Below are positions 1 to 64,000 of a stretch of DNA of 64,000 bases, in pieces. The position numbers were made by a program, and so were the translations under genes. Source of the stretch: a virus (Duplodnaviria; Caudoviricetes); the IMG/VR virus record IMGVR_UViG_3300042516_002489, positions 506-64,505 of that record; one strand, given 5' to 3'. A model generated the notes under the pieces. That model searched no databases, had not been told where the DNA came from, and saw only the letters and a list, made by a program, of their open reading frames with translations. Within the stretch, counting starts at the first letter, position 1. Every line of letters starts with the position of its first letter.

Positions 1-1242
1 ATCCAATTCCTGCACGATCTCGCCTAGATCGCCAGACTTGCGGAAAGCGGTGTCCTTTTCTACGGAATCAACTCTCTTTCCAATTTCATTAAAAGTACCC
101 TTGATCTGATTTACATCAGTTGTTGTGGCATCAAGAGACTTCTTTATATTAGCAACTTCATCACTAAGTGACTTGAGTGTTGCTGTTAGATCGCCAAAGG
201 CATTAGTAACAGAATCTTTAATTTCAGTAATTGCATTTGCGATTACTTCATCAGCCTTTGCAGCGTCTTCTGCTGCAGGTGCTTCTGGATTCTGAATTGC
301 ATCTTCTACTGAAGATGTAGCACTATCTTCCACAACTGAATCAGACTTTTCTGCTTCTGCAACTGGTGCTTCTGCTTCTACGACTGCTTCTGCTGTTTCT
401 GTTGGTTGTGCCTCTGGAGTGACCTCTAACGATACTTCTGCATCTGCTACTGGAGCATCAACTGTTGTTGTATCTTCTGACATAGGGTTTACCTCCTTGT
501 TAATCTTAGAAGTATTAATGCCTTTAGCACTATCAACTAAGAACTTTATCATATCTGCTTTATCTGAGTCATTCTTTTCTACAAAACCAATGTTTTTCAT
601 TTCATTACCACTTACTGGGCTGACGTATGTCTCTTCGTCAGATGTAAGTACAATTCCTGTTTCTTCATCATAGAATACGTTTTCTACAACGGTATTTGCT
701 ATGTCACCTTTAATTGTGTTTACCCCGTCAACTTTTTCAACTGACATAATGCTTGCAAACTGATTTGCTGGTGAGTCTACTAAGGACAATTCTACCAGAT
801 CATAATCTTTGATGATTCTGATTGACTTTTCAAGTTCTTCATTATATGCATCATCCCATTTATTCATTCGTCCCCCAATAGAAAAACCAGTGTACGTTCC
901 ATCAAGAACTTTTTCCCAAGCATCGCTTGCGCCTTTAGAGATATATGTAGATACATAGATTCCCTTATAAAACTTTTTTGATTCTGGATCAAAATACTTT
1001 TCTTCTTTAAATGAGATCATTTTACCAACTGCTGATGGTTGGTGCATTTCACGAATGTTCCCACGGAATTTTGCAAAAGCATTCATAGATGCTTCTGTTG
1101 TAACAATATCAAACTGTTTGTCGACATTATCAAGAGAGGCAAAACCAGAAACAATTCTTTTTTCAATATCTACTTTGCCAAAGGGCATTGATAGGCGTAC
1201 GTTGTCGCCGTCAGTGGTCCAGAAAGCCTTATTTATGTTCAT
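1..1242 (-). CDS. Prohead protease (HK97-type) with C-terminal scaffold-like region; runs off the window edge
   Basis: Not in ORF track (no stop in window). Manual translation from ATG 1242: MNINKAFW...RIVSGFASLDNVDKQFDIV...REMHQ...GFSIGG...ELSLVDSPAN, then an acidic/Ala-rich coiled-coil tail. Directly downstream of the portal gene. Confidence 0.85.
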   Translation of the reverse strand, partial: MNINKAFWTTDGDNVRLSMPFGKVDIEKRIVSGFASLDNVDKQFDIVTTEASMNAFAKFRGNIREMHQPSAVGKMISFKEEKYFDPESKKFYKGIYVSTYISKGASDAWEKVLDGTYTGFSIGGRMNKWDDAYNEELEKSIRIIKDYDLVELSLVDSPANQFASIMSVEKVDGVNTIKGDIANTVVENVFYDEETGIVLTSDEETYVSPVSGNEMKNIGFVEKNDSDKADMIKFLVDSAKGINTSKINKEVNPMSEDTTTVDAPVADAEVSLEVTPEAQPTETAEAVVEAEAPVAEAEKSDSVVEDSATSSVEDAIQNPEAPAAEDAAKADEVIANAITEIKDSVTNAFGDLTATLKSLSDEVANIKKSLDATTTDVNQIKGTFNEIGKRVDSVEKDTAFRKSGDLGEIVQELD

Positions 1243-1283
1243 GTTGTCTTCTATTATACCAAACATTTATAGAGTTTTCTCAA

Positions 1284-2921
1284 TTATTGAGATGCCCTAC
1301 CTTCACCCTTTGGATTACGACCTGCGGTAGTTGCTGATCCATCGGATTGATTGTTTGTCCTTTCTGCATCTCTAGAACGATTACCGTTTGCCCTTGAGTC
1401 TGCTGCCTGTCTTGGACTAAGTTCAAGTGGAGCATCTCCATGTTCTGCCTGTGGAAGATCAAGAATTTCACGAGCCTCATTAGGCAACATGATTTGATTT
1501 TTAACATATCTCTCAAGAATTTGAGACTGTGCAATTTCATCTGTGAGTGTAAGTTCGTTAAACTTAAACTGAAGAATGTCTGTTTTTTCTTTAATAATTT
1601 TTGAAATCACCTTTTCAAGATGTTGCTGCTCTGGGCGAGAGACCTGCTCTTTAAAGGTTCTATCTTGAGCAAGAGCCGCTGCAATAGCGCCTGAGTCAGA
1701 CCCTCCGAGTTTGGAAATTGGAACTTGGTGAGCAATTAAAATATCGTCACGGTTTTGTTTACGATACTCTTTAAATGATCCATCCTGAATACCATTTTCG
1801 ATTGGTTTCATCTCAAACTCAACCTTAGATTGATCAGTATCTCCAGGCAAAGGTATATATAGTGTTCTATGTGATTGAGACTTTAACCCTGTTTGTAAGA
1901 ATCTAAACATCTTGTCTTCAGCATCAGAAGACAGTTTTGCACCTTTGAGGGTAATCACATATCTTGGTACTGCTTTATTTTCAAAATAATCAATATTGTA
2001 TTGGGATGCAAGTTGATCACCAATAAGAGAAGGAAGTGCTGCAATAATATCAGGAACTCCATAGTATGTGTTTAATGGAGAGTAGTCTTTAAAATGAATG
2101 ATTTCATTTGGGCGATTATCTGCAGTTAAGGGGTTTCTATTAATAGCACCAAAATTGCGGAAGTAAACAACCTTTGGTCCGATGATCTGAACATAGCCAT
2201 CACGAAGTCGGCGTACACGCATTGTTGTAGATGGGATATGTCCGATATATCCTATTTCTCCGCTTACGGTTCTACCAACTTCTAAATAACCATTTCCAGT
2301 TGCTTGAAGGTCTGTATAAATTTTTTCCATTGTTCGTGTAAAACTATCATCATCATTTAGTGATTCTAGCCAATCACGAAGTTCTAATTTTGCTCTTTCA
2401 ATACGATTACGAGCACGATTAGTTGCGCCTTTATCAGAATTGTTCTCAAGGCTCATCATTGTTCGATCTGTTACATCAAAACGGTAACCAAGACCTACAA
2501 CGTTTTCTACCTTTGCATCGATTGCAGCATGATTAGCAAAAGAGGTATCGTAAAAGTTAGCCAACTCATACATGTTGTATGGTGGTGTAATTACATCAAA
2601 TAGGCCATAACCGTTTCGGTAGACCAGGCCAGGATTAATTGCTTTCGAGCCAGAATCTTTTAAACCTTTTGGATCAGCATTTGCTGAATTTAGGTATGAA
2701 TCACTAAGCAGATCAATATTTGCGTTAGTGGCAAGATATCCTTCTTGTGTTACTGCCTTGTTTACTTGTCTTGTAACACGTCTTTTAAAGTTATCTTCAA
2801 GTCCCGCAAGATTTTTTAATTCCTCCCAAGACTTATTAAATGGATCACTATTTTTAAACTGGTTTTCAGGTTTGTCCGTTGTTCCAAGTCGTGCCTCTAT
2901 GTAGTCGCTATTACTCATCAA
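1284..2921 (-). CDS. Phage portal protein
   Basis: 545 aa with TGNGYLEV, EIIHFK..SP...YYGVPDI, YFENKAVP and ILIAHQVP motifs typical of HK97/PBSX portals; adjacent to the protease. Confidence 0.9.
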   Translation of the reverse strand: MMSNSDYIEARLGTTDKPENQFKNSDPFNKSWEELKNLAGLEDNFKRRVTRQVNKAVTQEGYLATNANIDLLSDSYLNSANADPKGLKDSGSKAINPGLVYRNGYGLFDVITPPYNMYELANFYDTSFANHAAIDAKVENVVGLGYRFDVTDRTMMSLENNSDKGATNRARNRIERAKLELRDWLESLNDDDSFTRTMEKIYTDLQATGNGYLEVGRTVSGEIGYIGHIPSTTMRVRRLRDGYVQIIGPKVVYFRNFGAINRNPLTADNRPNEIIHFKDYSPLNTYYGVPDIIAALPSLIGDQLASQYNIDYFENKAVPRYVITLKGAKLSSDAEDKMFRFLQTGLKSQSHRTLYIPLPGDTDQSKVEFEMKPIENGIQDGSFKEYRKQNRDDILIAHQVPISKLGGSDSGAIAAALAQDRTFKEQVSRPEQQHLEKVISKIIKEKTDILQFKFNELTLTDEIAQSQILERYVKNQIMLPNEAREILDLPQAEHGDAPLELSPRQAADSRANGNRSRDAERTNNQSDGSATTAGRNPKGEGRASQ

Positions 2922-3312
2922 AGGCCGCCTTTCCTGCTTTATTTAATGTTTGCTGTGCAGCATGCCATGCACCTAAATCATTCATTGAAGGAATAAGGCC
3001 TTGCTTCATTCTATCCATTTGCTCTGAGTGCTCTTCATCTGAAATACGAGTAAGGCCTGGAACAAAAACTGCTTCTCCATCACCATCATCGCCATAATGC
3101 CTTGCTGCTGCTTTAAGTTCTGCAATTTTTGCTACATCGTTACGCATTGCTTCAATATTAAGGACATTGCCTTCTCCGTCAGTAAACCACTTACCGTTAG
3201 ACTTCTTGTATACGTATAGCCCCCAGTTATACTTCTTTTCGATTACCTGCCTACGCACATTTTTTACAATGGGTTCGCCAGTTTCGGGATTTATTAAAGA
3301 ATTCATAACCAC
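2911..3312 (-). CDS. Hypothetical protein (head module)
   Basis: 133 aa ORF overlapping the portal start; extended -10 (TGGTATACT) just upstream. Confidence 0.7.
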   Translation of the reverse strand: MVMNSLINPETGEPIVKNVRRQVIEKKYNWGLYVYKKSNGKWFTDGEGNVLNIEAMRNDVAKIAELKAAARHYGDDGDGEAVFVPGLTRISDEEHSEQMDRMKQGLIPSMNDLGAWHAAQQTLNKAGKAAFDE

Positions 3313-3324
3313 CAGTATACCATA

Positions 3325-6300
3325 TTAGACAGGTGTGATAGTAAAACTAGACCATGAAGAGTCTCTATATATCTTAATTTTGTCTGGAAGGAACGTCATT
3401 CCGTCTCCATCATCAATAATTATCTTATTAGTTCCAATATAAGTCTTATAAACATCTGATGGATTTACACCATAAAGGCTGGATGAAGACAACACCAGCA
3501 TTCCTTCCCAATTAAAATTTTCATTCCAGTACTGCCAATAAAGATCTGTGCCTTCATCATCCTTTACATCTGCCCAAGGCCTTGTAAGTTGCTTTTGTAT
3601 TTGTTGAAGACTATTTGCCTGATAGTAAGAAACATTATTAAATACTCCTGGACCGTTAAGGTTAATGCCACCAATAAAATTATTAAAATCTAGGGTATTG
3701 GCAAATCCTATTCCAAGAACAGACCACTCTTTAATCGTTATAACTGGCTCTCTAACAATATTTCCATTTATATAATAAGATAATCCATTAAAGGCTTCTC
3801 CTGTGTTATCATTAATGGCATAAACTTTTGCCCTTTTCCCCGCATTGTCTATCGCCATTGTATAGAATTTTATTAGGTTGCCCTTATAGTTTATTTCAAA
3901 AAACTGAGTTGGAGTACCTGAAAAAATATCAAGATCATATCTATACCATAATTGTACGGCACTTACCTGATAGGCATCTGCTAGTTGTTTATTGACTGGA
4001 ATGTTTATTCCACGATCAATGGTTGAACTAAAGTCTCCACGAACCTCAATTCCAGAATCTCTTGTCATATACAAGTACGGGGTACTGCCTTTATAAATGC
4101 TAAATGGATTTTTAGATTTATAATCGTAGTATATTCCAGATTTTTTGTAAGGAAAAATGTCTATGCCAAATCTAGTTCCAATAGGGTTAAACGAGTTATT
4201 GTTGAGTGCTTGAGATATTAAACTTAGCCTTCTTAGAGATATTGGTTTTGTTAATATATTTCTTGAACTAAACTCAAGATGATAGACAACTGCTAATTCA
4301 TTAAAGTCAACTGTATTTATTGGATAAATTATTGTTCCATCTACAACCTCAAACTTTGTGCTTGGCCAATTAGGATATTCAGAAATATCAAGAACTCTGC
4401 CTTCTCTTGCTTTTTGTATTGTTGTAAAAGAATTTTTAAGTGCGTTTGCGCCTTCTTTAATATACTGAAAGGTTATATAACTTTTAATTTCTGAATCTGT
4501 TGTATCGTATTCATAATACTTATTTGATTTTTGTGCTAGATCTTCATAATCATTAAACCCAGAATATAAAAAATTGTCTAGTTCTGAATAGGGCCTTTGT
4601 ATTGGGCTTAGGTATTCTTGGTATAAATCACCATATGTCCAGTTTTCAGTGACCAATTCTTTTTCTAATAGTTTTGATGGTGCTGGATATCCAATATTAA
4701 ATTGTAAAAAATCTAAATCATAGTATTCGTTGCCTACGTCGTTTTTGACATATTGTCCAAAATAAGAAAGTGGTAGGTAGTCTTCCCAATAAGATGCTGT
4801 CCCAATGTCTAGCAAAAACTTACCATATGCCACAGTTGGCAAAAGTGTGTAACTTGCGGTATGTGCCAGAAGTTCTTCTGCGTCTTCAATTTTAGCAGTA
4901 CCGTTTAAATTAAAGTGTTCCAAAAGATTATCTAAATTTAAACTAGAGCAGGCTCCAACTGAATAAATCTTTCCAAAAAATGTATTGCTTGTCGTTTCAT
5001 CTCCTCCAACATACATCTTTAGACCATTTAAATTTCCAAAAAAAGCAGCAACATTTCCACCAAAAGTATTAACTAGGTCATCAAACTTTATTCCAATTCC
5101 AAGTAACGTATTCAATGAAAAATTAGGGATTGAGTAAAACTCTTCTTCTATACCATTAAATGTTAAGTAATAGTCTATTTTTGCCCCATCTTTTTTAATT
5201 GTAAAAAAGTTTCCAGTTAGATTGTTATATATTTTAAATAGTGTTTGTACTGAAGTATTTTCGGATATCTTAAAAACACCATATATGGCATGAATCTGAT
5301 CATTTAAAATGTCAAATCTTGGAAAATTTATATATGCTCCCTGATTAGCCCAAGAGTCGTTAGGTTTTAAAGTAATAAAATTATTTGTTTCCGATTGAAG
5401 TGAAAGGTTGTCGTCATATAAATCTTGAAGTGTTTTTGAGTTAGTAAAAATTTCTGGTAAAGAATAGGCTGGTGTTTCTAACGAGTTTTGAGTTGTTACT
5501 AGGTTATCAAAGGTGCCCTGTTGCCATTCTGCAAAATCTGGATAAGAGTAGTTTGCTGTGTAGTCTGCAAATGGATAATCAATAAATGCAGAAGATCCTC
5601 CATAAGAAGAGTTGATCCCTTCTGGAGAAAGTACTCCTTGACCATAAACCCATCTTCTTTTTGCAACTGTGATTGGTACTTGATAGTGATAAATTGCAAC
5701 ACAATCAATTTCAATTGGCGTAACATTTTCTGTAGAATAGAAACCAAGCCAATCTTGTGATTTTCCATTTTGATCTATAACAGATGGCAGGTCTAAATCT
5801 TTTGTAATAAAATTTATGCTTATAACTTGTTCACCATTTAAAAGAAGCGTTGCAGAATTTCTTAATATTCTTATATCAAAAAGCATTGGCCTATACCATT
5901 CTCCAACAAAGTGAGACCTAAATATATTTCCAATTTTTAATGTTAAAAACCCTTTTTCAACATATAGCCCATCTGTAGAAGAAATAGGTCCAAATATTCT
6001 TGAAGGGGTTATGGAGTCAGAGTTAATTCTTGCCCAAAACTCTATTGTGTATTCTTTGTGTCTTCCTGCTTCATTTAAAAATCCTTGGCCTGGAACGATC
6101 ACTGATGGTAAATTATTTTGGTTAGGCCTTAATTTGGTAACACCAGATGCACCATAGACTAACGGTATCGTTGTATTTCTTGCAACCAGGCTATTTTTAT
6201 TTACTAGGTAGTATCCAGATTTGTCAGATAGACCGTAGGCTTTTGCCTCTAACGCATATGTTTCTGAAAGGGCTATGTCCGAAGGAAGTAGTTCTTTTTG

Positions 6301-6912
6301 AACGCCCAAAGATACTGCATTAAATTCTTCAGACCATTGGCCTACTGTAATTCCATTAAACAAAATTTGATAATCATTTGTAGAAAAGCCGCCCGTTAAT
6401 GTATTAAATTTAATAAAAATACGAAAATTTGCATTTTCATTAGGAATATCAAATGTTGCAGATATTAAGGACCAGTTTGCATATACTGGATCTGAGAATG
6501 TTTCAAATTTTCTAACAAGTTGTGAAGATGTTGTGTCTGTATATTCTATCCCTATAGAAATTGAACTAACATACACACTGTTTAAATAAAAGTATGTTCC
6601 TACAGAAATAGTTCCTAGATCAAGATCAAGATCACTAAAGTTTTTAAGATCTGGACTCCAAGCAATAACCTCTTCTCCATCAACCGTTGGAACGTTTGCA
6701 GAAATACTCGATGTGTAACTATCTTGAAAAGGTGCATCTGATGGTGTTGATACTAGGCTTGCTACTCCACCAGTCTCATTCCAAAGTGATGAGATATTTC
6801 TTTGTGCTTCTGTTATTAAACTTACGTAGTCAGCCTTATCGTCAAGTGCCCACAAAACCAGTGGGTGTTCTGAGAAAATTTTCTCTGCATATAAATTTGA
6901 CGGGTTAGACAT
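3325..6912 (-). CDS. Large virion structural protein (tail/baseplate-like, possible lectin/LamG-type beta domains)
   Basis: 1195 aa, aromatic/beta-rich, YTIEFW motif, RBS AGGAG, structural-gene context. Confidence 0.6.
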   Translation of the reverse strand: MSNPSNLYAEKIFSEHPLVLWALDDKADYVSLITEAQRNISSLWNETGGVASLVSTPSDAPFQDSYTSSISANVPTVDGEEVIAWSPDLKNFSDLDLDLGTISVGTYFYLNSVYVSSISIGIEYTDTTSSQLVRKFETFSDPVYANWSLISATFDIPNENANFRIFIKFNTLTGGFSTNDYQILFNGITVGQWSEEFNAVSLGVQKELLPSDIALSETYALEAKAYGLSDKSGYYLVNKNSLVARNTTIPLVYGASGVTKLRPNQNNLPSVIVPGQGFLNEAGRHKEYTIEFWARINSDSITPSRIFGPISSTDGLYVEKGFLTLKIGNIFRSHFVGEWYRPMLFDIRILRNSATLLLNGEQVISINFITKDLDLPSVIDQNGKSQDWLGFYSTENVTPIEIDCVAIYHYQVPITVAKRRWVYGQGVLSPEGINSSYGGSSAFIDYPFADYTANYSYPDFAEWQQGTFDNLVTTQNSLETPAYSLPEIFTNSKTLQDLYDDNLSLQSETNNFITLKPNDSWANQGAYINFPRFDILNDQIHAIYGVFKISENTSVQTLFKIYNNLTGNFFTIKKDGAKIDYYLTFNGIEEEFYSIPNFSLNTLLGIGIKFDDLVNTFGGNVAAFFGNLNGLKMYVGGDETTSNTFFGKIYSVGACSSLNLDNLLEHFNLNGTAKIEDAEELLAHTASYTLLPTVAYGKFLLDIGTASYWEDYLPLSYFGQYVKNDVGNEYYDLDFLQFNIGYPAPSKLLEKELVTENWTYGDLYQEYLSPIQRPYSELDNFLYSGFNDYEDLAQKSNKYYEYDTTDSEIKSYITFQYIKEGANALKNSFTTIQKAREGRVLDISEYPNWPSTKFEVVDGTIIYPINTVDFNELAVVYHLEFSSRNILTKPISLRRLSLISQALNNNSFNPIGTRFGIDIFPYKKSGIYYDYKSKNPFSIYKGSTPYLYMTRDSGIEVRGDFSSTIDRGINIPVNKQLADAYQVSAVQLWYRYDLDIFSGTPTQFFEINYKGNLIKFYTMAIDNAGKRAKVYAINDNTGEAFNGLSYYINGNIVREPVITIKEWSVLGIGFANTLDFNNFIGGINLNGPGVFNNVSYYQANSLQQIQKQLTRPWADVKDDEGTDLYWQYWNENFNWEGMLVLSSSSLYGVNPSDVYKTYIGTNKIIIDDGDGMTFLPDKIKIYRDSSWSSFTITPV

Positions 6913-6947
6913 AATTCTCCTATAACCTTATTATAGCAGGCTAGAGA

Positions 6948-8981
6948 CTAGTAAAACTTAATCTCGCATGCGTCGGTTGAGCAATATGCTTCGCCCTCTG
7001 CCTCAAGATTTTCTAGTCCATCATAAATAGCAGACCAGTCAATTTTACCGATTTTGCCTACATATGAGTTATATTCTTCTCTTGTAATTTCTGTATAGGG
7101 TTGCTGTGGATATGTTTTATTTCCCATTGGAAGAAATGAAACTGCTTTTAGTTGTCCCTCATACATATTTAAGGCTGGAGCAATAAATTTTGTTTCCTCT
7201 TCTTTGTCAAAAGAAAGAGTTACAGAAACACCATTATCTGACCAATACTTCTGAGCAGTTGCTGCCAAACCAATTTTTTCAAATAGGCTAACTTGTTTCT
7301 CTGCACGTTTGTGTCCAGATGCTACTGGGAAATACACTACCTGTGTGTTTGCTGATACAAGGTCTGATTCAATCTTATACCCCGCTGCTTTAAACAAATG
7401 AAGCATAGGATCGGTATTTCCAAAACGAATAGCACGAAGATAAAACTCTCCACCAGGTCCCCAGTGAACTCCAGGGGTTGCACCAGATAGTAGTGACACA
7501 GAGCCTGAAGGCTTAACTGTTGTTACACGAACTGATTCACGGACACATAGCCACTCTGAATATGAGTGATCATATTTACGAATTGTGTTGTATCCCTCAT
7601 CCATCCACTCACGAATTACTGGAAGACCATGCTCATCAGCAAATGCAGCAATGCCTGTAAGAGATGTACCAATGCGACGGTTACGTTGCATGATCCCGTT
7701 TGTCTGCTGCCAGTGTGTTGGCATAAGAGTTACAGTCTTTCCGTAAAGGTAAGCAAACTTTAACGTCTTGAGGAAGTCCTCCTTAGATTCATGTCGGTTT
7801 AAGTGAACCTCTACAAGAGTACAAAGTTCATACGACTCCAATGGCTGCTCCGCACAAGGGTTAAAGCCCATGATACGAGTGTCTTTATAATCAGGAGCAT
7901 CCGCAAGGCGGCCATAATTACGTGCAACATCAAGCCAGATAAAACCTGGTTCTCCGTTGTCTGCAATTAAATCCACATAGTCTTCATATTTTGTTCCAAC
8001 CTCAGCAGCGATTGAGTTGTTGCTCATCCATGCCCAACCTGGCTTTTCTGGATCATATGAATTTCTTTCTGGGAATACTTCTGGGTTCTTGAGATTAATA
8101 AAACCTTCATCTTCTGGAACGCCGAGTGCAAGAGTAGCAGAACGACGAACATTTCCAGAAACAACGCAGGTACCAATAAGATTTACAATATCTACAATAG
8201 CACGGCTATCAAGTGCTTCTCCTGCTCTAGAACCGATTACATTACGAATGCGTGTATGGAGATCAATAAGTGGTGCTGGACCGCTTGCAACGCCTCCAAA
8301 GCCCTTAATAGGTGCTCCTAGAGGTCGGATAAGGTCATAGTTGAATTCCTGAATAGGCTGGTTTGCACGAAGAAATGAATTGATGAGTAATCTAACAGAT
8401 TCTACCCATCCTTCACGAGTATCAGGAATTTCATAAATAGAGGCTGGTTCTGTAGGTGCATAAATAGACATTTGCTTGTCTTGTCCAAGGGTATCAAACC
8501 CTACACCAATACCTAACATTAATGCATCCATTACCCAAGCAAAAAGAGCACCTGGATCATTACGATCAATGTCACGAGTAGAGACCATTGCACAGTTTTG
8601 AAGGGATGCAGAGTTACGCTTTTCCATAGTCATAGGAGTTCCAAATGCCCAGAGACCACGACCTGGTGGAGTCCACTTCAATTCAAACATTCTTTGAAAT
8701 GCTTCCTGAGCAGACTTCTGAGCCTTATTGTCATTCCATGGTAGGCGATTGTCCTTAGCGTGATTCTTTTGAACTGAGTACATACCCTCAATTACACGAC
8801 GGCATACTTCATGCCAGCGTTCCTTTGTACCGTCTTCTTTAACACGAGAATATGTGCGAATAAATGTTATCTCTCCCAAAGAGTTAGATCCTGCATCTGA
8901 GAATCCAAATGGTGCGGGTATGGTTTGATATTTATTTACAAATTCTTCCGATAGACGAAACGAAAATACGCTTTCTGACAT
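6948..8981 (-). CDS. nrdJ: Class II (adenosylcobalamin-dependent) ribonucleotide reductase
   Basis: RTYSR, PPGRGLW, LQNC, NPCAEQ.L..YELC.L, TTVKPSGSVS motifs and C-terminal C-x4-C (YCSTDACE). Confidence 0.95.
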   Translation of the reverse strand: MSESVFSFRLSEEFVNKYQTIPAPFGFSDAGSNSLGEITFIRTYSRVKEDGTKERWHEVCRRVIEGMYSVQKNHAKDNRLPWNDNKAQKSAQEAFQRMFELKWTPPGRGLWAFGTPMTMEKRNSASLQNCAMVSTRDIDRNDPGALFAWVMDALMLGIGVGFDTLGQDKQMSIYAPTEPASIYEIPDTREGWVESVRLLINSFLRANQPIQEFNYDLIRPLGAPIKGFGGVASGPAPLIDLHTRIRNVIGSRAGEALDSRAIVDIVNLIGTCVVSGNVRRSATLALGVPEDEGFINLKNPEVFPERNSYDPEKPGWAWMSNNSIAAEVGTKYEDYVDLIADNGEPGFIWLDVARNYGRLADAPDYKDTRIMGFNPCAEQPLESYELCTLVEVHLNRHESKEDFLKTLKFAYLYGKTVTLMPTHWQQTNGIMQRNRRIGTSLTGIAAFADEHGLPVIREWMDEGYNTIRKYDHSYSEWLCVRESVRVTTVKPSGSVSLLSGATPGVHWGPGGEFYLRAIRFGNTDPMLHLFKAAGYKIESDLVSANTQVVYFPVASGHKRAEKQVSLFEKIGLAATAQKYWSDNGVSVTLSFDKEEETKFIAPALNMYEGQLKAVSFLPMGNKTYPQQPYTEITREEYNSYVGKIGKIDWSAIYDGLENLEAEGEAYCSTDACEIKFY

Positions 8982-9068
8982 TTATATATACCTTTCAAAG
9001 TAAAATTAGATGAGTACTTCTTAATTTACGAAGTAGTCTTAAGTATATCACAAGTTTAAAAAGAAAAA

Positions 9069-9087
9069 CACGCTCAATAAGAGCGTG
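9069..9087 (-). terminator. Intrinsic terminator hairpin
   Basis: CACGCTC-AATAA-GAGCGTG inverted repeat with a flanking A/T tract, downstream of the 9131 gene. Confidence 0.55.
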
Positions 9088-9130
9088 TAAATCTTTAGTT
9101 TAGAGTTAGTACTCTAAATATTTAGAAGCA

Positions 9131-10282
9131 CTAGCAACCTACAAGCATTAACTCGCTAAATGCTGCGCCTTGTGATGGAGTAATCCACTGAACTCCAGAA
9201 CCAGTTGAAGAAAGAACTTGTCCTGATGTTCCTGTTGCGCTGCCTGCTGTAAGTGACCCAGTTAGAGTTGCATCTGAAAGTGTAAGTGCTGTAATTGTTG
9301 TTACGGTTGCACCTGAAGCAATTGATGTTGATCCGAGAGTAGGTGCTGAATATCCTGAAATTGTTCCCCAAGAGGTTGAAGTTCCGTCAGTTGTTAGGTA
9401 CTTTCCTGAGTTACCAGATTGTGAAGCAACTAAATCAGTACCATTATATTTCAAAGTTTTTCCTGATGCAAGATTAATATGTTCTGATGAAGTCCAAGCG
9501 TCTGTAGCATCTACCCAGTTAAAGGTTTTATCAGTTGCGCCCTTAAGTGTAATACCTCCGCCATCAGCAGTTGTATCTGTTGGGCTTGCTGCATCTCCAA
9601 GAACAATGTTCTTATCTTCTACGACAAGACTAGTTGAGTTGATATTTGTTGTGGTTCCGTTTACGGTCAAATCACCAGAAAGTGTTAAGTTTGCTGCAGA
9701 AACCGTACCTGTAAATGTTGGATCTGCTTTTGGAGCAAGTGCATTTAACTGTGTCTGAATTGCTGAAGTAACACCATCTACATAATTAAGTTCTGTAGCG
9801 GTTGCTGTAATAGCAACATCTTCGTTAATCTTTGGAGATGTTAAAGTCTTATTGGTAAGAGTTTCTGTCTTAGATGCTGTTGACTTATCATCCAACTGAG
9901 TCTGAATTGCTGAAGTAACACCATTAAGGTATCCAATTTCAGTATCTGAAACATCAGTTACTCTAAGTTGAACTGTTCCTGTTGCATTAGGAAATGTAAT
10001 TGTACGATCCTCTGTAGGATCTGTAACCGCAAGAGTGGTCTCATATGAGTCTGCTGTTGCGCCTTCAAATGTAATACTTGTTCCAAATGAAGGGTTGGCT
10101 ATTGAGTTAGCATCAATAAAGTAATCGAGGCTTGCCCAGTGATTAACACCATCGCCAATCTTAAACTTATTTGTGTCTGACTCAAAACCAATTTCTCCTG
10201 CATTCAGGATTGGGCCTAGGCCTTCGTTTGAAGATACCCACTGTGAAGCAGTTCCTCTACGCTGTTGCATTCTTGTTGCCAT
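9131..10282 (-). CDS. Tail fibre-like protein with Mtd N-terminal-like domain
   Basis: N-terminal RMQQRRGT..QW....L..GEIGFESDTNKFKIGDG...W..L motif; Thr-rich repeat modules. Confidence 0.75.
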   Translation of the reverse strand: MATRMQQRRGTASQWVSSNEGLGPILNAGEIGFESDTNKFKIGDGVNHWASLDYFIDANSIANPSFGTSITFEGATADSYETTLAVTDPTEDRTITFPNATGTVQLRVTDVSDTEIGYLNGVTSAIQTQLDDKSTASKTETLTNKTLTSPKINEDVAITATATELNYVDGVTSAIQTQLNALAPKADPTFTGTVSAANLTLSGDLTVNGTTTNINSTSLVVEDKNIVLGDAASPTDTTADGGGITLKGATDKTFNWVDATDAWTSSEHINLASGKTLKYNGTDLVASQSGNSGKYLTTDGTSTSWGTISGYSAPTLGSTSIASGATVTTITALTLSDATLTGSLTAGSATGTSGQVLSSTGSGVQWITPSQGAAFSELMLVGC

Positions 10283-10325
10283 TTATTTACTCCTCCATAG
10301 GTGTGTAATCATATTATATCAGGTT

Positions 10326-10778
10326 TTAATTAAAGACTTCTGTTGCAATTCCGCCATCATACGTGACAGACCAACTGTTTGTATTATAAAAGCCAGCGTC
10401 CTCTGTGGCGCCTGCTTCATTGTAAAACCCTGCGTCTTTAAATGTTGAAACAATCAGGCCAGTTCCATCAATTGCTGTATCGTGGATGTGTTGTGCTATC
10501 TCTATTGTGTCATTTAGTGAAGCAAGTGTGTTCCATTGACCATTGTAATAAAAGGCAAGTCTGTTTTCTATTGTATCAATAAAAAGTTGTCCATTTTCAG
10601 CAGAAACTGGTGCGGATGAAGCAGTTTCAACTAGTAACTCTTTAGCATCTACATAAAGTTTAGTTGCTGCATGTGCATTTTCAGTAGGGGTGCCAACTGT
10701 GACAGCCTGACCAAAAGTACCGCCTTGGGCTACATCTAGCCCATGCTTTACTTTAAAGTCTCTATTAGTTGTTGTCAC
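10326..10778 (-). CDS. Virion fibre-associated protein
   Basis: DFKVKHGL N-terminus shared with the next gene; HAATKLYVD motif. Confidence 0.6.
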   Translation of the reverse strand: MTTTNRDFKVKHGLDVAQGGTFGQAVTVGTPTENAHAATKLYVDAKELLVETASSAPVSAENGQLFIDTIENRLAFYYNGQWNTLASLNDTIEIAQHIHDTAIDGTGLIVSTFKDAGFYNEAGATEDAGFYNTNSWSVTYDGGIATEVFN

Positions 10779-10797
10779 AGTTGACTCCCGTCTCTAA

Positions 10798-12591
10798 TTA
10801 TGCTTCGATGTAGGTCTTGCTTACCTTAACAGCAGTATCTGCGGCAGCAGCAGTAACCTGAAGAAGAACGTTGCCACCTGAGAAGACAGCATTTGTTGTT
10901 CCTAGTTCACCATTACTTTGTACATTAGCATATTCTGTTAAGTAAACATTGTTATCACCGTCTACAGCAACAAGTACTTCAATTACTTCAATGTTGCCAG
11001 ACTTTTTCATCTGAACAACATACTTAGCAGCAGAATATGTTGTTGCTGAGAATGTATCAATTGTTGTTGCTGAAGTTCCAGCAGTTGCAGTTGCAGATCC
11101 AACGAGAGCATCTGGTAGAGCAAGGCTGGTACCTGTTGCTGCTCCAATTTCTGGAGTAACAAGAGTTGGTGTATTAGAATATACTACAACTCCAGTTCCT
11201 GTCTCATCTGTAAGTACTCCTGCAAGTTCTGAAGATGTTGTTGCAGCAAGTGCTGAAATCTTACTTGTTGTATAAACACCATTTGTTACTGTTGCAGCAT
11301 TTCCTGTGTACTCTGTTGCTGATAGAACCTGAGTTCCAGCAATCTTTAATACTTTGCCAGAAGCAAGATCAAAGTGCTCTGAAGAGGTCCATGAGTCAGT
11401 CGCATCTACCCAGTTAAGAGTCTTATCTGTAGCACCCTTGAGAGTAATACCACCACCGTCAGCGCCTGCGTCTGTTGGTGTTGCTACTGAACCAAGTGTA
11501 AGGTTCTTGTCATCAACTGTGATTTCTGTTGAGTTAATTGTAGTTGTTGTACCATTAACTGTTAAGTCCCCTGAAAGAACCAAAGATGTACCAGTTGCAG
11601 CACCAATGTTTGGTGTTACAAGTGTTGGGGTATCAGCAAAAACAAGTGCTCCAGTACCAGTCTCATCAGAGATTACTGTACGAAGTTCTGCTGAAGTTGT
11701 TGCAGCAAAAACATCTAACTTGTTGTTTGTAAGAGCAACAGTACCTGTAGCATCTGGCAAAGTAATAGTCTTGTCAGATGTTGGGTCTGTAACTGTAAGT
11801 GTTGTTTCAAAGTCATTTGCTGTAGCACCTTCAAAAACAATTCCGTTTCCGTCTACTGCTGGAGAGGTAAGTGTTTTATTTGTAAGTGTCTGTGTGTCAG
11901 ATGTTCCAACTACTGAACCAGTTACACCGTGTACTCCTGTTGAAGCACCTGTGTGAGTTGTAAGGTCTCCAGATGAAGCCTTATCATTTAACTGTGTTTG
12001 AATTGCTGATGTTACACCGTCTACATAGTTAAGTTCTGTGGTTGAAAGTGTTGCTCCATCAAGAATGTTAAGTTCTGTTGAAGTTGCTAGAAGTGCAACA
12101 TCTTCATTGACCTTTGGTGATGTTAAAGTCTTGTTGGTAAGTGTCTGTGTGTTAGTTGTACCAACTACAGCACCAGTTGCTCCATGTGCTTCTGTAAGGT
12201 TTGCGTGTGTTGTAAGATCTGAAGTAAGTGCTACTGTTCCAGAAGCATCTGGAAGTGTGATTGTGCGGTCTGCTGTTGGGTCAGTTACTGCAAGTGTTGT
12301 TTCAAAATCATTTGCTGTAGATCCTTCAAACTCAATGCTTGTACCAAATACACCAACTGCTGCTGGTGCTTGCCACTCAACGCCGTATGTTGCACCTGAG
12401 TTTGCTGTAAGTACTTGACCGTTTGTACCAATGCCTAAACGAGCAACTGCATCGTCTGCGCTACCAACAATCAAATCACCTTTAGCGTCAACGACACCTG
12501 CTGTGATAATATTCTTTCCATTAACGGTTGCTGTTGATCCCTCAACAACTAATCCCGCTTTTACTCTAAAATCTTTTGTTACTGTTGCCAT
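10798..12591 (-). CDS. Long fibre-like virion protein
   Basis: 597 aa with repeated FEG.TA.DFETTL.VTDPT.D.TITLPDA.GTV and TQTLTNKTLTSP modules; KGDLIV..RLGIGTNGQVL motif. Confidence 0.7.
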   Translation of the reverse strand: MATVTKDFRVKAGLVVEGSTATVNGKNIITAGVVDAKGDLIVGSADDAVARLGIGTNGQVLTANSGATYGVEWQAPAAVGVFGTSIEFEGSTANDFETTLAVTDPTADRTITLPDASGTVALTSDLTTHANLTEAHGATGAVVGTTNTQTLTNKTLTSPKVNEDVALLATSTELNILDGATLSTTELNYVDGVTSAIQTQLNDKASSGDLTTHTGASTGVHGVTGSVVGTSDTQTLTNKTLTSPAVDGNGIVFEGATANDFETTLTVTDPTSDKTITLPDATGTVALTNNKLDVFAATTSAELRTVISDETGTGALVFADTPTLVTPNIGAATGTSLVLSGDLTVNGTTTTINSTEITVDDKNLTLGSVATPTDAGADGGGITLKGATDKTLNWVDATDSWTSSEHFDLASGKVLKIAGTQVLSATEYTGNAATVTNGVYTTSKISALAATTSSELAGVLTDETGTGVVVYSNTPTLVTPEIGAATGTSLALPDALVGSATATAGTSATTIDTFSATTYSAAKYVVQMKKSGNIEVIEVLVAVDGDNNVYLTEYANVQSNGELGTTNAVFSGGNVLLQVTAAAADTAVKVSKTYIEA

Positions 12592-12604
12592 TTTATCTCC
12601 TTAG

Positions 12605-13051
12605 TTAAGCCTTTAACCCAATACGCAAATAGCGTAAGGTTATCGGGGTTTGCCCACCCACTGGAACTACAGTTAGCGAAACTGTATCTCCTGCTCTAGA
12701 CACGGAGATGGTGCCAATATTCCCATCATTGTCTACTGTTCCATATTCACTGACGCTTACATCTGTATTGTCAGGAACAATGGTTAATTCTGTGGCCCAG
12801 TATTTATTTGCGCCTCCAGAAGTCTTTTTAATTGAGACCAGGTATTTTACGGATCTCCACTCGCTTGCTAAAAAGTTATCAAAGATTGTTGAGTTTTCAA
12901 TGCCGTTAATTGTAACTTCATTGTTACCATCTGAACCAAGGTCTGTTGATCTTGCAGAGGTGCTATCAATTAAGTCCTCATAGTTTTCTTGAGTTGGACG
13001 GTCTCCAGTCTGAAACAGAGACTTGATGCTTGAGATTGATAATTTAGCCAT
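12605..13051 (-). CDS. Virion protein resembling the C-terminal domain of the 10798 gene
   Basis: FQTGDRPTQENYEDLIDS N-terminus; SVKYLV...SEYG matches AAKYVV...TEYA of its neighbour. Confidence 0.6.
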   Translation of the reverse strand: MAKLSISSIKSLFQTGDRPTQENYEDLIDSTSARSTDLGSDGNNEVTINGIENSTIFDNFLASEWRSVKYLVSIKKTSGGANKYWATELTIVPDNTDVSVSEYGTVDNDGNIGTISVSRAGDTVSLTVVPVGGQTPITLRYLRIGLKA

Positions 13052-13072
13052 GTTTGAATTATATCATACATT

Positions 13073-13294
13073 TTAAAGTATATAGTTAGAGAAACCGATA
13101 ACCTGTAAGGGGATTGCTGGAACATTGCCTATAGATGTTGGTATCTGTATTGCAGTAAATCTAATTCTAAATGGTAGGATCGAATCTATGCTTACCCCCC
13201 GATTTGGCTGGGTAATTTCTACATTTGGAAAAGATACTTTTTCAATAACTTTTGCAAAAATTGGAGTATTGTTATTTATAACAACTGATGCCAT
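13073..13294 (-). CDS. Hypothetical protein
   Basis: 73 aa, translationally coupled to the upstream gene. Confidence 0.6.
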   Translation of the reverse strand: MASVVINNNTPIFAKVIEKVSFPNVEITQPNRGVSIDSILPFRIRFTAIQIPTSIGNVPAIPLQVIGFSNYIL

Positions 13295-13707
13295 TAGTTT
13301 GTAACATCCTCAAGGAGAGTAATCTTCCCTTGAGCAACTGTCCAAACAAGTGTGTTCTGTGGAAGGCGTAATTCAATATCAAAAATGTCATTTGTTTGCA
13401 ACTGTGCGGTTTGTGCAGCAGTTAGGTTAACTTTAAATTCACCATCGTTATCTTCTAAATCTTGTGACGGAGTAATCGAAAAAATTAAAGTTGCAGTGTC
13501 TGTAATTACTTGAGGGTTAACTGGAGTTGTTGGTCTTTTAAATTCCGCCTCGATAGTCCAGTCAGGGATATTTAAAGGTTGTTTAGCATCATCTGTTAGA
13601 TAAATTCTAAAAGAGGCTGTGTCTCCCTTTACAATAGTCCAATTAACAAATGGTGGCGCTTCGCCAATATCGTATGTAGATGCACCTTGTCCTCTATATG
13701 TTGCCAT
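13294..13707 (-). CDS. Virion protein (BppU-N-like Ig fold)
   Basis: WTIVKGDT...FDIEL...TVAQGKITL..DVT; same family as the 18909 and 20114 genes. Confidence 0.6.
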   Translation of the reverse strand: MATYRGQGASTYDIGEAPPFVNWTIVKGDTASFRIYLTDDAKQPLNIPDWTIEAEFKRPTTPVNPQVITDTATLIFSITPSQDLEDNDGEFKVNLTAAQTAQLQTNDIFDIELRLPQNTLVWTVAQGKITLLEDVTN

Positions 13708-14237
13708 TATGCCAAACCTGCTTTCAATGATCCCCAGGTGCCATTGCCCTTTGGTTGACCAACTAGTAATATTCCAGCAGAAGAACTTTTCTTTGCAACT
13801 ATTGCTACTGCCCCAGATCCTGCGGTTGGCTGAGTAGCAGTAAGACCTCCTGTGGTTCCAACATATAAAATATTTCCAGCCTCATAAGAGTTTGTGTTAA
13901 TTGATGAAAATACTCCAGAAATAACAACTACGCCATCATTGGTGTTTGCAATTGCTGCTTGTGCTAAACCAATTACTGGAAATGTTGCAAGGTTGGTAGA
14001 AACACTTTTTGCTACTGTTGGTTTAGATGTTCCAAATCCAGAAATATAAACTGGATCCCCCTTAGCAATACTTACACCGCTACTATTTGTAACTTCTATT
14101 GTTTGATATGGAAGTCCTAGTGTTGGAAGTATTAATTCTAGTTGTTCTGCTAATGATTGAATATCCTCATGTACATTTACCTGATCGGAAAGTACTGGGT
14201 ATGGAAGATCATATATTGGAGTTACACCTGTAGCCAT
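13707..14237 (-). CDS. Virion protein
   Basis: Start better at ATG 14237 (MATGVTPIYDLPYP), which follows TGGTATAAT and an AGGA RBS. Confidence 0.6.
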   Translation of the reverse strand: MATGVTPIYDLPYPVLSDQVNVHEDIQSLAEQLELILPTLGLPYQTIEVTNSSGVSIAKGDPVYISGFGTSKPTVAKSVSTNLATFPVIGLAQAAIANTNDGVVVISGVFSSINTNSYEAGNILYVGTTGGLTATQPTAGSGAVAIVAKKSSSAGILLVGQPKGNGTWGSLKAGLA

Positions 14238-14383
14238 AGTCCTTCTATTATACCACTTTGAATTATAACAAATAGATAACAATAATAAAAAAAATATCAA
14301 AAGTTTGCTTTTGAGGGCTAAAACATGTTATACTTGTACTATGCTACCGCAGGGTAGCAATTTTGCTCTAGGAGGTTTATATT

Positions 14384-14956
14384 ATGAGAAGAGACAAAAT
14401 GGCTTGGATTGGAATCCTATCATTAGTTGGAATGATTGCACCTATATCAAATTCTGCTAATGCGCTAACTAATACAACTGAAAATAATTTATTGAGTAAT
14501 AAGACCTTGACTACCCCTGCCGACCCTAAGTCGGTTTTTTTGGTTTCTAAGCCAAAAAAAGTCATGGTATTAGAAAAGTACAAGAATGCACATTCTTTGA
14601 CTGACTACGACTTGGTTCAATTATTGAAGGCTGTAGGTTTTACTGGGAAAGGTTTAAAGACCGCTTGGGCTGTAGCCAAGGCGGAGTCAAACGGAAGACC
14701 TTTTGCTTTTAATGGCAACATAAAAACTGGAGACAGTTCTTACGGGGTATTTCAAATAAATATGATTGGGGATCTAGGACCTGATCGTAGAGATAAGTTT
14801 GACCTAGATGCTAATGCTGAGTTGTTTAGCCCTGTCAAAAATGCAGAGATTGTATTTCATATGACTAAGGGTGGAACGGACTGGAAGTCTTGGAAATATG
14901 CCAAGACCGCACCTGTTCAAAGATGGCTAAAAAAGTTCCCTAGCCAACACGCTTAA
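14384..14956 (+). CDS. Secreted lysozyme-like / lytic transglycosylase protein
   Basis: N-terminal signal peptide; AVAKAESNG and SYGVFQIN lysozyme-fold motifs; own promoter and AGGAGG RBS. Confidence 0.8.
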   Translation: MRRDKMAWIGILSLVGMIAPISNSANALTNTTENNLLSNKTLTTPADPKSVFLVSKPKKVMVLEKYKNAHSLTDYDLVQLLKAVGFTGKGLKTAWAVAKAESNGRPFAFNGNIKTGDSSYGVFQINMIGDLGPDRRDKFDLDANAELFSPVKNAEIVFHMTKGGTDWKSWKYAKTAPVQRWLKKFPSQHA

Positions 14957-14965
14957 AGATAAAAA

Positions 14966-14999
14966 ATAACCCCTACTTTAATTAGTAGGGGTATTTTTT
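14966..14999. terminator. Bidirectional terminator between convergent genes
   Basis: ACCCCTACT...AGTAGGGGT hairpin flanked by A and T tracts. Confidence 0.7.
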
Positions 15000-15713
15000 T
15001 TATTTATATTCTTTATTTTGTCTAAATTGAAATTTATAGGAATCAAAAATTTTTGTTTTTAATTTTTTTGTTGCTTTGACGTGCTCTTCAATATTTTTAT
15101 CATTTCCTATTGACATTTTCCAAGAATCTCTTTTAATTGGAATGACTTGCGCTATTGGTGTTCCTGCAGGAATTAACCCTTCAAAATTTTTATCATTTAT
15201 AACAAAAGGAAAGTTTACTGGACTCACATATTCGTCTGTATCAACAAACCCAGGGAAAATAGTAAAAACTGATTCTCTGTGTGCTGGAGGGATAAAAAAA
15301 GTTGAATACCCTTTTGGGGTTTTGATTGCCCATGGATTGATCCATTTTGGATAAGGAAATCCGTTATATGATGGATGGTTTGGTGCTTGCACTGTACCAT
15401 GAAACTCTACTGGAGTAACTCCACCTGGCCATTCATAACCATGAAATTGTGTTCCATTTTCATCATATTTTTTGCTAACCCAAACATCTGTAAAAGTTGT
15501 TATTATATATCCAGCAGTTATGGAATCAAAAACTGGCATACATCTTTTTATTGTTCCAGTTGTAACGCCAAGCCCAGTTGGTTTTTTTTCATCACCAACA
15601 TATGAAGCAATTTCTTTATACCAATTTGGAATAAAATGAGATGATGGTTTGGGTTCATTTAAATCTGCAACGTCCGCTACTTTTGTAAAAGTTATGTTCA
15701 TGTTTCCCCACAT
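15000..15713 (-). CDS. Hypothetical protein, family present three times in the window (dUTPase-like fold suspected)
   Basis: KRCMP..D....GY, KTPKGYS and IPAGTPIAQVIP motifs shared with the 36426 and 41607 genes. Confidence 0.65.
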   Translation of the reverse strand: MWGNMNITFTKVADVADLNEPKPSSHFIPNWYKEIASYVGDEKKPTGLGVTTGTIKRCMPVFDSITAGYIITTFTDVWVSKKYDENGTQFHGYEWPGGVTPVEFHGTVQAPNHPSYNGFPYPKWINPWAIKTPKGYSTFFIPPAHRESVFTIFPGFVDTDEYVSPVNFPFVINDKNFEGLIPAGTPIAQVIPIKRDSWKMSIGNDKNIEEHVKATKKLKTKIFDSYKFQFRQNKEYK

Positions 15714-15785
15714 TCTATAAACAAGTATAACACAACCTACAGAAATTACACAATTATAAAATATTGTTTTTGTCTATTTTATATT

Positions 15786-16010
15786 TTATTCAGGTATAAC
15801 TTCAGGCTCGTCCTCAGGAACAACTGCATTTGGATCAATGAATTCATTGAGTTGATATAAAAATCCAACTTGTGCAATATCACTTTCAATAATTTCATCA
15901 TAAGAAAATGTTTCTTTGACTTCGTTTAACAATTCTTCACTTGGTAAATCAAAGATAAGAACATTTACAACATTTTCACCTTGAATACAAGCATACGGTT
16001 TTGCTGCCAT
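15786..16010 (-). CDS. Small acidic protein accompanying the Gly-rich virion protein
   Basis: MAAKPYACIQGENVVNV...; directly downstream of the 16013 gene. Confidence 0.6.
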   Translation of the reverse strand: MAAKPYACIQGENVVNVLIFDLPSEELLNEVKETFSYDEIIESDIAQVGFLYQLNEFIDPNAVVPEDEPEVIPE

Positions 16011-16012
16011 TT

Positions 16013-17122
16013 TTATTTCTTCTCCCAAACAATAACTCTACCTGGTGCACCTGCGCCACCAGCACCGCCAGGACCGTTAGACTGTCCCCAGCCTCCTCCT
16101 GCAAGACCGCCACCGCCACCGCCGCCGCCTCCGCCTGATGGCTGAACTCCTACTTCTCCTGCTGCACCGCCGCTTGCGCCACCGCTATCTCCGTTTACGT
16201 TTTGGTTTCCGGAACCACCGCCACCGCCTGCTGCGCCATTTGGTGCTCCTGCAGTACCGCCACCACCGCCACCTGATCCACCAGGGCTAAATCTAACTGC
16301 ACCAGATCCACCGCCACCACCGCCACCACCGAAGTTATAGGCTGTTGTATTAAGACCTGCTCCAGTTAGGGCTATGTTTGTACCAGCGTTGCCTGCACCG
16401 CCAGTTTGTCCTGGGTTATTATTTCCTAGCGCTCTTGCTGCACCGCTTCCGCCATTTCCACCAGCATTAACAGTAACTTTTCCACTTGCATTTCCAGTAC
16501 CGTCAGATACTAAAAATGTTCCAAATGAACTGTTTCCATTTGCTGCTGCAACTGTTGCAACAATGTTTGTACCTGAGTTAAGTGCATTAACAAATCCTGC
16601 TGATGCTGTTCCTCCAGCACCTCCAGCACCGCCAGTTGATCCTGGACCGTTACCAGTATTTCCAGAAGTACCAGTCTTACCACCAGCAAAGGTGAAAACT
16701 GCCAACTGGCTAATTGCAGAAGGAACTGTATAGGTAGCCGTTGAATTATATGTTTGTGCTAGTTGATATGTGAATGCAATTGCTGTAAATCCTGCAGATT
16801 CTGGACCGTATGGACTAGTTGCAGTTGCGTTTGTTGCGCTTACTTTAAAAGTATAGGAAGTTCCTGCTGTCAAACCAGTCACAGTAAGTGGGCTGCTTGC
16901 TCCAGTAGCAGTAAAGTTTCCTGGTGTGCTAATAACTGTATAAGATGCTGCTGCTCCACCTGTTGGTGCTGGTGTAAAAGCAACTTGTGCTCCTAGGTCT
17001 ATAAGAGTTACAGATGAAACCGTTGGCGCATCTGGAACATCTAGGGCTGGCGTATTTGCAGCCATTACTTGATTATATTTTGCTCCAGTTAATCCTGAGT
17101 TACTAGCACGTCTAATTGCCAT
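16013..17122 (-). CDS. Fibronectin type III + glycine-rich virion protein
   Basis: PDAPT...FTP...YTV...LTVTGLTAGTSYTFKVSATN FN3 signature followed by a GGGGG-rich domain. Confidence 0.85.
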   Translation of the reverse strand: MAIRRASNSGLTGAKYNQVMAANTPALDVPDAPTVSSVTLIDLGAQVAFTPAPTGGAAASYTVISTPGNFTATGASSPLTVTGLTAGTSYTFKVSATNATATSPYGPESAGFTAIAFTYQLAQTYNSTATYTVPSAISQLAVFTFAGGKTGTSGNTGNGPGSTGGAGGAGGTASAGFVNALNSGTNIVATVAAANGNSSFGTFLVSDGTGNASGKVTVNAGGNGGSGAARALGNNNPGQTGGAGNAGTNIALTGAGLNTTAYNFGGGGGGGGSGAVRFSPGGSGGGGGGTAGAPNGAAGGGGGSGNQNVNGDSGGASGGAAGEVGVQPSGGGGGGGGGGLAGGGWGQSNGPGGAGGAGAPGRVIVWEKK

Positions 17123-17451
17123 TATGAAATCTCACTTCCAAATGCTGAGAATGAAAGGTTTGCTGTTGATGCAAATACACGCAAATCTGAGCCTGATTCC
17201 ATTGTTATTCCCAATGTCAGTGCTGTTGTGTCATTTGCGGCTACAGTTGCTCCATAAACAATCCAGTTTTTTGCTCCTGTTGATGATTCACCAGTTTTAC
17301 GAATTGCTACTCTGTATGTTGCAGAAGTTCCTGCTTGATTACAAATTGTTAGTGTTGATACTACCGCTGCTGCACCTGAAGGTGCGTAGAGGGATGTTTC
17401 TGTTGTAGCGCTTGGTGCTGCTTGTGCTAGAACTTTATATGCTGTTGGCAT
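17122..17451 (-). CDS. Small virion protein
   Basis: 109 aa, strong RBS AGGAG, coupled to the FN3 gene. Confidence 0.65.
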   Translation of the reverse strand: MPTAYKVLAQAAPSATTETSLYAPSGAAAVVSTLTICNQAGTSATYRVAIRKTGESSTGAKNWIVYGATVAANDTTALTLGITMESGSDLRVFASTANLSFSAFGSEIS

Positions 17452-17573
17452 CTTGAATCTCCTTTGTCATAGATATTTTACCACATTATTATGTATGGAT
17501 AACATAAAAATGAGGTCATTTTTATTGCTTTTCATACGTTCATAGTATATCATAATTTATACTATTCATCTTA

Positions 17574-18314
17574 TTACATTCCACCAAGCATAAATACCGT
17601 TGCAAGAGGATCGCTTTCAACTGTAGTCCATCTAACGCCAGTAGAGGTTGATTGAAGATACTGGCCATCAGTTCCAACAGAAGAGTCTGCAGTTAGCGTA
17701 CCTGTTAGTATTGCTGAAGATAGTGTTTTATTTGTTAGTGTGTCAGTCGTTGCTTTACCAACAAGTGTATCTGTTGCGTCTGGAAGTGTAATAGTTCTTG
17801 CTGTAGTAAAAAGGGTAGAAATAGTTCCAGTGACTCCAGTGGTTCCTCCAACACTAAACTGTAAAACTTTTGTTGCATCTGAATTATCTATAATGGTTGT
17901 AGTTGAGTCTGAAAGTTTTTTATTTGTAAAAGTGTTTGTACTTGTTGCTGTTACTTCTGGGACAGCCCATTCAAGTCCTGTAGTCGTTGCAGAGTTTGCT
18001 GTAAGCACTCTTCCATTTGCTCCAACAGACAAAATTGACAGTGTGTCATTTGCTGAAGCAGAAAGAATATCTCCTTTTGCTGCAAAGTCTGTTTGTTTTA
18101 TTGTACTTCCTGTGTCTAAAGCAGTTATTTGACTTTGAAGACTATTTATTGTGTAGGCAATTGATGGATTTATAAGGTTTGCAGCGCTTGTTTCTGCTGT
18201 ATCAAAGGTATAGGATCCATAATGATATACTCTAAGGGCAGCCTGTATATCTGCTTGATCTGAAAGACTTGGAATTTTTGTTGGTACTAAAGTTCCTATT
18301 GGTTCTGCTGCCAT
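17574..18314 (-). CDS. Fibre-like virion protein
   Basis: KGDILSA...VGANGRVL and TDTLTNKTL modules shared with the 10798 gene. Confidence 0.65.
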   Translation of the reverse strand: MAAEPIGTLVPTKIPSLSDQADIQAALRVYHYGSYTFDTAETSAANLINPSIAYTINSLQSQITALDTGSTIKQTDFAAKGDILSASANDTLSILSVGANGRVLTANSATTTGLEWAVPEVTATSTNTFTNKKLSDSTTTIIDNSDATKVLQFSVGGTTGVTGTISTLFTTARTITLPDATDTLVGKATTDTLTNKTLSSAILTGTLTADSSVGTDGQYLQSTSTGVRWTTVESDPLATVFMLGGM

Positions 18315-18345
18315 GTATTCACCTCATCAAAATTATACCACAGTA

Positions 18346-18909
18346 TCATAATACTATTGATATAAATAGATGTATAGTTACCTCTCCAGTCAGATTTGAC
18401 CAAGTTCCACTAACAGACTTAACAGCATTAAAATTAACGACAAGGTTTGTTCCTGAGCCAGCCAGTGCTGGGATTTCCATAGAAGATGCGACAGGATCTG
18501 TGCCAATAATACTATACTGAACTAAAAAATTATTTGCTGTTAAAGGTGTTCCAGAAACTGTAACTATGTTAGAAATTGGTATTGTAATGCTTCCCTCGCC
18601 ATTTGTAAAAGTTGCAGCATGACGTTTTGAGTATAGTGTTGGATTTATTCTTAAAACTTGAATCCAGACATTACCACCAGGCTCTGAAACATATTGATAT
18701 AAATATCCATAGTCTGTTCCTGGAGAGGTATTTATGTACAAATCATTTAACCTAATTGTTTGTCCAATTTCTACAGAGTTTGGATCTCCAACACCAACAA
18801 AAATTTGACTTCCACGAGTTCCTTGTGGACCAATGTCAACCAATAGTTCAACAACTTCTGGTGGACCAAGAACTGTAATGTCATCATTACTCAATAACAC
18901 ATCAGGCAT
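18346..18909 (-). CDS. Virion protein
   Basis: GPQGTRGS..FVG.GDP motif; structural context. Confidence 0.6.
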   Translation of the reverse strand: MPDVLLSNDDITVLGPPEVVELLVDIGPQGTRGSQIFVGVGDPNSVEIGQTIRLNDLYINTSPGTDYGYLYQYVSEPGGNVWIQVLRINPTLYSKRHAATFTNGEGSITIPISNIVTVSGTPLTANNFLVQYSIIGTDPVASSMEIPALAGSGTNLVVNFNAVKSVSGTWSNLTGEVTIHLFISIVL

Positions 18910-19265
18910 TAAACTGCACCAGTAATATCATCTGTAACGGAGATTGTACCAGTTAAGAGTGTGTATATCTGAATGCCATTATCTATTTGAACATCGTATA
19001 CATATGAGCCTGGATCAAGTTCTCTGCCACCTGTAGGGGTGATTGTGCATGTAACAAGGTCATTTGCTTCATCAACTACCGCCTCAATTCCCTGTGCGTC
19101 AGAGTACTGGGTTGCGCCTGCACCTCGTGCTGTTGCAATTGTAAAGACCGCATTATAGTCTGTCAAGTCAAAAGATGATGCATCGTTTGCATTTTTTGGA
19201 CGGGCTACAAATTGAGCAGTGTCACCACGGTAATAACTAAAATTATATGTACTTGGAAATGTCAT
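18909..19265 (-). CDS. Virion protein (BppU-N-like)
   Basis: YRGDT...YVYDVQI...LLTGTISV..DIT. Confidence 0.6.
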   Translation of the reverse strand: MTFPSTYNFSYYRGDTAQFVARPKNANDASSFDLTDYNAVFTIATARGAGATQYSDAQGIEAVVDEANDLVTCTITPTGGRELDPGSYVYDVQIDNGIQIYTLLTGTISVTDDITGAV

Positions 19266-19291
19266 TAATATCCTCCTGATCCATTATACCA

Positions 19292-20026
19292 CTAAGAGAC
19301 TGATATATACATACCCTTGAGTATAATAGTACTTTCATTATCTGCCCTTGCCTGAATTATTGCACCCTCTGATTTGATTTTTGAAAGATCTATATACAAG
19401 GTTTGATTAATAGACATTTCATAAGGATATTTATACTTGAGCATTCCTACATAGTGTGTTGGAGAATCTATCTTTGGTGTATATGTTCTCATCCATGCTT
19501 CTGTATTATTGGTATCCGTATCCAGTATAATGTCATATCTTATATCTACTTTTGTGCCTACCTTCAATTGCTTAAAGTTAATTCTTTGAATGCTAGAATT
19601 CCATAAAGATACAGACCCTACTGGAAGAAACTTTAAAACGTTGTTGTCCTCATCATCGTCCATCAAAATATTTACCCAACCATCATCTCCTCTATCTGGT
19701 CCAAGAAGTATTGGTTTTTTATTTTTATTTTCATAGTATGCCCATCCTGGATATTGACCAGATGGACTTTCATAACCTTCTCCTCCACCACGTCCAGGTT
19801 CACCTTTAGGTCCTTGTGGACCTTCTTTCCCTTCTTTTCCTGGAATACCTCTTTCGCCTTGAATTCCTTGTGGGCCTGCTGGGCCTTGTGGACCAACTTC
19901 GCCTTTTTCACCTTGAATTCCTGGAACAGCAACGTATTCGGTATGTGGCAAGTTTATATTTTTGATTGACTGAACTGCATCTGCATATCTTTGTTTTGGA
20001 GCATCCATATTTTTTGATATGGCCAT
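19292..20026 (-). CDS. Collagen-like (Gly-X-Y) repeat protein
   Basis: Run of consecutive GXY triplets ([19 protein letters not shown]...). Confidence 0.85.
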
Positions 20027-20113
20027 GGACTATTTCTTTACTTTAAAAATAGTACCGTTAACTTTGATTAGTGGTGGAAGTTTTGTATTTGTATCTTTAA
20101 TTTTAATTATCAT

Positions 20114-20530
20114 TTAAGATACCCCACCCAAAGTATTTCTTGTAGTGCTTGGAGAAACATCACCCAATACACAAATTGTCCCTACTACTGGAGTCCAGGT
20201 GATTGTAGACATTCCATCTGGCACTATAGCCTGCAGATCAAAAAATAACTCTGCTACTACTGATTTATATTTTGTTCCCCAATTTTCTGTTACAGATGCT
20301 GGGGCGCTGACTGTTACAGTGGCACCGTCAATAGAAACATCTAGTTCGTCAAGAACGTCTGTGGTTGGATCATAGGCTGTAGCAGCAAAAGCCCAGCCAA
20401 CTGTGTCAAATTCTGTAATTTCATCATTTTCAAGAAATGAAACTGTAAAAGATGCATAGTCTCCACGAACAACAGTCCATTGTATATTTGCGGGGGTTGC
20501 CCCAAACTTCTCTATTGTAGGTGAGCACAT
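20114..20530 (-). CDS. Virion protein (BppU-N-like)
   Basis: WTVVRGD...FDLQ...GTICVLGDV; paralog of the 13294 gene. Confidence 0.6.
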   Translation of the reverse strand: MCSPTIEKFGATPANIQWTVVRGDYASFTVSFLENDEITEFDTVGWAFAATAYDPTTDVLDELDVSIDGATVTVSAPASVTENWGTKYKSVVAELFFDLQAIVPDGMSTITWTPVVGTICVLGDVSPSTTRNTLGGVS

Positions 20531-20555
20531 ATCATTGATTATACCATAAAATAAG

Positions 20556-20605
20556 GCTAGACACCCAAGCGCAGTGGGGTGGGGGTAGCAACTTGGGTGC
20601 TAGCA
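20556..20605 (-). ncRNA. Candidate hairpin sRNA with C-rich loop
   Basis: GCTAGCACCCAAG...CTTGGGTGTCTAGC stem, loop containing CCCCCACCCC, TATAAT at 20611-20616 just upstream on the minus strand. Confidence 0.45.
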
Positions 20606-20840
20606 TTAAGATTATATCTGATTATTTTAAAAAAGAGCCAGAGTATACGATGATTATAACAAATAGTTATACAATTAATATTGTTATAAAAGAGTTATAA
20701 ATAGATATATACCATATGTCCGTTTTATCTGTATTGTCCAGAGTATTGATAGTGTATACTTAAAATATATAAAGAAAAGAATATACTGTAAAAAGGTTTT
20801 TAGATATTAAGTATATTATATATAAGGAAAAAGGAAAACT

Positions 20841-21143
20841 CTATTTAGAGCGAGAAACATAGTCGACAAATAAATCATACATATGATCTAGTTTATCACT
20901 AGTTGCTTTACGAAGTTGTTTTGCTTCCTCTTGTTCTTTTTTAATGGCTTTGATCTCATCACGCATGCTGGTACCGCCATTAGTTTTGGTTTCGGCACGA
21001 ATATCATTTACTGCTTCGGCAATTGGTTTAATCTGCACCTGAATATACCACCTAATTCCTCCGATGACAATTGCACTTATCGAAAGCAAAGTTAAAATAA
21101 ATTGCGCCCAGTCAGTTGCTGTCATAATAACCCTATTATACAT
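20841..21143 (-). CDS. Membrane-anchored coiled-coil protein (holin/lysis-accessory-like)
   Basis: One N-terminal TM helix and an NGGTSMRD motif typical of actinophage membrane proteins. Confidence 0.6.
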   Translation of the reverse strand: MYNRVIMTATDWAQFILTLLSISAIVIGGIRWYIQVQIKPIAEAVNDIRAETKTNGGTSMRDEIKAIKKEQEEAKQLRKATSDKLDHMYDLFVDYVSRSK

Positions 21144-21356
21144 TATATTTTGCTTTAAATTTCGGCGGGATACAACAAAGCCGAAAATAGAGGTTATACA
21201 AACCCTCCTATAGACAACATATGGGAGACACTCCCAACTATGTCTAAAAGTGGCTTCAAACCTTCGTATGGGCTATAATAGGTTATATGGATAGTGGTAT
21301 ATTGGGAATGTTTTCGTATGGTCAGTTTATATTTGGTTTGTTTGTTACGATGATGT

Positions 21357-21572
21357 TTGTTTGGGGTTCTGGTGTCAGATGATGTTACATTTGGAGATTG
21401 GCTAAAACCTTCTTCTCCTAGAGCCAGCAAAGATGTTATAGATAATCGTATGGCAATATGCACCAATTGTGAATTCTTTAAGAATAATGGTGCCAGATGT
21501 AAGAAGTGTAATTGCTTTATGAAGTTAAAGACTGACTTATTACATGCTCGTTGTCCTATTGGGAAATGGTGA
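21357..21572 (+). CDS. Small Cys-rich protein
   Basis: R.AIC..C......C..C.CF...K......CP.GKW pattern. Confidence 0.65.
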   Translation: MFGVLVSDDVTFGDWLKPSSPRASKDVIDNRMAICTNCEFFKNNGARCKKCNCFMKLKTDLLHARCPIGKW

Positions 21573-21981
21573 TTTAGCCAGCAACCAGGAGATGGTTTTA
21601 TCCCCTCGAAATTTTAACTATAACAAACCGTTATAAATATAAAACCTTAGTTTTCTGGTTTGTGATCATTTGAGGTTTTGCAAGTACATCCATTGCAGCA
21701 TGTGTCAGAATAAACCTTCAAGCCAGATGATTCATACTGAAACTCTGTATCCCATGCTGACTCTGAGTTAAGTTTACCTAAGTCTATATATGCTTCAAGG
21801 TTGTCTAGTATTCCCATAGGTAATATTATACCTTATCCCCTGCAAAATCTGAAAAATTATAAAAATTGACTTTTAGCAAAATCTGAATATTTTTCTGAGA
21901 TGTACGATACACATATTTAAAAATAAAATAGCAAAAAAATAGTGAGCACACATATAGCATGCCCACTAGATCTTACAGGAT

Positions 21982-22155
21982 TTATTTTGTACCTTGCAGG
22001 TATCCATCTATCCCTAACAGGTCGCATGTAACCTTTACACGCTGATTTGCATGAAGTGTTGATTTAAATAATTCAATAAAATCTAGCACCTCTTGTTTAG
22101 TCATGAGGTTAATATTGCGAGTGTTGCCTTGCATAGATGTGATTGTTATTTTCAT
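21982..22155 (-). CDS. Small hypothetical protein (paralog of 23462)
   Basis: MKITITSMQGN...VKVTCDLLGIDGYLQG; RBS GGGAG upstream of ATG 22155. Confidence 0.65.
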   Translation of the reverse strand: MKITITSMQGNTRNINLMTKQEVLDFIELFKSTLHANQRVKVTCDLLGIDGYLQGTK

Positions 22156-22316
22156 TTGACTCCCTTGTATAAAAAATCCCATGCCTTGCGACACATGAGG
22201 ATACTCTCACAATTGTCGCAACAGATAGACCCGTGAGGGTTGAGGTTGATATCGTAGGCATCTACATATGCCATGGTGTTTCCGCAAACGGAATTGAGTG
22301 GATATAGTGTACTCAT

Positions 22317-22553
22317 TTATTTGCTCCATTCTCTTACATATTGAAATTCGGAATATGGCAATTCGATTGTGAATGTGTTGCCATTCTTAGTTGCATTAGC
22401 ACGGCGTGAGATTCCGTACTTCTCGACAATAACAGAAGCAATTTCTGTTTCATCGTTTAGTGAAATGATTTCTACAATTTTGTGATTGTAGAATTTAGAA
22501 GGTGGCTGAAAGAATTTATCTTTAGCGATTTCATTAGCAAGCGTTAGGTTCAT
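22317..22553 (-). CDS. Hypothetical protein
   Basis: 78 aa in a leftward operon of small coupled ORFs. Confidence 0.6.
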   Translation of the reverse strand: MNLTLANEIAKDKFFQPPSKFYNHKIVEIISLNDETEIASVIVEKYGISRRANATKNGNTFTIELPYSEFQYVREWSK

Positions 22554-22785
22554 TTAGACACCTTCCATTCTGACCACATATCTAAGCGGTCTCCGTCAAA
22601 TTCTAACCAAAATCTTTCGATATTGTTTTCACACACTTCGCAGAAAGTGTATTCGGTATCTGCTACCTCTGAGATAGCACGGACATGAGGGGTATGCTCT
22701 TTGCATACTGTGTTATTTAGTGAAGTCATTTTTGGACTTCCTTTCTTTTAGGGGCTTACTTCTTTTTCAACCTTCTATATATAGA

Positions 22786-22807
22786 AGTATAACAGAGGGG
22801 TACGACA
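22786..22807 (-). promoter_or_regulatory. Leftward promoter, PafBC/RecA-NDp-type
   Basis: Minus strand reads TGTCGT-N10-TATACT. Confidence 0.55.
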
Positions 22808-22846
22808 TTTACTGACCAGTAATGCCACAAATCGGACATTTTGAAA

Positions 22847-23013
22847 TGTGATGTAGGTCATGTGGATAACTCACGCTCAATTCTGGGTGTGATGTGCGTC
22901 ATGTGGATAACTTTGCGCCCCGGCGCACTCGGGCGTGTCTGATCTTATGTGGTACGAATCACATGCGACACGCCGTGTTTAGATTTGACTTTTTGATATT
23001 TTTGTGCTATACT
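22847..23013. promoter_or_regulatory. Divergent control region with CRP-like boxes, 2 DnaA boxes, CCGG/GGCGTGTC motifs and a sigmaA promoter
   Basis: TGTGA-N6-TCATG at 22847 and 22888, TGTGGATAA at 22861 and 22902, TGTGG-N6-TCACA at 22948, TTGACT(22985)-N17-TATACT(23008). Confidence 0.7.
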
Positions 23014-23222
23014 TCTCGTATAGAAAAAAATAAAATAGTGTAATAAATCAGGTCAATGAGCCTAGCAAGTAAACCTCTACTAGAGGGTGAGCCTAGCAAA
23101 TAAGTGACCTATATCACAAGTCCCACGCTCCACATAGTGAGACTACCAGCCAGTATACTGTACAGTACGAGATTTTTCTGTTACACTTACATAGTAAGAA
23201 AATAAAAAAGAAAGGGGTTCTA

Positions 23223-23462
23223 ATGAACTCACTAAATGAATATAACGAAAGTATCCGAAAGGATATCGCCCTAGAGTTTGGTCTAGAGGCAGGTGGATAT
23301 GCTCCACGCCCTCGCTATGAATTACCTATCCGTATTGCTCAACGCATAAACGATAAGTATCCTGCAACTTGGGAAAAAGGTGCGCTACGCCCTACCCCTC
23401 ACCCAATGGCAATAAGAATTGCTAAACGATATGTTTCTCTAATGAAAGTAGGTACTAACTAA
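23223..23462 (+). CDS. Hypothetical early protein
   Basis: 79 aa, RBS GAAAGGGG. Confidence 0.65.
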   Translation: MNSLNEYNESIRKDIALEFGLEAGGYAPRPRYELPIRIAQRINDKYPATWEKGALRPTPHPMAIRIAKRYVSLMKVGTN

Positions 23463-23638
23463 TGGTACAAGTAAAACTAACCTCGTTCAATGGTAATGTA
23501 AAGCGTATGGAATTCGCTACTACATACCTTGCTAAAAAATACATAACTGCGCTACCTAATGCGCTACCTAAAGCGATAACGCTACAAGTAGAGTGCGACG
23601 CTCTAACACTATCAGGACACATAAGGGGGAATAAATAA
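23462..23638 (+). CDS. Small hypothetical protein (paralog of 21982)
   Basis: Manual translation MVQVKLTSFNGN...LQVECDALTLSGHIRGNK; TAATG-coupled; below the ORF-track cutoff. Confidence 0.65.
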   Translation: MVQVKLTSFNGNVKRMEFATTYLAKKYITALPNALPKAITLQVECDALTLSGHIRGNK

Positions 23639-24425
23639 TGAGTATATGGACTCGATTTCCTACTGTAAACAATTATCCGCAAGGCATGATGAATTTATGC
23701 CCATGCGGTCAGGTTGTGCTAGCCCCTGCGCTATATCATGAGGGGCAACCTTATTGGGAAAATCCTAATAAGTGCAAAGAACTTTTTGAAGGAGTAAAAT
23801 AATGACTAAGTATAATGTACTAATCTCATATGTCGTAGAGGCAGAAGATGAGATGAGAGCCGTATTTGCTCTCAACAAATCACTAATGCCACTTAGCGAG
23901 AATGAAATTTCTAAGTTTGACGCATTCCTAGTAGAGGAGGCTCAATAATGATAAGCCTAGAACTTCAAGATGTACTTGCTACATGCCGTCAAATTCGTGG
24001 CAACGATAGAGACTCAGGCACACACTATCTGCTCGGATACCTATGGGCGAATACCCCTGATAAAGAAAAAGTTAGAATTGCAAAATTATTTAATAATGAT
24101 TTATTAGAACAGGAAAAAAATAAATGAATAATTTTTATCAAACTTTTTTTGTAAGTGGTAACGCACTCTTTTGGTTTTCTTTTATAACTTTCTTTTCAGG
24201 AATTTATTTGCATTTGAAAGAATGATCAAAAGTTAGCCCGGCGCACTCGGGCGTGTCGTAATCAGTTTACGTGTGATGTAATTCACTCCCCGTTTACGGC
24301 GTGTCGATTTGACTTTTTGGGATTTGTGTGTTAGTATAGTTATATAAACAATTGAATAATGCTCTAAACAATGTGACCAACCTCACATTCAAAATGTACC
24401 AAATGTCCGAATTTGGATTTGATTT

Positions 24426-24447
24426 TGTCGGTGGGAAATGCTAAAAT
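24426..24447 (+). promoter_or_regulatory. PafBC/RecA-NDp-type promoter (representative of 11)
   Basis: TGTCGG-TGGGAAATGC-TAAAAT upstream of the 24482 gene. Confidence 0.7.
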
Positions 24448-24481
24448 AGTAATATAAAGAAAAAGAAAGTGAGACAAACTT

Positions 24482-24694
24482 ATGTCTGCAAATGTATACA
24501 ATGTCCAAGCCCTACTAGTGGGAAAAGAATATATCTCTAAAACCTTGCGTGGAGAAATCGTAAGTGCAAGACCACACCCTAAGCCAATTTGGTATGACGG
24601 TTGCGATACCTATCTTGTAGAGGTTGCACCTAATAGCGGTTGGGGTGCATGGCGCAACACTTACCGCACCGTTGCAGTAAAGGTCGGTGAGTAA
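24482..24694 (+). CDS. Hypothetical early protein
   Basis: 70 aa, A-rich leader with GAAAG. Confidence 0.65.
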   Translation: MSANVYNVQALLVGKEYISKTLRGEIVSARPHPKPIWYDGCDTYLVEVAPNSGWGAWRNTYRTVAVKVGE

Positions 24695-25005
24695 ATGATG
24701 AACATAATTGATAAAACAGAATTCTATGAGATATCAGATGAACAACACTTTTGTTGCGATGAAAGTCAATTCAAATACTATTGCGAGGAACACCTAGAAT
24801 TTATGGGTTGCTACTTTTGCCAATTTGATTATTCTAAGAATTGCGAGGAACAACACTAATGGGAGAAATTGCGGGAATGTGGCTATGCAATAATTGCGAA
24901 ACAATTGCCTATGTGTCGGTGGAATCCGATACAATATTAGTAACACAATGCCAATGTGTAATGCTATCTAGAACAACAAACAACAACTAACAAAGGACAG
25001 ATAAA

Positions 25006-25212
25006 ATGGTAAAAATCGAACACACACTAAAATTCGTAACTGAGGTTGATGAAACTCACCCAGTAGGAATTCGCTTGCTCTCACTTTCTGATGAGATGCA
25101 AATCTTAATGCTTGAGTCAATGCTAAAAGAATTGCTTGCACCACGCATTCAGCCTGCACTAGATGAAATCAATGAAAACGGCACTTATGCAATTCTAAAG
25201 GTGGCAGAATAA
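25006..25212 (+). CDS. Hypothetical early protein
   Basis: 68 aa, RBS AAGGA. Confidence 0.65.
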   Translation: MVKIEHTLKFVTEVDETHPVGIRLLSLSDEMQILMLESMLKELLAPRIQPALDEINENGTYAILKVAE

Positions 25213-25392
25213 ATGATGACTCGTAAAGACTATGTAGCAGTTGCTGAAATTCTTTCATCGTATAAAGATTTAATCGGTGATGAATTTACTTTTGAGGATT
25301 TGGTAGAGGATTTTTCTGGAATGTTTGAAGCAGATAATCCAAATTTCAAACATGAAATATTTAGAGAAGCGTGTTTAAAAAATAATTTCTAA
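25213..25392 (+). CDS. Small phage protein (MTRKDY...ADNPNF type)
   Basis: Manual translation, 59 aa, immediately after the 25006 gene. Confidence 0.65.
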   Translation: MMTRKDYVAVAEILSSYKDLIGDEFTFEDLVEDFSGMFEADNPNFKHEIFREACLKNNF

Positions 25393-25401
25393 ATAAAAAA
25401 A

Positions 25402-25428
25402 ATCCTGAGCAAGATCTAAAACTGCTCA
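25402..25428 (+). ncRNA. Pseudoknot motif copy (family of 7)
   Basis: ATC-CTGAGCAA-GAT-CTAAAAC-TGCTCA. Confidence 0.6.
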
Positions 25429-25959
25429 AAGTAAGCCCGGCGTGTCGTCCACAGGTTGTGAATAACCTTACGTACGATGTGATTTTTGTCACAGAGTTTA
25501 CGTACCACTATTTGAGATTCGCAGGCTTTCGATTAGATTTTTGTCGGTGGAGCATGATAGGATATTTATATCAACTAAAGAAAGAAGGTCTCCCATGAAC
25601 CTAGATGAATTCAAGTCTCACGTTCAAGCCCAACGTGAAGCAAGCAAGGCAGAAGCCTTGTCGGTACTATCTGCTAAGATTATTGTAAAGAAAGAAGGCA
25701 ACTAATGGATACTTGTATTGCTTGTAATGAAAACGCTGTAAGTGTTACCGAACTATATTGCTACCCTTGCTATCTTGACCGAGAGTTAGAAGCGATGATA
25801 GAATCAGACTATATCAACCAACTATTTTTGACGAAAGAGGCTAACTAATATGGATTTCTATGACGACTACTATGAAACAGATATGCTACGCCCAGACGCT
25901 AAGTCTTGCTATTGCAAACTTCATTCAATTTGTACTAACTGCACGGAAGGATATAACTA

Positions 25960-26175
25960 ATGGAATACTCATACTCAATTACCGCTACCTATGATAACGA
26001 GGTTGCACCTTACTTCGTTGGTCGCTACGACAATGCTATCTCTGCCGTTACAGAGTGGAACAAGATTGTAGATTGGGGATTTGCAGATGAATATGCAACC
26101 TACAATTTCTCAGAGCCTAGTGGCAAGATGCACACTAAGATATTTTATCGTAGTGGAAAGGTTGGGGGTAAGTAA
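25960..26175 (+). CDS. Hypothetical early protein
   Basis: 71 aa, RBS AAGGA. Confidence 0.65.
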   Translation: MEYSYSITATYDNEVAPYFVGRYDNAISAVTEWNKIVDWGFADEYATYNFSEPSGKMHTKIFYRSGKVGGK

Positions 26176-26313
26176 TGAGCGACCTAACCTATTGTGAAAT
26201 TTGCTATCGTAACTTACAAGATGAAGAGTTTAATTACTTTTTTGAATATCCAGTCTGCTTAGAATGTGCAGATGAACAAGAACTAGCCCTACTACTACAA
26301 GGAGTAAAATAAT

Positions 26314-26598
26314 ATGGGAAGCATAACAGCGTTAGGACTACAAGACACCGTACTAGATTTAGAGACTCAGATTCTCTACCACCTCAAGGGTAATCACTAT
26401 CCACCAGTACCCGCAGAAATGGTACAACCTTGCATAGATGCTATTGACGCATACTATGACGAGGACTATGACCGCATGATTGATATGCCTATGGTAGGGG
26501 ACTTTCAGATTCTATACCGTGGAGAAACTCAAGCACCTGCAAGGGCTATCGTAGACCAGCACCACTTATCATTCTGGCTACCTGATTGGGAGGACTAA
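26314..26598 (+). CDS. Hypothetical early protein
   Basis: HLKGNHYPPVP...C..AI and IVDQHHL motifs; RBS AAGGAG. Confidence 0.7.
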   Translation: MGSITALGLQDTVLDLETQILYHLKGNHYPPVPAEMVQPCIDAIDAYYDEDYDRMIDMPMVGDFQILYRGETQAPARAIVDQHHLSFWLPDWED

Positions 26599-26809
26599 TG
26601 TATTCTCTATGGGTTGGCGGCAGCGAGTTAAACTCTAACTATCTTACTAGACGAGATGCAGAGTATTGGGCGCAAGAGATGATTGAAATGGGATATGACG
26701 ATGTAATTGTAGAGGGTCCACTATGATTGATTTAACTATCCCCCACTCAAAATATTGCGATTGCCAGGAGTGCATTGATATGGAAAAAGAGATATATGGA
26801 GATGAGTAA

Positions 26810-27049
26810 ATGACTGCTACAATGGAAACTATGAAATTTGTATACGCAGATCTGCTAACACCATCCCAACTGATGGAAGGCGACCTAATTAATATTGATG
26901 ATGATATCGTAGAGGTGTTGTCCGTTGTAGATGATGCAACAGGGGATAACTATACTATTTTACATCGCAATGATTTTGGTGAAGAAGAAGAAACCTTTTG
27001 CACCTTTGAGGACATGTTCAAACTCTACGTATTTATAGAAGAGGATTAG
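26810..27049 (+). CDS. Acidic small beta-barrel protein
   Basis: L.EGDLI.IDDDIVEVLSV pattern (KOW/SH3-like). Confidence 0.6.
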   Translation: MTATMETMKFVYADLLTPSQLMEGDLINIDDDIVEVLSVVDDATGDNYTILHRNDFGEEEETFCTFEDMFKLYVFIEED

Positions 27050-27124
27050 CGAGGCCGGGGCGTGTGAGATTGATCACAGCCTTACGATTTGACATTTTTA
27101 GTCTGATAGTGCTAGAATTGATTT

Positions 27125-27277
27125 ATGAGCACACAGAAAAGCCCCGAGGAATTACGCAGACTTATGGAACTTCGCCGTTCTAATGCTGCTTCTGCCGTGC
27201 CTTCTAAAAAAGTTTATTCTCGCAAGGGCAAGAAAAGTCAGTCCCTTCTGCTAGAATTAAAAAAAGAAAGTGAGTAA
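27125..27277 (+). CDS. Small basic leaderless protein
   Basis: Manual translation MSTQKSPEELRRLMELRRSNAASAVPSKKVYSRKGK...; ATG 6 nt after TTGACA-N18-TAGAAT. Confidence 0.55.
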   Translation: MSTQKSPEELRRLMELRRSNAASAVPSKKVYSRKGKKSQSLLLELKKESE

Positions 27278-27281
27278 ACCC

Positions 27282-28004
27282 ATGACCCAACTAAAACGCT
27301 CTAAAGATAGAAAGGTGGCTAACCTTGTCACAAAAAACGGAAAGCAAGCCGCAATTGCAAATACATTCGGACTACCTGCAGGAAAAAACTATTCATGTCC
27401 TGGCGCTACGACTGTCTGCGAAACTGTTTGCTACGCAGGCAAATTGGAAAAGATATTCCCAACCGTAAAGGTAAACCTTCTACATAATTGGGAATTGCTA
27501 CGCAATGCAAACTTTGATACAATGCAGACTTTGCTATCAGACATGATAGATGAGTTTATTGTTGATTGCGAAAAGAAAAATGCACCTAAGTTATTTCGTA
27601 TTCACTGGGATGGCGATTTCTTCAATGATACTTATACTAACGCATGGAAATTCGTAATTGAAAAAAACCCTGATATTCAATTTTGGGTATACACACGAGT
27701 AAAGTCTGCAGCCCTTATCCTAAAAGATATTGATAATCTCTCACTATACTATTCAACTGATAGCGAAAATAAGGCTATTGGTATTGGTCTCAAGACTGAA
27801 CATGGTGTTCGCCTTGCATACCTTGCGAAGAACTTTGCAATTGGTCAGGCAGACATGAAGGAACTAACTTCAAAGCCTGGCGCTAAGTGTCCTGAAAACC
27901 TAAAAGCCATTCCACTAATTAGCAATGCAGGCTCTGCATGCGTGTCTTGTTCACTTTGCGTATTCAATAAGGCAGATATTGTATTCTCTGCAACTAAGAA
28001 ATAA
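27282..28004 (+). CDS. Gp88-like (radical-SAM-related, Cys-containing) phage protein
   Basis: FGLPAG...SCPGAT..C..VCYA, RIHWDGDFF, WVYTR and C-terminal CP...C..C.LC motifs. Confidence 0.75.
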   Translation: MTQLKRSKDRKVANLVTKNGKQAAIANTFGLPAGKNYSCPGATTVCETVCYAGKLEKIFPTVKVNLLHNWELLRNANFDTMQTLLSDMIDEFIVDCEKKNAPKLFRIHWDGDFFNDTYTNAWKFVIEKNPDIQFWVYTRVKSAALILKDIDNLSLYYSTDSENKAIGIGLKTEHGVRLAYLAKNFAIGQADMKELTSKPGAKCPENLKAIPLISNAGSACVSCSLCVFNKADIVFSATKK

Positions 28005-28229
28005 TATTTCATGAATACGTGGATGTGGATCTTACTATGGTTACTGATTCTGTTTATGTATCAGTGACTTAGTAGGCCCGGCGCAAAAAAGTCGATTTGT
28101 CAAGTTACGACACGCCTTTAAGATGTGGGGTTTATCACACCCAGAACGCCCTCTAGGATTTGATATTTATTATATTTTTTGCTAAAATTATACTATAAGC
28201 AAAACCACCACGATAGAAAGGCAATAAAA

Positions 28230-28400
28230 ATGACACTAAGCGGATACACTTACCAAATCGGTGATTTATTCACAACAAGCAAGACAGGCGTTACTGGGCG
28301 CATCACAGATTTTAGTCCAATAAATGCTAAACTAACTAGAGTTTCATTACGCTTGGCAAACGGCGCACACCGCTTTGCTATGGTAAAGACTTCTAAGTAA
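28230..28400 (+). CDS. Small SH3-like protein (tandem paralog A)
   Basis: YQIGDLFTTSKTGVTGRIT; RBS GAAAGG. Confidence 0.65.
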   Translation: MTLSGYTYQIGDLFTTSKTGVTGRITDFSPINAKLTRVSLRLANGAHRFAMVKTSK

Positions 28401-28493
28401 TCTCAAAATATGAGATTATTTCCCAATGGATTTGTATTTCCGAGATTTTTCGGATATACTAGAAATATAACCAACAACAGAAAAGGAAAAAAA

Positions 28494-28655
28494 ATGACAG
28501 TAGCACAAGCACTATACAAGGTCGGCGACACTTACACATCACAGAAGTCAAAGGTAACTGGCACAATTACAGAAATCAAGCCAAACGCTAACGGCACAGT
28601 TCGTGTGAAGTTAGATGTTGCAGGTGCAACACGCTGGACAACTTGGAAGGCGTAA
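28494..28655 (+). CDS. Small SH3-like protein (tandem paralog B)
   Basis: YKVGDTYTSQKSKVTGTIT; RBS AAAGGA. Confidence 0.65.
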   Translation: MTVAQALYKVGDTYTSQKSKVTGTITEIKPNANGTVRVKLDVAGATRWTTWKA

Positions 28656-28664
28656 GCCTTTCAT

Positions 28665-28732
28665 AGTCGCCAATGTACAGCGACTCTAAATAAGTGGCAG
28701 GAACGAACCTGAGCAAGTTCCAAAAAGGCTCA
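28665..28732 (+). ncRNA. Structured RNA: hairpin/pseudoknot plus pseudoknot-family copy
   Basis: AGTCGC..GCGACT stem, then GAAC-CTGAGCAA-GTTC-CAAAAAG-GCTCA. Confidence 0.55.
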
Positions 28733-28797
28733 TCACAAAAGTCAGACCCACCCCCTATAATAGAAATATAACCCACCAAAGAAAAGGAAAAAACACA

Positions 28798-29223
28798 ATG
28801 GCAACAAGAGGAAAAGCAATCTCAGTAAAAATCGCAACACCAAAGGTAATCAAGGCACTAGAAGCATCACTCGCTAAAATTGAAGCAGACTACGCATCAC
28901 AAGAAGCAAGCGAAGCAAAGTATCAGAAGGCTATGGAAAAGTATAGAAAAGAACTTGGTGCATTTGCGGTAAAGCATATCGCTAAGGCAGAAAATCTACG
29001 CTCATCATATCGCTCGTGGAATAATCAACTAAACATTGACTTTGACCTAACAGTTACTAAGGACTCGCTTCCAACTGAACCTGAGCGTGATTTCGTATCA
29101 TTGAACGAATACGAATATCGTAATCAGAAAGAGGAGATTGCAAACGCAATTCGTATCCTTAAAATGACCGACGAGGAAGTTGTAAATACTTCCACATACA
29201 ATGCGGTGGCTCGCTATCTCTAA
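28798..29223 (+). CDS. Hypothetical coiled-coil early protein
   Basis: 141 aa, strong RBS, PafBC-type promoter at 28740. Confidence 0.75.
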   Translation: MATRGKAISVKIATPKVIKALEASLAKIEADYASQEASEAKYQKAMEKYRKELGAFAVKHIAKAENLRSSYRSWNNQLNIDFDLTVTKDSLPTEPERDFVSLNEYEYRNQKEEIANAIRILKMTDEEVVNTSTYNAVARYL

Positions 29224-29230
29224 TAAAATG

Positions 29231-29483
29231 TAGATATGTCCTCTGGCAACACGATATATCTGTCTGCAACCTGAGCAAGTTGTAAAACTGCTTCACAAGT
29301 TTCGCCAGGCTGATTAGGGCGATTATAGAAATACTATAGAGCAAGGTTACTGCAGACCTAAAGAAGCAGACCACCTGAGTAAGTGCCAAAACTGCTCATC
29401 AAATTTCACAAGAACCATACGCATGGATATTAGTTCCATATACATGGTAGTGAGAGTTCCTGATCATGAACTAAAACTGATCA
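29231..29483 (+). ncRNA. Tandem pseudoknot/hairpin RNA array
   Basis: Three family copies (29266, 29372, 29455), two variant pseudoknots (29302, 29344), two hairpins; no credible ORF. Confidence 0.6.
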
Positions 29484-29608
29484 CATTTGCCCCGGCCCAG
29501 GTGACCAAGATCACATCTCATTATGTAGGATAGGACCTTTACGTGTTGCATTTGTCAGCCCCCTCTGCTAGAATTATATTATTACCAAAGAGAAAGAAGG
29601 AAGCCCCT

Positions 29609-30106
29609 ATGGGATTAGATATGTATCTCAGCGCTAAGAAGCATTTAGAAAAAATCAACTGGAAAGCCTTGCAAGATAATAATGAATTATCTTATTCATC
29701 TCCTGAAGCAGTCTATCCAAAATTCAATGACCTAATGGAATTGACACAACTATCAGATGTTGCAACAGATATCTACGGAGCAAGTGTAGAGGTAACCTGT
29801 GCCTACTGGCGCAAGGCTAATCAGATACACGCTTGGTTTGTAAGAGAAATCCAAGGTGGCGAGGATAACTGTGGTGACTACTATGTATCACAAGATAAAC
29901 TAATAGAGTTGCTAGCACTATGTAAGCATGCCCTAGAAACTAAAGACCCTAGCCTATTTCCACCGCAGGCAGGATTTTTCTTTGGTGGTACAGACATTGA
30001 TGAGTGGTATTGGAATGACCTAAAGAATACTATTAGTCAACTAGAGCGTATCTTTGCTCTACCTGAAATTGATAAGTTATCATTCTATTACTCATCATCT
30101 TGGTAA
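29609..30106 (+). CDS. Phage protein (MGLDMYL...YWRKANQIH.WF type)
   Basis: Recognisable motifs including GFFFG...DEWY and FYYSSSW; RBS AAGGAAG. Confidence 0.75.
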   Translation: MGLDMYLSAKKHLEKINWKALQDNNELSYSSPEAVYPKFNDLMELTQLSDVATDIYGASVEVTCAYWRKANQIHAWFVREIQGGEDNCGDYYVSQDKLIELLALCKHALETKDPSLFPPQAGFFFGGTDIDEWYWNDLKNTISQLERIFALPEIDKLSFYYSSSW

Positions 30107-30171
30107 TTGACATTTGTCAGTGGCCACTAGTACAATTGAATACATATACCAACTAACAGAAAGAGGCCCCC

Positions 30172-30603
30172 ATGGACCAAACAGTAATAAATGCAACAAA
30201 TGAATTCCTTCAGACACAGATTAGTGCACTGCAGGAAGCAATTGAAAAGAAAGATTTAATGATTGTTTCACTACAAGACCGTGCATCCCAAAATTCACAA
30301 CGTGAATATGCAACTGCAGCATCAATGAACAAATTGCGTGATGACATGCAAGAGTGGACATTGGGTCAACTTGGCAATGGCCAACTTACAGAATCACAAG
30401 CAGAAGAAATTGCAGAGATTTGCGGGTTTGACCTTACCAAGGAAGTTGAAGTTGAAGTTAGCGTAACTTATAACCTGACCGTAAACGTTCCTTATGATGA
30501 GGACGTTGAATCAATTGTAAATGATATTGATTTTGAATCAGTGTCATATAATTCTGACAACATCACTTGGCTTACCGCTTCAGTTGACAGGGTTGATTTT
30601 TAG
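30172..30603 (+). CDS. Hypothetical acidic protein
   Basis: 143 aa, RBS GAAAGAGG. Confidence 0.7.
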   Translation: MDQTVINATNEFLQTQISALQEAIEKKDLMIVSLQDRASQNSQREYATAASMNKLRDDMQEWTLGQLGNGQLTESQAEEIAEICGFDLTKEVEVEVSVTYNLTVNVPYDEDVESIVNDIDFESVSYNSDNITWLTASVDRVDF

Positions 30604-30680
30604 TAGGGGGCTACTAAAAGACATGTCGAATGTCTTTAAACTAGGCAAGGGACCTGAGCATTGTCCATGTAAACGGCTCA
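30601..30680 (+). ncRNA. Hairpin plus two pseudoknots at operon 3' end
   Basis: TAGTAG-GGGG-CTACTA; AAAGAC..GTCTTT-AAAC-TAGGCA; GGAC-CTGAGCATT-GTCC-ATGTAAAC-GGCTCA. Confidence 0.55.
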
Positions 30681-30843
30681 CTTTTTATTTCTAAAACCCG
30701 GCGTGTCGTGATCAAGATCACATTGTGAATTACGACACATTACAAAAATGTCCGATTTACCCCATATCTAACTAGCCTGATTTGCATATGTCGGTGGCTC
30801 ATGTTATGATTGTACTAACAAACAAACAGAAAAGAGAAAACTC

Positions 30844-31866
30844 ATGGCACATGACCTAGAAACACAAAACGGAAAAACATCTTTTGCATCTTTCCGTGAA
30901 CCTGCATGGCATGGATTGGGTACCGTATTCACAGAGGAAAAAACAACCGTTGAAATGCTGGAAGCAGCAAATCTAAATGGTTGGAATGTTCGTCTTGAGG
31001 ATTTGGAAACCCCATCACATCTAACAAGCGACAAGTCATACCAATATGTCTTGCGTACAAATCCTACCGATAACACCCAGACCGATATTCTCGGCGTAGT
31101 TGGTGAGCGTTATCATGTATTGCAGAATGAGGATTTATTTTCATTCGGTGATAATATCCTAGACGGCGGTGGTCGTTGGGAAACCGCTGGCTCAATCAAG
31201 GGTGGTCGTGTTGTGTTCGGTGCATTAGCACTAGAGCGTGAAACAATCCTAGACCCTAACGGCGTAAGTGATAAGGTAAAAACTTATTTGCTTATCAACA
31301 CATCACACGATGGCTCAATCGCTATTCAAGCAAGCATAACACCCGTTCGTGTTGTGTGCGCTAATACTCTCAACCTTGCTCTTGGTGGCGTAGGTCGTAA
31401 GAAAAATAAAGGCATCAAGCAATCATTCAAGATTCGCCACACACAAACTGCAAATGGTAAAGTGCAGATTGCTCGTGAGACTCTTGGTCTTGCTAATGCT
31501 TACATGGATGAATTTGATATTATGGCTAAGGCTATGATTGAAAAAGAAGTCAATGCTCTTGATTTCAACAAAATCATTCTCGCCGCATATCCTAAGCCAG
31601 AAAAAGATGCTAAGGGTTCAATCAAGAAGTGGGAAAATAAAGTTGATGTTATCAACGATATTTACACTGGTGAATTCAATGGCATGATTGCTGGCAATGC
31701 GTGGGGTGCTTTCAATGCACTTACTGAGCGCCTTGATTGGTACCGTTCTGCTCGTGGTGGTTCTAACGAATCTATCCTTGCAAGCGCAAGCGGATTTGAC
31801 CCTGCTATCAACGCAGAAAAAAATCGCTTACTAAAAGTTGTGCAAGGCGTAATGTCTCTCGCATAA
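30844..31866 (+). CDS. DUF932 / TIGR03299 phage-plasmid protein
   Basis: REPAWHGLG, LGVVGERY..LQN, ETAGSI.GG, NTSHDGS, TPVRVVCANTL, IRHT motifs. Confidence 0.9.
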   Translation: MAHDLETQNGKTSFASFREPAWHGLGTVFTEEKTTVEMLEAANLNGWNVRLEDLETPSHLTSDKSYQYVLRTNPTDNTQTDILGVVGERYHVLQNEDLFSFGDNILDGGGRWETAGSIKGGRVVFGALALERETILDPNGVSDKVKTYLLINTSHDGSIAIQASITPVRVVCANTLNLALGGVGRKKNKGIKQSFKIRHTQTANGKVQIARETLGLANAYMDEFDIMAKAMIEKEVNALDFNKIILAAYPKPEKDAKGSIKKWENKVDVINDIYTGEFNGMIAGNAWGAFNALTERLDWYRSARGGSNESILASASGFDPAINAEKNRLLKVVQGVMSLA

Positions 31867-31871
31867 TAAAA

Positions 31872-31899
31872 TATCCTGAGCAAGATAAAAAACTGCTCA
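31872..31899 (+). ncRNA. Pseudoknot motif copy directly 5' of tRNA-Asp
   Basis: TATC-CTGAGCAA-GATA-AAAAAC-TGCTCA. Confidence 0.6.
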
Positions 31900-31905
31900 C
31901 CATTT

Positions 31906-31982
31906 GGTTCCGTAGTTTAGTTGGTTAGAACGCTACCCTGTCACGGTAGAGGTCGTGGGTTCAAGTCCCATCGGAGCCGCCA
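31906..31982 (+). tRNA. tRNA-Asp(GTC)
   Basis: Cloverleaf GGTTCCG/CGGAGCC, anticodon arm CTACC-CTGTCAC-GGTAG, TTCAA T-loop, encoded CCA. Confidence 0.95.
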
Positions 31983-32138
31983 AAGTAATCTCAAGATCTT
32001 GCGGGCCGGTCTCTATAACATTTTGTTACAAACCTTATTACGGTAGTATGATATTTTTCCCAAATCTCTATTACGGGACTTGCTATTTTTTCCCAGTTCG
32101 GGTACAATTAATATATACCTACTAACCAAAGGACCACC

Positions 32139-32564
32139 ATGAGAGAAAGATCAAAAGGCTATATTGGCCAAATCGTTGACGGTAAGAAACTAGCCACAAT
32201 TGCAAACAACATCTATCGTCTACAGTATAGTAATGACTTTAGTGAATGTACAGTAGATAATCTTCTACTCGTTACCCTGGATGAAAAAAATGTATTTGGC
32301 GATAACAAGTACGCTTTGGTTTGTTCAGAAGGCGTTGGCTGGGAGCAGGATACTTATGGATGTTTAGAAGTACCAACTAACATTGGTCAAATGGGTCTAT
32401 GGAATGGAAGAGTGTTTATATCAGTAGACACTGTTAAAGAATGTCTATCAGATCAAATAGCAGATATCGCAGACTATATCCGTGTCTTTGGTGACCGACT
32501 AGAGCGCAACTGTGACCTATGGCAATCCAAAATGTCAGTGGCAAAGGATATGATAGTAGTATGA
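32139..32564 (+). CDS. Hypothetical protein
   Basis: 141 aa, RBS AAGGA. Confidence 0.65.
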   Translation: MRERSKGYIGQIVDGKKLATIANNIYRLQYSNDFSECTVDNLLLVTLDEKNVFGDNKYALVCSEGVGWEQDTYGCLEVPTNIGQMGLWNGRVFISVDTVKECLSDQIADIADYIRVFGDRLERNCDLWQSKMSVAKDMIVV

Positions 32565-34552
32565 CCACAACATACAAACCATACACAATATCAGAACTCG
32601 TAAATGAGATTTATGAGGATAACCTATCGCATTTTGAGTTTGAGGAAAACATGGGGGGAGACCCTTGTGATTGCCATTTACATATTACCATGAACACTAT
32701 TGTCAAGTATTGGGGAGAGTAATGCTAGGTTATACAATGAATGATTTAAACAACATGAAGTATGGTGTTGACTCTGCTCTACTTGTTCTTGATTCAGATG
32801 AGCACCCTGCTATTCATAATTATCTAGTTACCGCTTCAGATTTCTTGGGTGGTCTATGGGCAGAAGGGTATTTTGACAATGTGGACTAAGTATGATTATC
32901 TCTGTACTGATTGTGATGCCCTTATAGAGATTACTGCTTGTGCTGATGTTTGGAAAGATCCCGCCTGTATTTGCGGGGGACTAGGGGTAGTTATCCTATT
33001 ATCAGAATCAGGTGCAAGAGGACCCCTGTTAGAGGATGTGAGGAAGGTCACACCCCGTGAAGTTGTAAAAATCAACACCAACCCCTATAATTAATATATA
33101 GACCTAAAGGAGACCCAAATGCCAATGTATGACATTAAAGTAGTTGTTGAATATATGTATGAAGTAGAAGCAGAAAACGAAGCAGAAGCCGAGGAACAAG
33201 GCTGGCACTACGAGGACTATGCTTATTCAGGTGAAGTGTATTCAATTGATGTAGATGAAAAACCTGAAGAAGATGAAGAAGTAGAGTTAGATGAGGAAGT
33301 AATCTAATGGACATACAAACCTTCAAAGAGTATCTTAAGTTACATCTTCTCTCTCTAGAGCAAGACTCAGAGCGCCTTGAAGCAGTAATGAATCAATACA
33401 ACAACTTTGAGGATGACTCATACCGTGAATTGGAGATTGAAGATATCTCTACTAATGGACAGATTATTGCCTGCTACCACTTACTAGGAGTACTAGATGA
33501 GCACTAAGTATCCTTTCATCCCCCAACATTTAGAAAAAGCCCTTGAAGATGTAACTATCCCATTAATCGATCTCATGCACGGAGAACTTAAAAACCTTAT
33601 GCTTGAGTGGGAAAGTAAAGAGTTTGAGGATAAGCAGTGGGCAGAGGGCTACAAAGACTGCTTGACAGACCTGTACTGCCTAACGTATAATTTATCTATA
33701 GACAGAAAACGCATAGAGGAGACCCGATGACACCACAAGAAATGTTAGAACAAATGATTGACGCTGCTTGGCAAGACTTTGCTGAGATTTCTAAAGCAGA
33801 AGAAGAAGACGACTACAGCGATGCCATGGTATCTATGGACCGTACCCGTGCAGAGGGGTTTGCTGAGGGACTTGCAACTGCATACCATTTAGTGTATGAT
33901 AGAGAGTACCTACCACAAGAAATCGCAGGTGACGAATAATGCCTAAATGTTTAGACTGTAATAATACTACCCGCTTTTGGTATGTAGAAGTAAGCCACAA
34001 ACTTGGTATGTATGCCGAGGACGGCACAATGGAGGATGTAGAGGATGACTACTACGATGAAGTAGAAACCTCAACTGGAGAGTGTGCAGAGTGCGAGTCT
34101 AAGAATATCGAGGGGCCACTCTAATGGATACCTTTATTGAGATGGACTTTGACGAGTGGTGTGATACATATAAGCCAATCCCTAATAATATAGAGACTAA
34201 TGCCTCTTTTGACGGGACCATGTTTGAGACTTATGGTGATGAGGTAGAGTTTGTCAAGAAGGCTGACCCTGCTCATATATGGACCTATGGTGACGGAGAT
34301 GATGGTGGGTCTTACATATGGAACGGCTGGTCTTTTGTTAATCGAATAGGATACTTTATCACTGAGGTTCCTTGTCCCGCTGATACTACGATTCAAATTA
34401 AGGTTAGTTCTTATTGGTTTTATTGCGAAGCCTGCAGTGCAGAGATTGAGGATGATGGCCAATTAATTAATGATAAATACTACGAGTTGGGTTTTTGCCC
34501 AGAATGTGCTACAGTAGAACAGAAGGCAGAGGCAGAAAGGGAATCAGATTAA
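32561..34552 (+). other. Array of about nine short, mostly acidic, translationally coupled ORFs
   Basis: ORFs starting near 32561, 32722, 32879, 33119, 33307, 33497, 33727, 33939 and 34124 with overlapping start/stop codons; several carry CxxC pairs. Confidence 0.65.
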
Positions 34553-34639
34553 GTTATTACAATTCTTGATGACTTGGTTTGCAATAACAATAACAATATG
34601 GTTTGTCACAGGACACCTATAACACCAAAGGAGAAATAT

Positions 34640-34969
34640 ATGAAAGCAGTACTAACAGATTTAGTTTATGCAGGTTCGTTTGGAGTTGACTCAGGTCAAG
34701 CAATGGTAGGTGACCCCTGCTATCTAGATGACTGGGATACAAATAAAAGTGAGGAATGGAATCTAGAAGGCAAGGTTGGCCAGTACTCCTATCAAGGGGC
34801 AAGCGCAACAACCTTGGAGTCGGACTATGGCTCTCTTGGGTTTCATAATGCTGTAGTATTTTCTACAGGTTATGGCGATGGTGTCTATCCTGTCTATGTA
34901 CAAATGAACGATGATGGTCGAGTCTCTAAGGTCGTAATTGATTTTGAGGGAGAACTTGATAATGAATAA
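34640..34969 (+). CDS. DUF4241-like protein
   Basis: FGVDSGQ..VGDPCY and FSTGYGDGVYPVY motifs. Confidence 0.75.
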   Translation: MKAVLTDLVYAGSFGVDSGQAMVGDPCYLDDWDTNKSEEWNLEGKVGQYSYQGASATTLESDYGSLGFHNAVVFSTGYGDGVYPVYVQMNDDGRVSKVVIDFEGELDNE

Positions 34970-35159
34970 GGATGATCTTAATATTAAATTAAATCAGGCG
35001 CAGCAATTGCTATGGGGTGGGTCTGAGACAGAAAATATTGAAGCCCATAACATTATTGCTAAGTTAATTGGAGACCTAGAAGAGGACCCCTATGTGGACA
35101 CAGCCGACATTGTTTGATATCATTGAAGTAAACACCTACGACCTAAAGGAGCAAGAATA

Positions 35160-35525
35160 ATGGGAGCACGTATAAATTTTGTATTCAAGGATTCAGAGGA
35201 CGGACCTAGCGTGGTCCTATACAGCCACTGGGGCCAGGATTCATGGGAGACTGATATCGCAGAGGCCCTAAGACATGCAGCGCCACGCTGGTTTGATGCC
35301 GCATATGGTACCCGCATGATGATTAGTTATTTAATCCAACACAACATTCTTGATGAGACAGGGTTTGGCCTATACGCTATTAATGGGACCAACTACGACC
35401 TAGGCGAGCAGACGGTAGTCATCGACTTTACTAACAAGACTATCACTGATAATGTGCCCGTGGAATGGGAAGCATTTATTAATGCATATGCACCAAAGGT
35501 TTTTGCTGAGCAAGACTTGGGGTAG
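35160..35525 (+). CDS. Hypothetical phage protein
   Basis: MGAR.NFVF...VVLYSHWG; RBS AAGGAG. Confidence 0.7.
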   Translation: MGARINFVFKDSEDGPSVVLYSHWGQDSWETDIAEALRHAAPRWFDAAYGTRMMISYLIQHNILDETGFGLYAINGTNYDLGEQTVVIDFTNKTITDNVPVEWEAFINAYAPKVFAEQDLG

Positions 35526-35541
35526 GGTCATCCCAGTCTAA

Positions 35542-35590
35542 GGGGTCGAGGGGGCAGTGCTGTGGTGGGCTTGCCCTCTCCCCCACTTTT
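35542..35590 (+). terminator. GC-rich hairpin, terminator-like
   Basis: GAGGGGGCAG...TTGCCCTCTC stem followed by a T tract. Confidence 0.45.
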
Positions 35591-35616
35591 TGGTATAATG
35601 AATTGAGAGGAGTACC

Positions 35617-35850
35617 ATGTATCGTATCAGTAAAACTATAACTAAAACAAATGAAGAAAAAGTCGCTGAAAAGATTGGCGTACTACTATCAGATTTTCAT
35701 CTTGACTTAGAAAAGGTTGGGGTCTATATGGCTCGTAGTCTTCCTTATCTTGTTTTTCGCAGGGGACTTGAAGTACTGGAGTCTGCCCAATTCCAACTTG
35801 ACATAGTAGAACAAAAGAGAGTAGAATATAACCATGACCGACTTTTCTAA
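35617..35850 (+). CDS. Hypothetical protein
   Basis: 77 aa after TGGTATAAT and GAGGAG. Confidence 0.7.
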   Translation: MYRISKTITKTNEEKVAEKIGVLLSDFHLDLEKVGVYMARSLPYLVFRRGLEVLESAQFQLDIVEQKRVEYNHDRLF

Positions 35851-36100
35851 TATATGCGATATCTTAGGACAACTCTATGAAGACTATAGTGAAGACCCAG
35901 GGTTCAGAGAGTTCATAGAATTCAACGACATTGGTTTGCCACTTGCTTATTTGGCACAAGAGAATTTGTGCGCTGTAAGTAGCGACGGAGAAAAATATGT
36001 TGCTGAAACTTGGCAACTATTCTTGGCTTCTCTAAACCTTGAAGACGAAGGTTTTGAAAGTCTTGACGAAGTGCTTTCTGCTTCAAGCAACGGGGAGTGA
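35834..36100 (+). CDS. Hypothetical protein (paralog of 52612)
   Basis: C.ILG.L...FIE.NDIGLP.A...ETW..FL motifs shared. Confidence 0.7.
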   Translation: MTDFSNICDILGQLYEDYSEDPGFREFIEFNDIGLPLAYLAQENLCAVSSDGEKYVAETWQLFLASLNLEDEGFESLDEVLSASSNGE

Positions 36101-36129
36101 TCCCTGCCCTTCGGGGCCGGAGTCTATAT

Positions 36130-37850
36130 CATAGAAAACCATCTATGTCAAACCACATTTCCTAAAAACTTATTACGATAGGGCTATTTTTTTCCCAGAT
36201 CCATAGACAAACCTTCAAACCTTATTTCCAAAAAAACATTACGAACCCTAAAAAACTTTTCCCCGTACCAAACCTTATTTCCCAAACCATCAAACCAGAT
36301 ATAAAGGTTTGGTATTGTATCTTATACTACTGACATTACGATCATTCTTATTTATCCCCCGATCTAAGGCTGTTTACTAAGCCTATCAAACATTGTAGAA
36401 CGGTTTGTAGATGGTACAATAGAATATGGGGAAAAAACAAATCATTCAATTTGAGTCAGTGCATTCAGCACATCCCAATGTAATGATTCCCGCAAAAAGT
36501 TTAGTTCCTAAATGGTTTAAAGATGAAAAACTACTAACACCACCAGAAACAACTTTTAAAAATTGTGTACCTTTTTTGGACTCTTTAATATCTGGATATC
36601 TGGTAACACTGCCTGTAGACATTCTTGTAACACAACAAGATGGTCATCCAATTATTAACTGGAGACAGTCTAATGATGGTTTGACAATGGTTGGTTTTAG
36701 ACTTAATGAATCTATAGACAGGATCCCAACCCCGCATGGGTATCATAAGGATTCTTTCTATTGGCACTTTCCAGTATCATTTAAACTACCCATAGGGTAC
36801 AGCGCTTTGTTGACGCAACCAATAAACAGGTTTGATCTTCCATTTCAATCTCTTTCTATAGTCTTGGATGGTGGATATACCCTTGTTCCAGAAGCCCGTG
36901 TCACTTTCTTTATTCGTGAGGGGTTTGAAGGTATCATTCCACAAGGTACTCCGATACTTCAGATCATACCATTTAAAAACGAAGAGTGGGTTGCTAAAGA
37001 TACACCAGGTATAGTTGCTGAAGGGCAAAAGAGTAAGGTGCTCTCAAACTCTGTATATGTAGGCTGGTATAAAAAAACATGGTGGGCTAAAAAAAATTAC
37101 AACTAACTAACAGAATAAGGACATTACGATCCCAGGGGATCTAGCGGGGGATTACGAATGATACCAAATTCCCCTAGCATAATACACACTAAATAGACAA
37201 ACCTTTTTTCCTGGTTTTCTAGAAATTATCAAACCTTTTATATATTTTTTCCTGGTTTTTCCTAGATTTTCTGGACATTTTGCTACATTTTGTAGAGGGT
37301 TTTTAGGCTATAAAGGTTTGACAAATAGGAGGTTTGGGGGTATAATGTGAGGTTTGGGAATGTGAGGTTTGACATATGAAGGTTTGTGTGATAGGAGGTT
37401 TGGCCCCTTAGACATTACGACCCCATCTGTCTAAATGCTCAATGCTCCCTTTCTCTCCACTTTCCTCCACTAAAAGAATATCTAAAAAATATCAGTAAGA
37501 TTTATCTGTGGATAAACCTGTGGATAACTATGTTATATAGCCGTTATCAAACCAGAAATATCAAACCTTTGCCTGTGGATAACTCGTAGAGTTACTCTGA
37601 TAAACTATCAAACCAGTAGTATAATCAACCTATGGACCTAGCAACATTATTCATTTATTGGATATACGGAATGATCGGATTATCAGGTTTGCTAATGCTT
37701 TGGGCTATTAAAGAGTGTATTTTCCCAGGGGATAAGTAACCATGGATATGTTGGTTTTCTGCGCTATCCCATATATCCTGGCTATCGCCTTAGCATCTTA
37801 TATCTGGTATAGGGGCTAATATCTTATACTAGGGATTACGATGCCCTATT
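36130..37850. repeat. Repeat-rich interval (CAAACC/AGGTTTG, ATTACG, DnaA boxes) interrupted by one gene
   Basis: Six AGGTTTG at 37314-37402; TGTGGATAA at 37507, 37519, 37574; GACATTACGA at 36332, 37120, 37411. Confidence 0.7.
36426..37106 (+). CDS. Hypothetical protein (same family as 15000 and 41607)
   Basis: TFKNCVPFLD...GY, LPIGYS, IPQGTPILQIIP; leaderless after TGGTACAAT. Confidence 0.7.
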   Translation: MGKKQIIQFESVHSAHPNVMIPAKSLVPKWFKDEKLLTPPETTFKNCVPFLDSLISGYLVTLPVDILVTQQDGHPIINWRQSNDGLTMVGFRLNESIDRIPTPHGYHKDSFYWHFPVSFKLPIGYSALLTQPINRFDLPFQSLSIVLDGGYTLVPEARVTFFIREGFEGIIPQGTPILQIIPFKNEEWVAKDTPGIVAEGQKSKVLSNSVYVGWYKKTWWAKKNYN

Positions 37851-38050
37851 GACTTCCCCCGCAAAATTTGAGATAATGGTTTTATGACTACAAAAACAAA
37901 ATCTCCTACTAAAGTGGAGATAAATATTAAAACCAGCAAGTGGAGATTTTTAGATACCCAACTTGGAGTTTATTCTTTAGAAGAATGGAATACAAAGAAA
38001 GAAGCACACAAGCATGCTGGTAAGTATCGCAGAAAGCATGGGCTATAAGC

Positions 38051-38533
38051 ATGCAAACCTTTCTACCTTCAGCAGATTATGAATACGCTGCCCAAACCCT
38101 AGACAACAAGCGCCTTAATAAACAAATCCTAGAAGGCTATCAGATTATGAAGGTTTTGTCTGGCGCTTCTGAGTCTGGTGCTTGGCGAAACCATCCAGCA
38201 GTTCTTATGTGGAAGGATGCCGAACATAGTCTTATGGACTACATAGATAACATGGTTTATGAAGCGAACTTTCGTGGTATCAAGACTGATAAAAATGTAT
38301 CAAACCTTCAAACCCTAAAGCGATCATTTAGCCATATGTGGGGTAACATTAAACCTGTTTGGTCAAAGCCAGAACATATTGATAGAGTCATTACTACTCA
38401 TAGGGTTAATCTTTATCGTAAGGATTCTGTTCTTTATTCTCAATTCTATACCGCCAAAGATTCAGAATTTAATACACCTTGCTGTGATAAATGTTTATAT
38501 TATTGGGCTACACACAGGGAACGTAACCGATAG
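38051..38533 (+). CDS. Pyrimidine-dimer DNA glycosylase family (DenV/MSMEG_6728-like)
   Basis: MQTFLP...LD.KRL.KQ..E..QI, W.NHPAV.MW, HR.NL.RKD motifs. Confidence 0.8.
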   Translation: MQTFLPSADYEYAAQTLDNKRLNKQILEGYQIMKVLSGASESGAWRNHPAVLMWKDAEHSLMDYIDNMVYEANFRGIKTDKNVSNLQTLKRSFSHMWGNIKPVWSKPEHIDRVITTHRVNLYRKDSVLYSQFYTAKDSEFNTPCCDKCLYYWATHRERNR

Positions 38534-38817
38534 TGAACCGATAGGTTCATAGGGTGGTTTGATACTTCTATTTTGCGCCGAACTTTAGTTGCACTTTTCG
38601 CCGAACTTTGGTACACTTGAGTTATGAACAATCATAATTGTGATTTTAGGGTTGACCTAGATGGGCAGATAACTTGCTCTGTTTGTGGTGCTATGGATGA
38701 CAATATGAAACCAGATATTTTTGAAAGCCAGGTTGATTTTGAATAAGAACGAATGTCTTAAGTGCGAGATGCACCATAAAGATCCACTATTTTGGGAGAC
38801 TCATCAAACTATGACTG

Positions 38818-40162
38818 ATGGCAGGATATGGTGTGCTTATGCTAAGAAGTCTTGAAATACCCGATCCTTTTCAAACCTTTGTAGCCAAAAAATATGCCAA
38901 CGCTAAGGGTCTTGTATATGACTTCTTTGCTAAGGAGTGGTATCTTAAAACTGCTTGTTGTGGTGAGGAACTTTATGCCCCAAATAAAAAGACAATGAAT
39001 AAGATCCGTTTATATCATACAAGAAATGAGTGCCTCAATGGATACTGAACAAACCTTCGATCAAGAATTTGATGTGACCGAGACTACTAAGGCTATTGTT
39101 GATAAGGCTAAGGCTGAGGTTAAGGCTAAGTATGGTAATAAGAAGAGGCATAGGCAATGACTGGTATTATCTGTGATATTTGTAAAAATAAAAATGCTAC
39201 ACAAGTATTACGAACTGGATCTTTTTGTGCCAGGTGCTATACTAATAAACTAAAGGGGGTTACAAATGATTAATGCTTTATTTCTTATTCCCGCATTTTT
39301 TGCAGGGTATTTGGTATGCTATGTTGCAATGACATATAAGGTTGACCAAAATTAAAGAGCCAAAGATTATGAAGATGGACTGGAAGTCTCTAGGCTATGA
39401 AAGGCAGTACAAAAATGGAAGAGTACGATGGGTACCTAAAGAGGTTTACGAAAGAACACAAGACGAAGAACCTTCTGCTTAGATGGTTTGCAAATCTTTG
39501 TGAGAAACCTGCTAACTATCATCTAAACAAGTTCTTGCATTATAGTGATCATGATGATTATGGAATTATATGTAGGTACCACGCAAAAGTTTCTTACTGG
39601 CTATACAAGCCCTACCTTAAGTGGGGAACTATGTATACTCTCAATGTTGACAAACTTGATTAATTTTGTTATACTTAGTGTATGGAAACGAGTTCAGTAT
39701 TGTTTAGTATATTCTGCATGTCATTAGGACTATGGCTTTTATTAGGTAAGGTGTAATCATGGCTAGGATAGTTATATGTTATATTTGTAAGAAAGAGATT
39801 GAGTCTCGATCACCTTTTGCACACGAAACCTTAACAAACCACCTAAAGAAAGATCACAAGGAAGTACATGCTTAAATTTTTATGGGGCATGCTTGCAGGA
39901 TATATGGTTGCTAATTTTGAGTTTGCTAGGTATCTTGTTAGCAAGGGGTACAGGTCTGTTCATGACATTCCAGATAAAGATTGAAGAGTTTGATCCTAGG
40001 ATTATTAAGAAGAATGCTTTCTATCTCCCACCAATTCCTTGGCAATGGACACTTTTAGAAAATGGTAAGATTATAACATTTGGCTATTGCCATACTGAAG
40101 AAGATGCTAGTGAGATGGCTAATCAATCTTTAAACTATTTTAAAAAGCCTCAGTGCAATTAG
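38818..40162 (+). other. Cluster of very short hypothetical ORFs
   Basis: ORF-track entries 38818, 39397 and 39893 plus several coupled ORFs under 60 aa, some with CxxC or TM segments. Confidence 0.5.
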
Positions 40163-40478
40163 AACAATAAAAAGTTGGTTTATCAATTGCTTTATTGTCG
40201 CCAATAATTATACGATTAGATTTTGCCATATCTAAGAGCACAGGGTTTACCTGACCATATACTATGGGTATTAGGTTTAAGCCGCATTTTTCACACATAA
40301 TTTAATCATACCATACTTGCACAAAAGATCAAAGTTTGATATACTAAGTATATGAAAAATACTTATAAGTGTCCTGACTGTAAAACTTCTATTATTATTA
40401 ATACCAAAGTGCATGAACTACCAGAGTCAATTATATGCCCTTGCGAAACGGTAATGCCGTTAGAATCATCTAAGTAAT

Positions 40479-40691
40479 ATGTGGTCATGGGTGTTGGCCT
40501 TTATTGGCGTGTCTGGAATATTTTTAGTTGGTCGCAAGACTATCTGGGGATGGCTAGTTCTGTGCTTAAATGAAGTTTTGTGGATTATTTATGCGCTAAC
40601 AACCAAGCAGTATGGTTTTATTTTTGCAGCAATAGCATATGGAATAGTGTATGTTAAATCATTTATTCACTGGAGAAAAGATGAGTCGTGA
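40479..40691 (+). CDS. Small membrane protein (PnuC-like half-transporter)
   Basis: Three hydrophobic helices; RK..WGW...N..LWI.Y pattern. Confidence 0.55.
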   Translation: MWSWVLAFIGVSGIFLVGRKTIWGWLVLCLNEVLWIIYALTTKQYGFIFAAIAYGIVYVKSFIHWRKDES

Positions 40692-41136
40692 TTACTTTAA
40701 AAAGTTATGGTCAACTATCCTATCAAATGGTGTAAGGCAAGACCCTGAAGGTAATTGGAATGTTATAAACTCTTCTACCAATAAGCGTAGAATGGAAGGC
40801 AAGGGGTCTAGCGTAGGTGGTGTATCTGGTCCTAATCAACATCAATGGATACCAGCCAAAATTTACGTAACGCCAGAAGAATTAAAAGAAGTCTGGGACA
40901 AACAAGATGGCAAGTGCTATTGGTTTGGAGTTGATTTAGACTTAGAACTACTTTACAAGTCACACCCTGACTGGATGCCAAAGCACCCAATGTGTCCTAG
41001 TATAGATAAGATTGATGTTAATGGCGACTATACAAAAGATAATATTGTTATAACTACTAGATTTGCAAACTTTGGCAGGAACGTTTGCGAGTTTGATAGG
41101 TTTCATGATATAGTAAGGGCATTAAAGAATGGATAA
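40681..41136 (+). CDS. HNH-like endonuclease domain protein
   Basis: QDGKCYW.G, PSIDKID...YTKDNI......N motif. Confidence 0.55.
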   Translation: MSRDYFKKLWSTILSNGVRQDPEGNWNVINSSTNKRRMEGKGSSVGGVSGPNQHQWIPAKIYVTPEELKEVWDKQDGKCYWFGVDLDLELLYKSHPDWMPKHPMCPSIDKIDVNGDYTKDNIVITTRFANFGRNVCEFDRFHDIVRALKNG

Positions 41137-41216
41137 GTTTTGTGGTTTCTGTGGATTAAAATTAGTAAATGGTGATTGTCGTAATTGCTTTAGCAATAAA
41201 AATACATTAACTGAAT

Positions 41217-41677
41217 TTGAAATGGAAGATGACTAAAGAAAAAGAATTTGAGGATTGGGCTAAAATGAATAATGTTGACATTACAACAGAGTTACATCTT
41301 CAATATCAAAGGTCTTTAATCATAAATGAGTTAGCAATGGCGGGTATAGCAATTGATCTTCCTGGAGATTTTTTACAATCTTTAAACTCACAGCAGTTTG
41401 CAGAGGTGATTGCTGGATTAATTAGAAGGAGAGTTAAATGAATAGTTGGATTGAAGAACTAGACGAAGACAAAAAGAAAGATTTAATGGAAATGATTATA
41501 ATGACTGTTAAAGAGATTCGTGAACAGATGGATCAGGACATTCTTTTTACTCAGCAAATATGGGAACGTAAAGGTTTTCTGAAAAGCCGTAGGACTCGTA
41601 AAGCGTTTGAAGCATGTCGCTCAATTGTTCAGGGAAAAAACGAAATATTTAAGGATAATGATGAAAAACAAGATTAA
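41217..41677 (+). other. Two short hypothetical ORFs (41217-41441, 41438-41677)
   Basis: Coupled ORFs with RBS. Confidence 0.55.
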
Positions 41678-42380
41678 GTTTACTGCTATGAATAAGTTTG
41701 ACTATGATATTCAACTAAAGCCATATCCAGCATCTACAAATATTCCAAGTTGGTGGAGAGATGAACTGCCCTACACTGTAAGTGAGTCAAACCCAACTGG
41801 GAAAAAAATAATCGTTGAAAATTCAACTTCTAATGCAACATTTAAAAAATGCACACCAATGCTTGATGCTATAACATCAGGCTACATAATTCCATTATGG
41901 ACAGATGTTCAGGTAAGAATAGTTGATGGTGAACCAGTCATTACTTGGAGAACACAAAGACAGGTATTTTTAAAACATGGAGAGGCCTCCGAAAGAGTGG
42001 TTCCTCCAACTGGATACTCAAACCATGTTTTTAAATATTTAAATACATGGATGCCAAAAACTCCAAATGGTTATTCTGTTTTGGTAACCTCACCATTTGG
42101 ACATAGAAATTTACCTCTTCAAGCAATTCCTGCTATTATAGACTCAGATAGGTCAACACTAGACATTGTTCCTCCTATGTGGCTAAAAGATGGTTTTGAG
42201 GGAATAATTGAAAAAGGAACCCCAATGATTCAAATAACTCCATTTAAAAGAGAAAACTGGGAATCGGAATGTGACTATTTAGAATATGGAGAATTTGAAA
42301 AAAATCAAGAAAAAAACTTTAACTCAACTTTAATAAACCATTACATAAAAAATGTATGGTCAAAAAAAAGTTATAAGTGA
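41658..42380 (+). CDS. Hypothetical protein (same family as 15000 and 36426)
   Basis: TFKKCTPMLDAITSGY, KTPNGYS, IEKGTPMIQITP. Confidence 0.7.
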   Translation: MMKNKIKFTAMNKFDYDIQLKPYPASTNIPSWWRDELPYTVSESNPTGKKIIVENSTSNATFKKCTPMLDAITSGYIIPLWTDVQVRIVDGEPVITWRTQRQVFLKHGEASERVVPPTGYSNHVFKYLNTWMPKTPNGYSVLVTSPFGHRNLPLQAIPAIIDSDRSTLDIVPPMWLKDGFEGIIEKGTPMIQITPFKRENWESECDYLEYGEFEKNQEKNFNSTLINHYIKNVWSKKSYK

Positions 42381-42389
42381 AAGTTTATA

Positions 42390-42662
42390 TTGATGGCTGA
42401 TCCAAATCAAACCCCATCCCGTGGAGAATGGCTATGCCCTTGTAGTGGGTGTCAAAAAAGCATTTCTGCAGAACGCAAACAACTTATTGAGTTATTTGAA
42501 AAAATCAAAAATGATTATTTAGTTTATCGTGGATCTTCTTTTCACAAAGATACTGGTGAATTGATGTGGGCTAAAGATGATGCGATGGCATATGCTGAAG
42601 GCATTGATACAGTAATAGAATTAATAAAAGATAGAATGCCAAAGCCAAAACTAAAGAAGTAA
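42390..42662 (+). CDS. Hypothetical protein
   Basis: 90 aa with CPCSGC. Confidence 0.55.
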   Translation: MMADPNQTPSRGEWLCPCSGCQKSISAERKQLIELFEKIKNDYLVYRGSSFHKDTGELMWAKDDAMAYAEGIDTVIELIKDRMPKPKLKK

Positions 42663-42668
42663 AAACTA

Positions 42669-42742
42669 GCACCAGTAGCCAAGTTGGTTAAGGCCCCGAA
42701 CTCATAATTCGGTTATCGTAGGTTCAAGTCCTACCTGGTGTA
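42669..42742 (+). tRNA. tRNA with CAT anticodon (Met or Ile2)
   Basis: GCACCAG/CTGGTGT acceptor, CCGAA-CTCATAA-TTCGG, TTCAA T-loop. Confidence 0.9.
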
Positions 42743-42746
42743 CTAT

Positions 42747-42817
42747 GGGCCTAAAGCATTAAAGTGATGCTCAGGACTTTTAATCCTGAGAAGAAGGAGC
42801 ATTACCTTCTAGGCCTA
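42747..42817 (+). tRNA. tRNA-Lys(TTT) with atypical D and T loops
   Basis: GGGCCTA/TAGGCCT acceptor, CAGGA-CTTTTAA-TCCTG, T arm GAAGG-AGCATTA-CCTTC. Confidence 0.75.
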
Positions 42818-42818
42818 C

Positions 42819-42891
42819 GCCTCTGTAGTTCAGTGGACAGAACAATGGACTTCTAAGCCATGTGTCGCAGGTTCGATTCCTGCCAGGGGCA
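42819..42891 (+). tRNA. tRNA-Arg(TCT)
   Basis: GCCTCTG/CAGGGGC acceptor, anticodon loop CTTCTAA, TTCGA T-loop. Confidence 0.9.
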
Positions 42892-42895
42892 CAAG

Positions 42896-43459
42896 TTAGT
42901 ACTTACCACCACGACGCTTGTATTCGGCTACTACCCATGCGTTTGCCACTGCTGATGGATAAACTTGAAACTTTTTCTTTGCTGCTGAAACAACTCTTGC
43001 GTATAACTCTTTATCTTGTGGCTCACCTTTACGTGGTTTAATAATGTTTCCATAATTAGTTTTCTTTTCAAGATCAAAAATTGATGTAAGTCTTTCTGCC
43101 CCAGGGATAAATTTTCCGAAATCCATAAATATATCTGACGATTCTTTAGTTCTGTTTACGATTGCTCTTGACCATGAGAACCCAGCATCTCCGCCCCATG
43201 CATCCCACATGATACGACCATTAGATGGATTAGATGTATTGTAAAAGTCTTTACCCTTTTTATCAACTTCGTGCCGTGCAAAAAATGAATACATGCGTTT
43301 AACTGTATCGAGAGACATTGCAGAACCATTTACGATATCTGTTGCCCTTCCCCAACCTACAGGTGTTCCTGCTCCTGTTGCCTTGCCTTCTTCTTTCCAC
43401 TTTAAAGCACGACGAGCCGCTGCTTTCATACCCGAATTAGGGCTATATGTATCTGCCAT
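42896..43459 (-). CDS. Two-domain phage protein (fusion of domains found in 54139 and 54495)
   Basis: GMKAAARRAL.W...GTPVGW.RA...TVKRMYSFF.RHE...WDAWGGDAG plus YPSAVANAWVV.EYKRRGG.Y. Confidence 0.75.
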   Translation of the reverse strand: MADTYSPNSGMKAAARRALKWKEEGKATGAGTPVGWGRATDIVNGSAMSLDTVKRMYSFFARHEVDKKGKDFYNTSNPSNGRIMWDAWGGDAGFSWSRAIVNRTKESSDIFMDFGKFIPGAERLTSIFDLEKKTNYGNIIKPRKGEPQDKELYARVVSAAKKKFQVYPSAVANAWVVAEYKRRGGKY

Positions 43460-43509
43460 ACTTCTATTATACTATAGATTGTGGTACAATTATTGTAAAG
43501 GGGTGTATC

Positions 43510-44466
43510 TTGGCTAGAATTGTTTTTTTAGGTAACTTTGGTGTGGATTATAGTAGTGAAAATCATCACGCAAAATCTCTTGAATCCCTTGGGCATACCG
43601 TAGTTAAAATGCAAGAGCGTGAAGCAAGAAGTCAGCATATCCTTAGAGAATCATTGAGCAGCGATCTATTTGTCTGGGTACACACACATGGGTGGCACAC
43701 TCCTGGAAATATAGGTATGGACCAGGTTTTGCTTAAACTTAAAGAGGCAAAAGTTCCAACAATGACATATCACCTTGACTTGTGGTTTGGTATTGAGCGT
43801 CAAAAAGATTTAGATGAGGACCCATTTTATAAAACCATTGGTCACTTCTTTGCTACAGATAAATTAATGACTGATTGGTTTAATGAAAATACAGAAGTTA
43901 AAGGTCATTTCCTTCCTGCGGGAGTATATGACAAAGAGTGTTATGTTCACTCTCACTATAACCCAAAATATTTTGATTACGATGTTATTTTTGTTGGAAG
44001 CAAAGGGTATCATCCAGAGTATCCCTATCGCCCACAACTAATAAACCATTTAAGATCAGTATATGGTAAGCGCTTCCTTCACGTCGGTGGGGATGGAGAC
44101 ACAGGTACAATTCGTGGGGATGCACTAAATAAAATTTATGCTCGGAGTAAGATAGCAATTGGTGATAGTCTTAACATTGGCTTTAACTATCCTTACTATA
44201 CAAGTGATAGAATGTTTGAAAGTACTGGTCGTGGAGCATTTACTATCTACCCTCGAATCAAGGGCCTTGAATATCTTTTTACAGACAAAGAGATTGTTCT
44301 ATATGAGCATGGAAATTTAAAAGATCTAGAAGAAAAGATTAACTATTATCTAGAGCATGAAGAAGAAAGAGAAACTATTCGTATGGCTGGTCATGAAAGA
44401 ACAAAAGTAGACCATACATATATTAATAGATGGAAAAATATCTTAGAAGTGTTGGAAATTAAGTGA
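43510..44466 (+). CDS. Glycosyltransferase (GT-B, CgeB/YkvP-like)
   Basis: DVIFVGS, YARSKIAI, SDRMFES.G.G, INYYLEH..ERE.I...G motifs; TTG start. Confidence 0.85.
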   Translation: MARIVFLGNFGVDYSSENHHAKSLESLGHTVVKMQEREARSQHILRESLSSDLFVWVHTHGWHTPGNIGMDQVLLKLKEAKVPTMTYHLDLWFGIERQKDLDEDPFYKTIGHFFATDKLMTDWFNENTEVKGHFLPAGVYDKECYVHSHYNPKYFDYDVIFVGSKGYHPEYPYRPQLINHLRSVYGKRFLHVGGDGDTGTIRGDALNKIYARSKIAIGDSLNIGFNYPYYTSDRMFESTGRGAFTIYPRIKGLEYLFTDKEIVLYEHGNLKDLEEKINYYLEHEEERETIRMAGHERTKVDHTYINRWKNILEVLEIK

Positions 44467-45347
44467 AGTATTTAGTTACTGGTGGTGCTGGTTTTATTGG
44501 ATCTAACTTAGTTAATAAGTTAATTAATCTTGGCCATGATGTGATTTGTATTGATAATGAGTCTGCAGAATGTCATGATCAATTCTATTGGAATGATCAA
44601 GCACAAAATTATAAGTATGATATTTGTGATTATGATCTAATTGCTCCACTCTTTAAGGATGTTGACTGCGTATTTCACGTCGCATCTGATGCAAGAATAC
44701 AGCCAGCAATACTAAATCCTAAAAAATCTATTCATTCAAACGCAGTAGGGACAGCCAATGTTCTTGAACTTTGTAGGGTAAACAATATAGATAGGCTAAT
44801 CTATTCTAGTACATCCTCTGCTTATGGCAAGAAGGCAATACTTCCAAACATAGAAACACAGCCATCTGACCCACTAACACCATACTCTGCTGCTAAAGTT
44901 TTTGGTGAAAACCTTGCAAAAGTTTATTATAACCTTTATGGTCTTAAAACTATATCGCTCAGATACTTTAATGTTTATGGAGATAGGCAGCCATTAAAAG
45001 GACAGTATGCTCCAGTAATAGGGCTATTCTTAAAACAATATCATGAGTCAAAACCACTAACAGTAGTTGGAGATGGATCTCAACGCAGAGACTTTACACA
45101 CATATCTGATGTGGTAGAAGCAAATATACTTGCATCTGAAGTTAAAGATGGATTTGGAGAGGTATACAATATTGGGTATGGAAGTAACTATTCTATACTT
45201 GATATTGCTAATATGATTTCAAATGATATCAAGTTTATACCGTCAAGAGTTGGAGAGGTTCAAGAAACTCTTGCGTCTAACTCTAAGTTTAAAGATTTAA
45301 CTGGATGGATACCAAAGGTATCACTAATAGAATGGTTGCAAAAATGA
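44463..45347 (+). CDS. NAD-dependent nucleotide-sugar epimerase/dehydratase
   Basis: TGGAGFIGS, YSAAK (YxxxK), LRYFNVYG, GDGSQRRDF. Confidence 0.95.
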   Translation: MKYLVTGGAGFIGSNLVNKLINLGHDVICIDNESAECHDQFYWNDQAQNYKYDICDYDLIAPLFKDVDCVFHVASDARIQPAILNPKKSIHSNAVGTANVLELCRVNNIDRLIYSSTSSAYGKKAILPNIETQPSDPLTPYSAAKVFGENLAKVYYNLYGLKTISLRYFNVYGDRQPLKGQYAPVIGLFLKQYHESKPLTVVGDGSQRRDFTHISDVVEANILASEVKDGFGEVYNIGYGSNYSILDIANMISNDIKFIPSRVGEVQETLASNSKFKDLTGWIPKVSLIEWLQK

Positions 45348-46057
45348 CAGAAATGGTTAAAGCAGTTTTAAACGGAGAGTTTGAAATGATCTTACCTAAG
45401 CATCGTGCAGATAGACCAGACTGGTATCAACCGCATGGGTGGGAAAAACCAAGACTAAAACATATGTCTGAGAACATTAGTGCTGGAGATATTGTTTATT
45501 ATGTTGGTGCAGAAGAAGGAGAGTTTCCAGCATTATGTCAAATGTGGGGAGCAGAAGTAGTTTTATTTGAGCCAAACCCTAAAGTTTGGTCTCACTTTCC
45601 TGCAACATGGACTGCAAATAATTTAGAAATTCCTATGGTATGTATTCCTGGATTTGCATCTGACAAGATAAATAAACTTTCTAGAATATATTATAACGAA
45701 TGGCCACCAGAGGTTAATGATGTAATTGAAGCAGCACATGGATTTAAAGAACTATATCTTGAAGGAGATACATATGGTCAAATTACAATAGATTCTTGTG
45801 TATATGATCATGGTATTAAACCACCTACCGCTATTTCATTGGACGTAGAGGGTAGTGAATGGAGGGTGCTAGGAGGTGCAGAGAAGGTGCTTAGAGAGTA
45901 CAAACCAAAGATTTGGCTATCTGGACACCCTGAGTTTATGTTGCAGCAGTGGGATGAATCTTTATATAATCTTAGACAATGGATCAAGGGATTAGGATAT
46001 ACTGAAATAATTTTAGACTATCAGCATGAGGTGCATCTTTATTATGAATCATGCTAA
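45344..46057 (+). CDS. FkbM-family methyltransferase
   Basis: VGAEEG, V.LFEPNP, ITIDS, LDVEGSE..VL.G. Confidence 0.85.
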   Translation: MTEMVKAVLNGEFEMILPKHRADRPDWYQPHGWEKPRLKHMSENISAGDIVYYVGAEEGEFPALCQMWGAEVVLFEPNPKVWSHFPATWTANNLEIPMVCIPGFASDKINKLSRIYYNEWPPEVNDVIEAAHGFKELYLEGDTYGQITIDSCVYDHGIKPPTAISLDVEGSEWRVLGGAEKVLREYKPKIWLSGHPEFMLQQWDESLYNLRQWIKGLGYTEIILDYQHEVHLYYESC

Positions 46058-46592
46058 AACTTTTTGGGATAACGCTGCTAAAGATCCAGATGTAAGGTAT
46101 AAGTATATTGCAGATGAGTGGGCAACTACGGAAACATTTTTGGATCTTATAAAAAATAATAATCACGAATGGAATGGTGTTTTAGAAATTGGTTGCGGAA
46201 TAGGCAGACTGCTAGTTCCTTTTGCGGATATGCACAAAGAGTGTAACTTTTATGGGATAGACATATCTGATGAAATGATAAACCTTGCACCTAAAAGAGA
46301 TAATATAAAGTATCAAGAACTTGCAGATAACCTTGATTTTGTATATTCAATGTTAGTCTTTCAGCATATTGAACATCAAGAAAAGATTAACTACACAAAA
46401 CTTGCTTATGAAAAATTAAAAGTTGATGGTATTTTATTCTTTCAGTTTGTTGTTGGGGAAGAGAACTCTCCATACTCCTATCAAACATCAAGGTTTGAAA
46501 TTGAAAAAATGCTGAGTAGTGCAGGATTTAAAAACTTAATATTTACAAATCATATGCATCCTGAATGGATGTTTGTTAGGGCTACAAAATGA
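46044..46592 (+). CDS. Class I SAM-dependent methyltransferase
   Basis: VLEIGCGIGR, GIDIS..M, VFQHI. Confidence 0.9.
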   Translation: MNHAKTFWDNAAKDPDVRYKYIADEWATTETFLDLIKNNNHEWNGVLEIGCGIGRLLVPFADMHKECNFYGIDISDEMINLAPKRDNIKYQELADNLDFVYSMLVFQHIEHQEKINYTKLAYEKLKVDGILFFQFVVGEENSPYSYQTSRFEIEKMLSSAGFKNLIFTNHMHPEWMFVRATK

Positions 46593-47437
46593 CTAATGCA
46601 TATATATATTCTATTGATCCACTTGATGCTGCAGATGGCAAGTGGGATTATGGACTACTTAAAGAAACATTTGAAAGAAATAATGTTGATCAGGTAGTTG
46701 TAAAAGAAATACCAAAAGCAGATCGTGGGTTTGTTGTTATTCCTGGACATGGAAATGCTGGTAAAGAAAAAGAAATATCAAACCAATTAAAAAACCTTGA
46801 TAGAGTTGTCTTGTTTATAACTGGTGATGAAAGCGCTCAATTTAATGTAGATAAAATTAGTCATCCTAATATTTCTATTTGGGTTCAATACCCACATCAA
46901 AAACATGAAAAATATAATAAATTTTTTATTGGTCCACCTCAGCATTTAAAGTCTAACCTACCTGATTATCCTGTTAAAGAATATGACATTTATTTTGGTG
47001 GACAAATAACCCATCAGCGTAGACAACAGTTAGCAGAGGTTATGCCAGACCTTCCCAATGCCCTCTATAAGCCTACAAAGGGCTTTGCACAGGGAGAACA
47101 GCCTAAAGAGTACTACCGCACCCTATCAAAGGCTAGAGTTGTTCCAGCCCCCGCTGGTGCCCAAGTTATAGACACCTTTAGATTCTTTGAGGCCATTGAA
47201 ATGCTGGCTTTACCTGTTGGTGATCTTATTGATTCTAAAGGTGAAATGATTGATTATTTTAACTATGTTTACCCTGCGGGAGTGCCAATTGAAAAGATTG
47301 ATGACTGGAATAAACTAAAAGAAATCCTTCCTAATCTTATTAGTAACTATCCAAACAATATGCACCAAGTGGTATGCTGGTGGATTAAATATAAAAGAGA
47401 TTTTTCTATTAAAGTTATGAGGGATCTATATGAATAA
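46589..47437 (+). CDS. Putative glycosyltransferase (exostosin/GT47-like)
   Basis: YFGGQ, EYY..L......P.G...DTFR.FEA. Confidence 0.6.
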   Translation: MTNAYIYSIDPLDAADGKWDYGLLKETFERNNVDQVVVKEIPKADRGFVVIPGHGNAGKEKEISNQLKNLDRVVLFITGDESAQFNVDKISHPNISIWVQYPHQKHEKYNKFFIGPPQHLKSNLPDYPVKEYDIYFGGQITHQRRQQLAEVMPDLPNALYKPTKGFAQGEQPKEYYRTLSKARVVPAPAGAQVIDTFRFFEAIEMLALPVGDLIDSKGEMIDYFNYVYPAGVPIEKIDDWNKLKEILPNLISNYPNNMHQVVCWWIKYKRDFSIKVMRDLYE

Positions 47438-48161
47438 AAATGATGTAACGATTATTATTGCTACCTCTGTATTGCCAAGCCACCCAGATACAAGAATAAT
47501 TGATGAAACAATTTCTGCAATTAGGGTTCACTTTCCTAACAATGAGATTATACTGCAAATTGATGGCTTGCGTGAAGAACGTTTGTCTCGTAAAGCAGAT
47601 TATGATGAATACAAAAATAGAATTTTATGGAAGTGTTTGCATGAATGGAAAAATGTTTTACCAATAATTTTTGATGAACACAGTCACCAAACAACAATGA
47701 TGAAGGAAACAATTGATATCATTAATACTTCTGCAATGCTTTATGTTGAAGGAGATGCGCCACTTACCCCAGACTATGAGATTGATTGGCAAAAATGTTT
47801 AGATATGATTGAATATGAAAAGGCTAATACAATTAGATTTCACTTTGAATCATCTATTCCTTTTGAACACAATCATTTGATGTTGGGCATTGAAGATGGT
47901 TTTATGAAAACAATTCAGTGGAGCCAGCGCCCACATATAAGTGCAGTAAAGTATTATCGTGATATTGTTTTACCTTTTTCTGATGAAAAAACTTTTATTG
48001 AAGATAGGTTTCATGGCAAGGTTCAAGATGATGGGTGGGATACTCACAAGCTTTGGATATATCATCCAGAAGGCAACATAAAACGCTCTTATCATTTAGA
48101 TGGCCGTGAAGGTACACAAAAATTTACAGTAGACGATGATGCCTGGGGATATAAAGAGTGA
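47430..48161 (+). CDS. Putative GT-A glycosyltransferase
   Basis: VTIIIATS, ILQIDG, LYVEGD. Confidence 0.55.
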   Translation: MNKNDVTIIIATSVLPSHPDTRIIDETISAIRVHFPNNEIILQIDGLREERLSRKADYDEYKNRILWKCLHEWKNVLPIIFDEHSHQTTMMKETIDIINTSAMLYVEGDAPLTPDYEIDWQKCLDMIEYEKANTIRFHFESSIPFEHNHLMLGIEDGFMKTIQWSQRPHISAVKYYRDIVLPFSDEKTFIEDRFHGKVQDDGWDTHKLWIYHPEGNIKRSYHLDGREGTQKFTVDDDAWGYKE

Positions 48162-49189
48162 CATTTGGAATAATTGCAAGATGTGATAATAGTGGATTGG
48201 GAAATCAGACAAGGGATCTGGTTAAAATGCTAAATCCAGACAGGATTCTTTTAATTAACTCTGCAAAATTTAATAATAATAAACAATATCCTGAGTGGTA
48301 TGATGGCTATAACGTAATCATGACAGATGGTTTTCCAACTAAGCAAGAGGTTGCTAGGTTTATGGATGGACTAAATTCTGTACTTACATGCGAAACCTTT
48401 TACCATCCACACTTTATTCACCTTTCACAAAGACGTAATGTTAAAACATTAATGCAATATAACTATGAGTTTCTTGATCATTTAAATAAACCAGATATGC
48501 CTTTACCAAGCTATATGATTGCCCCTAGTTATTGGAAAATAGATGAGGTTGTTAGTAAGTTTGGCAATGATACTGTCGTTATTCATCTACCGCCACCTAC
48601 TGACTCATCTGAGTTTGCTTCTGCAAGAAATAATAATCTTGGGAAAGATCATAAAAGAATTCTTCATATTGGTGGTAAGGCAGCTTCCCAGGATAGGAAT
48701 GGTACTCAAACTGTTATTGATATGCTTGAGCATTCAACAGCTGACTATGAGTTGGTCATTAGAAGTCAGACGGAACTTAAAGTTAATTGCAAAGATCCTA
48801 GACTTACTATTGATATAAGTAATATTGACCATAGATCATCAATGTATGAAGGATTTGATGCCATGGTTCTTCCAAGAAGATATGCTGGTCTGTGCTTGCC
48901 AATGAATGAAGCACTCATGAGTGGGCTGCCAGTCTTTATGACTGATATATCACCAAACAATGAAATTCTTCCAAACGATTGGCTAATTCCTTCAAGAAAA
49001 ATAAACACACTTATGACAAGAGTTAAATTAGATGTATATGAGGCTGATCCCAAAGAGCTTGCTAAAAGAATTGATAACTATGTTAACAGTGATAAAAAAG
49101 CAGAAAAAGAAAAAGCTGCAACTATTGGGTTTGAAAACTTTGATCCATCTATTCTAAAGAATCAATACCTTCAGATTCTGGAAGGATAA
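48158..49189 (+). CDS. GT4-like glycosyltransferase
   Basis: DAMVLP..Y.GL.LPM.EAL.SGLPV..TD..P.NE. Confidence 0.85.
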   Translation: MTFGIIARCDNSGLGNQTRDLVKMLNPDRILLINSAKFNNNKQYPEWYDGYNVIMTDGFPTKQEVARFMDGLNSVLTCETFYHPHFIHLSQRRNVKTLMQYNYEFLDHLNKPDMPLPSYMIAPSYWKIDEVVSKFGNDTVVIHLPPPTDSSEFASARNNNLGKDHKRILHIGGKAASQDRNGTQTVIDMLEHSTADYELVIRSQTELKVNCKDPRLTIDISNIDHRSSMYEGFDAMVLPRRYAGLCLPMNEALMSGLPVFMTDISPNNEILPNDWLIPSRKINTLMTRVKLDVYEADPKELAKRIDNYVNSDKKAEKEKAATIGFENFDPSILKNQYLQILEG

Positions 49190-49835
49190 ACTCTTCTGAG
49201 AATCTTTGTTTCAAATCTCCAAGAGTCATAAACGTTGCTTTTCTATCTTTTATGAATTCAATATTTGTTCTAAGTTCTTTAATCTTATAGTCTGTAAACT
49301 TTAATATATAATAAGATAACCATAGATCATCAATGATCCAATATTCTTCGGGACAATCAAAAAAGTCTTCATTTAAGAATAGCTTAGATTCACAGATAAG
49401 ACCACCTGTGCCAGCATAATTGCCTAACTCATTACCAACAATTTTAATCTTTCTTTTGTATCTTGAATTAATCTTGTGTGCCCAAAAAGATTTTATACAA
49501 TCTCTTTCATATTGTCTATGACATTCTTGTATAAACGTATTTGGAATTATTTCATCGTCATCAATAAATATTATTTTTTCATATCCTTCTTCAGCAAGGT
49601 CTCTTGCCAACAGAAATCTAGCAAATTGTTTAAAATCATTTGCGTAGTTATGAACAGAGATATTTAAAGTCCCTTTATATTTATCTAAATATTGTAAAAG
49701 TTTTTCGTTTCTATTAGAATTGTCAACAATATAAAAATCAAAGTCTTTATCTGTTTGATTATTTAAGCAGTGCAAAGTAACTTTAAGGTTTTCAAACCTA
49801 ATATAAGTACACATTATTAGCGCTGTATTTGACAT
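49149..49835 (-). CDS. GT2-like glycosyltransferase
   Basis: IMCTY.R, FYIVDNS, IFIDDD, DDLWLSY. Confidence 0.75.
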   Translation of the reverse strand: MSNTALIMCTYIRFENLKVTLHCLNNQTDKDFDFYIVDNSNRNEKLLQYLDKYKGTLNISVHNYANDFKQFARFLLARDLAEEGYEKIIFIDDDEIIPNTFIQECHRQYERDCIKSFWAHKINSRYKRKIKIVGNELGNYAGTGGLICESKLFLNEDFFDCPEEYWIIDDLWLSYYILKFTDYKIKELRTNIEFIKDRKATFMTLGDLKQRFSEEFILPESEGIDSLE

Positions 49836-49860
49836 GTTAATCCATAATAGCATAAAAGAA

Positions 49861-49884
49861 GACCAGCCTATTTCTAGGCTGGCC
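49861..49884 (-). terminator. Terminator hairpin
   Basis: CCAGCCTA-TTTC-TAGGCTGG just downstream of the 49897 gene. Confidence 0.6.
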
Positions 49885-49896
49885 TCCATAATATAA

Positions 49897-50169
49897 CTAC
49901 TTTGCAGCAGCCTTTTTAGCAGCAGCCTTCTTCTTTACAGGTGCCTTAGCAGACTTTAGAGCCTTCTCTACTTCCTTAGCATCTGGCAATACGCCAAAAG
50001 CCTTGTCGTTAGGGTTTATTGCTCTGATTGCTACTGGTGCGATAGCAGCAACAAGTGCTGTCCATAGATCCTTTGGATCTGTTACGCCAGCCATGTATAG
50101 GGCAAGACCTGATGCAAGTACTGAGCGACCATATGATGCTAGTAGTGCCTTTAGTTGTTCTGTATTCAT
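49897..50169 (-). CDS. Holin-like membrane protein
   Basis: SYGRS.LA..L, two TM segments, RAINP.D.AFG, Lys/Ala tail. Confidence 0.6.
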   Translation of the reverse strand: MNTEQLKALLASYGRSVLASGLALYMAGVTDPKDLWTALVAAIAPVAIRAINPNDKAFGVLPDAKEVEKALKSAKAPVKKKAAAKKAAAK

Positions 50170-50179
50170 TTTATTCCTC

Positions 50180-50338
50180 CTAGGATATAACTCGTGTTAG
50201 TAATGTAAAGCCAATCCATAGACCAATAATTCCTGCGACTCCCGCAAAAACTGGTGGTGCTGGTACTGGCAATTTGAATGCTGCGAACACGACACCGCAT
50301 CCAAAACCTGTTAGTGTTGATAGAATAATATCTTTCAT
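50180..50338 (-). CDS. XapX-domain (DUF1427) small membrane protein
   Basis: Manual translation MKDIILSTLTGFGCGVVFAAFKLPVPAPPVFAGVAGIIGLWIG...; different frame from track ORF 50166. Confidence 0.8.
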   Translation of the reverse strand: MKDIILSTLTGFGCGVVFAAFKLPVPAPPVFAGVAGIIGLWIGFTLLTRVIS

Positions 50339-51213
50339 TGTTTCTCCTCAATAGATAATAGTTGTTTTAATTTTTTTTGTTTTGTATATTCTTTTATAGC
50401 TTCTATAACCACATCTCTTTCTTCAGGTGGCCAAGCATTCATTAATATTTGTTTTATTCCATCTTTTTCAAGCTTATCTACAAAATTATCAAATTGCTCA
50501 TAGGTAAAATATTCAACATCAGTTACTGAATGCTCTAACTCTCCTTTACGCCATGCTGGTTTTATAACATATCCATCTAAAAGGCTTAGCTCTGCTTCTG
50601 TTTTTCTAAATACTGGGGTCATTGCTATCATAGCATCTGTATCTTTTAGATTTATTTTATTTGATAATAATTGATCAGGGTTATTATTGTCTACAGACCA
50701 GTGTTGATTTATATAGGATCTGTAAGGTAAAATTATTTTATTTTTATATATCTGTGCTGCTTCTAATACATACTGATTTGTTGTTGATACATAAAAATCT
50801 AATTTATTAATGTAATCCTGATTTCCTGGCATTGTATTTAAGGTGTTTACATAATCAACAAGATATTTTGATCTATCAACCTTGCTTGATAAGTCATTAA
50901 CATTTCCTAATATTCCACCAAAATCTATTTCATTTTCTTTTGGATATCCAGAAATTAAATTTATTTGTAGTCTTTGTTTCATTATTGAGTTAATAGATTT
51001 GTTAATTATACAAAGGTATTGTGGTGAAATTGTGTATGGCCTTATTGCAACCAAGTATTTAATTTTTTCTGTAGATTTTATATCCCTTGCAACTTTTGTA
51101 AACATATCACCTTGTGATAAGTCATGTGTAAACATTACACCACTAAATCCACTATCTTCTAGTCTAGATATAAACCCTTCCTCAAAATAGCCACCAAAAT
51201 AATAAAATTCCAT
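50335..51213 (-). CDS. Luciferase-like (LLM) flavin-dependent monooxygenase
   Basis: E.SGF.GV, IKYLVAIRP..ISP, RL.INLISG (SsuD-like N-terminal half). Confidence 0.7.
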   Translation of the reverse strand: MEFYYFGGYFEEGFISRLEDSGFSGVMFTHDLSQGDMFTKVARDIKSTEKIKYLVAIRPYTISPQYLCIINKSINSIMKQRLQINLISGYPKENEIDFGGILGNVNDLSSKVDRSKYLVDYVNTLNTMPGNQDYINKLDFYVSTTNQYVLEAAQIYKNKIILPYRSYINQHWSVDNNNPDQLLSNKINLKDTDAMIAMTPVFRKTEAELSLLDGYVIKPAWRKGELEHSVTDVEYFTYEQFDNFVDKLEKDGIKQILMNAWPPEERDVVIEAIKEYTKQKKLKQLLSIEEKQ

Positions 51214-51219
51214 ATTAAA

Positions 51220-51978
51220 TTATCTCACACTTTCTTCTTTAATTTCTTCTATTACTTTTAATATAATGTCTGTTTCAAGGTCAGTAACATTATTTGATAT
51301 TAAGATTCCATCAAAATTATCTTGCTTTAAAGATAAAACAAAATCTTTAAATTCATTTTCTGTGAAGAACTCTGTATCTTGCAAGAAATTAGCCCTATCT
51401 AAACTATCCAGTTCCTTTTTATTTTTTCTAATTGCTGCAAGAACATATACCATAGACTTTTGTGGCTGTAGATCAAGATTTTTTGTTTTATACCATGAAT
51501 AGGGTACTATAACCTTGTTGTCTTTGACTGCTTCAAATATAAACTTATTTGTGCAAGATACATAAAATTGAGGAAGAATGTCTTTTATTTCTTTTAATTT
51601 TATTAAGTATTGTTCCATATAGTTTAATCTTTCTATATTTGAAGATAAATCATTGATATCTCCCACAATCGTACTAATAGTTTTTTCTTCATCAGGTATC
51701 GCTCCTGTTACAAAATTAATAAGTATTCTATTTCTAGATATTTTATCCATTGATGCTTTTATTTTCACCAATTGCTGTGGAGTAATAGCATAAGGCCTTG
51801 CTGCAACCATGTACTTTATCTTTAATTTTGTGTCTATAGAATGAGCTATATCTATAAAATAGTCAGGACCACTTGAAGAATATGGGAAAAGAATTCCCGT
51901 AAAACCAGAAATCTCTAATCGCTCAGATAGCTCTTTAAAATTAAAGGTAGGTGTTCTTTGAAACCAATATATTTTCAT
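51220..51978 (-). CDS. Luciferase-like (LLM) monooxygenase, tandem paralog
   Basis: E.SGF.GILFP, IKYMVAARP..ITP, RILINFVTG. Confidence 0.7.
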   Translation of the reverse strand: MKIYWFQRTPTFNFKELSERLEISGFTGILFPYSSSGPDYFIDIAHSIDTKLKIKYMVAARPYAITPQQLVKIKASMDKISRNRILINFVTGAIPDEEKTISTIVGDINDLSSNIERLNYMEQYLIKLKEIKDILPQFYVSCTNKFIFEAVKDNKVIVPYSWYKTKNLDLQPQKSMVYVLAAIRKNKKELDSLDRANFLQDTEFFTENEFKDFVLSLKQDNFDGILISNNVTDLETDIILKVIEEIKEESVR

Positions 51979-51980
51979 TT

Positions 51981-52914
51981 TTATTTTCCTGGTAATAATT
52001 TTTTTAATTTTTTAAATTCAATAGATATTTTTTTCATGCCATCATAGTTAGGAATCATGCCCATTATGTCACCGTACTCATCAAAATAACTAATAAGTGG
52101 GTCAACTTCTAATACAAAATCACTTAGACCAGACTGAACTTCTTCAATATAATCAAATGCTGAGTCACGAGAATCAGAAAGAAACTTAATAAAACTTTCT
52201 TGATGAGCATCATTGTCTAGTTTAGTTTGAGATGACATTAAATTTTCAATTTTTAAATATGCTACAGAAAGCTTTTTTACATTATTTTTTAATGCTCTGA
52301 CCTTAACATATAATATTAGTAGGGCAGATAATGAAATAAAAAGCAAAGATCCAAGTATGATTATAATTTCCATAATATATATTATACCAATGCCTCTCTT
52401 GTTACTAGCACAATTGCGCCTTCCATCTCTAATCCATGTTTTAGCTGAACAACATACTGTAATGCTGCTATTTTTTCATCATGCGTTAAATGAATAAATT
52501 GTTTTTCATCTAATTTTATAGTAAGAAAGTGCTCATTGTCAATAAGTTGAACAGAAAAACCTTTAGGTGCTTGTATAGCATGAAACGCTCTACGCATTGA
52601 ATCTGTATACATTATCTGTTATCTTTCTTATCTACATAGTGAAATAAATCTTCTAAAGATTCCCAGCCAAGATCTTCTTTTATTTCTAATGCTGCAAGAA
52701 AAATATCCCATGTTTCATAAACATACTGCTTTGCTAGGACTGTTGGTTCAACTAATTCGTTATCAACTAAAAATGCAATTGGCAAACCAATATCATTGTA
52801 CTCAATAAAATCTTTAAAATATTTATCAGACTTATAGTCCATCCAAAGTTCACCAAGGATGGCACACATTGATTCAAAGCTAGTTACATCTTCTCCATTG
52901 TTAGAGATTTCCAC
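51981..52914 (-). other. Three hypothetical ORFs (51981-52373, 52382-52612, 52612-52914)
   Basis: ORF track; the first has an N-terminal TM helix, the last is a paralog of 35834. Confidence 0.65.
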
Positions 52915-53171
52915 ATCTCACCCCATTTTTCTTTTGTCCTGTGTCTACTGAACTCCCGTGATATTTCACCATTCTCTAAGTATATACCACCCCATACACC
53001 CCACTCTTTACTAGATACACCGTTAGCAAAACATATCTTTTGAACTGGGCATGACTGGCATAGATTATCTATGATTGGTCTCATAAGCTCATCATCTTCA
53101 TACTTATCAAAAAATAAGTTTGTATCTGATCCTAGGCAAGCACCTTCATCTTTCCATAAGTGTTGCTTCAT
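52884..53171 (-). CDS. whiB: WhiB-family Fe-S transcription factor
   Basis: W...GAC......FF, C..CPV...C and GVWGG turn: four conserved Cys. Confidence 0.92.
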   Translation of the reverse strand: MKQHLWKDEGACLGSDTNLFFDKYEDDELMRPIIDNLCQSCPVQKICFANGVSSKEWGVWGGIYLENGEISREFSRHRTKEKWGEMWKSLTMEKM

Positions 53172-53173
53172 TT

Positions 53174-54136
53174 TTATTCCTTATATCTATTTGGAATATC
53201 CCAGCCATTACGATCAGGTACAAATGTCTTTGCCAAAAACCATTTACCATTACGACGAATTCCATTAACAGCAGTCTTGGCAACATCAGACTGCTTAGTT
53301 TCTACAACTGTCCAACCATCCCAATGTAAGTTGTAGTTCTTTGCTACAATCTGTTCCATTGTCTTTAAATCTTTTACAATCATTTTTTTACCCCTTAGTA
53401 TCTAAAAATTCCGACTTCAATATTATTTTTTTCTGCAGTTGTAACAAGTCTTGATACAGCCTGCTTTGGCTTACCCAAAAATGCAAGATAGTTTACGCTA
53501 GATATGTTTTCTTCAACCCAGGAAGCAGGAACTTTATAGAACCTAATTTTTCTTCCACGAGATTTCATGCCTCTTTCTGATAGATTGCAAAACTCAGAAA
53601 CAAAAGAGTTTATTGAAGCTGGCCCAGCAGAATAAACTGTAAACTCTTTGTCTCCATCTTGCATCCCAGAAAGAGCAACACTCATGGCACGAAGAAAGAC
53701 TTGGTAATTATTAAAGTCAGCCGTTCCATGTACTGCTACTATCATCAGAATTTCCATTCTTTAAGCTATCCAGTATGAATAGCATCTTATCAATATCTCG
53801 CTTTGACATATTGTTTGTGTCAACTGGCCTAACAGTTTCTGAGTCTACTTCCCCATTTACTGCATCTGCCACATAGAACATATTGTTATGTACCCAGTAT
53901 GCACTACCCTCTATTATCAGCACCTTTACCGTATTGTTACGAACATGCTTTCTTGATTGAGAAAGCATTTTTGGTACTTCAAAAAGATCTTTTGGTAAAA
54001 AACTTTTTACTATTTGATGAATACTACTTTGAGTATAAACAAGTTTAGCAAAATACTTTTTACGCTTTTTTACTACTATTAAAAGTATAGAGCAAAAGGT
54101 TATCAATGTCAAGCCAATAGATAAGGCTAGTATCAT
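53174..54136 (-). other. Three hypothetical ORFs (53174-53383, 53395-53757 SLOG/YspA-like, 53717-54136)
   Basis: ORF track; 53395 has a VAVHGT..F.NY..F Rossmannoid start. Confidence 0.55.
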
Positions 54137-54138
54137 TT

Positions 54139-54495
54139 TTACCCCTTAAAATTAAACGGGCTGCCCTGCCAAAACTTTTTTTCTCTTTCAACAATGGCAC
54201 GGCTCCAAGAAAATCCTGCATCGCCACCCCAAGCATCCCACATAATTCTTCCGTTAGATGGAAATTCTGGTCCATCAAAAAAGCCTTTACCTTTTTTATC
54301 TACTTCATGACGAGAAAAAAATGAATACATTCTCTTAACAGTATCAAGAGACATTGATCTTCCTGCAACTATATCGCTTGCTCTTCCCCAACCTACTGGA
54401 GTTCCAGCACCTGTTGCCTTTCCATCTTCTTTCCACTTCAAAGCACGACGTGCTGCAGCTTTCATGCCATCATTTGGTTTATATGTATCAGCCAT
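54139..54495 (-). CDS. Phage protein, near-identical to the N-domain of 42896
   Basis: MADTY.PN.GMKAAARRALKWKE.GKATGAGTPVGWGRA... Confidence 0.75.
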   Translation of the reverse strand: MADTYKPNDGMKAAARRALKWKEDGKATGAGTPVGWGRASDIVAGRSMSLDTVKRMYSFFSRHEVDKKGKGFFDGPEFPSNGRIMWDAWGGDAGFSWSRAIVEREKKFWQGSPFNFKG

Positions 54496-55400
54496 TATTT
54501 ATTAAACTTTCTTGGATCAAACTGCCCACTCCAAAGATCTAAGCTAATTGACTTTTCAGAACTATAGGTTCCACCACGACGTTTGTATTCTTGCACAACC
54601 CAAGCATTTGCAACGGCAGAAGGATAAACGTCAAACCTATCCTTTGCTGCTTGGACAACTGTTGCATAAAGTCTAGGATTTGTTGGTTTTGATCCACCAC
54701 TTCTTGGCTTGATCATTTCTCCATAATTAGGCTTCTTAGCTTTTTCCATTTCATCTTCCATTTCATTTGACTTTTTAACAGGAACACAGTTAGGAACCAT
54801 GCGACCATCTTTTTCTTTCATACCTTGTTGAGTATATCCAACCCAACATGCTTTTGTAATATTATCCCACTTATCCATCTCTTCGTCATCTGAATAATAA
54901 TCTTCTGATTTGCCAATTGATGAATCATACATTGCCATAGCAACTTCAGAATCATAGTCTTCTTCATCATCTTCCATGCTATGATTGTTTATATCAATAA
55001 TTTCAGCATCCTTGTACATCATTCCAATACTATATGCTGTTGGTTCCCACTTGCCATCTTCTTCTTCATAAATTCTAACAGCCATAGCTGGATTTTCTGG
55101 AGGCATAGATTGAATTGCATACTCTGTTCCAGGAACTCCGTATACTCCACCCTCAATCATAATGTGCTCTACCATGCCATGAACCATTCCTTCTGATGTC
55201 ATGCCCATTACAAAGTCACCTTCTTTAATAACTTCCTGCATCATCATTGATGGATCAACTGCTTTGTTTTCAGTCTTCTTTTTTCTTCTTCTTTTTGGCA
55301 TTGTTGCAGGCTTCTTCATACCAGCTTCAGGATTAATAAAATCTGATGGGTTTTCAGGGGTAGCTGATGATTGAATGGCTTTTGCATCCTTGTCTGACAT
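54495..55400 (-). CDS. Multidomain phage protein with CW.GY...VPNCVP and DUF5872-like C-terminus
   Basis: ACWVGY...MVPNCVP; YPSAVANAWVVQEYKRRGG. Confidence 0.7.
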   Translation of the reverse strand: MSDKDAKAIQSSATPENPSDFINPEAGMKKPATMPKRRRKKKTENKAVDPSMMMQEVIKEGDFVMGMTSEGMVHGMVEHIMIEGGVYGVPGTEYAIQSMPPENPAMAVRIYEEEDGKWEPTAYSIGMMYKDAEIIDINNHSMEDDEEDYDSEVAMAMYDSSIGKSEDYYSDDEEMDKWDNITKACWVGYTQQGMKEKDGRMVPNCVPVKKSNEMEDEMEKAKKPNYGEMIKPRSGGSKPTNPRLYATVVQAAKDRFDVYPSAVANAWVVQEYKRRGGTYSSEKSISLDLWSGQFDPRKFNK

Positions 55401-55436
55401 AATTAACCTCCTGTTTACACTCTGATTATATCAGAC

Positions 55437-55775
55437 TTATTGAGAGTCTATGGCTCTCTTGAGCTCCCTCAAAGACCATCTTTCTTCTTTGGAAAGCTTT
55501 GCAACCTCATTTTCATCATAATATTTATCATTTATATTTATTAGTGGGTCATCGCTGAAGAAGTCTATATCTACAAAACCTTTTTGCCAAAGAGACATTA
55601 GATCAGCATTGATGAAGTTTATATGTTCTTCGTATAAGTCTGGCATTAAATCTCTTATTTTAGGTGTAAGGGAGTACAGCATTTCTCCACTTTCTGGATC
55701 AATTCCTGCAAACTCAATACCACCCTCAAGTATAAGATTATCTACCATCTTACTTATTTCTTCGTCATTAAACAT
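55437..55775 (-). CDS. Hypothetical protein
   Basis: 112 aa. Confidence 0.65.
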   Translation of the reverse strand: MFNDEEISKMVDNLILEGGIEFAGIDPESGEMLYSLTPKIRDLMPDLYEEHINFINADLMSLWQKGFVDIDFFSDDPLININDKYYDENEVAKLSKEERWSLRELKRAIDSQ

Positions 55776-56019
55776 TTAGCATTTCCAATAGGCTATCTTT
55801 AGTTTGGGAACCAGTGGATCTGCTCACTATTTCTCCATCTTTAATAATGATAAAAGTTGGAACTGACTTAATTTCAAAAGCTTTAACAAGTTCCATCTCA
55901 GAATCTACATCTATAAGTTTAAATTTTATTACACTATCCTTATTGATCTCTTCTACAATTGGCCTTACCTTTTTACAAGGAGCACACCAGTCTGCAGTAA
56001 AGTAATAAGCAATAATCAT
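55768..56019 (-). CDS. trx: Thioredoxin
   Basis: FTADWCAPCK and SVPT motifs. Confidence 0.9.
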   Translation of the reverse strand: MIIAYYFTADWCAPCKKVRPIVEEINKDSVIKFKLIDVDSEMELVKAFEIKSVPTFIIIKDGEIVSRSTGSQTKDSLLEMLNV

Positions 56020-56423
56020 TTACCAGACTTTTTTCTAGCCTTAGCAAGTGCATCAAAGTCTTTTACTTTGGTATCTCCCATATATCCCCAGGCATAACCA
56101 TCGTTGATCATCATATCATTAAGAGATACTGTGTCTCCATTTATGTATACCCATCCTAAAATGCGACCATACTTTTCAGATGAGTCCATCTTCTCAGTCT
56201 TGATAATAACAGACTTAGCATCCTTTAGAGCTTTCTTGAGATACTCTTTAGACTCAATACCAAGAGCTTTCTCTTTAAGATCTTTTGTCCGAGACTCAGG
56301 AGTATCAATACCAGCGAGTCTTACACGGGACTGAAATAAAATATCAAAACCTAAATCAATAAGAACATCAATGGTATCTCCATCTACGACATTTTCTACT
56401 TTTCTTACATAATACTCATACAT
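56016..56423 (-). CDS. Thermonuclease (SNase-family)
   Basis: VVDGDTI, VRLAGIDTPE, KYGRILG. Confidence 0.9.
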   Translation of the reverse strand: MYEYYVRKVENVVDGDTIDVLIDLGFDILFQSRVRLAGIDTPESRTKDLKEKALGIESKEYLKKALKDAKSVIIKTEKMDSSEKYGRILGWVYINGDTVSLNDMMINDGYAWGYMGDTKVKDFDALAKARKKSGK

Positions 56424-56566
56424 TTACTTTGATCCCTTTGCTCTTTGCCCTCTATAGCCAGTCTTTTTCTTATTCATAGAGCCTGGCTTTTTATACCCTG
56501 CCCCTGCTGGTGTTGCAGCAATTCTTTGCTCCAAAGCTTTCTTAATTTTATCGTTATGCTTTCCCA

Positions 56567-56821
56567 TTAGTAATCCTTCCCCTTTGCTTTATTTTCAATT
56601 AACTTATCACGTTCATCAGTTATGCTAATCATAAAAGACATCATTTTTGCATAACCTTCTGGATTATCCATAATCTTATTATAGTGATGGCCACAAAACA
56701 TTAGCTCTCCATTTATACCAGAAACCTTTACTAAAGCTTCTGCTGCACATGAGTCACATCTATCTGTTGCTTTAAGAACCCACTCTTTAGTTTCTACAGG
56801 GGTATCAATCATGGTACTCAT
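56567..56821 (-). CDS. Small Cys/His (Zn-binding) protein
   Basis: DRCDSC.A.A....L.FCGHH. Confidence 0.65.
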   Translation of the reverse strand: MSTMIDTPVETKEWVLKATDRCDSCAAEALVKVSGINGELMFCGHHYNKIMDNPEGYAKMMSFMISITDERDKLIENKAKGKDY

Positions 56822-56828
56822 ATTATAC

Positions 56829-57014
56829 CTACTTCTTTCTATTATCAGTGGAATAAAAACCACTGCCATTGAAAACTGCTCCTACATTAGAGTATACACG
56901 AACCAGTCTATGGTTGCAAGTTTCACAGGCATACCCTGGGTCAGAATCATTAATAGATCTTTCTTTAATAAATCTTATACCGCATGGCATACAATCATAT
57001 TCATAAATAGCCAT
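56829..57014 (-). CDS. FmdB-family zinc-ribbon protein
   Basis: YEY.C..CG..F....C..C...L.RV.S....F.GSGFY.TD. Confidence 0.85.
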   Translation of the reverse strand: MAIYEYDCMPCGIRFIKERSINDSDPGYACETCNHRLVRVYSNVGAVFNGSGFYSTDNRKK

Positions 57015-57018
57015 TTAT

Positions 57019-57639
57019 TTACCTATCGTGAAGCCATGTCACTATAACATACTTAGTTCCAGATTCTACTGGATGAGCAATATGTCCATATGCATAGTTT
57101 GATGGGAATAGCATTAGTGTTCCAGCTTTTGGTTTAATTTTTACGTTTAAATGAGGAAAATCAATTTCACCACCAACATAATCATCATTTAGATATATTA
57201 AAACAGAAATACTTCTTTTGCTTTCAGTGCCTCCATCATAATGAAATTTATACTCTTCACCAGCAGAATACTTAAGAAGACCATAATGTTCAACATCTTT
57301 TATTTCTGCTTCTATTTTGAATATACCCCTGTAATTATGCACTGCTGAAGATATTAACTCATAACACCTATTGTTTATTTGTCTAAACACTTCATTAGAC
57401 CTTGCAGCCTTGGTTATATTCAATCCAGAACTTGTTCTAATTGACTGAACAAAACCATTTCCAGCATGTATATCTGCATTGGTTTGTGATGGAACAAACC
57501 TAATATCTGAATCAATATCTGAAGTAAGTTCTAACACATCATCAATTGTTTTTGAATAATCATGCCAGATATTTTCATAAACAGCTATAGACCCTCCAAC
57601 AATATAAGTTGGATTTATTGGAAATGAGTTGATATACAT
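57019..57639 (-). CDS. 2OG-Fe(II) oxygenase (prolyl-hydroxylase-like)
   Basis: HYD, YLNDDY.GGE, FPSN..Y.H, KY. Confidence 0.9.
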   Translation of the reverse strand: MYINSFPINPTYIVGGSIAVYENIWHDYSKTIDDVLELTSDIDSDIRFVPSQTNADIHAGNGFVQSIRTSSGLNITKAARSNEVFRQINNRCYELISSAVHNYRGIFKIEAEIKDVEHYGLLKYSAGEEYKFHYDGGTESKRSISVLIYLNDDYVGGEIDFPHLNVKIKPKAGTLMLFPSNYAYGHIAHPVESGTKYVIVTWLHDR

Positions 57640-57839
57640 TACTTTATTCCTTTTCCAAACTTAGCCCAGACTCTTTCGTGCAAAAAATATCCAAGAGCTT
57701 CCCATCCAATGTAGATTAAAGCACCAAGGCTAGCATATTCCCATTCTCCAGTGAACAAATAAATAACACCTGCAACACCGACTAGATGAAAGGTTTCCCA
57801 GCTTGCTGTTTTAAGTAATGTTCTTTTTGTTGATTCCAT
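57639..57839 (-). CDS. DUF2061-like membrane protein
   Basis: ESTKRTL.KT.SW...YFLHERVW. Confidence 0.75.
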   Translation of the reverse strand: MESTKRTLLKTASWETFHLVGVAGVIYLFTGEWEYASLGALIYIGWEALGYFLHERVWAKFGKGIK

Positions 57840-57840
57840 A

Positions 57841-58632
57841 TTACTTTCCTCTCAAAGCTTTTAGTGTTGCTTGATCTACAATTCCTGTTACTGGTAGAGC
57901 AGATTTATTTTGAAATGCTTTAACTGCCTTTTCAGTACCTGGACCAAAATCACCATCTGCTTTAAGGCCAAGTAACTCTTGAACCTTCTTTACAGATTCT
58001 CCTTTTGAACCAACCTTAAATGGCTTAAACTCTTTCTTAACTGGAGCAGGTGTTGCCTCAGTAGATGGTACAGATGGCTTTGCAACTACTCCGCCCTTTG
58101 AAAGCAATGGAACATTTTCTTCTCCAGCATAAACTGGACGACCCCAGCCAACTACTGCATTTAAAATACCCTTTTTATTTTTTACATAAGCACGAGTCTT
58201 TTCTACACACATTCCGCCATTACGTTGGTCTCCCTTAGCAGTTCCAGATGTGTTTCCTTCAATAACTTGGATAGTTCCATCGCCATTGTTCTTGATGCAC
58301 AATCCAACATGCGAAATGCGATTTACACCATCATCTGGGAAATCAAAATAAATCCAGTCTCCTGGAGTTGGATCATCATTACGAGCATCGGCCCAACGAT
58401 TATTCTTTTTAAACCAATCTGCTGCTGCAACTGTTGATGCAGTCTTTGGATACTTCTTTGGATCTAAGCCTGATGTAAATGCACACCACGAAACAAATGA
58501 TTGGCACCAAGCTAAAAAGTTTGCACCAGACCACTTACCGTACTTTGTTTCATTATCTTTAGGACCTTCAATGGTTCCTACTTCTTTCTTAGCAACTTCA
58601 ATAATTGCTTCTAAACTACCTTTTACCGCCAT
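57841..58632 (-). CDS. Endolysin: CHAP amidase + peptidoglycan-binding domain
   Basis: WC.SFVSW, HVG, IEGNT; C-terminal GSKG..V..VQ..L...DG.FG..T..AV..FQ. Confidence 0.9.
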   Translation of the reverse strand: MAVKGSLEAIIEVAKKEVGTIEGPKDNETKYGKWSGANFLAWCQSFVSWCAFTSGLDPKKYPKTASTVAAADWFKKNNRWADARNDDPTPGDWIYFDFPDDGVNRISHVGLCIKNNGDGTIQVIEGNTSGTAKGDQRNGGMCVEKTRAYVKNKKGILNAVVGWGRPVYAGEENVPLLSKGGVVAKPSVPSTEATPAPVKKEFKPFKVGSKGESVKKVQELLGLKADGDFGPGTEKAVKAFQNKSALPVTGIVDQATLKALRGK

Positions 58633-58669
58633 TTTTTCCTCCTATTAGGTATGACATTCTATTATATCA

Positions 58670-58945
58670 TTACGAAGCTTTATCTGTCAAACGATTATGA
58701 GTTCTAATCCTATGACAGTTAGCACATACAACTTCACATTTTGATATTTCTTTTTTGATTGCTGCCCAAGAAAATCCATCGTGAATCATTCTTGATATAT
58801 TATATTTTTTATCTTTTAGATGATCAAAGTCTAAAACTATATGGTTGCATTCTCCGCAGTCAACACACCCACTAGCCTCTTTAATTTCTTTTAGACGCTG
58901 CTTGAATTGCTGTTTGTTGTAAACTACCAATTCTTTTTCTGACAT
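58670..58945 (-). CDS. HNH endonuclease-like protein
   Basis: C.DCG......LDFDH...KC.VVCANCH. Confidence 0.8.
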   Translation of the reverse strand: MSEKELVVYNKQQFKQRLKEIKEASGCVDCGECNHIVLDFDHLKDKKYNISRMIHDGFSWAAIKKEISKCEVVCANCHRIRTHNRLTDKAS

Positions 58946-58976
58946 GGTTTTATAATTATACACCTAAATGTAAATG

Positions 58977-59056
58977 CCCCACACAGGTAATTCAGGCACG
59001 AAGGCCAGGTTATATATAAATGGGTAACTAAGCCATCTCTAAGGTCCTGTGTGGGG
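58977..59056 (-). ncRNA. Candidate structured sRNA downstream of hsp20
   Basis: Perfect 11-bp closing stem CCCCACACAGG/CCTGTGTGGGG around 58 nt; TATAAT at 59060-59065 on the minus strand. Confidence 0.5.
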
Positions 59057-59070
59057 ACTATTATATTTTA

Positions 59071-59487
59071 CTACTTGATTTTAATAGATTTTGGCTTCTT
59101 TTCTTCAGGGACAATACGATCAACACTAATGTTTAGCATACCGTCCTTAAGTTCCGCCCCAGTTACCTCCATGTATTCACCAAGAGCAAATGATCGTACA
59201 AACTTACGAGCAGCAATACCTTTGTGAACCACTTCTGCATCTGTTACTTCTGTAATTTCACCTTTTATAATTAAGGTTCCATTATCTACTGATACATCAA
59301 TATCATCCTTTGAAAACCCTGCAATTGCAAGAGACAATCTATATGTATCTTCATCTAGCTTGATAAGATCATATGGAGGATATGACTGTAGATTTGTTTT
59401 ATGTGCTGTATTAAGACGACCCAACTCTCTGTTGAATCCAATAAAAAAAGGATCATTGAAAAGATCCATAGCAAATTGTGTTACCAT
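59071..59487 (-). CDS. hsp20: Small heat-shock protein (Hsp20/IbpA family)
   Basis: YPPYD, LAIAGF, HKGIAARKF.R.F.L, A.L.DGML. Confidence 0.93.
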   Translation of the reverse strand: MVTQFAMDLFNDPFFIGFNRELGRLNTAHKTNLQSYPPYDLIKLDEDTYRLSLAIAGFSKDDIDVSVDNGTLIIKGEITEVTDAEVVHKGIAARKFVRSFALGEYMEVTGAELKDGMLNISVDRIVPEEKKPKSIKIK

Positions 59488-59574
59488 TTTATTCCCCTTT
59501 CAAGCGAATAAGTTAATGTACCCCCAAAGGCAGTACAAATTTATTATATCATAGGTTAAGTCTTATTTAAAAAC

Positions 59575-60417
59575 CTATATTTTTTCTAGAGCAAAAACTC
59601 CTTTAAGTCTTCTTTCTTCCTTTTTAAAACCACCAGTAACCGAGTGTGCCAACTTAAACAAGTCTGGAATTGCTAGATATCCTTGTTCCCACCTAAGAAC
59701 CATTCTTATGTCTTCATTAAGGAGTACATTATTTTCAATTTTTTCACAAATAGAATTATACTCATATACTTCTTCTTTTGTTGGCACTCTACCATCAAAT
59801 AAGGTTAAAGTTGATCTATCACCAAATTGAAACCTTATTCCTTTTTCATTAGTTATCCAGTGTTTTTTAGACATACCATATGTAAAATTCTTTTCTTGAT
59901 AAAAATCCATTCCCTTTTTTTCTTCGTCTAAAAGATCTTGATTTCTTTTTTTATAAAAAGCTGTTACAGTTGCTTTATCCAAGAAGTCTTGTTCTTCTTT
60001 ACTTAAGATAGAATACAAACTAACCATATCTACAAAATATGTTTTACCAGAATCAGGATCACACTTAAAAAGTTCCATATTCCATATTCCCAAGGTATGG
60101 GATCTATCTCTAACCACATGCTCTATGTGCCAATGAAGCAATATATCATCTTTGCCAGCATAAGGGTTACTATCTATATGTTTGTGGTGGTCTTCAATAT
60201 AAAAGTCTACAGAGTTTTCTCTTGTTATTGGATAACAATTTAGTTCATCACCTAAAATTTTTGCTATTTTATTTTGCATCAATTCATCGCAGTTAGCATT
60301 TTTAAACACTACTATATTATCTGATAAAAATTTATTTTTATAAAATTCAATATTGTTTTTTATTGAATCTATCCCTGGAAATTCAATTGGTTCTATATTA
60401 ATCATATAAACATCCAT
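59575..60417 (-). CDS. TauD/TfdA-family 2OG dioxygenase
   Basis: WHIE (HxE), G.TYFVD, WEQG....D.....H, R.L. Confidence 0.75.
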   Translation of the reverse strand: MDVYMINIEPIEFPGIDSIKNNIEFYKNKFLSDNIVVFKNANCDELMQNKIAKILGDELNCYPITRENSVDFYIEDHHKHIDSNPYAGKDDILLHWHIEHVVRDRSHTLGIWNMELFKCDPDSGKTYFVDMVSLYSILSKEEQDFLDKATVTAFYKKRNQDLLDEEKKGMDFYQEKNFTYGMSKKHWITNEKGIRFQFGDRSTLTLFDGRVPTKEEVYEYNSICEKIENNVLLNEDIRMVLRWEQGYLAIPDLFKLAHSVTGGFKKEERRLKGVFALEKI

Positions 60418-60458
60418 TTCTATAGAATTACTTATTTATTATACCAGAGGTATAAAGT

Positions 60459-60532
60459 TGGAGCGGATAGCGGGAATCAAACCCACACATTAACCTTGGC
60501 AAGGTTACGCACTATCACTATGCAATATCCGC
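60459..60532 (-). tRNA. tRNA-Gly(GCC)
   Basis: GCGGATA/TATCCGC acceptor, TAACC-TTGCCAA-GGTTA, encoded CCA. Confidence 0.88.
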
Positions 60533-60536
60533 ATTG

Positions 60537-60609
60537 CTGGTCTGGCAAGATTTGAACTTGCGACATGGGCATTAACAGTGCCCCGCTCTGCCAACTGAGC
60601 TACAGACCA
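60537..60609 (-). tRNA. tRNA-Asn(GTT)
   Basis: TGGTCTG/CAGACCA acceptor, GGGCA-CTGTTAA-TGCCC, TTCAA T-loop. Confidence 0.92.
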
Positions 60610-60616
60610 TAACCTT

Positions 60617-61495
60617 TTACTTTAGTATATCAACCAATACATCAGTTTTTGTATTACGACCAACTGCCTTTTGAGTAATAGACTTCATGTAGTCATACGT
60701 TGATTGATATGTGCCCTTATAGTTTTTGGCCCAGTAAGCAGAAAATGCTGCAGTTGCTGCTGATGTTCCAACAGATCTCTTTACTTGAGTGTTAAATGAT
60801 TCAAGCGCATAGAAGTCTACAGTAGGTCCTCCATTTGAAAATGGAGAAATCGCATTATCTGCAGTTGCTCCAGCAATTGTTACTGCTGAAGGAATGCAGG
60901 CTGGAAAATTAACTCTGTTAACATCTCTGTTATTTCCTGCAGCAAACATTGTAGCAACACCCATAGAGGACAATGTGTTAATGTTGTTAATCAACAAGTC
61001 GTGCCTTGTAGTTATTGGACAGTAGTTTGCTCCAGTTCTTACATTGTGATTACCTAAAGATGCAGACACAGAAACGATATTATACTTTTCCTTGTTTGCA
61101 ATTGACCAACTAAGTGCATTTGCAATTTCAATATCACTAAATGTAGAAATCTTGCCATTTGGCAATACTCCAGCAATGCGAATAAAAATAATGTTTACAT
61201 CTGGATTTACTTTATTTGCAATAAGAGACATGATTGTTCCATGCTCAAATCCACCAGTTAGTGCCTGAGAAGATGGTAGAGTTGCAGATCCAAGCCCTTC
61301 TTGAAACTTAGTTCCATTTGGGCATGGTCTGCTATCTAAAATACAAACCTCTTGTACTAGCTTTGCTTTTAATACAGGTATAGAAGAATCAATTGCTGTA
61401 TCAATGATTACAATTGATTTATCTACTGATGCAGTTGCTGGTTGCAAGAAAGCCAAACCAAAAACTGCTACTAATACCACTGCTACTTTTTTCAT
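60617..61495 (-). CDS. Secreted subtilisin-like S8 peptidase
   Basis: Signal peptide; catalytic IIDT, HGT and GTS motifs plus oxyanion AAGN. Confidence 0.88.
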   Translation of the reverse strand: MKKVAVVLVAVFGLAFLQPATASVDKSIVIIDTAIDSSIPVLKAKLVQEVCILDSRPCPNGTKFQEGLGSATLPSSQALTGGFEHGTIMSLIANKVNPDVNIIFIRIAGVLPNGKISTFSDIEIANALSWSIANKEKYNIVSVSASLGNHNVRTGANYCPITTRHDLLINNINTLSSMGVATMFAAGNNRDVNRVNFPACIPSAVTIAGATADNAISPFSNGGPTVDFYALESFNTQVKRSVGTSAATAAFSAYWAKNYKGTYQSTYDYMKSITQKAVGRNTKTDVLVDILK

Positions 61496-61525
61496 TTTAT
61501 TACCCCTTTTATTGTTGTTTGTTTA

Positions 61526-61744
61526 TTATTGTTTTATTCTGAACACTACTTGGCACGGATCTCCGCCGTCTTCCCATTCTTGCATTTCTTCTTCACTCAT
61601 ATATGGATCTCCATCATGAGTATTGCAGAACGGCTCTGTTATCCATCCCCTATCAATTCCATTTTCAAGCCAAATATCAAACTCATTAAAGTCTGACTCT
61701 TTGTTTTGAATGTCCTTTAAAATTTCATCAAATTCATCGCTCAT
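61526..61744 (-). CDS. Hypothetical protein
   Basis: W...G..RGWI..FC.THDG...GGDPC. Confidence 0.65.
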   Translation of the reverse strand: MSDEFDEILKDIQNKESDFNEFDIWLENGIDRGWITEPFCNTHDGDPYMSEEEMQEWEDGGDPCQVVFRIKQ

Positions 61745-61756
61745 ATATAAAGTATA

Positions 61757-62347
61757 CTAAACAATTAATTCTTTGTCAACTGGTATAGAAAGTATCCATG
61801 TAGGTAAACAATAACGAACCTTATCTCCACTTACAGTTTTTACTTCATGAAGATATTTTTCTCCAGTTTTAAATATCATTAGTGAGCCAGAAGATGGTTT
61901 AATTTTTATATTAAGGTTTACAAATGACAGTTCTCCACCTTCATAGTCATCATTTAAATAAATAACAGTTGCGTAATCTTTATTTAAATTATTAAAAGTA
62001 TCATATGTTTCATCTATATGAGCATTCATATTATCTTCAGGGCGCTGTCTAAGAATTCTACCTAGGCCATGAATTATAGAACCTGGCATAAGAAACAAAA
62101 GTTTATTAAATTTATCTCTAGCCATAGCTGCTATGTGTTCATTGTTGTAGTCATAAAACTTGTTATTCCAGTCTAAAGATTGAAAGTTGTTTAACTTTGT
62201 CCAGTCTTCTTCTGAAGTCTTATCTATAATGTTAGTAAATATCTCTAACTCATCCTTAGATAAAAAATTTGGAATATAAAATATGTTATCCTCAAGTTTT
62301 TCAACATCTATAAATCCACATTGATCAAGAAGCTCTAAACTTATCAT
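61757..62347 (-). CDS. 2OG-Fe(II) oxygenase
   Basis: HID, YLNDDYEGGEL, HEV..V..RY. Confidence 0.88.
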   Translation of the reverse strand: MISLELLDQCGFIDVEKLEDNIFYIPNFLSKDELEIFTNIIDKTSEEDWTKLNNFQSLDWNNKFYDYNNEHIAAMARDKFNKLLFLMPGSIIHGLGRILRQRPEDNMNAHIDETYDTFNNLNKDYATVIYLNDDYEGGELSFVNLNIKIKPSSGSLMIFKTGEKYLHEVKTVSGDKVRYCLPTWILSIPVDKELIV

Positions 62348-62871
62348 TATAAACTAACCACATCTACTGGACCCATGCAGGATGGGCTAAATCTAATTGC
62401 TGCAGATACCGCAGATACTACACGGTTTCTTGCATTCTTTTGCTTATCTGTTGCATACAAAACTCCATAAGCATACTCAGCTCCAGAACCTATAGATAAA
62501 TATGGCAGGGTATATTTAGATAAAGACATATCGGCAGAACTATGCTCATAGATCTCACCACGAATTCCAATAATTAAACCAAGATCTCCATCCTTAGATG
62601 TGTCAACCCAGAACTCATTATAGAATTCACGAAGCTCTTTAATAAACCTAGTCTGCATAAACTTATCAGTATCTTTAATATTTGGAGGTGTTGGTTTAAA
62701 GTTATAACGGATTCTTTCTCCGTCCATTGATCCAGCATATCCAATAAGATATGGACCAATCTTCCAAACTTTTGGAGCATCAAGTGCTAAAATAGTTCCA
62801 TCATCTGAGGCACCACGATCTCCAGCCATGTAGATTTTATCTTCATGTTTTACTACAGCAATACAAGTCAT
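62347..62871 (-). CDS. HslV/proteasome-beta-like Ntn peptidase
   Basis: N-terminal M-T-C-I, MAGD, KV, IGYAGS and SIGSG..YA.G motifs. Confidence 0.8.
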   Translation of the reverse strand: MTCIAVVKHEDKIYMAGDRGASDDGTILALDAPKVWKIGPYLIGYAGSMDGERIRYNFKPTPPNIKDTDKFMQTRFIKELREFYNEFWVDTSKDGDLGLIIGIRGEIYEHSSADMSLSKYTLPYLSIGSGAEYAYGVLYATDKQKNARNRVVSAVSAAIRFSPSCMGPVDVVSL

Positions 62872-62941
62872 GCATAAACCCCTTTAGATGATTACTTTTA
62901 AGTATACCAGATACCCCATATAGTGTCAAGTAATGTGCTAT

Positions 62942-63298
62942 TTAGTCAATAAAATCATCAAGATAATCAATCTCATCTACTGCTTGTGTTACAGTAGGTG
63001 AAGATGTCTGAATAGACTGTTGTTCATATGGCTGGGAAGTTTCTGTAACTTCTGAGCTTCCGCCATTTTTACCAATCAAAATACCAGCAAGTGTTCCAGT
63101 AATAAATGTTGCGACAGATGACAAAACATTAAAAAACATTTTATCATTTTCTGACTGCTCACCTATTGGTTGTGTTACAAAAACAAGGGCATACAAAATA
63201 CCCATTGTTGTAAATAGCAAAATTGTTCCTAATGTCATTCCAAGAAAAAACTTTAATCTTGCATCTAGTTCGTCTGATGTATATCTTTTTCTACTCAT
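62942..63298 (-). CDS. Membrane protein
   Basis: Two TM helices. Confidence 0.65.
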   Translation of the reverse strand: MSRKRYTSDELDARLKFFLGMTLGTILLFTTMGILYALVFVTQPIGEQSENDKMFFNVLSSVATFITGTLAGILIGKNGGSSEVTETSQPYEQQSIQTSSPTVTQAVDEIDYLDDFID

Positions 63299-63500
63299 TT
63301 ACGCCACCCTCCATGGGATCAAAACCAAGTATGTCTTTTGTGCATAATCCATCTGCTAAACAGACTGGTGGATTACACTCTTTATTATACCAGTTAGCTG
63401 GGTCGTGGCAGTCATAACGATATCTATTTTCTAGCATACCGCATGAAGTTAGGGCTAATGAAAGCACTACTGCAGATACGATAGATAATATTTTCTTCAT
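63291..63500 (-). CDS. Putative lipoprotein
   Basis: Lipobox LTSC, Cys-rich mature part. Confidence 0.7.
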   Translation of the reverse strand: MKKILSIVSAVVLSLALTSCGMLENRYRYDCHDPANWYNKECNPPVCLADGLCTKDILGFDPMEGGVNE

Positions 63501-63513
63501 ATCTTGTATTATA

Positions 63514-63693
63514 CTACTCTTCTTTGTTTCTAAAAGGACTAGTTAATATCCATAGACCTGTGGTTGCTATGATTCCGTATCCAACTATAGTCTTTGCACT
63601 TCCGTCCAAAACTACCCAGGCAATAAACATTCCAAGGAGAGTCCATGCCTGGTCTATTAGATCCTTAACTATATTCTTTAGTATTCTTACCAT
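63514..63693 (-). CDS. Small membrane protein
   Basis: Manual translation MVRILKNIVKDLIDQAWTLLGMFIAWVVLDGSAK...; 59 aa. Confidence 0.65.
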   Translation of the reverse strand: MVRILKNIVKDLIDQAWTLLGMFIAWVVLDGSAKTIVGYGIIATTGLWILTSPFRNKEE

Positions 63694-64000
63694 TTTCTTC
63701 CTCCTCTTGAACCTGGTGAATTGGCACCTGAAGCACCACCTCCGCCAGAACTTCCTCCACCTGTGCTTCCACCTGTTGCTCCACCTGCAGCAACTGCTGC
63801 TGCATTAATTGCTGCTCCTGCTGCTACAACTGTAGCTACAACCATCTCTGTTGCTTCTTCTCTTTCTGCCTCTGTCATATCTGCACCAATACTTCCAAGG
63901 GCTGCTAATGCTGCTCCTGGGTCAGTAAATGCTGCTTCTAATAATGCTCCTGGGTCTTGAACTAATTCTATGTTTGCAGCAACTTCAGCAGTAATAATAA
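63687..64000 (-). CDS. C-terminal part of a longer membrane-anchored protein (start outside window)
   Basis: Frame open to the window edge (..DPGALLEAAFTDPG..IGADMTEAEREEA..VVA.VVA..Gly-rich tail). Confidence 0.65.
   Translation of the reverse strand, partial: IITAEVAANIELVQDPGALLEAAFTDPGAALAALGSIGADMTEAEREEATEMVVATVVAAGAAINAAAVAAGGATGGSTGGGSSGGGGASGANSPGSRGGRKW

Follow-up and report, generated by a model that had tools for sequence, protein, structure and literature searches.

TGTCRG-type promoters resembling the PafBC class in the early module of lake actinophages

The small early genes of an environmental actinophage are preceded by what we predict from sequence to be real promoters, combining a SigA-type -10 box, often of the extended (TGn) kind, with a TGTCRG hexamer lying exactly 10 nt upstream of it. 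The stretch of DNA analyzed here (the window) comprises 64.0 kb of a 64.5-kb fragment (record length, 64,505 nt) of a phage whose whole genome is ~115 kb. We propose, with confidence that is about evenly balanced, that a widespread family of lytic lake actinophages has copied the architecture of the actinobacterial PafBC promoters onto 7 to 16 early genes in each genome, so that the host alarm for single-stranded DNA (ssDNA) would be connected to takeover or counter-defense genes. Our literature search found no prior description of such a phage regulon.

The phage and the promoters of its early module

The window phage is an actinophage, as seen from its WhiB gene and from hallmark proteins that are closest to those of phages of Actinobacteria. 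In tblastn searches, WhiB found matches only in phages of Streptomyces, Mycobacterium, Rhodococcus, and Gordonia, and the homologies of the portal protein and of gp88 also point to an actinophage. This phage is kin to the Stanwilliamsviridae of Streptomyces and belongs to a family of lake-water phages, presumably of low-GC actinobacteria, with a GC content of 35 to 38%, whose relatives come from environmental IMG/VR contigs. We found no tyrosine integrase in it, and a scan of genome contigs for its host matched only two misbinned phage contigs. Three of its genes recur in the argument below.

52884..53171, minus strand: WhiB-family gene, an actinophage marker, above the Pfam cutoff and outside the early module
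27282..28004, plus strand: gp88-family gene (PF17338), sharing 52 to 55% identity with its counterparts in Mycobacterium phage L5 and in phages of Streptomyces
30844..31866, plus strand: DUF932 gene, which is better conserved than any other in the module and has 466 relatives in IMG/VR

About 20 of the small proteins encoded in the module gave no Pfam match. An earlier note on this DNA had listed eleven promoters of the TGTCRG type (here, P-class) in this region. Its eight exact plus-strand sites and its two one-mismatch AGTCAG sites, which keep the GTC, are borne out. The eleventh, TGTCGT at 22807 on the minus strand, is present and is a doubtful member; the family seldom has T in place of G as the sixth base (TGTCAT in 9 of 2,163 contexts). 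A ninth exact site, at 36335 on the minus strand, had been overlooked and may be the single match predicted by chance. The sites are as follows.

24426..24447, plus strand: TGTCGG-N10-TAAAAT, with a TTGATT -35 at 17 nt and an extended -10 (TGc), 34 nt ahead of a 70-aa gene (24482-24694)
24914..24935, plus strand: TGTCGG-N10-TACAAT, inside the ORF 24859-24990, with the next gene starting at 25006
25542..25563, plus strand: TGTCGG-N10-TAGGAT, 31 nt to the ATG at 25595
25659..25680, plus strand: TGTCGG-N10-TAAGAT, inside the ORF 25595-25705, 24 nt to the ATG at 25705
27236..27257, plus strand: variant AGTCAG-N10-TAGAAT, 24 nt to the gp88-family gene
28740..28761, plus strand: variant AGTCAG-N10-TATAAT, 36 nt to a 141-aa gene (28798-29223)
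29553..29574, plus strand: TGTCAG-N10-TAGAAT, with a TTGCAT -35, 34 nt to the ATG at 29609
30115..30136, plus strand: TGTCAG-N10-TACAAT, with a TTGACA -35 and an 18-nt spacer, 35 nt to the gene 30172-30603
30789..30810, plus strand: TGTCGG-N10-TATGAT, with a TTGCAT -35, 33 nt to the DUF932 gene
32533..32554, plus strand: TGTCAG-N10-TATGAT, inside the ORF 32139-32564, with an ATG at 32561 after 6 nt
22786..22807, minus strand: TGTCGT-N10-TATACT, a doubtful variant that has an extended -10 and is directed into the leftward gene 22550-22729
36314..36335, minus strand: TGTCAG-N10-TACAAT, outside the module, with only a 33-aa ORF downstream

The extended reading TGTCRGTGG, which the note had ascribed to several copies, is found in six of the eight exact plus-strand sites. 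The -35-like hexamers that it had reported are present in four of these eight (TTGATT at 24419, TTGCAT at 29546 and 30782, and TTGACA at 30107), and the copies at 24914, 25659, 27236, and 32533 do lie inside the preceding ORF. From the -10 box to the next start codon there are 24 to 36 nt in 8 of the 10 plus-strand sites and 70 nt at 24914; at 32533 the distance is only 6 nt, which makes this promoter a candidate for a leaderless transcript.

Promoters of a second kind (E-class; GATTTGAC-17-TGnTAnnnT) lie among the TGTCRG promoters of this module and have the canonical SigA arrangement of a TTGACA-like hexamer 16 to 18 nt before the -10 box.

22985..23013, plus strand: GATTTGACT -35, 17 nt, TGc TATACT, the first rightward promoter of the module
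24309..24337, plus strand: TTGACT-17-TAGTAT
27089..27118, plus strand: TTGACA-18-TAGAAT, ahead of the gene for a 50-aa basic protein (27125-27277)
28160..28188, plus strand: TTGATA-17-TAAAAT, ahead of the gene 28230-28400

Outside the module, the genome has TGGTATAAT-type extended -10 promoters from which the upstream element is absent. The window contains 9 matches to the pattern TGTCRG-N10-TANNNT, where 1.04 would be expected (standard deviation, 0.96; largest, 4) from 100 shuffles, none of which reached 9. The comparison of N10 with other spacings that the note had suggested also came out in its favor: over spacings of 0 to 24 in the 64,505-nt record, N10 gave 9 matches and all others 0 to 3, with enrichment at N10 only.

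Fixed geometry across the phage family

In 80 related loci (1.36 Mb), there are 613 gene-strand matches at N10, 8 at N9, and 4 at N11; other spacings gave 4 to 206, most of which share the TGTC of an N10 site (196 of the 206 at N16). An unbiased test on 141 modules found GTC at the exact offset in 586 of 2,163 unique TGnTAnnnT contexts, against 1 to 21 at neighboring offsets and 127 at one further offset; the hexamer was TGTCAG in 471 of the contexts and TGTCGG in 71. Four complete genomes (115 to 119 kb) carry 7, 8, 10, and 6 to 7 sites, on a single strand and within one module of 7 to 10 kb. Among 928 unique family sites, the first ATG lies 25 to 39 nt past the -10 box in 64%, and 75% lack a TTG at 17 or 18 nt and thus depart from the canonical SigA -35/-10 arrangement, a -35-like TTG being found in 25%. 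The -10 is extended by TGn in 60% of the family sites and is near consensus (TATAAT, TACAAT). Upstream of -4, the family logo carries no more than 0.3 bit. Box and -10 are preserved in it, as is the distance separating them, whereas the sequence of the intervening spacer shows poor conservation.

The promoter of a given gene may be of the -35 (E) class in one genome and of the TGTCRG (P) class at the orthologue in another, which suggests that the two may be functionally equivalent. Two genes are constant in this respect: the DUF932 gene has a P-class promoter in all four complete relatives, with GATTTGAC/GATTTGCA paired with TGTCRG in all genomes, and the gene for the 50-aa basic protein has an E-class promoter in all four and a P-class promoter in none. 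Hybrid promoters joining a consensus TTGACA with TGTCAG were also found, and promoter, ribosome-binding site, and flanks recur together as repeat families.

Several of these features would be accommodated if the promoters were self-sufficient SigA promoters and TGTCRG were either an operator at which a phage or host repressor or modulator silences the module or a box inherited with a cassette spread by recombination. The strong and often extended -10, the -35-like TTG in a quarter of the sites, the hybrids, the extended -10 promoters that do without the upstream element elsewhere in the genome, and the repeat families all speak for such an arrangement. However, a lone, nonpalindromic hexamer at an invariant spacing, as the counts at N9, N10, and N11 have it, is unexpected for a repressor, and a variable spacer between a box and a -10 that are kept at a constant distance points to selection acting on their geometry with respect to RNA polymerase and speaks against common descent alone. 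We regard the operator and cassette explanations as unlikely.

The motif follows the phage family. In a pattern scan of IMG/VR, 74 of 80 loci had nucleotide similarity to it, and the four that stayed unrelated even by tblastx have just 1 or 2 sites each. In four Stanwilliamsviridae phages of Streptomyces, which are the nearest cultured relatives, and in L5, the motif was not enriched, with counts equal to those of a reversed-pattern control.

Resemblance to PafBC promoters and candidate readers of the element

PafBC promoters, as described in PMC8635444, follow the consensus tGTCgg(N10)tA(N3)T; their -26 element occupies -23 to -28 and contains a strictly conserved GTC, and, per that description, they have no -35. 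PafBC is activated by ssDNA (PMC11804915), and a review (PMC8223512) places the Pup-proteasome locus in all Actinobacteria, with pafBC tightly associated with that locus, and has RecA-NDp reaching beyond mycobacteria. The earlier note had identified the phage motif with this class, and correctly so: the phage sites fit the consensus in sequence, spacing, and flanks (PMC8635444), with TGTCRG and its invariant GTC at -28 to -23 and a SigA-type TAnnnT following after exactly 10 nt. Its assignment thus stands for the promoter class, and PafBC as the actual reader is a prediction from that match.

A metagenome scan for the motif together with the RecA N terminus recovered 57 stretches, 55 of them recA, with the actinobacterial DUF3046 gene upstream in 31. 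On contigs of 44 to 49% GC, the order is pgsA-cinA-HTH_3-DUF3046-(TGTCAG-N10-TATCTT)-recA-recX, and low-GC actinobacterial contigs have further sites ahead of ClgR-like genes. These chromosomal sites lend indirect support to a putative host that carries PafB and PafC. Phage and recA sites share an A-rich -3/-2, a preference for T and absence of G at +6, S at +7/+8, and C at +9, in a comparison of the phage logo with 21 unique recA promoters from DUF3046-positive metagenomic contigs, which are a small and partly redundant set. In both, the start codon also follows the -10 box after ~25 to 35 nt.

The phage sites differ from the chromosomal PafBC promoters in having a much stronger -10, extended by TGn in 60%, and a -35 in a quarter, whereas the 21 recA promoters have weak -10 boxes and TGn in none; at position 5 of the box, the phage has A over G (90%), unlike the PafBC consensus. 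They also lie on a lytic genome, 7 to 16 to a module, and ahead of small ORFans instead of repair genes. Because many of them have an extended -10 or a -35 and a near-consensus -10, where that of recA is weak, the phage promoters may fire without an activator.

The sites at recA and clgR-like genes, both canonical PafBC targets, on low-GC actinobacterial contigs also argue against another host factor that shares the PafBC site in such bacteria, for instance a different WYL activator or a WhiB-sigma complex. That the phage encodes a WhiB protein would suit the latter, but the Stanwilliamsviridae encode WhiB too and do without the motif, and we consider such a factor highly improbable.

A phage-encoded reader was sought in six phage records, five of them 100% complete. 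WYL was absent from all six, and HTH_PafC, HTH_11, and Sigma70_r2 were absent from every phage record searched, with control genomes giving matches for these families; PF09114 and PF09010, used in the search for MotA and AsiA, had no match in the six records and matched no control genome either. As the phage has no PafBC-like gene, PafBC of the host would be the most likely reader.

It is possible, if doubtful, that an early protein of the phage itself reads TGTCRG and bridges to RNA polymerase in the manner of T4 MotA/AsiA, the E-class promoters being the immediate-early ones that make the factor and the likeness to PafBC arising by convergence or mimicry. The mixing of both classes in one module and the constant E-class promoter of the universal 50-aa basic gene accord with a phage factor, as does the confinement of the motif to one phage family, and the motif is not in use among cultured relatives whose hosts have PafBC; one of the ~20 small module proteins with no known domain could be a novel adaptor. 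Weighing against it are the HTH, WYL, sigma, AsiA, and MotA domains that went undetected (AsiA and MotA without a positive control). An unrelated factor, moreover, would have to match the host class in a sequence of 6 to 9 nt, a 10-nt spacing, and flanks, and the E/P switching at orthologues fits a strict early-to-middle cascade poorly.

We favor, with moderate confidence, host PafBC as the protein that would read the phage P-class promoters by sigma adaptation. The constitutively present PafBC heterodimer would bind ssDNA, slot in that state between sigma domain 4 and the DNA, and recruit RNA polymerase, so that ssDNA in the cell would fire or boost the 7 to 16 early promoters of the phage. 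UV damage, processing of the injected genome, and the onset of phage replication are possible sources of such ssDNA. We infer which protein reads the promoters, that ssDNA triggers them, and when they fire, and that the trigger would be the incoming or replicating DNA of the phage, as the earlier note had suggested, is pure conjecture.

Significance and comparison with known systems

PafBC and other WYL regulators are known to sense ssDNA for the host and to induce repair and, in several bacteria, defense against phages. Were host PafBC the reader, this would be the first phage regulon run by a host WYL-domain activator, with a sensor for repair and anti-phage defense turned into a phage ignition switch, and sigma adaptation would gain a second natural context. 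It would also bear on the timing of early genes in abundant freshwater actinophages, perhaps matched to UV damage in surface water, and would make the downstream ORFans (gp88, DUF932, and many small proteins) candidates for takeover or counter-defense functions. Should the reader instead be an adaptor encoded by the phage, a new sigma-adaptor protein would have come to light.

Among cultured phages, the Stanwilliamsviridae (Yaboi, Muntaha, Blueeyedbeauty, and others) resemble the window phage in the portal protein (46 to 47% identity), in WhiB (36 to 40%), in having a gp88 homologue, and in a genome of ~115 to 130 kb. The family described here differs from them in its GC content of 35 to 38%, its environmental origin, and the enrichment of TGTCRG-N10-TANNNT that they lack.

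The middle promoters of phage T4 combine a MotA box, centered at -30, with a sigma-70 -10, and they work through sigma appropriation by MotA and AsiA. Like the phage promoters here, they join a -10 of the host type to the box of a factor by which the -35 is replaced or overridden, and they occur among ordinary early promoters. These T4 promoters are named in PMC8635444. Our phage box is centered at -26, not -30, and no MotA or AsiA homologue was found in a search that had no positive control. Its reader is probably encoded by the host, unlike that of T4, because the sequence of the box is that of a host regulon.

In phage genes wired to the SOS (LexA) response and in prophage induction, repression is relieved through RecA. 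There, too, phage expression is tied to a host signal of DNA damage or ssDNA, as in the case of lambda CI and RecA described in PMC12392091. The proposal made here differs in invoking direct activation by a WYL activator that acts independently of LexA, and it concerns a phage that has no tyrosine integrase. Closest in the sensor itself are BrxR, CapW, and DdaA, the WYL regulators of anti-phage systems, in which a WYL-domain sensor of ssDNA likewise ties infection or DNA damage to transcription. In those systems, the host turns on its defense, whereas in our proposal the phage would put the sensor to use in expressing genes of its own.

The TGTCRG element of the early small-gene module

The earlier note had described a TGTCRG hexamer placed exactly 10 nt before a TANNNT -10 box (N10) at eight plus-strand positions in a small-gene region of the phage (here the early small-gene module, or module, window ~22.8-32.6 kb), together with three one-mismatch versions. 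All of these were recovered, and the AGTCAG variants retain the GTC core. The sites, including a ninth exact match, are as follows.

24426, 24914, 25542, 25659, 29553, 30115, 30789 and 32533, plus strand: exact TGTCRG-N10-TANNNT matches
36335, minus strand: ninth exact match
27236 and 28740, plus strand: one-mismatch versions, AGTCAG
22807, minus strand: one-mismatch version, TGTCGT

The nine exact matches in the window compare with 1.04 expected, and none of 100 shuffles reached nine; across spacings of 0 to 24, N10 gave nine matches and the others 0 to 3, with enrichment at N10 only. The shuffles and spacing scans thus rule out a chance origin, and the motif observation as a whole emerges confirmed and strengthened. 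A start codon lies 24 to 36 nt after 8 of the 10 plus-strand sites, and the next start after site 24914 is 70 nt away. At site 32533 (32533-32563), 6 nt separate the -10 from the ATG of a 53-aa ORF (32561), suggesting a putatively leaderless transcript; in the family of IMG/VR relatives, an ATG follows the -10 by 4 to 9 nt in 84 of 928 sites.

The same arrangement recurs throughout this family. In 80 related loci (1.36 Mb), N10 matches on the gene strand numbered 613, against 38 on the opposite strand, and the other spacings between 4 and 17 gave 4 to 206 matches. A second spacing class was rejected, as the N5, N7, N12, N15, and N16 matches mostly reuse the TGTC of N10 sites (196 of 206 at N16). 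When the hexamer was not presupposed, GTC was found at the exact offset in 586 of 2,163 unique TGnTAnnnT contexts (141 modules), as against 1 to 21 contexts at neighboring offsets and 127 at one other offset; the dominant hexamers were TGTCAG (471) and TGTCGG (71). A logo built from 418 unique cores shows A-A/T-A/T TGTCAG T S S C ... T G n TAnAAT and next to no information beyond its 5' end. Among 928 unique sites, the first ATG lies 25 to 39 nt past the -10 in 64%, an extended -10 TG is present in 60%, and TTG occurs at the -35 position in 25%.

An IMG/VR-wide scan with the pattern TTGTCRGTG-N5-TGN-TANAAT yielded at least 120 stretches, which reduced to at least 80 loci. Among the loci listed, 74 of 80 show nucleotide similarity to the family (GC 34-41%) and have as many as 16 N10 sites, confined to a single strand, within ~13 kb; four others (L114, L142, L165, and L176) are unrelated by blastn and tblastx and have one or two sites each. 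Four phages of the Stanwilliamsviridae and phage L5 showed no enrichment of the motif, and this, with the one or two sites of the unrelated loci, gives no support to a general occurrence among actinophages. Four complete genomes have their sites (7, 8, 10, and 6-7) on one strand in a single module of 7 to 10 kb, with sporadic lone matches elsewhere. From these family-wide results, we therefore take the TGTCRG element to be a promoter component peculiar to the module of early small genes and not the phage's general promoter.

The phage and its relatives

The record comprises 64,505 bases, of which the window covers 64,000, with a completeness of ~60% (CheckV) and a window GC content of 31 to 45% (2-kb windows). 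Matches to WhiB, portal, and gp88 proteins identify it as an actinophage. The portal protein shares 46 to 47% identity with its counterparts in Stanwilliamsviridae that infect Streptomyces, and in tblastn searches of 50,697 phage records, WhiB matched only phages of Streptomyces (128), Mycobacterium (16), Rhodococcus (9), and Gordonia (5). The WhiB and gp88 genes are as follows.

52884-53171, minus strand: WhiB gene, above the Pfam cutoff
27282-28004: gp88 family ORF, 52-55% identical to Mycobacterium phage L5 and Streptomyces phage homologs

Megablast searches of cultured phages recovered no close relative; the sole match was to a Proteus phage at 31910-31969, inside a tRNA-Asp gene. Six tRNA genes (Asp, Met, Lys, Arg, Gly, and Asn) are located at 31906-31982, 42669-42892, and 60459-60609. 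The DUF932 protein (30844-31866) has 466 IMG/VR relatives, from which 80 loci were kept (protein identity, 91-98%; GC, 33-41%). Five related records of 112 to 119 kb are rated 100% complete, and BLAST comparisons showed that a block of ~47 kb present in the complete relatives is absent from the window record. The genome part missing from this record includes, outside the module, a 56-aa HTH ORF with a subthreshold Sigma70_r4_2 match (77.7 kb in complete relative G001; locus L092, 1435-1605), with homologs in complete relatives G002, G003, and G005. A temperate lifestyle with damage-induced prophage induction was rejected on a search for tyrosine integrases, which were found in 0 of 6 records.

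A cluster at 43447-49889 encodes glycosyltransferases, an NAD-dependent epimerase/dehydratase, and FkbM-type and class I methyltransferases, whose products may act in sugar modification on DNA or the cell surface; the ESM Atlas clusters nearest to the epimerase are mostly viral. Two paralogous pairs belong to no known family: one of 53- to 56-aa proteins abundant in beta-strand-like sequence (28230-28400 and 28494-28655) and one of 226- and 257-aa proteins with common motifs, e.g., F-K-x-C-x-P-x-L-D (36426-37106 and 41607-42380).

A WhiB scan of genome contigs recovered just two phage-like contigs, in metagenome-assembled genomes (MAGs) labeled Saccharibacteria and Methylococcus. Contigs like this phage inside MAGs are L090 and L091 and, in G007, C4, C8, C27, C108, and C254. 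The Methylococcus-labeled MAG has five WhiB contigs and no WYL domain, and WhiB was found in 0 of 12 other genomes sampled from the bacterial family of that MAG; we therefore interpret the phage-like contigs as misbinned actinophage contigs.

Promoter class swapping and other control elements

The module also contains promoters of the -35/-10 type, and most genes elsewhere in the genome, structural genes included, are preceded by an extended -10 of the TGGTATAAT/TGATATAAT type with no -35 or -26 element, which constitutes a third promoter class. A simple sigma-70 and terminator scan remained at background level.

22985, 24309, 27089, and 28160: -35/-10 promoters of the form GATTTGAC-17-TGnTAnnnT, in the module
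1291, 3352, 6968, 14285, and 19321, minus strand; 35561 and 43452, plus strand; 55463 and 63422, minus strand: examples of the TGGTATAAT/TGATATAAT-type extended -10

Orthologous genes swap between the -35 and TGTCRG types (window 28160-28655 and 30107-30136, compared with G001, G002, G003, and G005). For the homolog of 28494-28655, two complete genomes use a -35 promoter and two others a TGTCAG promoter; for that of 30172-30603, three use TGTCAG and one uses a plain TTGACA promoter. Hybrid promoters bearing both elements are present in the family, and in every complete genome compared, DUF932 has a promoter in which TGTCRG is joined to GATTTGAC/GATTTGCA. The gene for a 50-aa basic protein (27125-27277) has a -35 promoter in every case. 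Twenty small module proteins gave no Pfam family and no function from PHROGs, where 27125-27277 and 28494-28655 alone had matches, all weak and to families of unknown function; tblastn with 27125-27277 against phages recovered no match.

Several further repeats occur in and around the module. TGTGGATAA, the complement of the DnaA-box consensus, has five copies against 0.97 expected (reached in 1 of 100 shuffles), with one cluster at the module's left edge, inside the divergent control region; these may be an origin or DnaA-binding sites. The intergenic motif AATGTCCGAWTT has three copies against 0.88 expected (reached in 4 of 100 shuffles). The hairpin-forming repeat CCTGAGCAAG...AAAACTGCTCA could be a terminator, RNA-processing element, or insulator, and the GTGAYCAAGATCACAT palindromes with their accompanying repeats look like candidate operators.

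22861-22869 and 22902-22910: TGTGGATAA, cluster 1
37507-37515, 37519-37527, and 37574-37582: TGTGGATAA, cluster 2
22829-22840, minus strand; 24402-24413 and 30747-30758, plus strand: AATGTCCGAWTT, 20-40 nt upstream of promoters, also in relatives
25403-25431, 28707-28735, 29269-29297, 29373-29401, and 31874-31902: CCTGAGCAAG...AAAACTGCTCA, five copies between module genes
23104-23119, 24373-24388, 29501-29516, and 30708-30723: palindrome GTGAYCAAGATCACAT, four intergenic copies
24250, 24298, 25439, and 30700: GGCGTGTCG/CCCGGCG repeats, accompanying the palindromes

The reader of the TGTCRG box

The earlier note had matched the motif to that of PafBC, the heterodimeric WYL-domain DNA-damage activator of the host, which reads the RecA-NDp promoter class. 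According to PMC8635444, the in vivo PafBC motif is tGTCgg(N10)tA(N3)T. Its 5' part, the -26 element (-23 to -28), contains a strictly conserved GTC whose two guanines serve for recognition by the PafB HTH; the SigA -10 makes up the 3' part, and the -35 is absent. PafBC is inserted between the DNA and sigma domain 4. Activation proceeds by the binding of ssDNA to the WYL domains, according to PMC11804915. A review (PMC8223512) places the Pup-proteasome locus in all Actinobacteria, with pafBC tightly associated with it, and extends RecA-NDp beyond mycobacteria.

Asking whether low-GC actinobacteria carry the element, we searched metagenomes for the motif followed by a recA N terminus, a pattern that requires the motif and so shows its presence and not its frequency. 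Among the 57 stretches recovered, RecA with a Walker A motif was found in 55, and a DUF3046 ORF lies just upstream in 31. In a contig of 44% GC, the genes follow the canonical order of actinobacteria, pgsA-cinA-HTH_3-DUF3046-[TGTCAG-N10-TATCTT]-recA-recX, and TGTCAG also precedes recA in contigs of 45% and 49% GC. In a group of 50 to 51% GC (L275, L296, L259, and L285), recA has TGTCGG, and a ClgR-like HTH_3 gene two genes upstream of it has TGTCRG-N10-TANNNT 22 nt before its start codon. The recA and ClgR-like sites fit a conserved PafBC-type regulon in freshwater actinobacteria. In 17 recA loci (146 kb), N10 gave 22 sites, 17 of them by selection, and other spacings 0 to 4. In 21 unique chromosomal recA promoters, the flanking bases follow the phage preferences: positions -3 and -2 favor A, +6 favors T and never has G, +7 and +8 favor S, and +9 favors C. 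An older consensus, tTGTCRgtg-N8-TAnnnT, is reportedly that of Gamulin 2004.

The rigid spacing, non-palindromic half-site, and poorly conserved spacer point to a factor acting with RNA polymerase and not to a repressor operator. Since sequence, spacing, and flanks coincide with the host's own promoter class, we favor host PafBC as the candidate reader; our judgment of this assignment is evenly balanced. The earlier interpretation is partly supported, and it is weakened by the absence of enrichment in four phages of the Stanwilliamsviridae and L5, the strong, often extended -10s, the -35s, and the class swaps at orthologs. Two weaker versions are compatible with these points: PafBC may do no more than boost promoters already working on their own, or a phage-encoded adaptor may read the box; we regard the latter as unlikely, given the same coincidence with the host promoter class. 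WYL domains were found in 0 of 6 phage records (five complete), and HTH_PafC, HTH_11, and Sigma70_r2 were absent from every phage record searched, with the control genomes matched in both cases; a phage-encoded PafBC-like protein or sigma factor was accordingly rejected. AsiA and MotA gave no match in the phage records, nor did their positive control. That the box is an operator, or an inherited cassette, in self-sufficient promoters would agree with the strength of the -10s, often extended, and the -35 kept by a quarter of sites; the architecture that argues against a repressor operator speaks against it, and we consider it improbable. The small residue of probability falls to another host factor as the reader. 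Beside these stands host PafBC, our favored reading.

Among the titles and abstracts listed in our literature searches, there is no description of PafBC, or of any WYL activator, acting at phage promoters; Rafique et al. 2025, said to concern pafBC and mycobacteriophage resistance, fell outside their coverage. The phage element matches PafBC promoters in sequence, invariant GTC, position, and exact spacing. It differs in having strong -10 boxes that are often of the extended type, TGn being present in 0 of 21 chromosomal recA promoters, and in that a quarter of its sites retain a -35, which the PafBC motif lacks (PMC8635444). We would have a known promoter class, that of the PafBC type, in a new setting, a phage, where it is testable with existing reagents.

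Follow-up and report, generated by a model that had tools for sequence, protein, structure and literature searches.

The stretch of DNA analysed here (the window, 64,000 nucleotides) comes from a freshwater phage and carries seven copies of an RNA element of about 30 nt. All seven lie on the + strand at the starts given in the initial annotation, and the stem pairings it had proposed proved correct when each copy was re-checked. Copy 1 (25402–25428; CM score 49.9 bits, E 8.6e-13) begins 9 nt after the TAA of the ORF at 25213–25392. Its first helix (S1) pairs ATC with GAT (25402–25404 with 25413–25415), its first loop (L1) is C25405, its second helix (S2) pairs TGAGCA (25406–25411) with TGCTCA (25423–25428) and its third loop (L3) reads CTAAAAC. 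Copy 2 (28705–28732; 38.6 bits; S1 GAAC/GTTC, S2 TGAGC/GCTCA) lies 49 nt beyond the stop of the ORF at 28410–28655, and a promoter-like site starts from 28732. The next three copies share an ORF-free stretch (29224–29542): copy 3 (29266–29295; 38.6 bits; S1 GCAAC/GTTGT), where the 3' arm of S2, TGCTTCA, has one extra base; copy 4 (29372–29398; 39.6 bits; S1 CAC/GTG), with S2 TGAGTA/TGCTCA including one U-G pair; and copy 5 (29455–29483; 37.8 bits; S1 AGTTC/GAACT), where S2 is TGATCA/TGATCA, a compensated change from G-C to U-A, with a CCCCGGCCC element and then a promoter-like site 3' of it. Copy 6 (30650–30680; 24.3 bits, E 3.5e-5; S1 GGAC/GTCC, S2 TGAGC/GCTCA) has TT as its second loop (L2) and ATGTAAAC as L3, and directly 3' of it is CTTTTTATTT, which resembles the U-tract of a terminator. 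S2 has five pairs in copies 2 and 6 because the 3' arm there reads GGCTCA. Copy 7 (31872–31899; 52.8 bits; S1 TATC/GATA, S2 TGAGCA/TGCTCA) lies 5 nt 3' of the double stop of a DUF932-like gene (30844–31866, + strand; phrog_1221, PF06067) and, as had been noted, directly before tRNA-Asp (GTC; 31906–31982, + strand), which starts 6 nt further on.

Distances between the copies range from 83 to 3300 nt; five of the seven are at least 42 nt from any stop codon, and promoter-like sites or the tRNA come after five of the seven. The region is made up of many short units, and the genes next to the copies are small and of unknown function. Terminator-like hairpins at 22–36 kb of the window were not more frequent than in shuffled sequence (11 vs 8.9). 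The heptamer TGAGCAA was not by itself enriched in the window (13 occurrences vs 13.2 expected), and the composite pattern was, being found 5 times vs 0.42 expected, a count reached in 0/100 shuffles. A CM scan of the whole window with filters off, using a model whose seed alignment contained the seven window copies, gave exactly these seven, with E between 1e-13 and 3.5e-5; the best match beyond them had E = 0.21.

The annotation had described these sequences as covarying H-type pseudoknots, and we found compensatory changes in both interleaved helices. S1 was left out of the search patterns, so its pairing is independent of how the matches were selected. It can nevertheless form, with at least two pairs beyond the C-G, in 81/82 unique viral and 98/104 unique bacterial matches; when its 3' partner was slid by two columns as a control, pairing fell to 7/82 and 32/104, respectively. 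Among 130 distinct CM matches, 93% of cells were paired vs 79% in shuffles, the observed value being reached in 0/500, and compensatory changes were seen at all four S1 pairs. S2 was left out of the model behind this 130-sequence alignment, in which three of its internal pairs had no unpaired cells and the fourth had one, with changes from GC to AU (5), GC to AU/UA (3) and CG to UA (4). Eighty close relatives add, at the orthologous site, the S2 variants TAGGCA/TGCCTN, TAGACA/TGTCTA and TAAGCA/TGCTTC, and the fourth internal pair is compensated in single copies (TGGGCA/TGCCC and TAGGCA/TGCCTN). G.U cells outnumbered A.C cells by 50 to 16, or by 40 to 1 when the outermost pair was omitted, indicating that the folded strand is the sense strand; together with the orientation of the copies along the genes, this bears out the view that the element lies on the transcribed strand. 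We conclude from this pattern of substitutions that both interleaved helices are maintained, as in an H-type pseudoknot.

The fold is compact and probably autonomous. S1 has 4–5 pairs of free sequence and a closing C-G pair, L1 is one C, S2 has the consensus U-R-R-R-Y-A with its complement (most commonly UGAGCA/UGCUCA), L2 is 1–2 nt long and L3 is A-rich, with AAAC at its end. The L1 C, the closing C-G pair and the AAA of L3 are near-invariant across phyla, and the L2 base varies (A 70, T 48, C 11 in 132 matches). The loop lengths, 1 nt of L1 over six pairs and 5–7 nt of L3 over 4–5 pairs, would sterically allow both helices to be present together, and the conserved unpaired bases are presumably those expected for the loop–helix triples of an H-type pseudoknot. 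Taken singly, the hairpins nested in the element have little stability (−4 to −7 kcal/mol; z-scores −3.5 to +0.6), so any role as a barrier would have to depend on the putative tertiary fold.

The element is not special to the window phage, being carried by hundreds of other phages and bacterial mobile elements. The motif was found in at least 118 IMG/VR contigs and, across many phyla, in at least 118 contigs of bacterial or archaeal genomes; Mycobacterium phage Labelle and Paracoccus phage ParMal1 have it too. Bacterial genomes have 1–3 copies each, and T7-like and Patience-like phages carry it singly. S2 and the loops are nearly alike in Actinobacteria phages, Saccharibacteria, Cyanobacteria and Firmicutes, while S1 is free. 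In agreement with the statement that no known family could be assigned, the copies matched no family in Rfam 15, even with E allowed up to 10, and literature searches found no description of such an element. A set of 8495 candidate structured RNAs has been derived from the same collection, IMG/VR (PMC10690425), and the main-text passages used for comparison describe no such pseudoknot. We regard the element as a strong candidate for a family of RNA that is new.

Placement was assessed for 272 copies from 118 sources among the matches listed. Within this set all copies were on one strand in 116/118 sources, only 2/272 lay inside a same-strand ORF of at least 100 aa and 12/272 inside an opposite-strand ORF of that size, and the median distance from the upstream stop to the pseudoknot was 11 nt. 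The copies are thus intergenic and oriented along the genes. In 105/178 unique contexts the stop-to-S1 distance was at its mode of 4–9 nt, and TAA was the upstream stop in 109/134 contexts vs 673/1236 background ORFs. The proposal that the element marks operon 3' ends was partly right: window copies do precede promoter-like sites or a tRNA, but many copies in relatives lie between two cistrons with no space for a promoter. Relatives keep the same arrangement of DUF932 gene, pseudoknot and tRNA-Asp, the pseudoknot lying 3–11 nt 5' of the tRNA in 80/80, and across relatives a DUF932-like gene is the commonest gene directly 5' of a pseudoknot copy. No recurrent partner gene was found near the element: at most 38/150 upstream proteins matched any PHROG family (32 of the 38 a single family), and the flanking genes in bacteria are diverse.

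Downstream of the copies there is a G-poor spacer that is often followed by a T-run. The first two bases (+1 and +2) are C or A, with G at 1–3%, and positions +4 to +8 are 42–48% T. T4 or more was present in the first 12 nt after 61/234 copies vs 6/234 in the interval +21 to +32, T3 or more in 104/234 (44%), and at one of the bacterial micro-ORF loci described below (L128) there is a T7 run 3' of the pseudoknot. The T-run rate was 27/67 where the next start is more than 100 nt away vs 12/73 where it is within 45 nt, as in operons. It can also be seen that in Streptomyces phage NootNoot the homologue of the DUF932 gene is followed by CCCCCTA-loop-TAGGGGG, ATTTTGG and a CCCCGG element, and that at the same place the relatives of the window have the pseudoknot, then AATTTTGG and a CCCGG element. 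NootNoot has no copy of the pseudoknot according to the CM scan (best E 0.58). In this single case, to judge from its sequence, a canonical terminator occupies the place of the pseudoknot after a homologous gene.

Our best explanation, to which we give slightly less than an even chance, is that the pseudoknot forms and protects mRNA 3' ends, acting as a terminator where a U-tract follows and as an exonuclease barrier elsewhere. The pseudoknot would be carried in the mRNA directly beyond the stop codon. Where a U-run lies 2–3 nt downstream, it could stand in for the intrinsic terminator's hairpin; where the polymerase continues into the next cistron, a tRNA or another structured RNA, processing by RNase P, which cuts tRNAs at their 5' ends, or by an endonuclease would leave the upstream mRNA with the pseudoknot as its 3' end, and exonucleases working 3'-to-5' could be stopped there, making the upstream cistron more stable. 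The pseudoknot may in this way serve both transcription termination and exonuclease blocking. Support in this analysis comes from the covariation that establishes the fold, from the strand and placement of the copies, from the U-run 3' of them, from the one terminator replacement and, in the window, from the promoter-like sites or tRNA after five copies and the lack of any excess of terminator-like hairpins. The suggestion of an exonuclease roadblock or processing signal fits this context of stop proximity, T-run and terminator replacement. Against a terminator role, a clear T-run (T4 or more) is present in only about a quarter of copies, and those that lie 3–11 nt before tRNA-Asp, or, as some do, 20–40 nt before the next start codon, cannot terminate efficiently. 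H-type pseudoknots are known mainly for holding up machines that approach from 5' rather than from 3'. A purely mechanical role would also not obviously explain why S2 and the loops are so alike across phyla while S1 is free.

The spacing from the stop codon could also mean that the element is a translation-coupled regulator, a pseudoknot attenuator that gates termination, Rho access or downstream initiation. A ribosome terminating at the stop would cover the 5' arm of S1, so that folding would report translation of the upstream ORF. The modal 4–9 nt between stop and S1 agrees with this, as do the strong TAA bias, the 3' T-runs of many copies and some 20 bacterial loci in which the TGA inside S2 is the stop of a conserved micro-ORF of 19–24 codons with its own promoter and Shine-Dalgarno sequence. 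Frameshift pseudoknots have the same 4–9 nt spacer length. We nevertheless regard a translation-coupled regulator as unlikely: the distances showed no clear frame preference (77/61/40 in the 178 contexts), no extended ORF runs across the element, most copies in the window (5/7) have no stop within less than 42 nt, and the stops are strong TAA codons, often doubled, so that read-through or frameshifting is not the aim.

About as unlikely is a binding site whose conserved partner, for example a ribonuclease, RNA polymerase, ribosomal protein S1, a transcription factor or some other protein or machine, would read the conserved loops and S2, making the element a processing or insulation signal between RNAs. 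The near-invariant L1 C, closing C-G pair and L3 AAA speak for it, as do the exclusion of G from the first two downstream positions and the proximity of other RNAs, namely the tRNA-Asp of the 80 relatives and, at one locus (L180), the Rfam DUF2800 RNA, which begins 0 nt after the element. The conserved unpaired bases are, on the other hand, those that loop–helix triples would presumably call for, no protein family recurs beside the element, and compensated changes are tolerated at three of the four internal S2 pairs among the 130 sequences and at the fourth in single copies, which argues for shape over base-specific reading.

The spread of the element, in phages and mobile elements of many phyla, intergenic, with several copies per phage and no gene association, is like that of small ribozymes, and its conservation across phyla together with the pseudoknot matches the criteria for 'sophisticated' RNAs as described in PMC5737381. 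It might be a small ribozyme that cleaves itself, or an RNA acting as a decoy, sponge or aptamer and carried in several copies by mobile elements, whether as an antitoxin mimic, a small-molecule binder or a mimic of the tRNA acceptor arm; the stacked helix of about 11–12 pairs would recall a tRNA acceptor/T arm. We consider this improbable, since a catalytic core or pocket would have no spare conserved unpaired bases to draw on (L2 varies), CCA follows only 12/187 viral copies that are not tRNA-adjacent and 3/109 bacterial copies, there are no tandem arrays and no Rfam ribozyme, riboswitch or antitoxin match at E up to 10, and a decoy would not need a tight link to stop codons. A structure in single-stranded DNA, marking a recombination site or cassette boundary like integron attC or the T4-type promoter/stem-loop cassettes, is very improbable: covariation is blind to RNA versus same-strand DNA, the copies flank small genes among many short units and the alternation of gene and element resembles an attC-like layout as described in PMC5737381, but the element strand follows gene direction, G.U-type cells are frequent and less favourable in DNA, the U/T-run and stop-codon spacing are transcript features, and the T7-like and Patience-like phages have only one copy.

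Several known RNA systems invite comparison with the element. Type III antitoxin RNAs are tandem repeat arrays beside a toxin gene. The analogy to ToxI, CptI and TenpI drawn in the initial annotation holds in that these are small pseudoknotted RNAs tied to phage–host conflict, whereas copies of the element are dispersed and single, with no recurrent neighbour. Tandem Repeats Finder found no array of the motif at 24000–33000 of the window. Pfam families of window ORFs were covered for the first 25 of 61, and the toxin test covered the flanking genes, which are diverse; with no Rfam match either, we rejected a type III antitoxin, and the idea of an antitoxin mimic or decoy found no support. The spread over many phyla with so few copies per bacterial genome does not indicate one toxin family. 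The CCA counts given above likewise led us to reject a tRNA-like acceptor pseudoknot of the TYMV type.

Luteovirus frameshift pseudoknots (BWYV) and preQ1-I aptamers are compact H-type folds with an A-rich loop 3. The element shares with them an S1 of 4–5 pairs, a short C-containing L1, a 1-nt junction, an A-rich L3 alongside S2 and a size of about 30 nt; it differs in its S2 of six pairs, in having no slippery site or link to frame, and in standing after stop codons. A frameshift or read-through pseudoknot was rejected because, although the spacing fits, the TAA bias, the frame distribution and the scarcity of ORF overlap do not. A preQ1-I riboswitch, and with it the preQ1-like reading, was set aside as there was no Rfam match, no queuosine genes were found and the downstream genes are diverse.

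Like intrinsic terminators and 3' stabiliser hairpins, the element follows a stop codon, is oriented with the gene and is often succeeded by a U-run and then a promoter. Unlike them, it is a conserved pseudoknot of two short helices rather than a G+C-rich hairpin, most of its copies lack a clear U-run, and many are within operons or before a tRNA. The mobile early promoter/stem-loop cassettes of T4-type phages and T7's intercistronic RNase III sites determine where transcripts end and how stable they are. They too are repeated intergenic regulatory modules, placed beside small early genes whose function is unknown; they are hairpins of one phage group, whereas the element is a pseudoknot that crosses phyla.

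It can be seen that all seven copies (7/7) of the ~30-nt H-type pseudoknot reported in the initial annotation are present in the window, at 25402-25428, 28705-28732, 29266-29295, 29372-29398, 29455-29483, 30650-30680 and 31872-31899 (copies 1 to 7), all on the + strand and with the stem pairings as described there. The source record of the window is 64.5 kb, about 60% complete and 37% G+C. By itself the heptamer TGAGCAA occurs at chance level (13 matches vs 13.2 expected in the window); the two-part pattern is enriched, with 5 matches vs 0.42 expected, a number that none of 100 shuffles got to. A scan of the window for the full architecture returned the seven copies along with two weak extras, one of which overlapped copy 5. 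We also scanned the whole window, with filters off, using a covariance model (R1) made from 91 copies that included these seven; they were found at E <= 3.5e-5, and the best other match had E = 0.21.

Because stem 1 was left unspecified in both collection scans, its pairing provides an unbiased test of the fold. Among the matches listed, 81/82 unique viral and 98/104 unique bacterial sequences had at least two stem 1 pairs beyond the closing C-G, and when the partner was slid by two bases this fell to 7/82 and 32/104, respectively. For 132 model matches (130 distinct), the interleaved structure was 93.0% paired vs 79.3% in shuffles, the observed value being met in 0/500 of these, and slid partners in the same alignment gave 27-40% pairing. 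All four stem 1 pairs change on both sides many times (for example, UA 73, AU 48, CG 4 and GC 1 at one of them). Stem 2 is absent from R1. In the alignment of 130 sequences no unpaired cell was seen at three of its internal pairs and one was seen at the fourth, and compensations were seen at three internal pairs: GC to AU five times; GC to AU twice and to UA once; and CG to UA four times, with UG 28 times. Fraying occurs at the two terminal pairs of stem 2, where 20/130 and 18/130 cells are unpaired. At the site between the DUF932 gene and tRNA-Asp, 80 close relatives supplied the further stem 2 variants TAGGCA/TGCCTN, TAGACA/TGTCTA and TAAGCA/TGCTTC, and one variant with a C.A mismatch, TAGGCA/TACCTG. 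The covariation supports the H-type pseudoknot that had been claimed, both stems showing compensatory changes across the 130 distinct matches. Wobble pairs outnumbered A.C cells by 50 to 16, and by 40 to 1 once the outermost pair of stem 1 is left out, indicating that the sense strand is the strand that folds.

The unpaired bases are also conserved, with the C of loop 1 and the AAA of loop 3 each present in 132/132 model matches and the next C in 116/132; loop 2 is variable (A 70, T 48, C 11). Loop-helix triples are expected at positions such as these in H-type pseudoknots. The two stems may coexist, the loop lengths being sterically adequate; nested folding alone yields only -4 to -7 kcal/mol. 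In all stem 2 variants seen except TGATCA, position 1 is U, positions 2-4 are purines and position 6 is A. Judged from these variants, the pattern looks like a structural constraint more than base-specific reading.

The element is not private to the phage of the window, and is far more widespread than could be seen from the window. In IMG/VR the exact pattern with stem 1 free was found on at least 118 contigs (131 matches among those listed), and a slightly looser pattern was found on at least 118 contigs of a one-genome-per-species collection; a rough hand estimate at uniform base composition gives less than one chance match in the viral scan and about eight in the genome scan. By record titles, the genome-collection matches listed include many Saccharibacteria and other Patescibacteria, Aminicenantes, Cyanobacteria, Clostridia and other Firmicutes, Bacteroidia, Acidobacteriota, several Proteobacteria, Actinobacteria (including a Nocardia nova isolate) and one Bathyarchaeia bin. 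R1 found 236 copies at E <= 0.01 in 955 kb from 100 of the viral loci and, with 150 candidates scored in each, 1, 1, 1, 3 and 1 copies in five bacterial genomes. When a 37-nt copy was compared with cultured phages by BLAST, 12 records were returned; the two checked with the model have one copy each, namely Mycobacterium phage Labelle (Patiencevirus; copy at 56437-56471) and Paracoccus phage ParMal1 (Autographiviridae). The same search of plasmids gave nothing convincing. BLAST is too insensitive for the motif. In a megablast of the region against phages the tRNA was the only match.

The window encodes WhiB, GP88 and DUF932 domains, a class II ribonucleotide reductase, several glycosyltransferase and epimerase genes and six tRNAs. 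A freshwater actinobacterium is the probable host: the portal and DUF932-like proteins are 46-53% identical to their counterparts in Streptomyces phages. Relatives of the DUF932 protein were found on 466 IMG/VR stretches, the best 80 of them at 91-98% identity; the phage belongs to an abundant freshwater group.

We assembled a context set of 272 copies from 118 sources. In 116/118 sources all copies lie on one strand, and ORFs of at least 100 aa hold 2/272 copies on the same strand and 12/272 on the opposite strand. The median distance from the upstream stop to the copy is 11 nt, and it is 4-9 nt in 105/178 unique contexts. A read-through or frameshifting signal was considered and rejected, as the stop before the motif is mostly TAA (TAA 109, TAG 20 and TGA 5 of 134 contexts; background for 1236 ORFs, TAA 673, TAG 249 and TGA 314) and the motif takes all three frames relative to the ORF (77/61/40 in the 178 unique contexts). 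A tRNA lies within 10 nt of 44/272 copies and is tRNA-Asp in 39 of them; the copies beside tRNA-Asp are one synteny block. Among 150 distinct upstream proteins 32 are phrog_1221 (DUF932-like), and at most six others match any PHROG family at E 1e-5. Apart from this DUF932 synteny in one phage group, no recurrent gene family was found beside the motif. The bacterial flanking proteins are diverse (among them resolvase, recombinase, integrase, DUF3768, DUF932, DUF2958 and Mu gpT) and look like those of mobile elements; the majority match no Pfam family.

In bacterial bins a conserved micro-ORF of ~19-24 codons was seen, M-K-(R/K)-(F/Y)-x-(V/I/M)-P-R-x-A-H-C-(S/D/K)-(E/D/S)-G-C-x-x-x-S, which has its own promoter-like and Shine-Dalgarno sequences and a TGA stop inside stem 2 of the pseudoknot (motif-bearing loci L128, L131, L137, L139, L150, L158, L169, L177, L181, L203, L210, L218, L223 and L227). 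Synonymous changes show it to be coding. In L139 and L169 the gene before it has, by eye from translations, a mercuric reductase-like C-terminus.

The two bases right after the element are C or A (G at 1-3%), and T makes up 42-48% at positions +4 to +8. A run of four or more T within 12 nt follows 61/234 unique copies vs 6/234 in a control window. In the window, a T-run accompanies copy 6 (30640-30700) and is lacking at copy 1 (25395-25440). By context, the run was present in 27/67 copies with the next start more than 100 nt off, 12/73 with a start within 45 nt and 9/42 before a tRNA; the bacterial signal is weaker (20/109 vs 10/109). Copies 1, 2, 5 and 6 are followed by promoter-like sites, TTGTC(G/A)...TAnnAT, and copy 7 by the tRNA. 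Across the context regions a promoter score of at least 11 was reached by 10/249 downstream vs 0/249 upstream, a weak signal only. Several pseudoknots in the window are followed by a second repeated intergenic module, in which a CCCGGCGTGTCG-type element (the 'CCGG motif' of the initial annotation; 8 loose matches vs 2.4 expected) precedes a promoter-like TTGTC(G/A)GTGG...TAnnAT (25434-25560, 27053-27118, 28077-28130, 29488-29580 and 30696-30810). On other contigs the same CCCGGCGTGTC(G/T)TCCACAGG string comes after pseudoknots. This module may be an operator or regulator site.

Three copies fall within ~220 nt of a 320-nt stretch (29224-29542) free of ORFs of at least 45 aa; several small non-coding transcripts, each with a pseudoknot at its end, could be made from it. 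Ordinary small hairpins are present in other 3' untranslated stretches (28401-28460 and 30604-30649): for example, the ORF that ends at 28400 is followed by TCTCA-AAATA-TGAGA and then TTATTT, and copy 6 is preceded by TAGTAG-GGGG-CTACTA and AAGACAT-GTCGA-ATGTCTT. Gene ends thus carry structures other than the pseudoknot too. Just 3' of tRNA-Asp lies a 33-nt direct repeat (32029-32095; 2.1 copies, 80% match).

The element is a real and well-supported RNA family whose function most likely concerns transcript ends. The T-run statistics, the position just past stops and a replacement in Streptomyces phage NootNoot together point to a module for the formation and protection of mRNA 3' ends, a reading to which we give a little less than an even chance. 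NootNoot has no copy of the motif, and after its DUF932 homologue a canonical terminator (CCCCCTA-loop-TAGGGGG, then ATTTTGG and a CCCCGG element) stands in the place of the pseudoknot; at the same position the relatives of the window have the pseudoknot, then AATTTTGG and a CCCGG element. Where a U-run lies downstream, the pseudoknot would act as a terminator. A pseudoknot precedes tRNA-Asp in 80/80 relatives (the best 80 of 466) and other copies lie between cistrons, places where transcription must continue; there it would be a barrier that remains at the 3' end after processing and resists exonucleases. The main weakness of this reading lies in the conservation of stem 2 and the loops from phylum to phylum, next to a stem 1 of free sequence.

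We consider it possible, at distinctly lower probability, that the element is a new, very small 'sophisticated' RNA class common to mobile elements of many bacterial phyla. A universal machine, either RNA polymerase during transcription or the ribosome at termination, would then read the pseudoknot directly, and the pseudoknot would serve as a terminator or insulator that senses translation and makes each small early gene a self-contained expression unit. Alternatively, the pseudoknot could be a ribozyme of minimal size or a sponge that titrates a host defence factor. A translation-coupled attenuator is unlikely: the stop-to-motif spacing is that of recoding pseudoknots and ~20 bacterial loci have the conserved micro-ORF stop codon inside stem 2, but 5/7 window copies are far from any stop. 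Slightly less probable again is that a conserved protein or machine recognises the element, or that it signals processing. The element adjoins tRNA-Asp and, in locus L180 (1-162, - strand), directly adjoins the 5' end of the Rfam DUF2800 RNA (RF02960, 120.9 bits), but there is no recurrent partner gene and stem 2 tolerates compensated changes. By eye, the downstream sequence of L135, L142, L167, L234, L007, L068 and L103 is as in L180. A ribozyme, aptamer or decoy would agree with the distribution and is improbable, since no spare conserved bases are left, there are no tandem arrays and CCA after the element is not general, the last of which also led us to reject a tRNA-like CCA end. A single-stranded DNA site we regard as very improbable.

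If the element ends or protects transcripts, mRNA 3' ends would be made by a pseudoknot in place of a hairpin, through a mechanism common to phages and mobile elements of many phyla and missed by both terminator predictors and Rfam; transcription units of uncultured phages could then be annotated better, and synthetic biology would gain a portable insulator of 30 nt. If instead it is read by a conserved machine or has its own chemistry, it would be among the smallest widespread functional RNA classes. Under either reading the family is new and well supported, and cultured systems in which to test it exist in the phages of Mycobacterium smegmatis and Paracoccus.

The initial annotation could assign the motif to no known family, and this stands: Rfam 15 gave no family match to the copies in the window (gathering and E <= 10) or in 23 bacterial loci (gathering or E <= 1), the sole overlap with a copy being a chance snoRNA match (E = 4). 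Literature searches by sequence letters (which returned unrelated primers only) and by words found no description of the motif, and the passages compared from PMC5737381, PMC10690425 and a 2026 bioRxiv preprint give none. One candidate of PMC10690425, DNAVirus_1850, is reported 27 times, with one occurrence overlapping a tRNA-Asp, and could be the same element. By the tests that define them, neither type III antitoxin RNAs nor preQ1-I aptamers fit the element, the former for want of tandem arrays (in 24000-33000) and of an Rfam match and the latter for want of an Rfam match; recoding signals and tRNA-like ends failed likewise. In architecture the element is similar to luteoviral frameshift pseudoknots and preQ1-I aptamers, and in placement it is similar to intrinsic terminators and 3' stabilisers.
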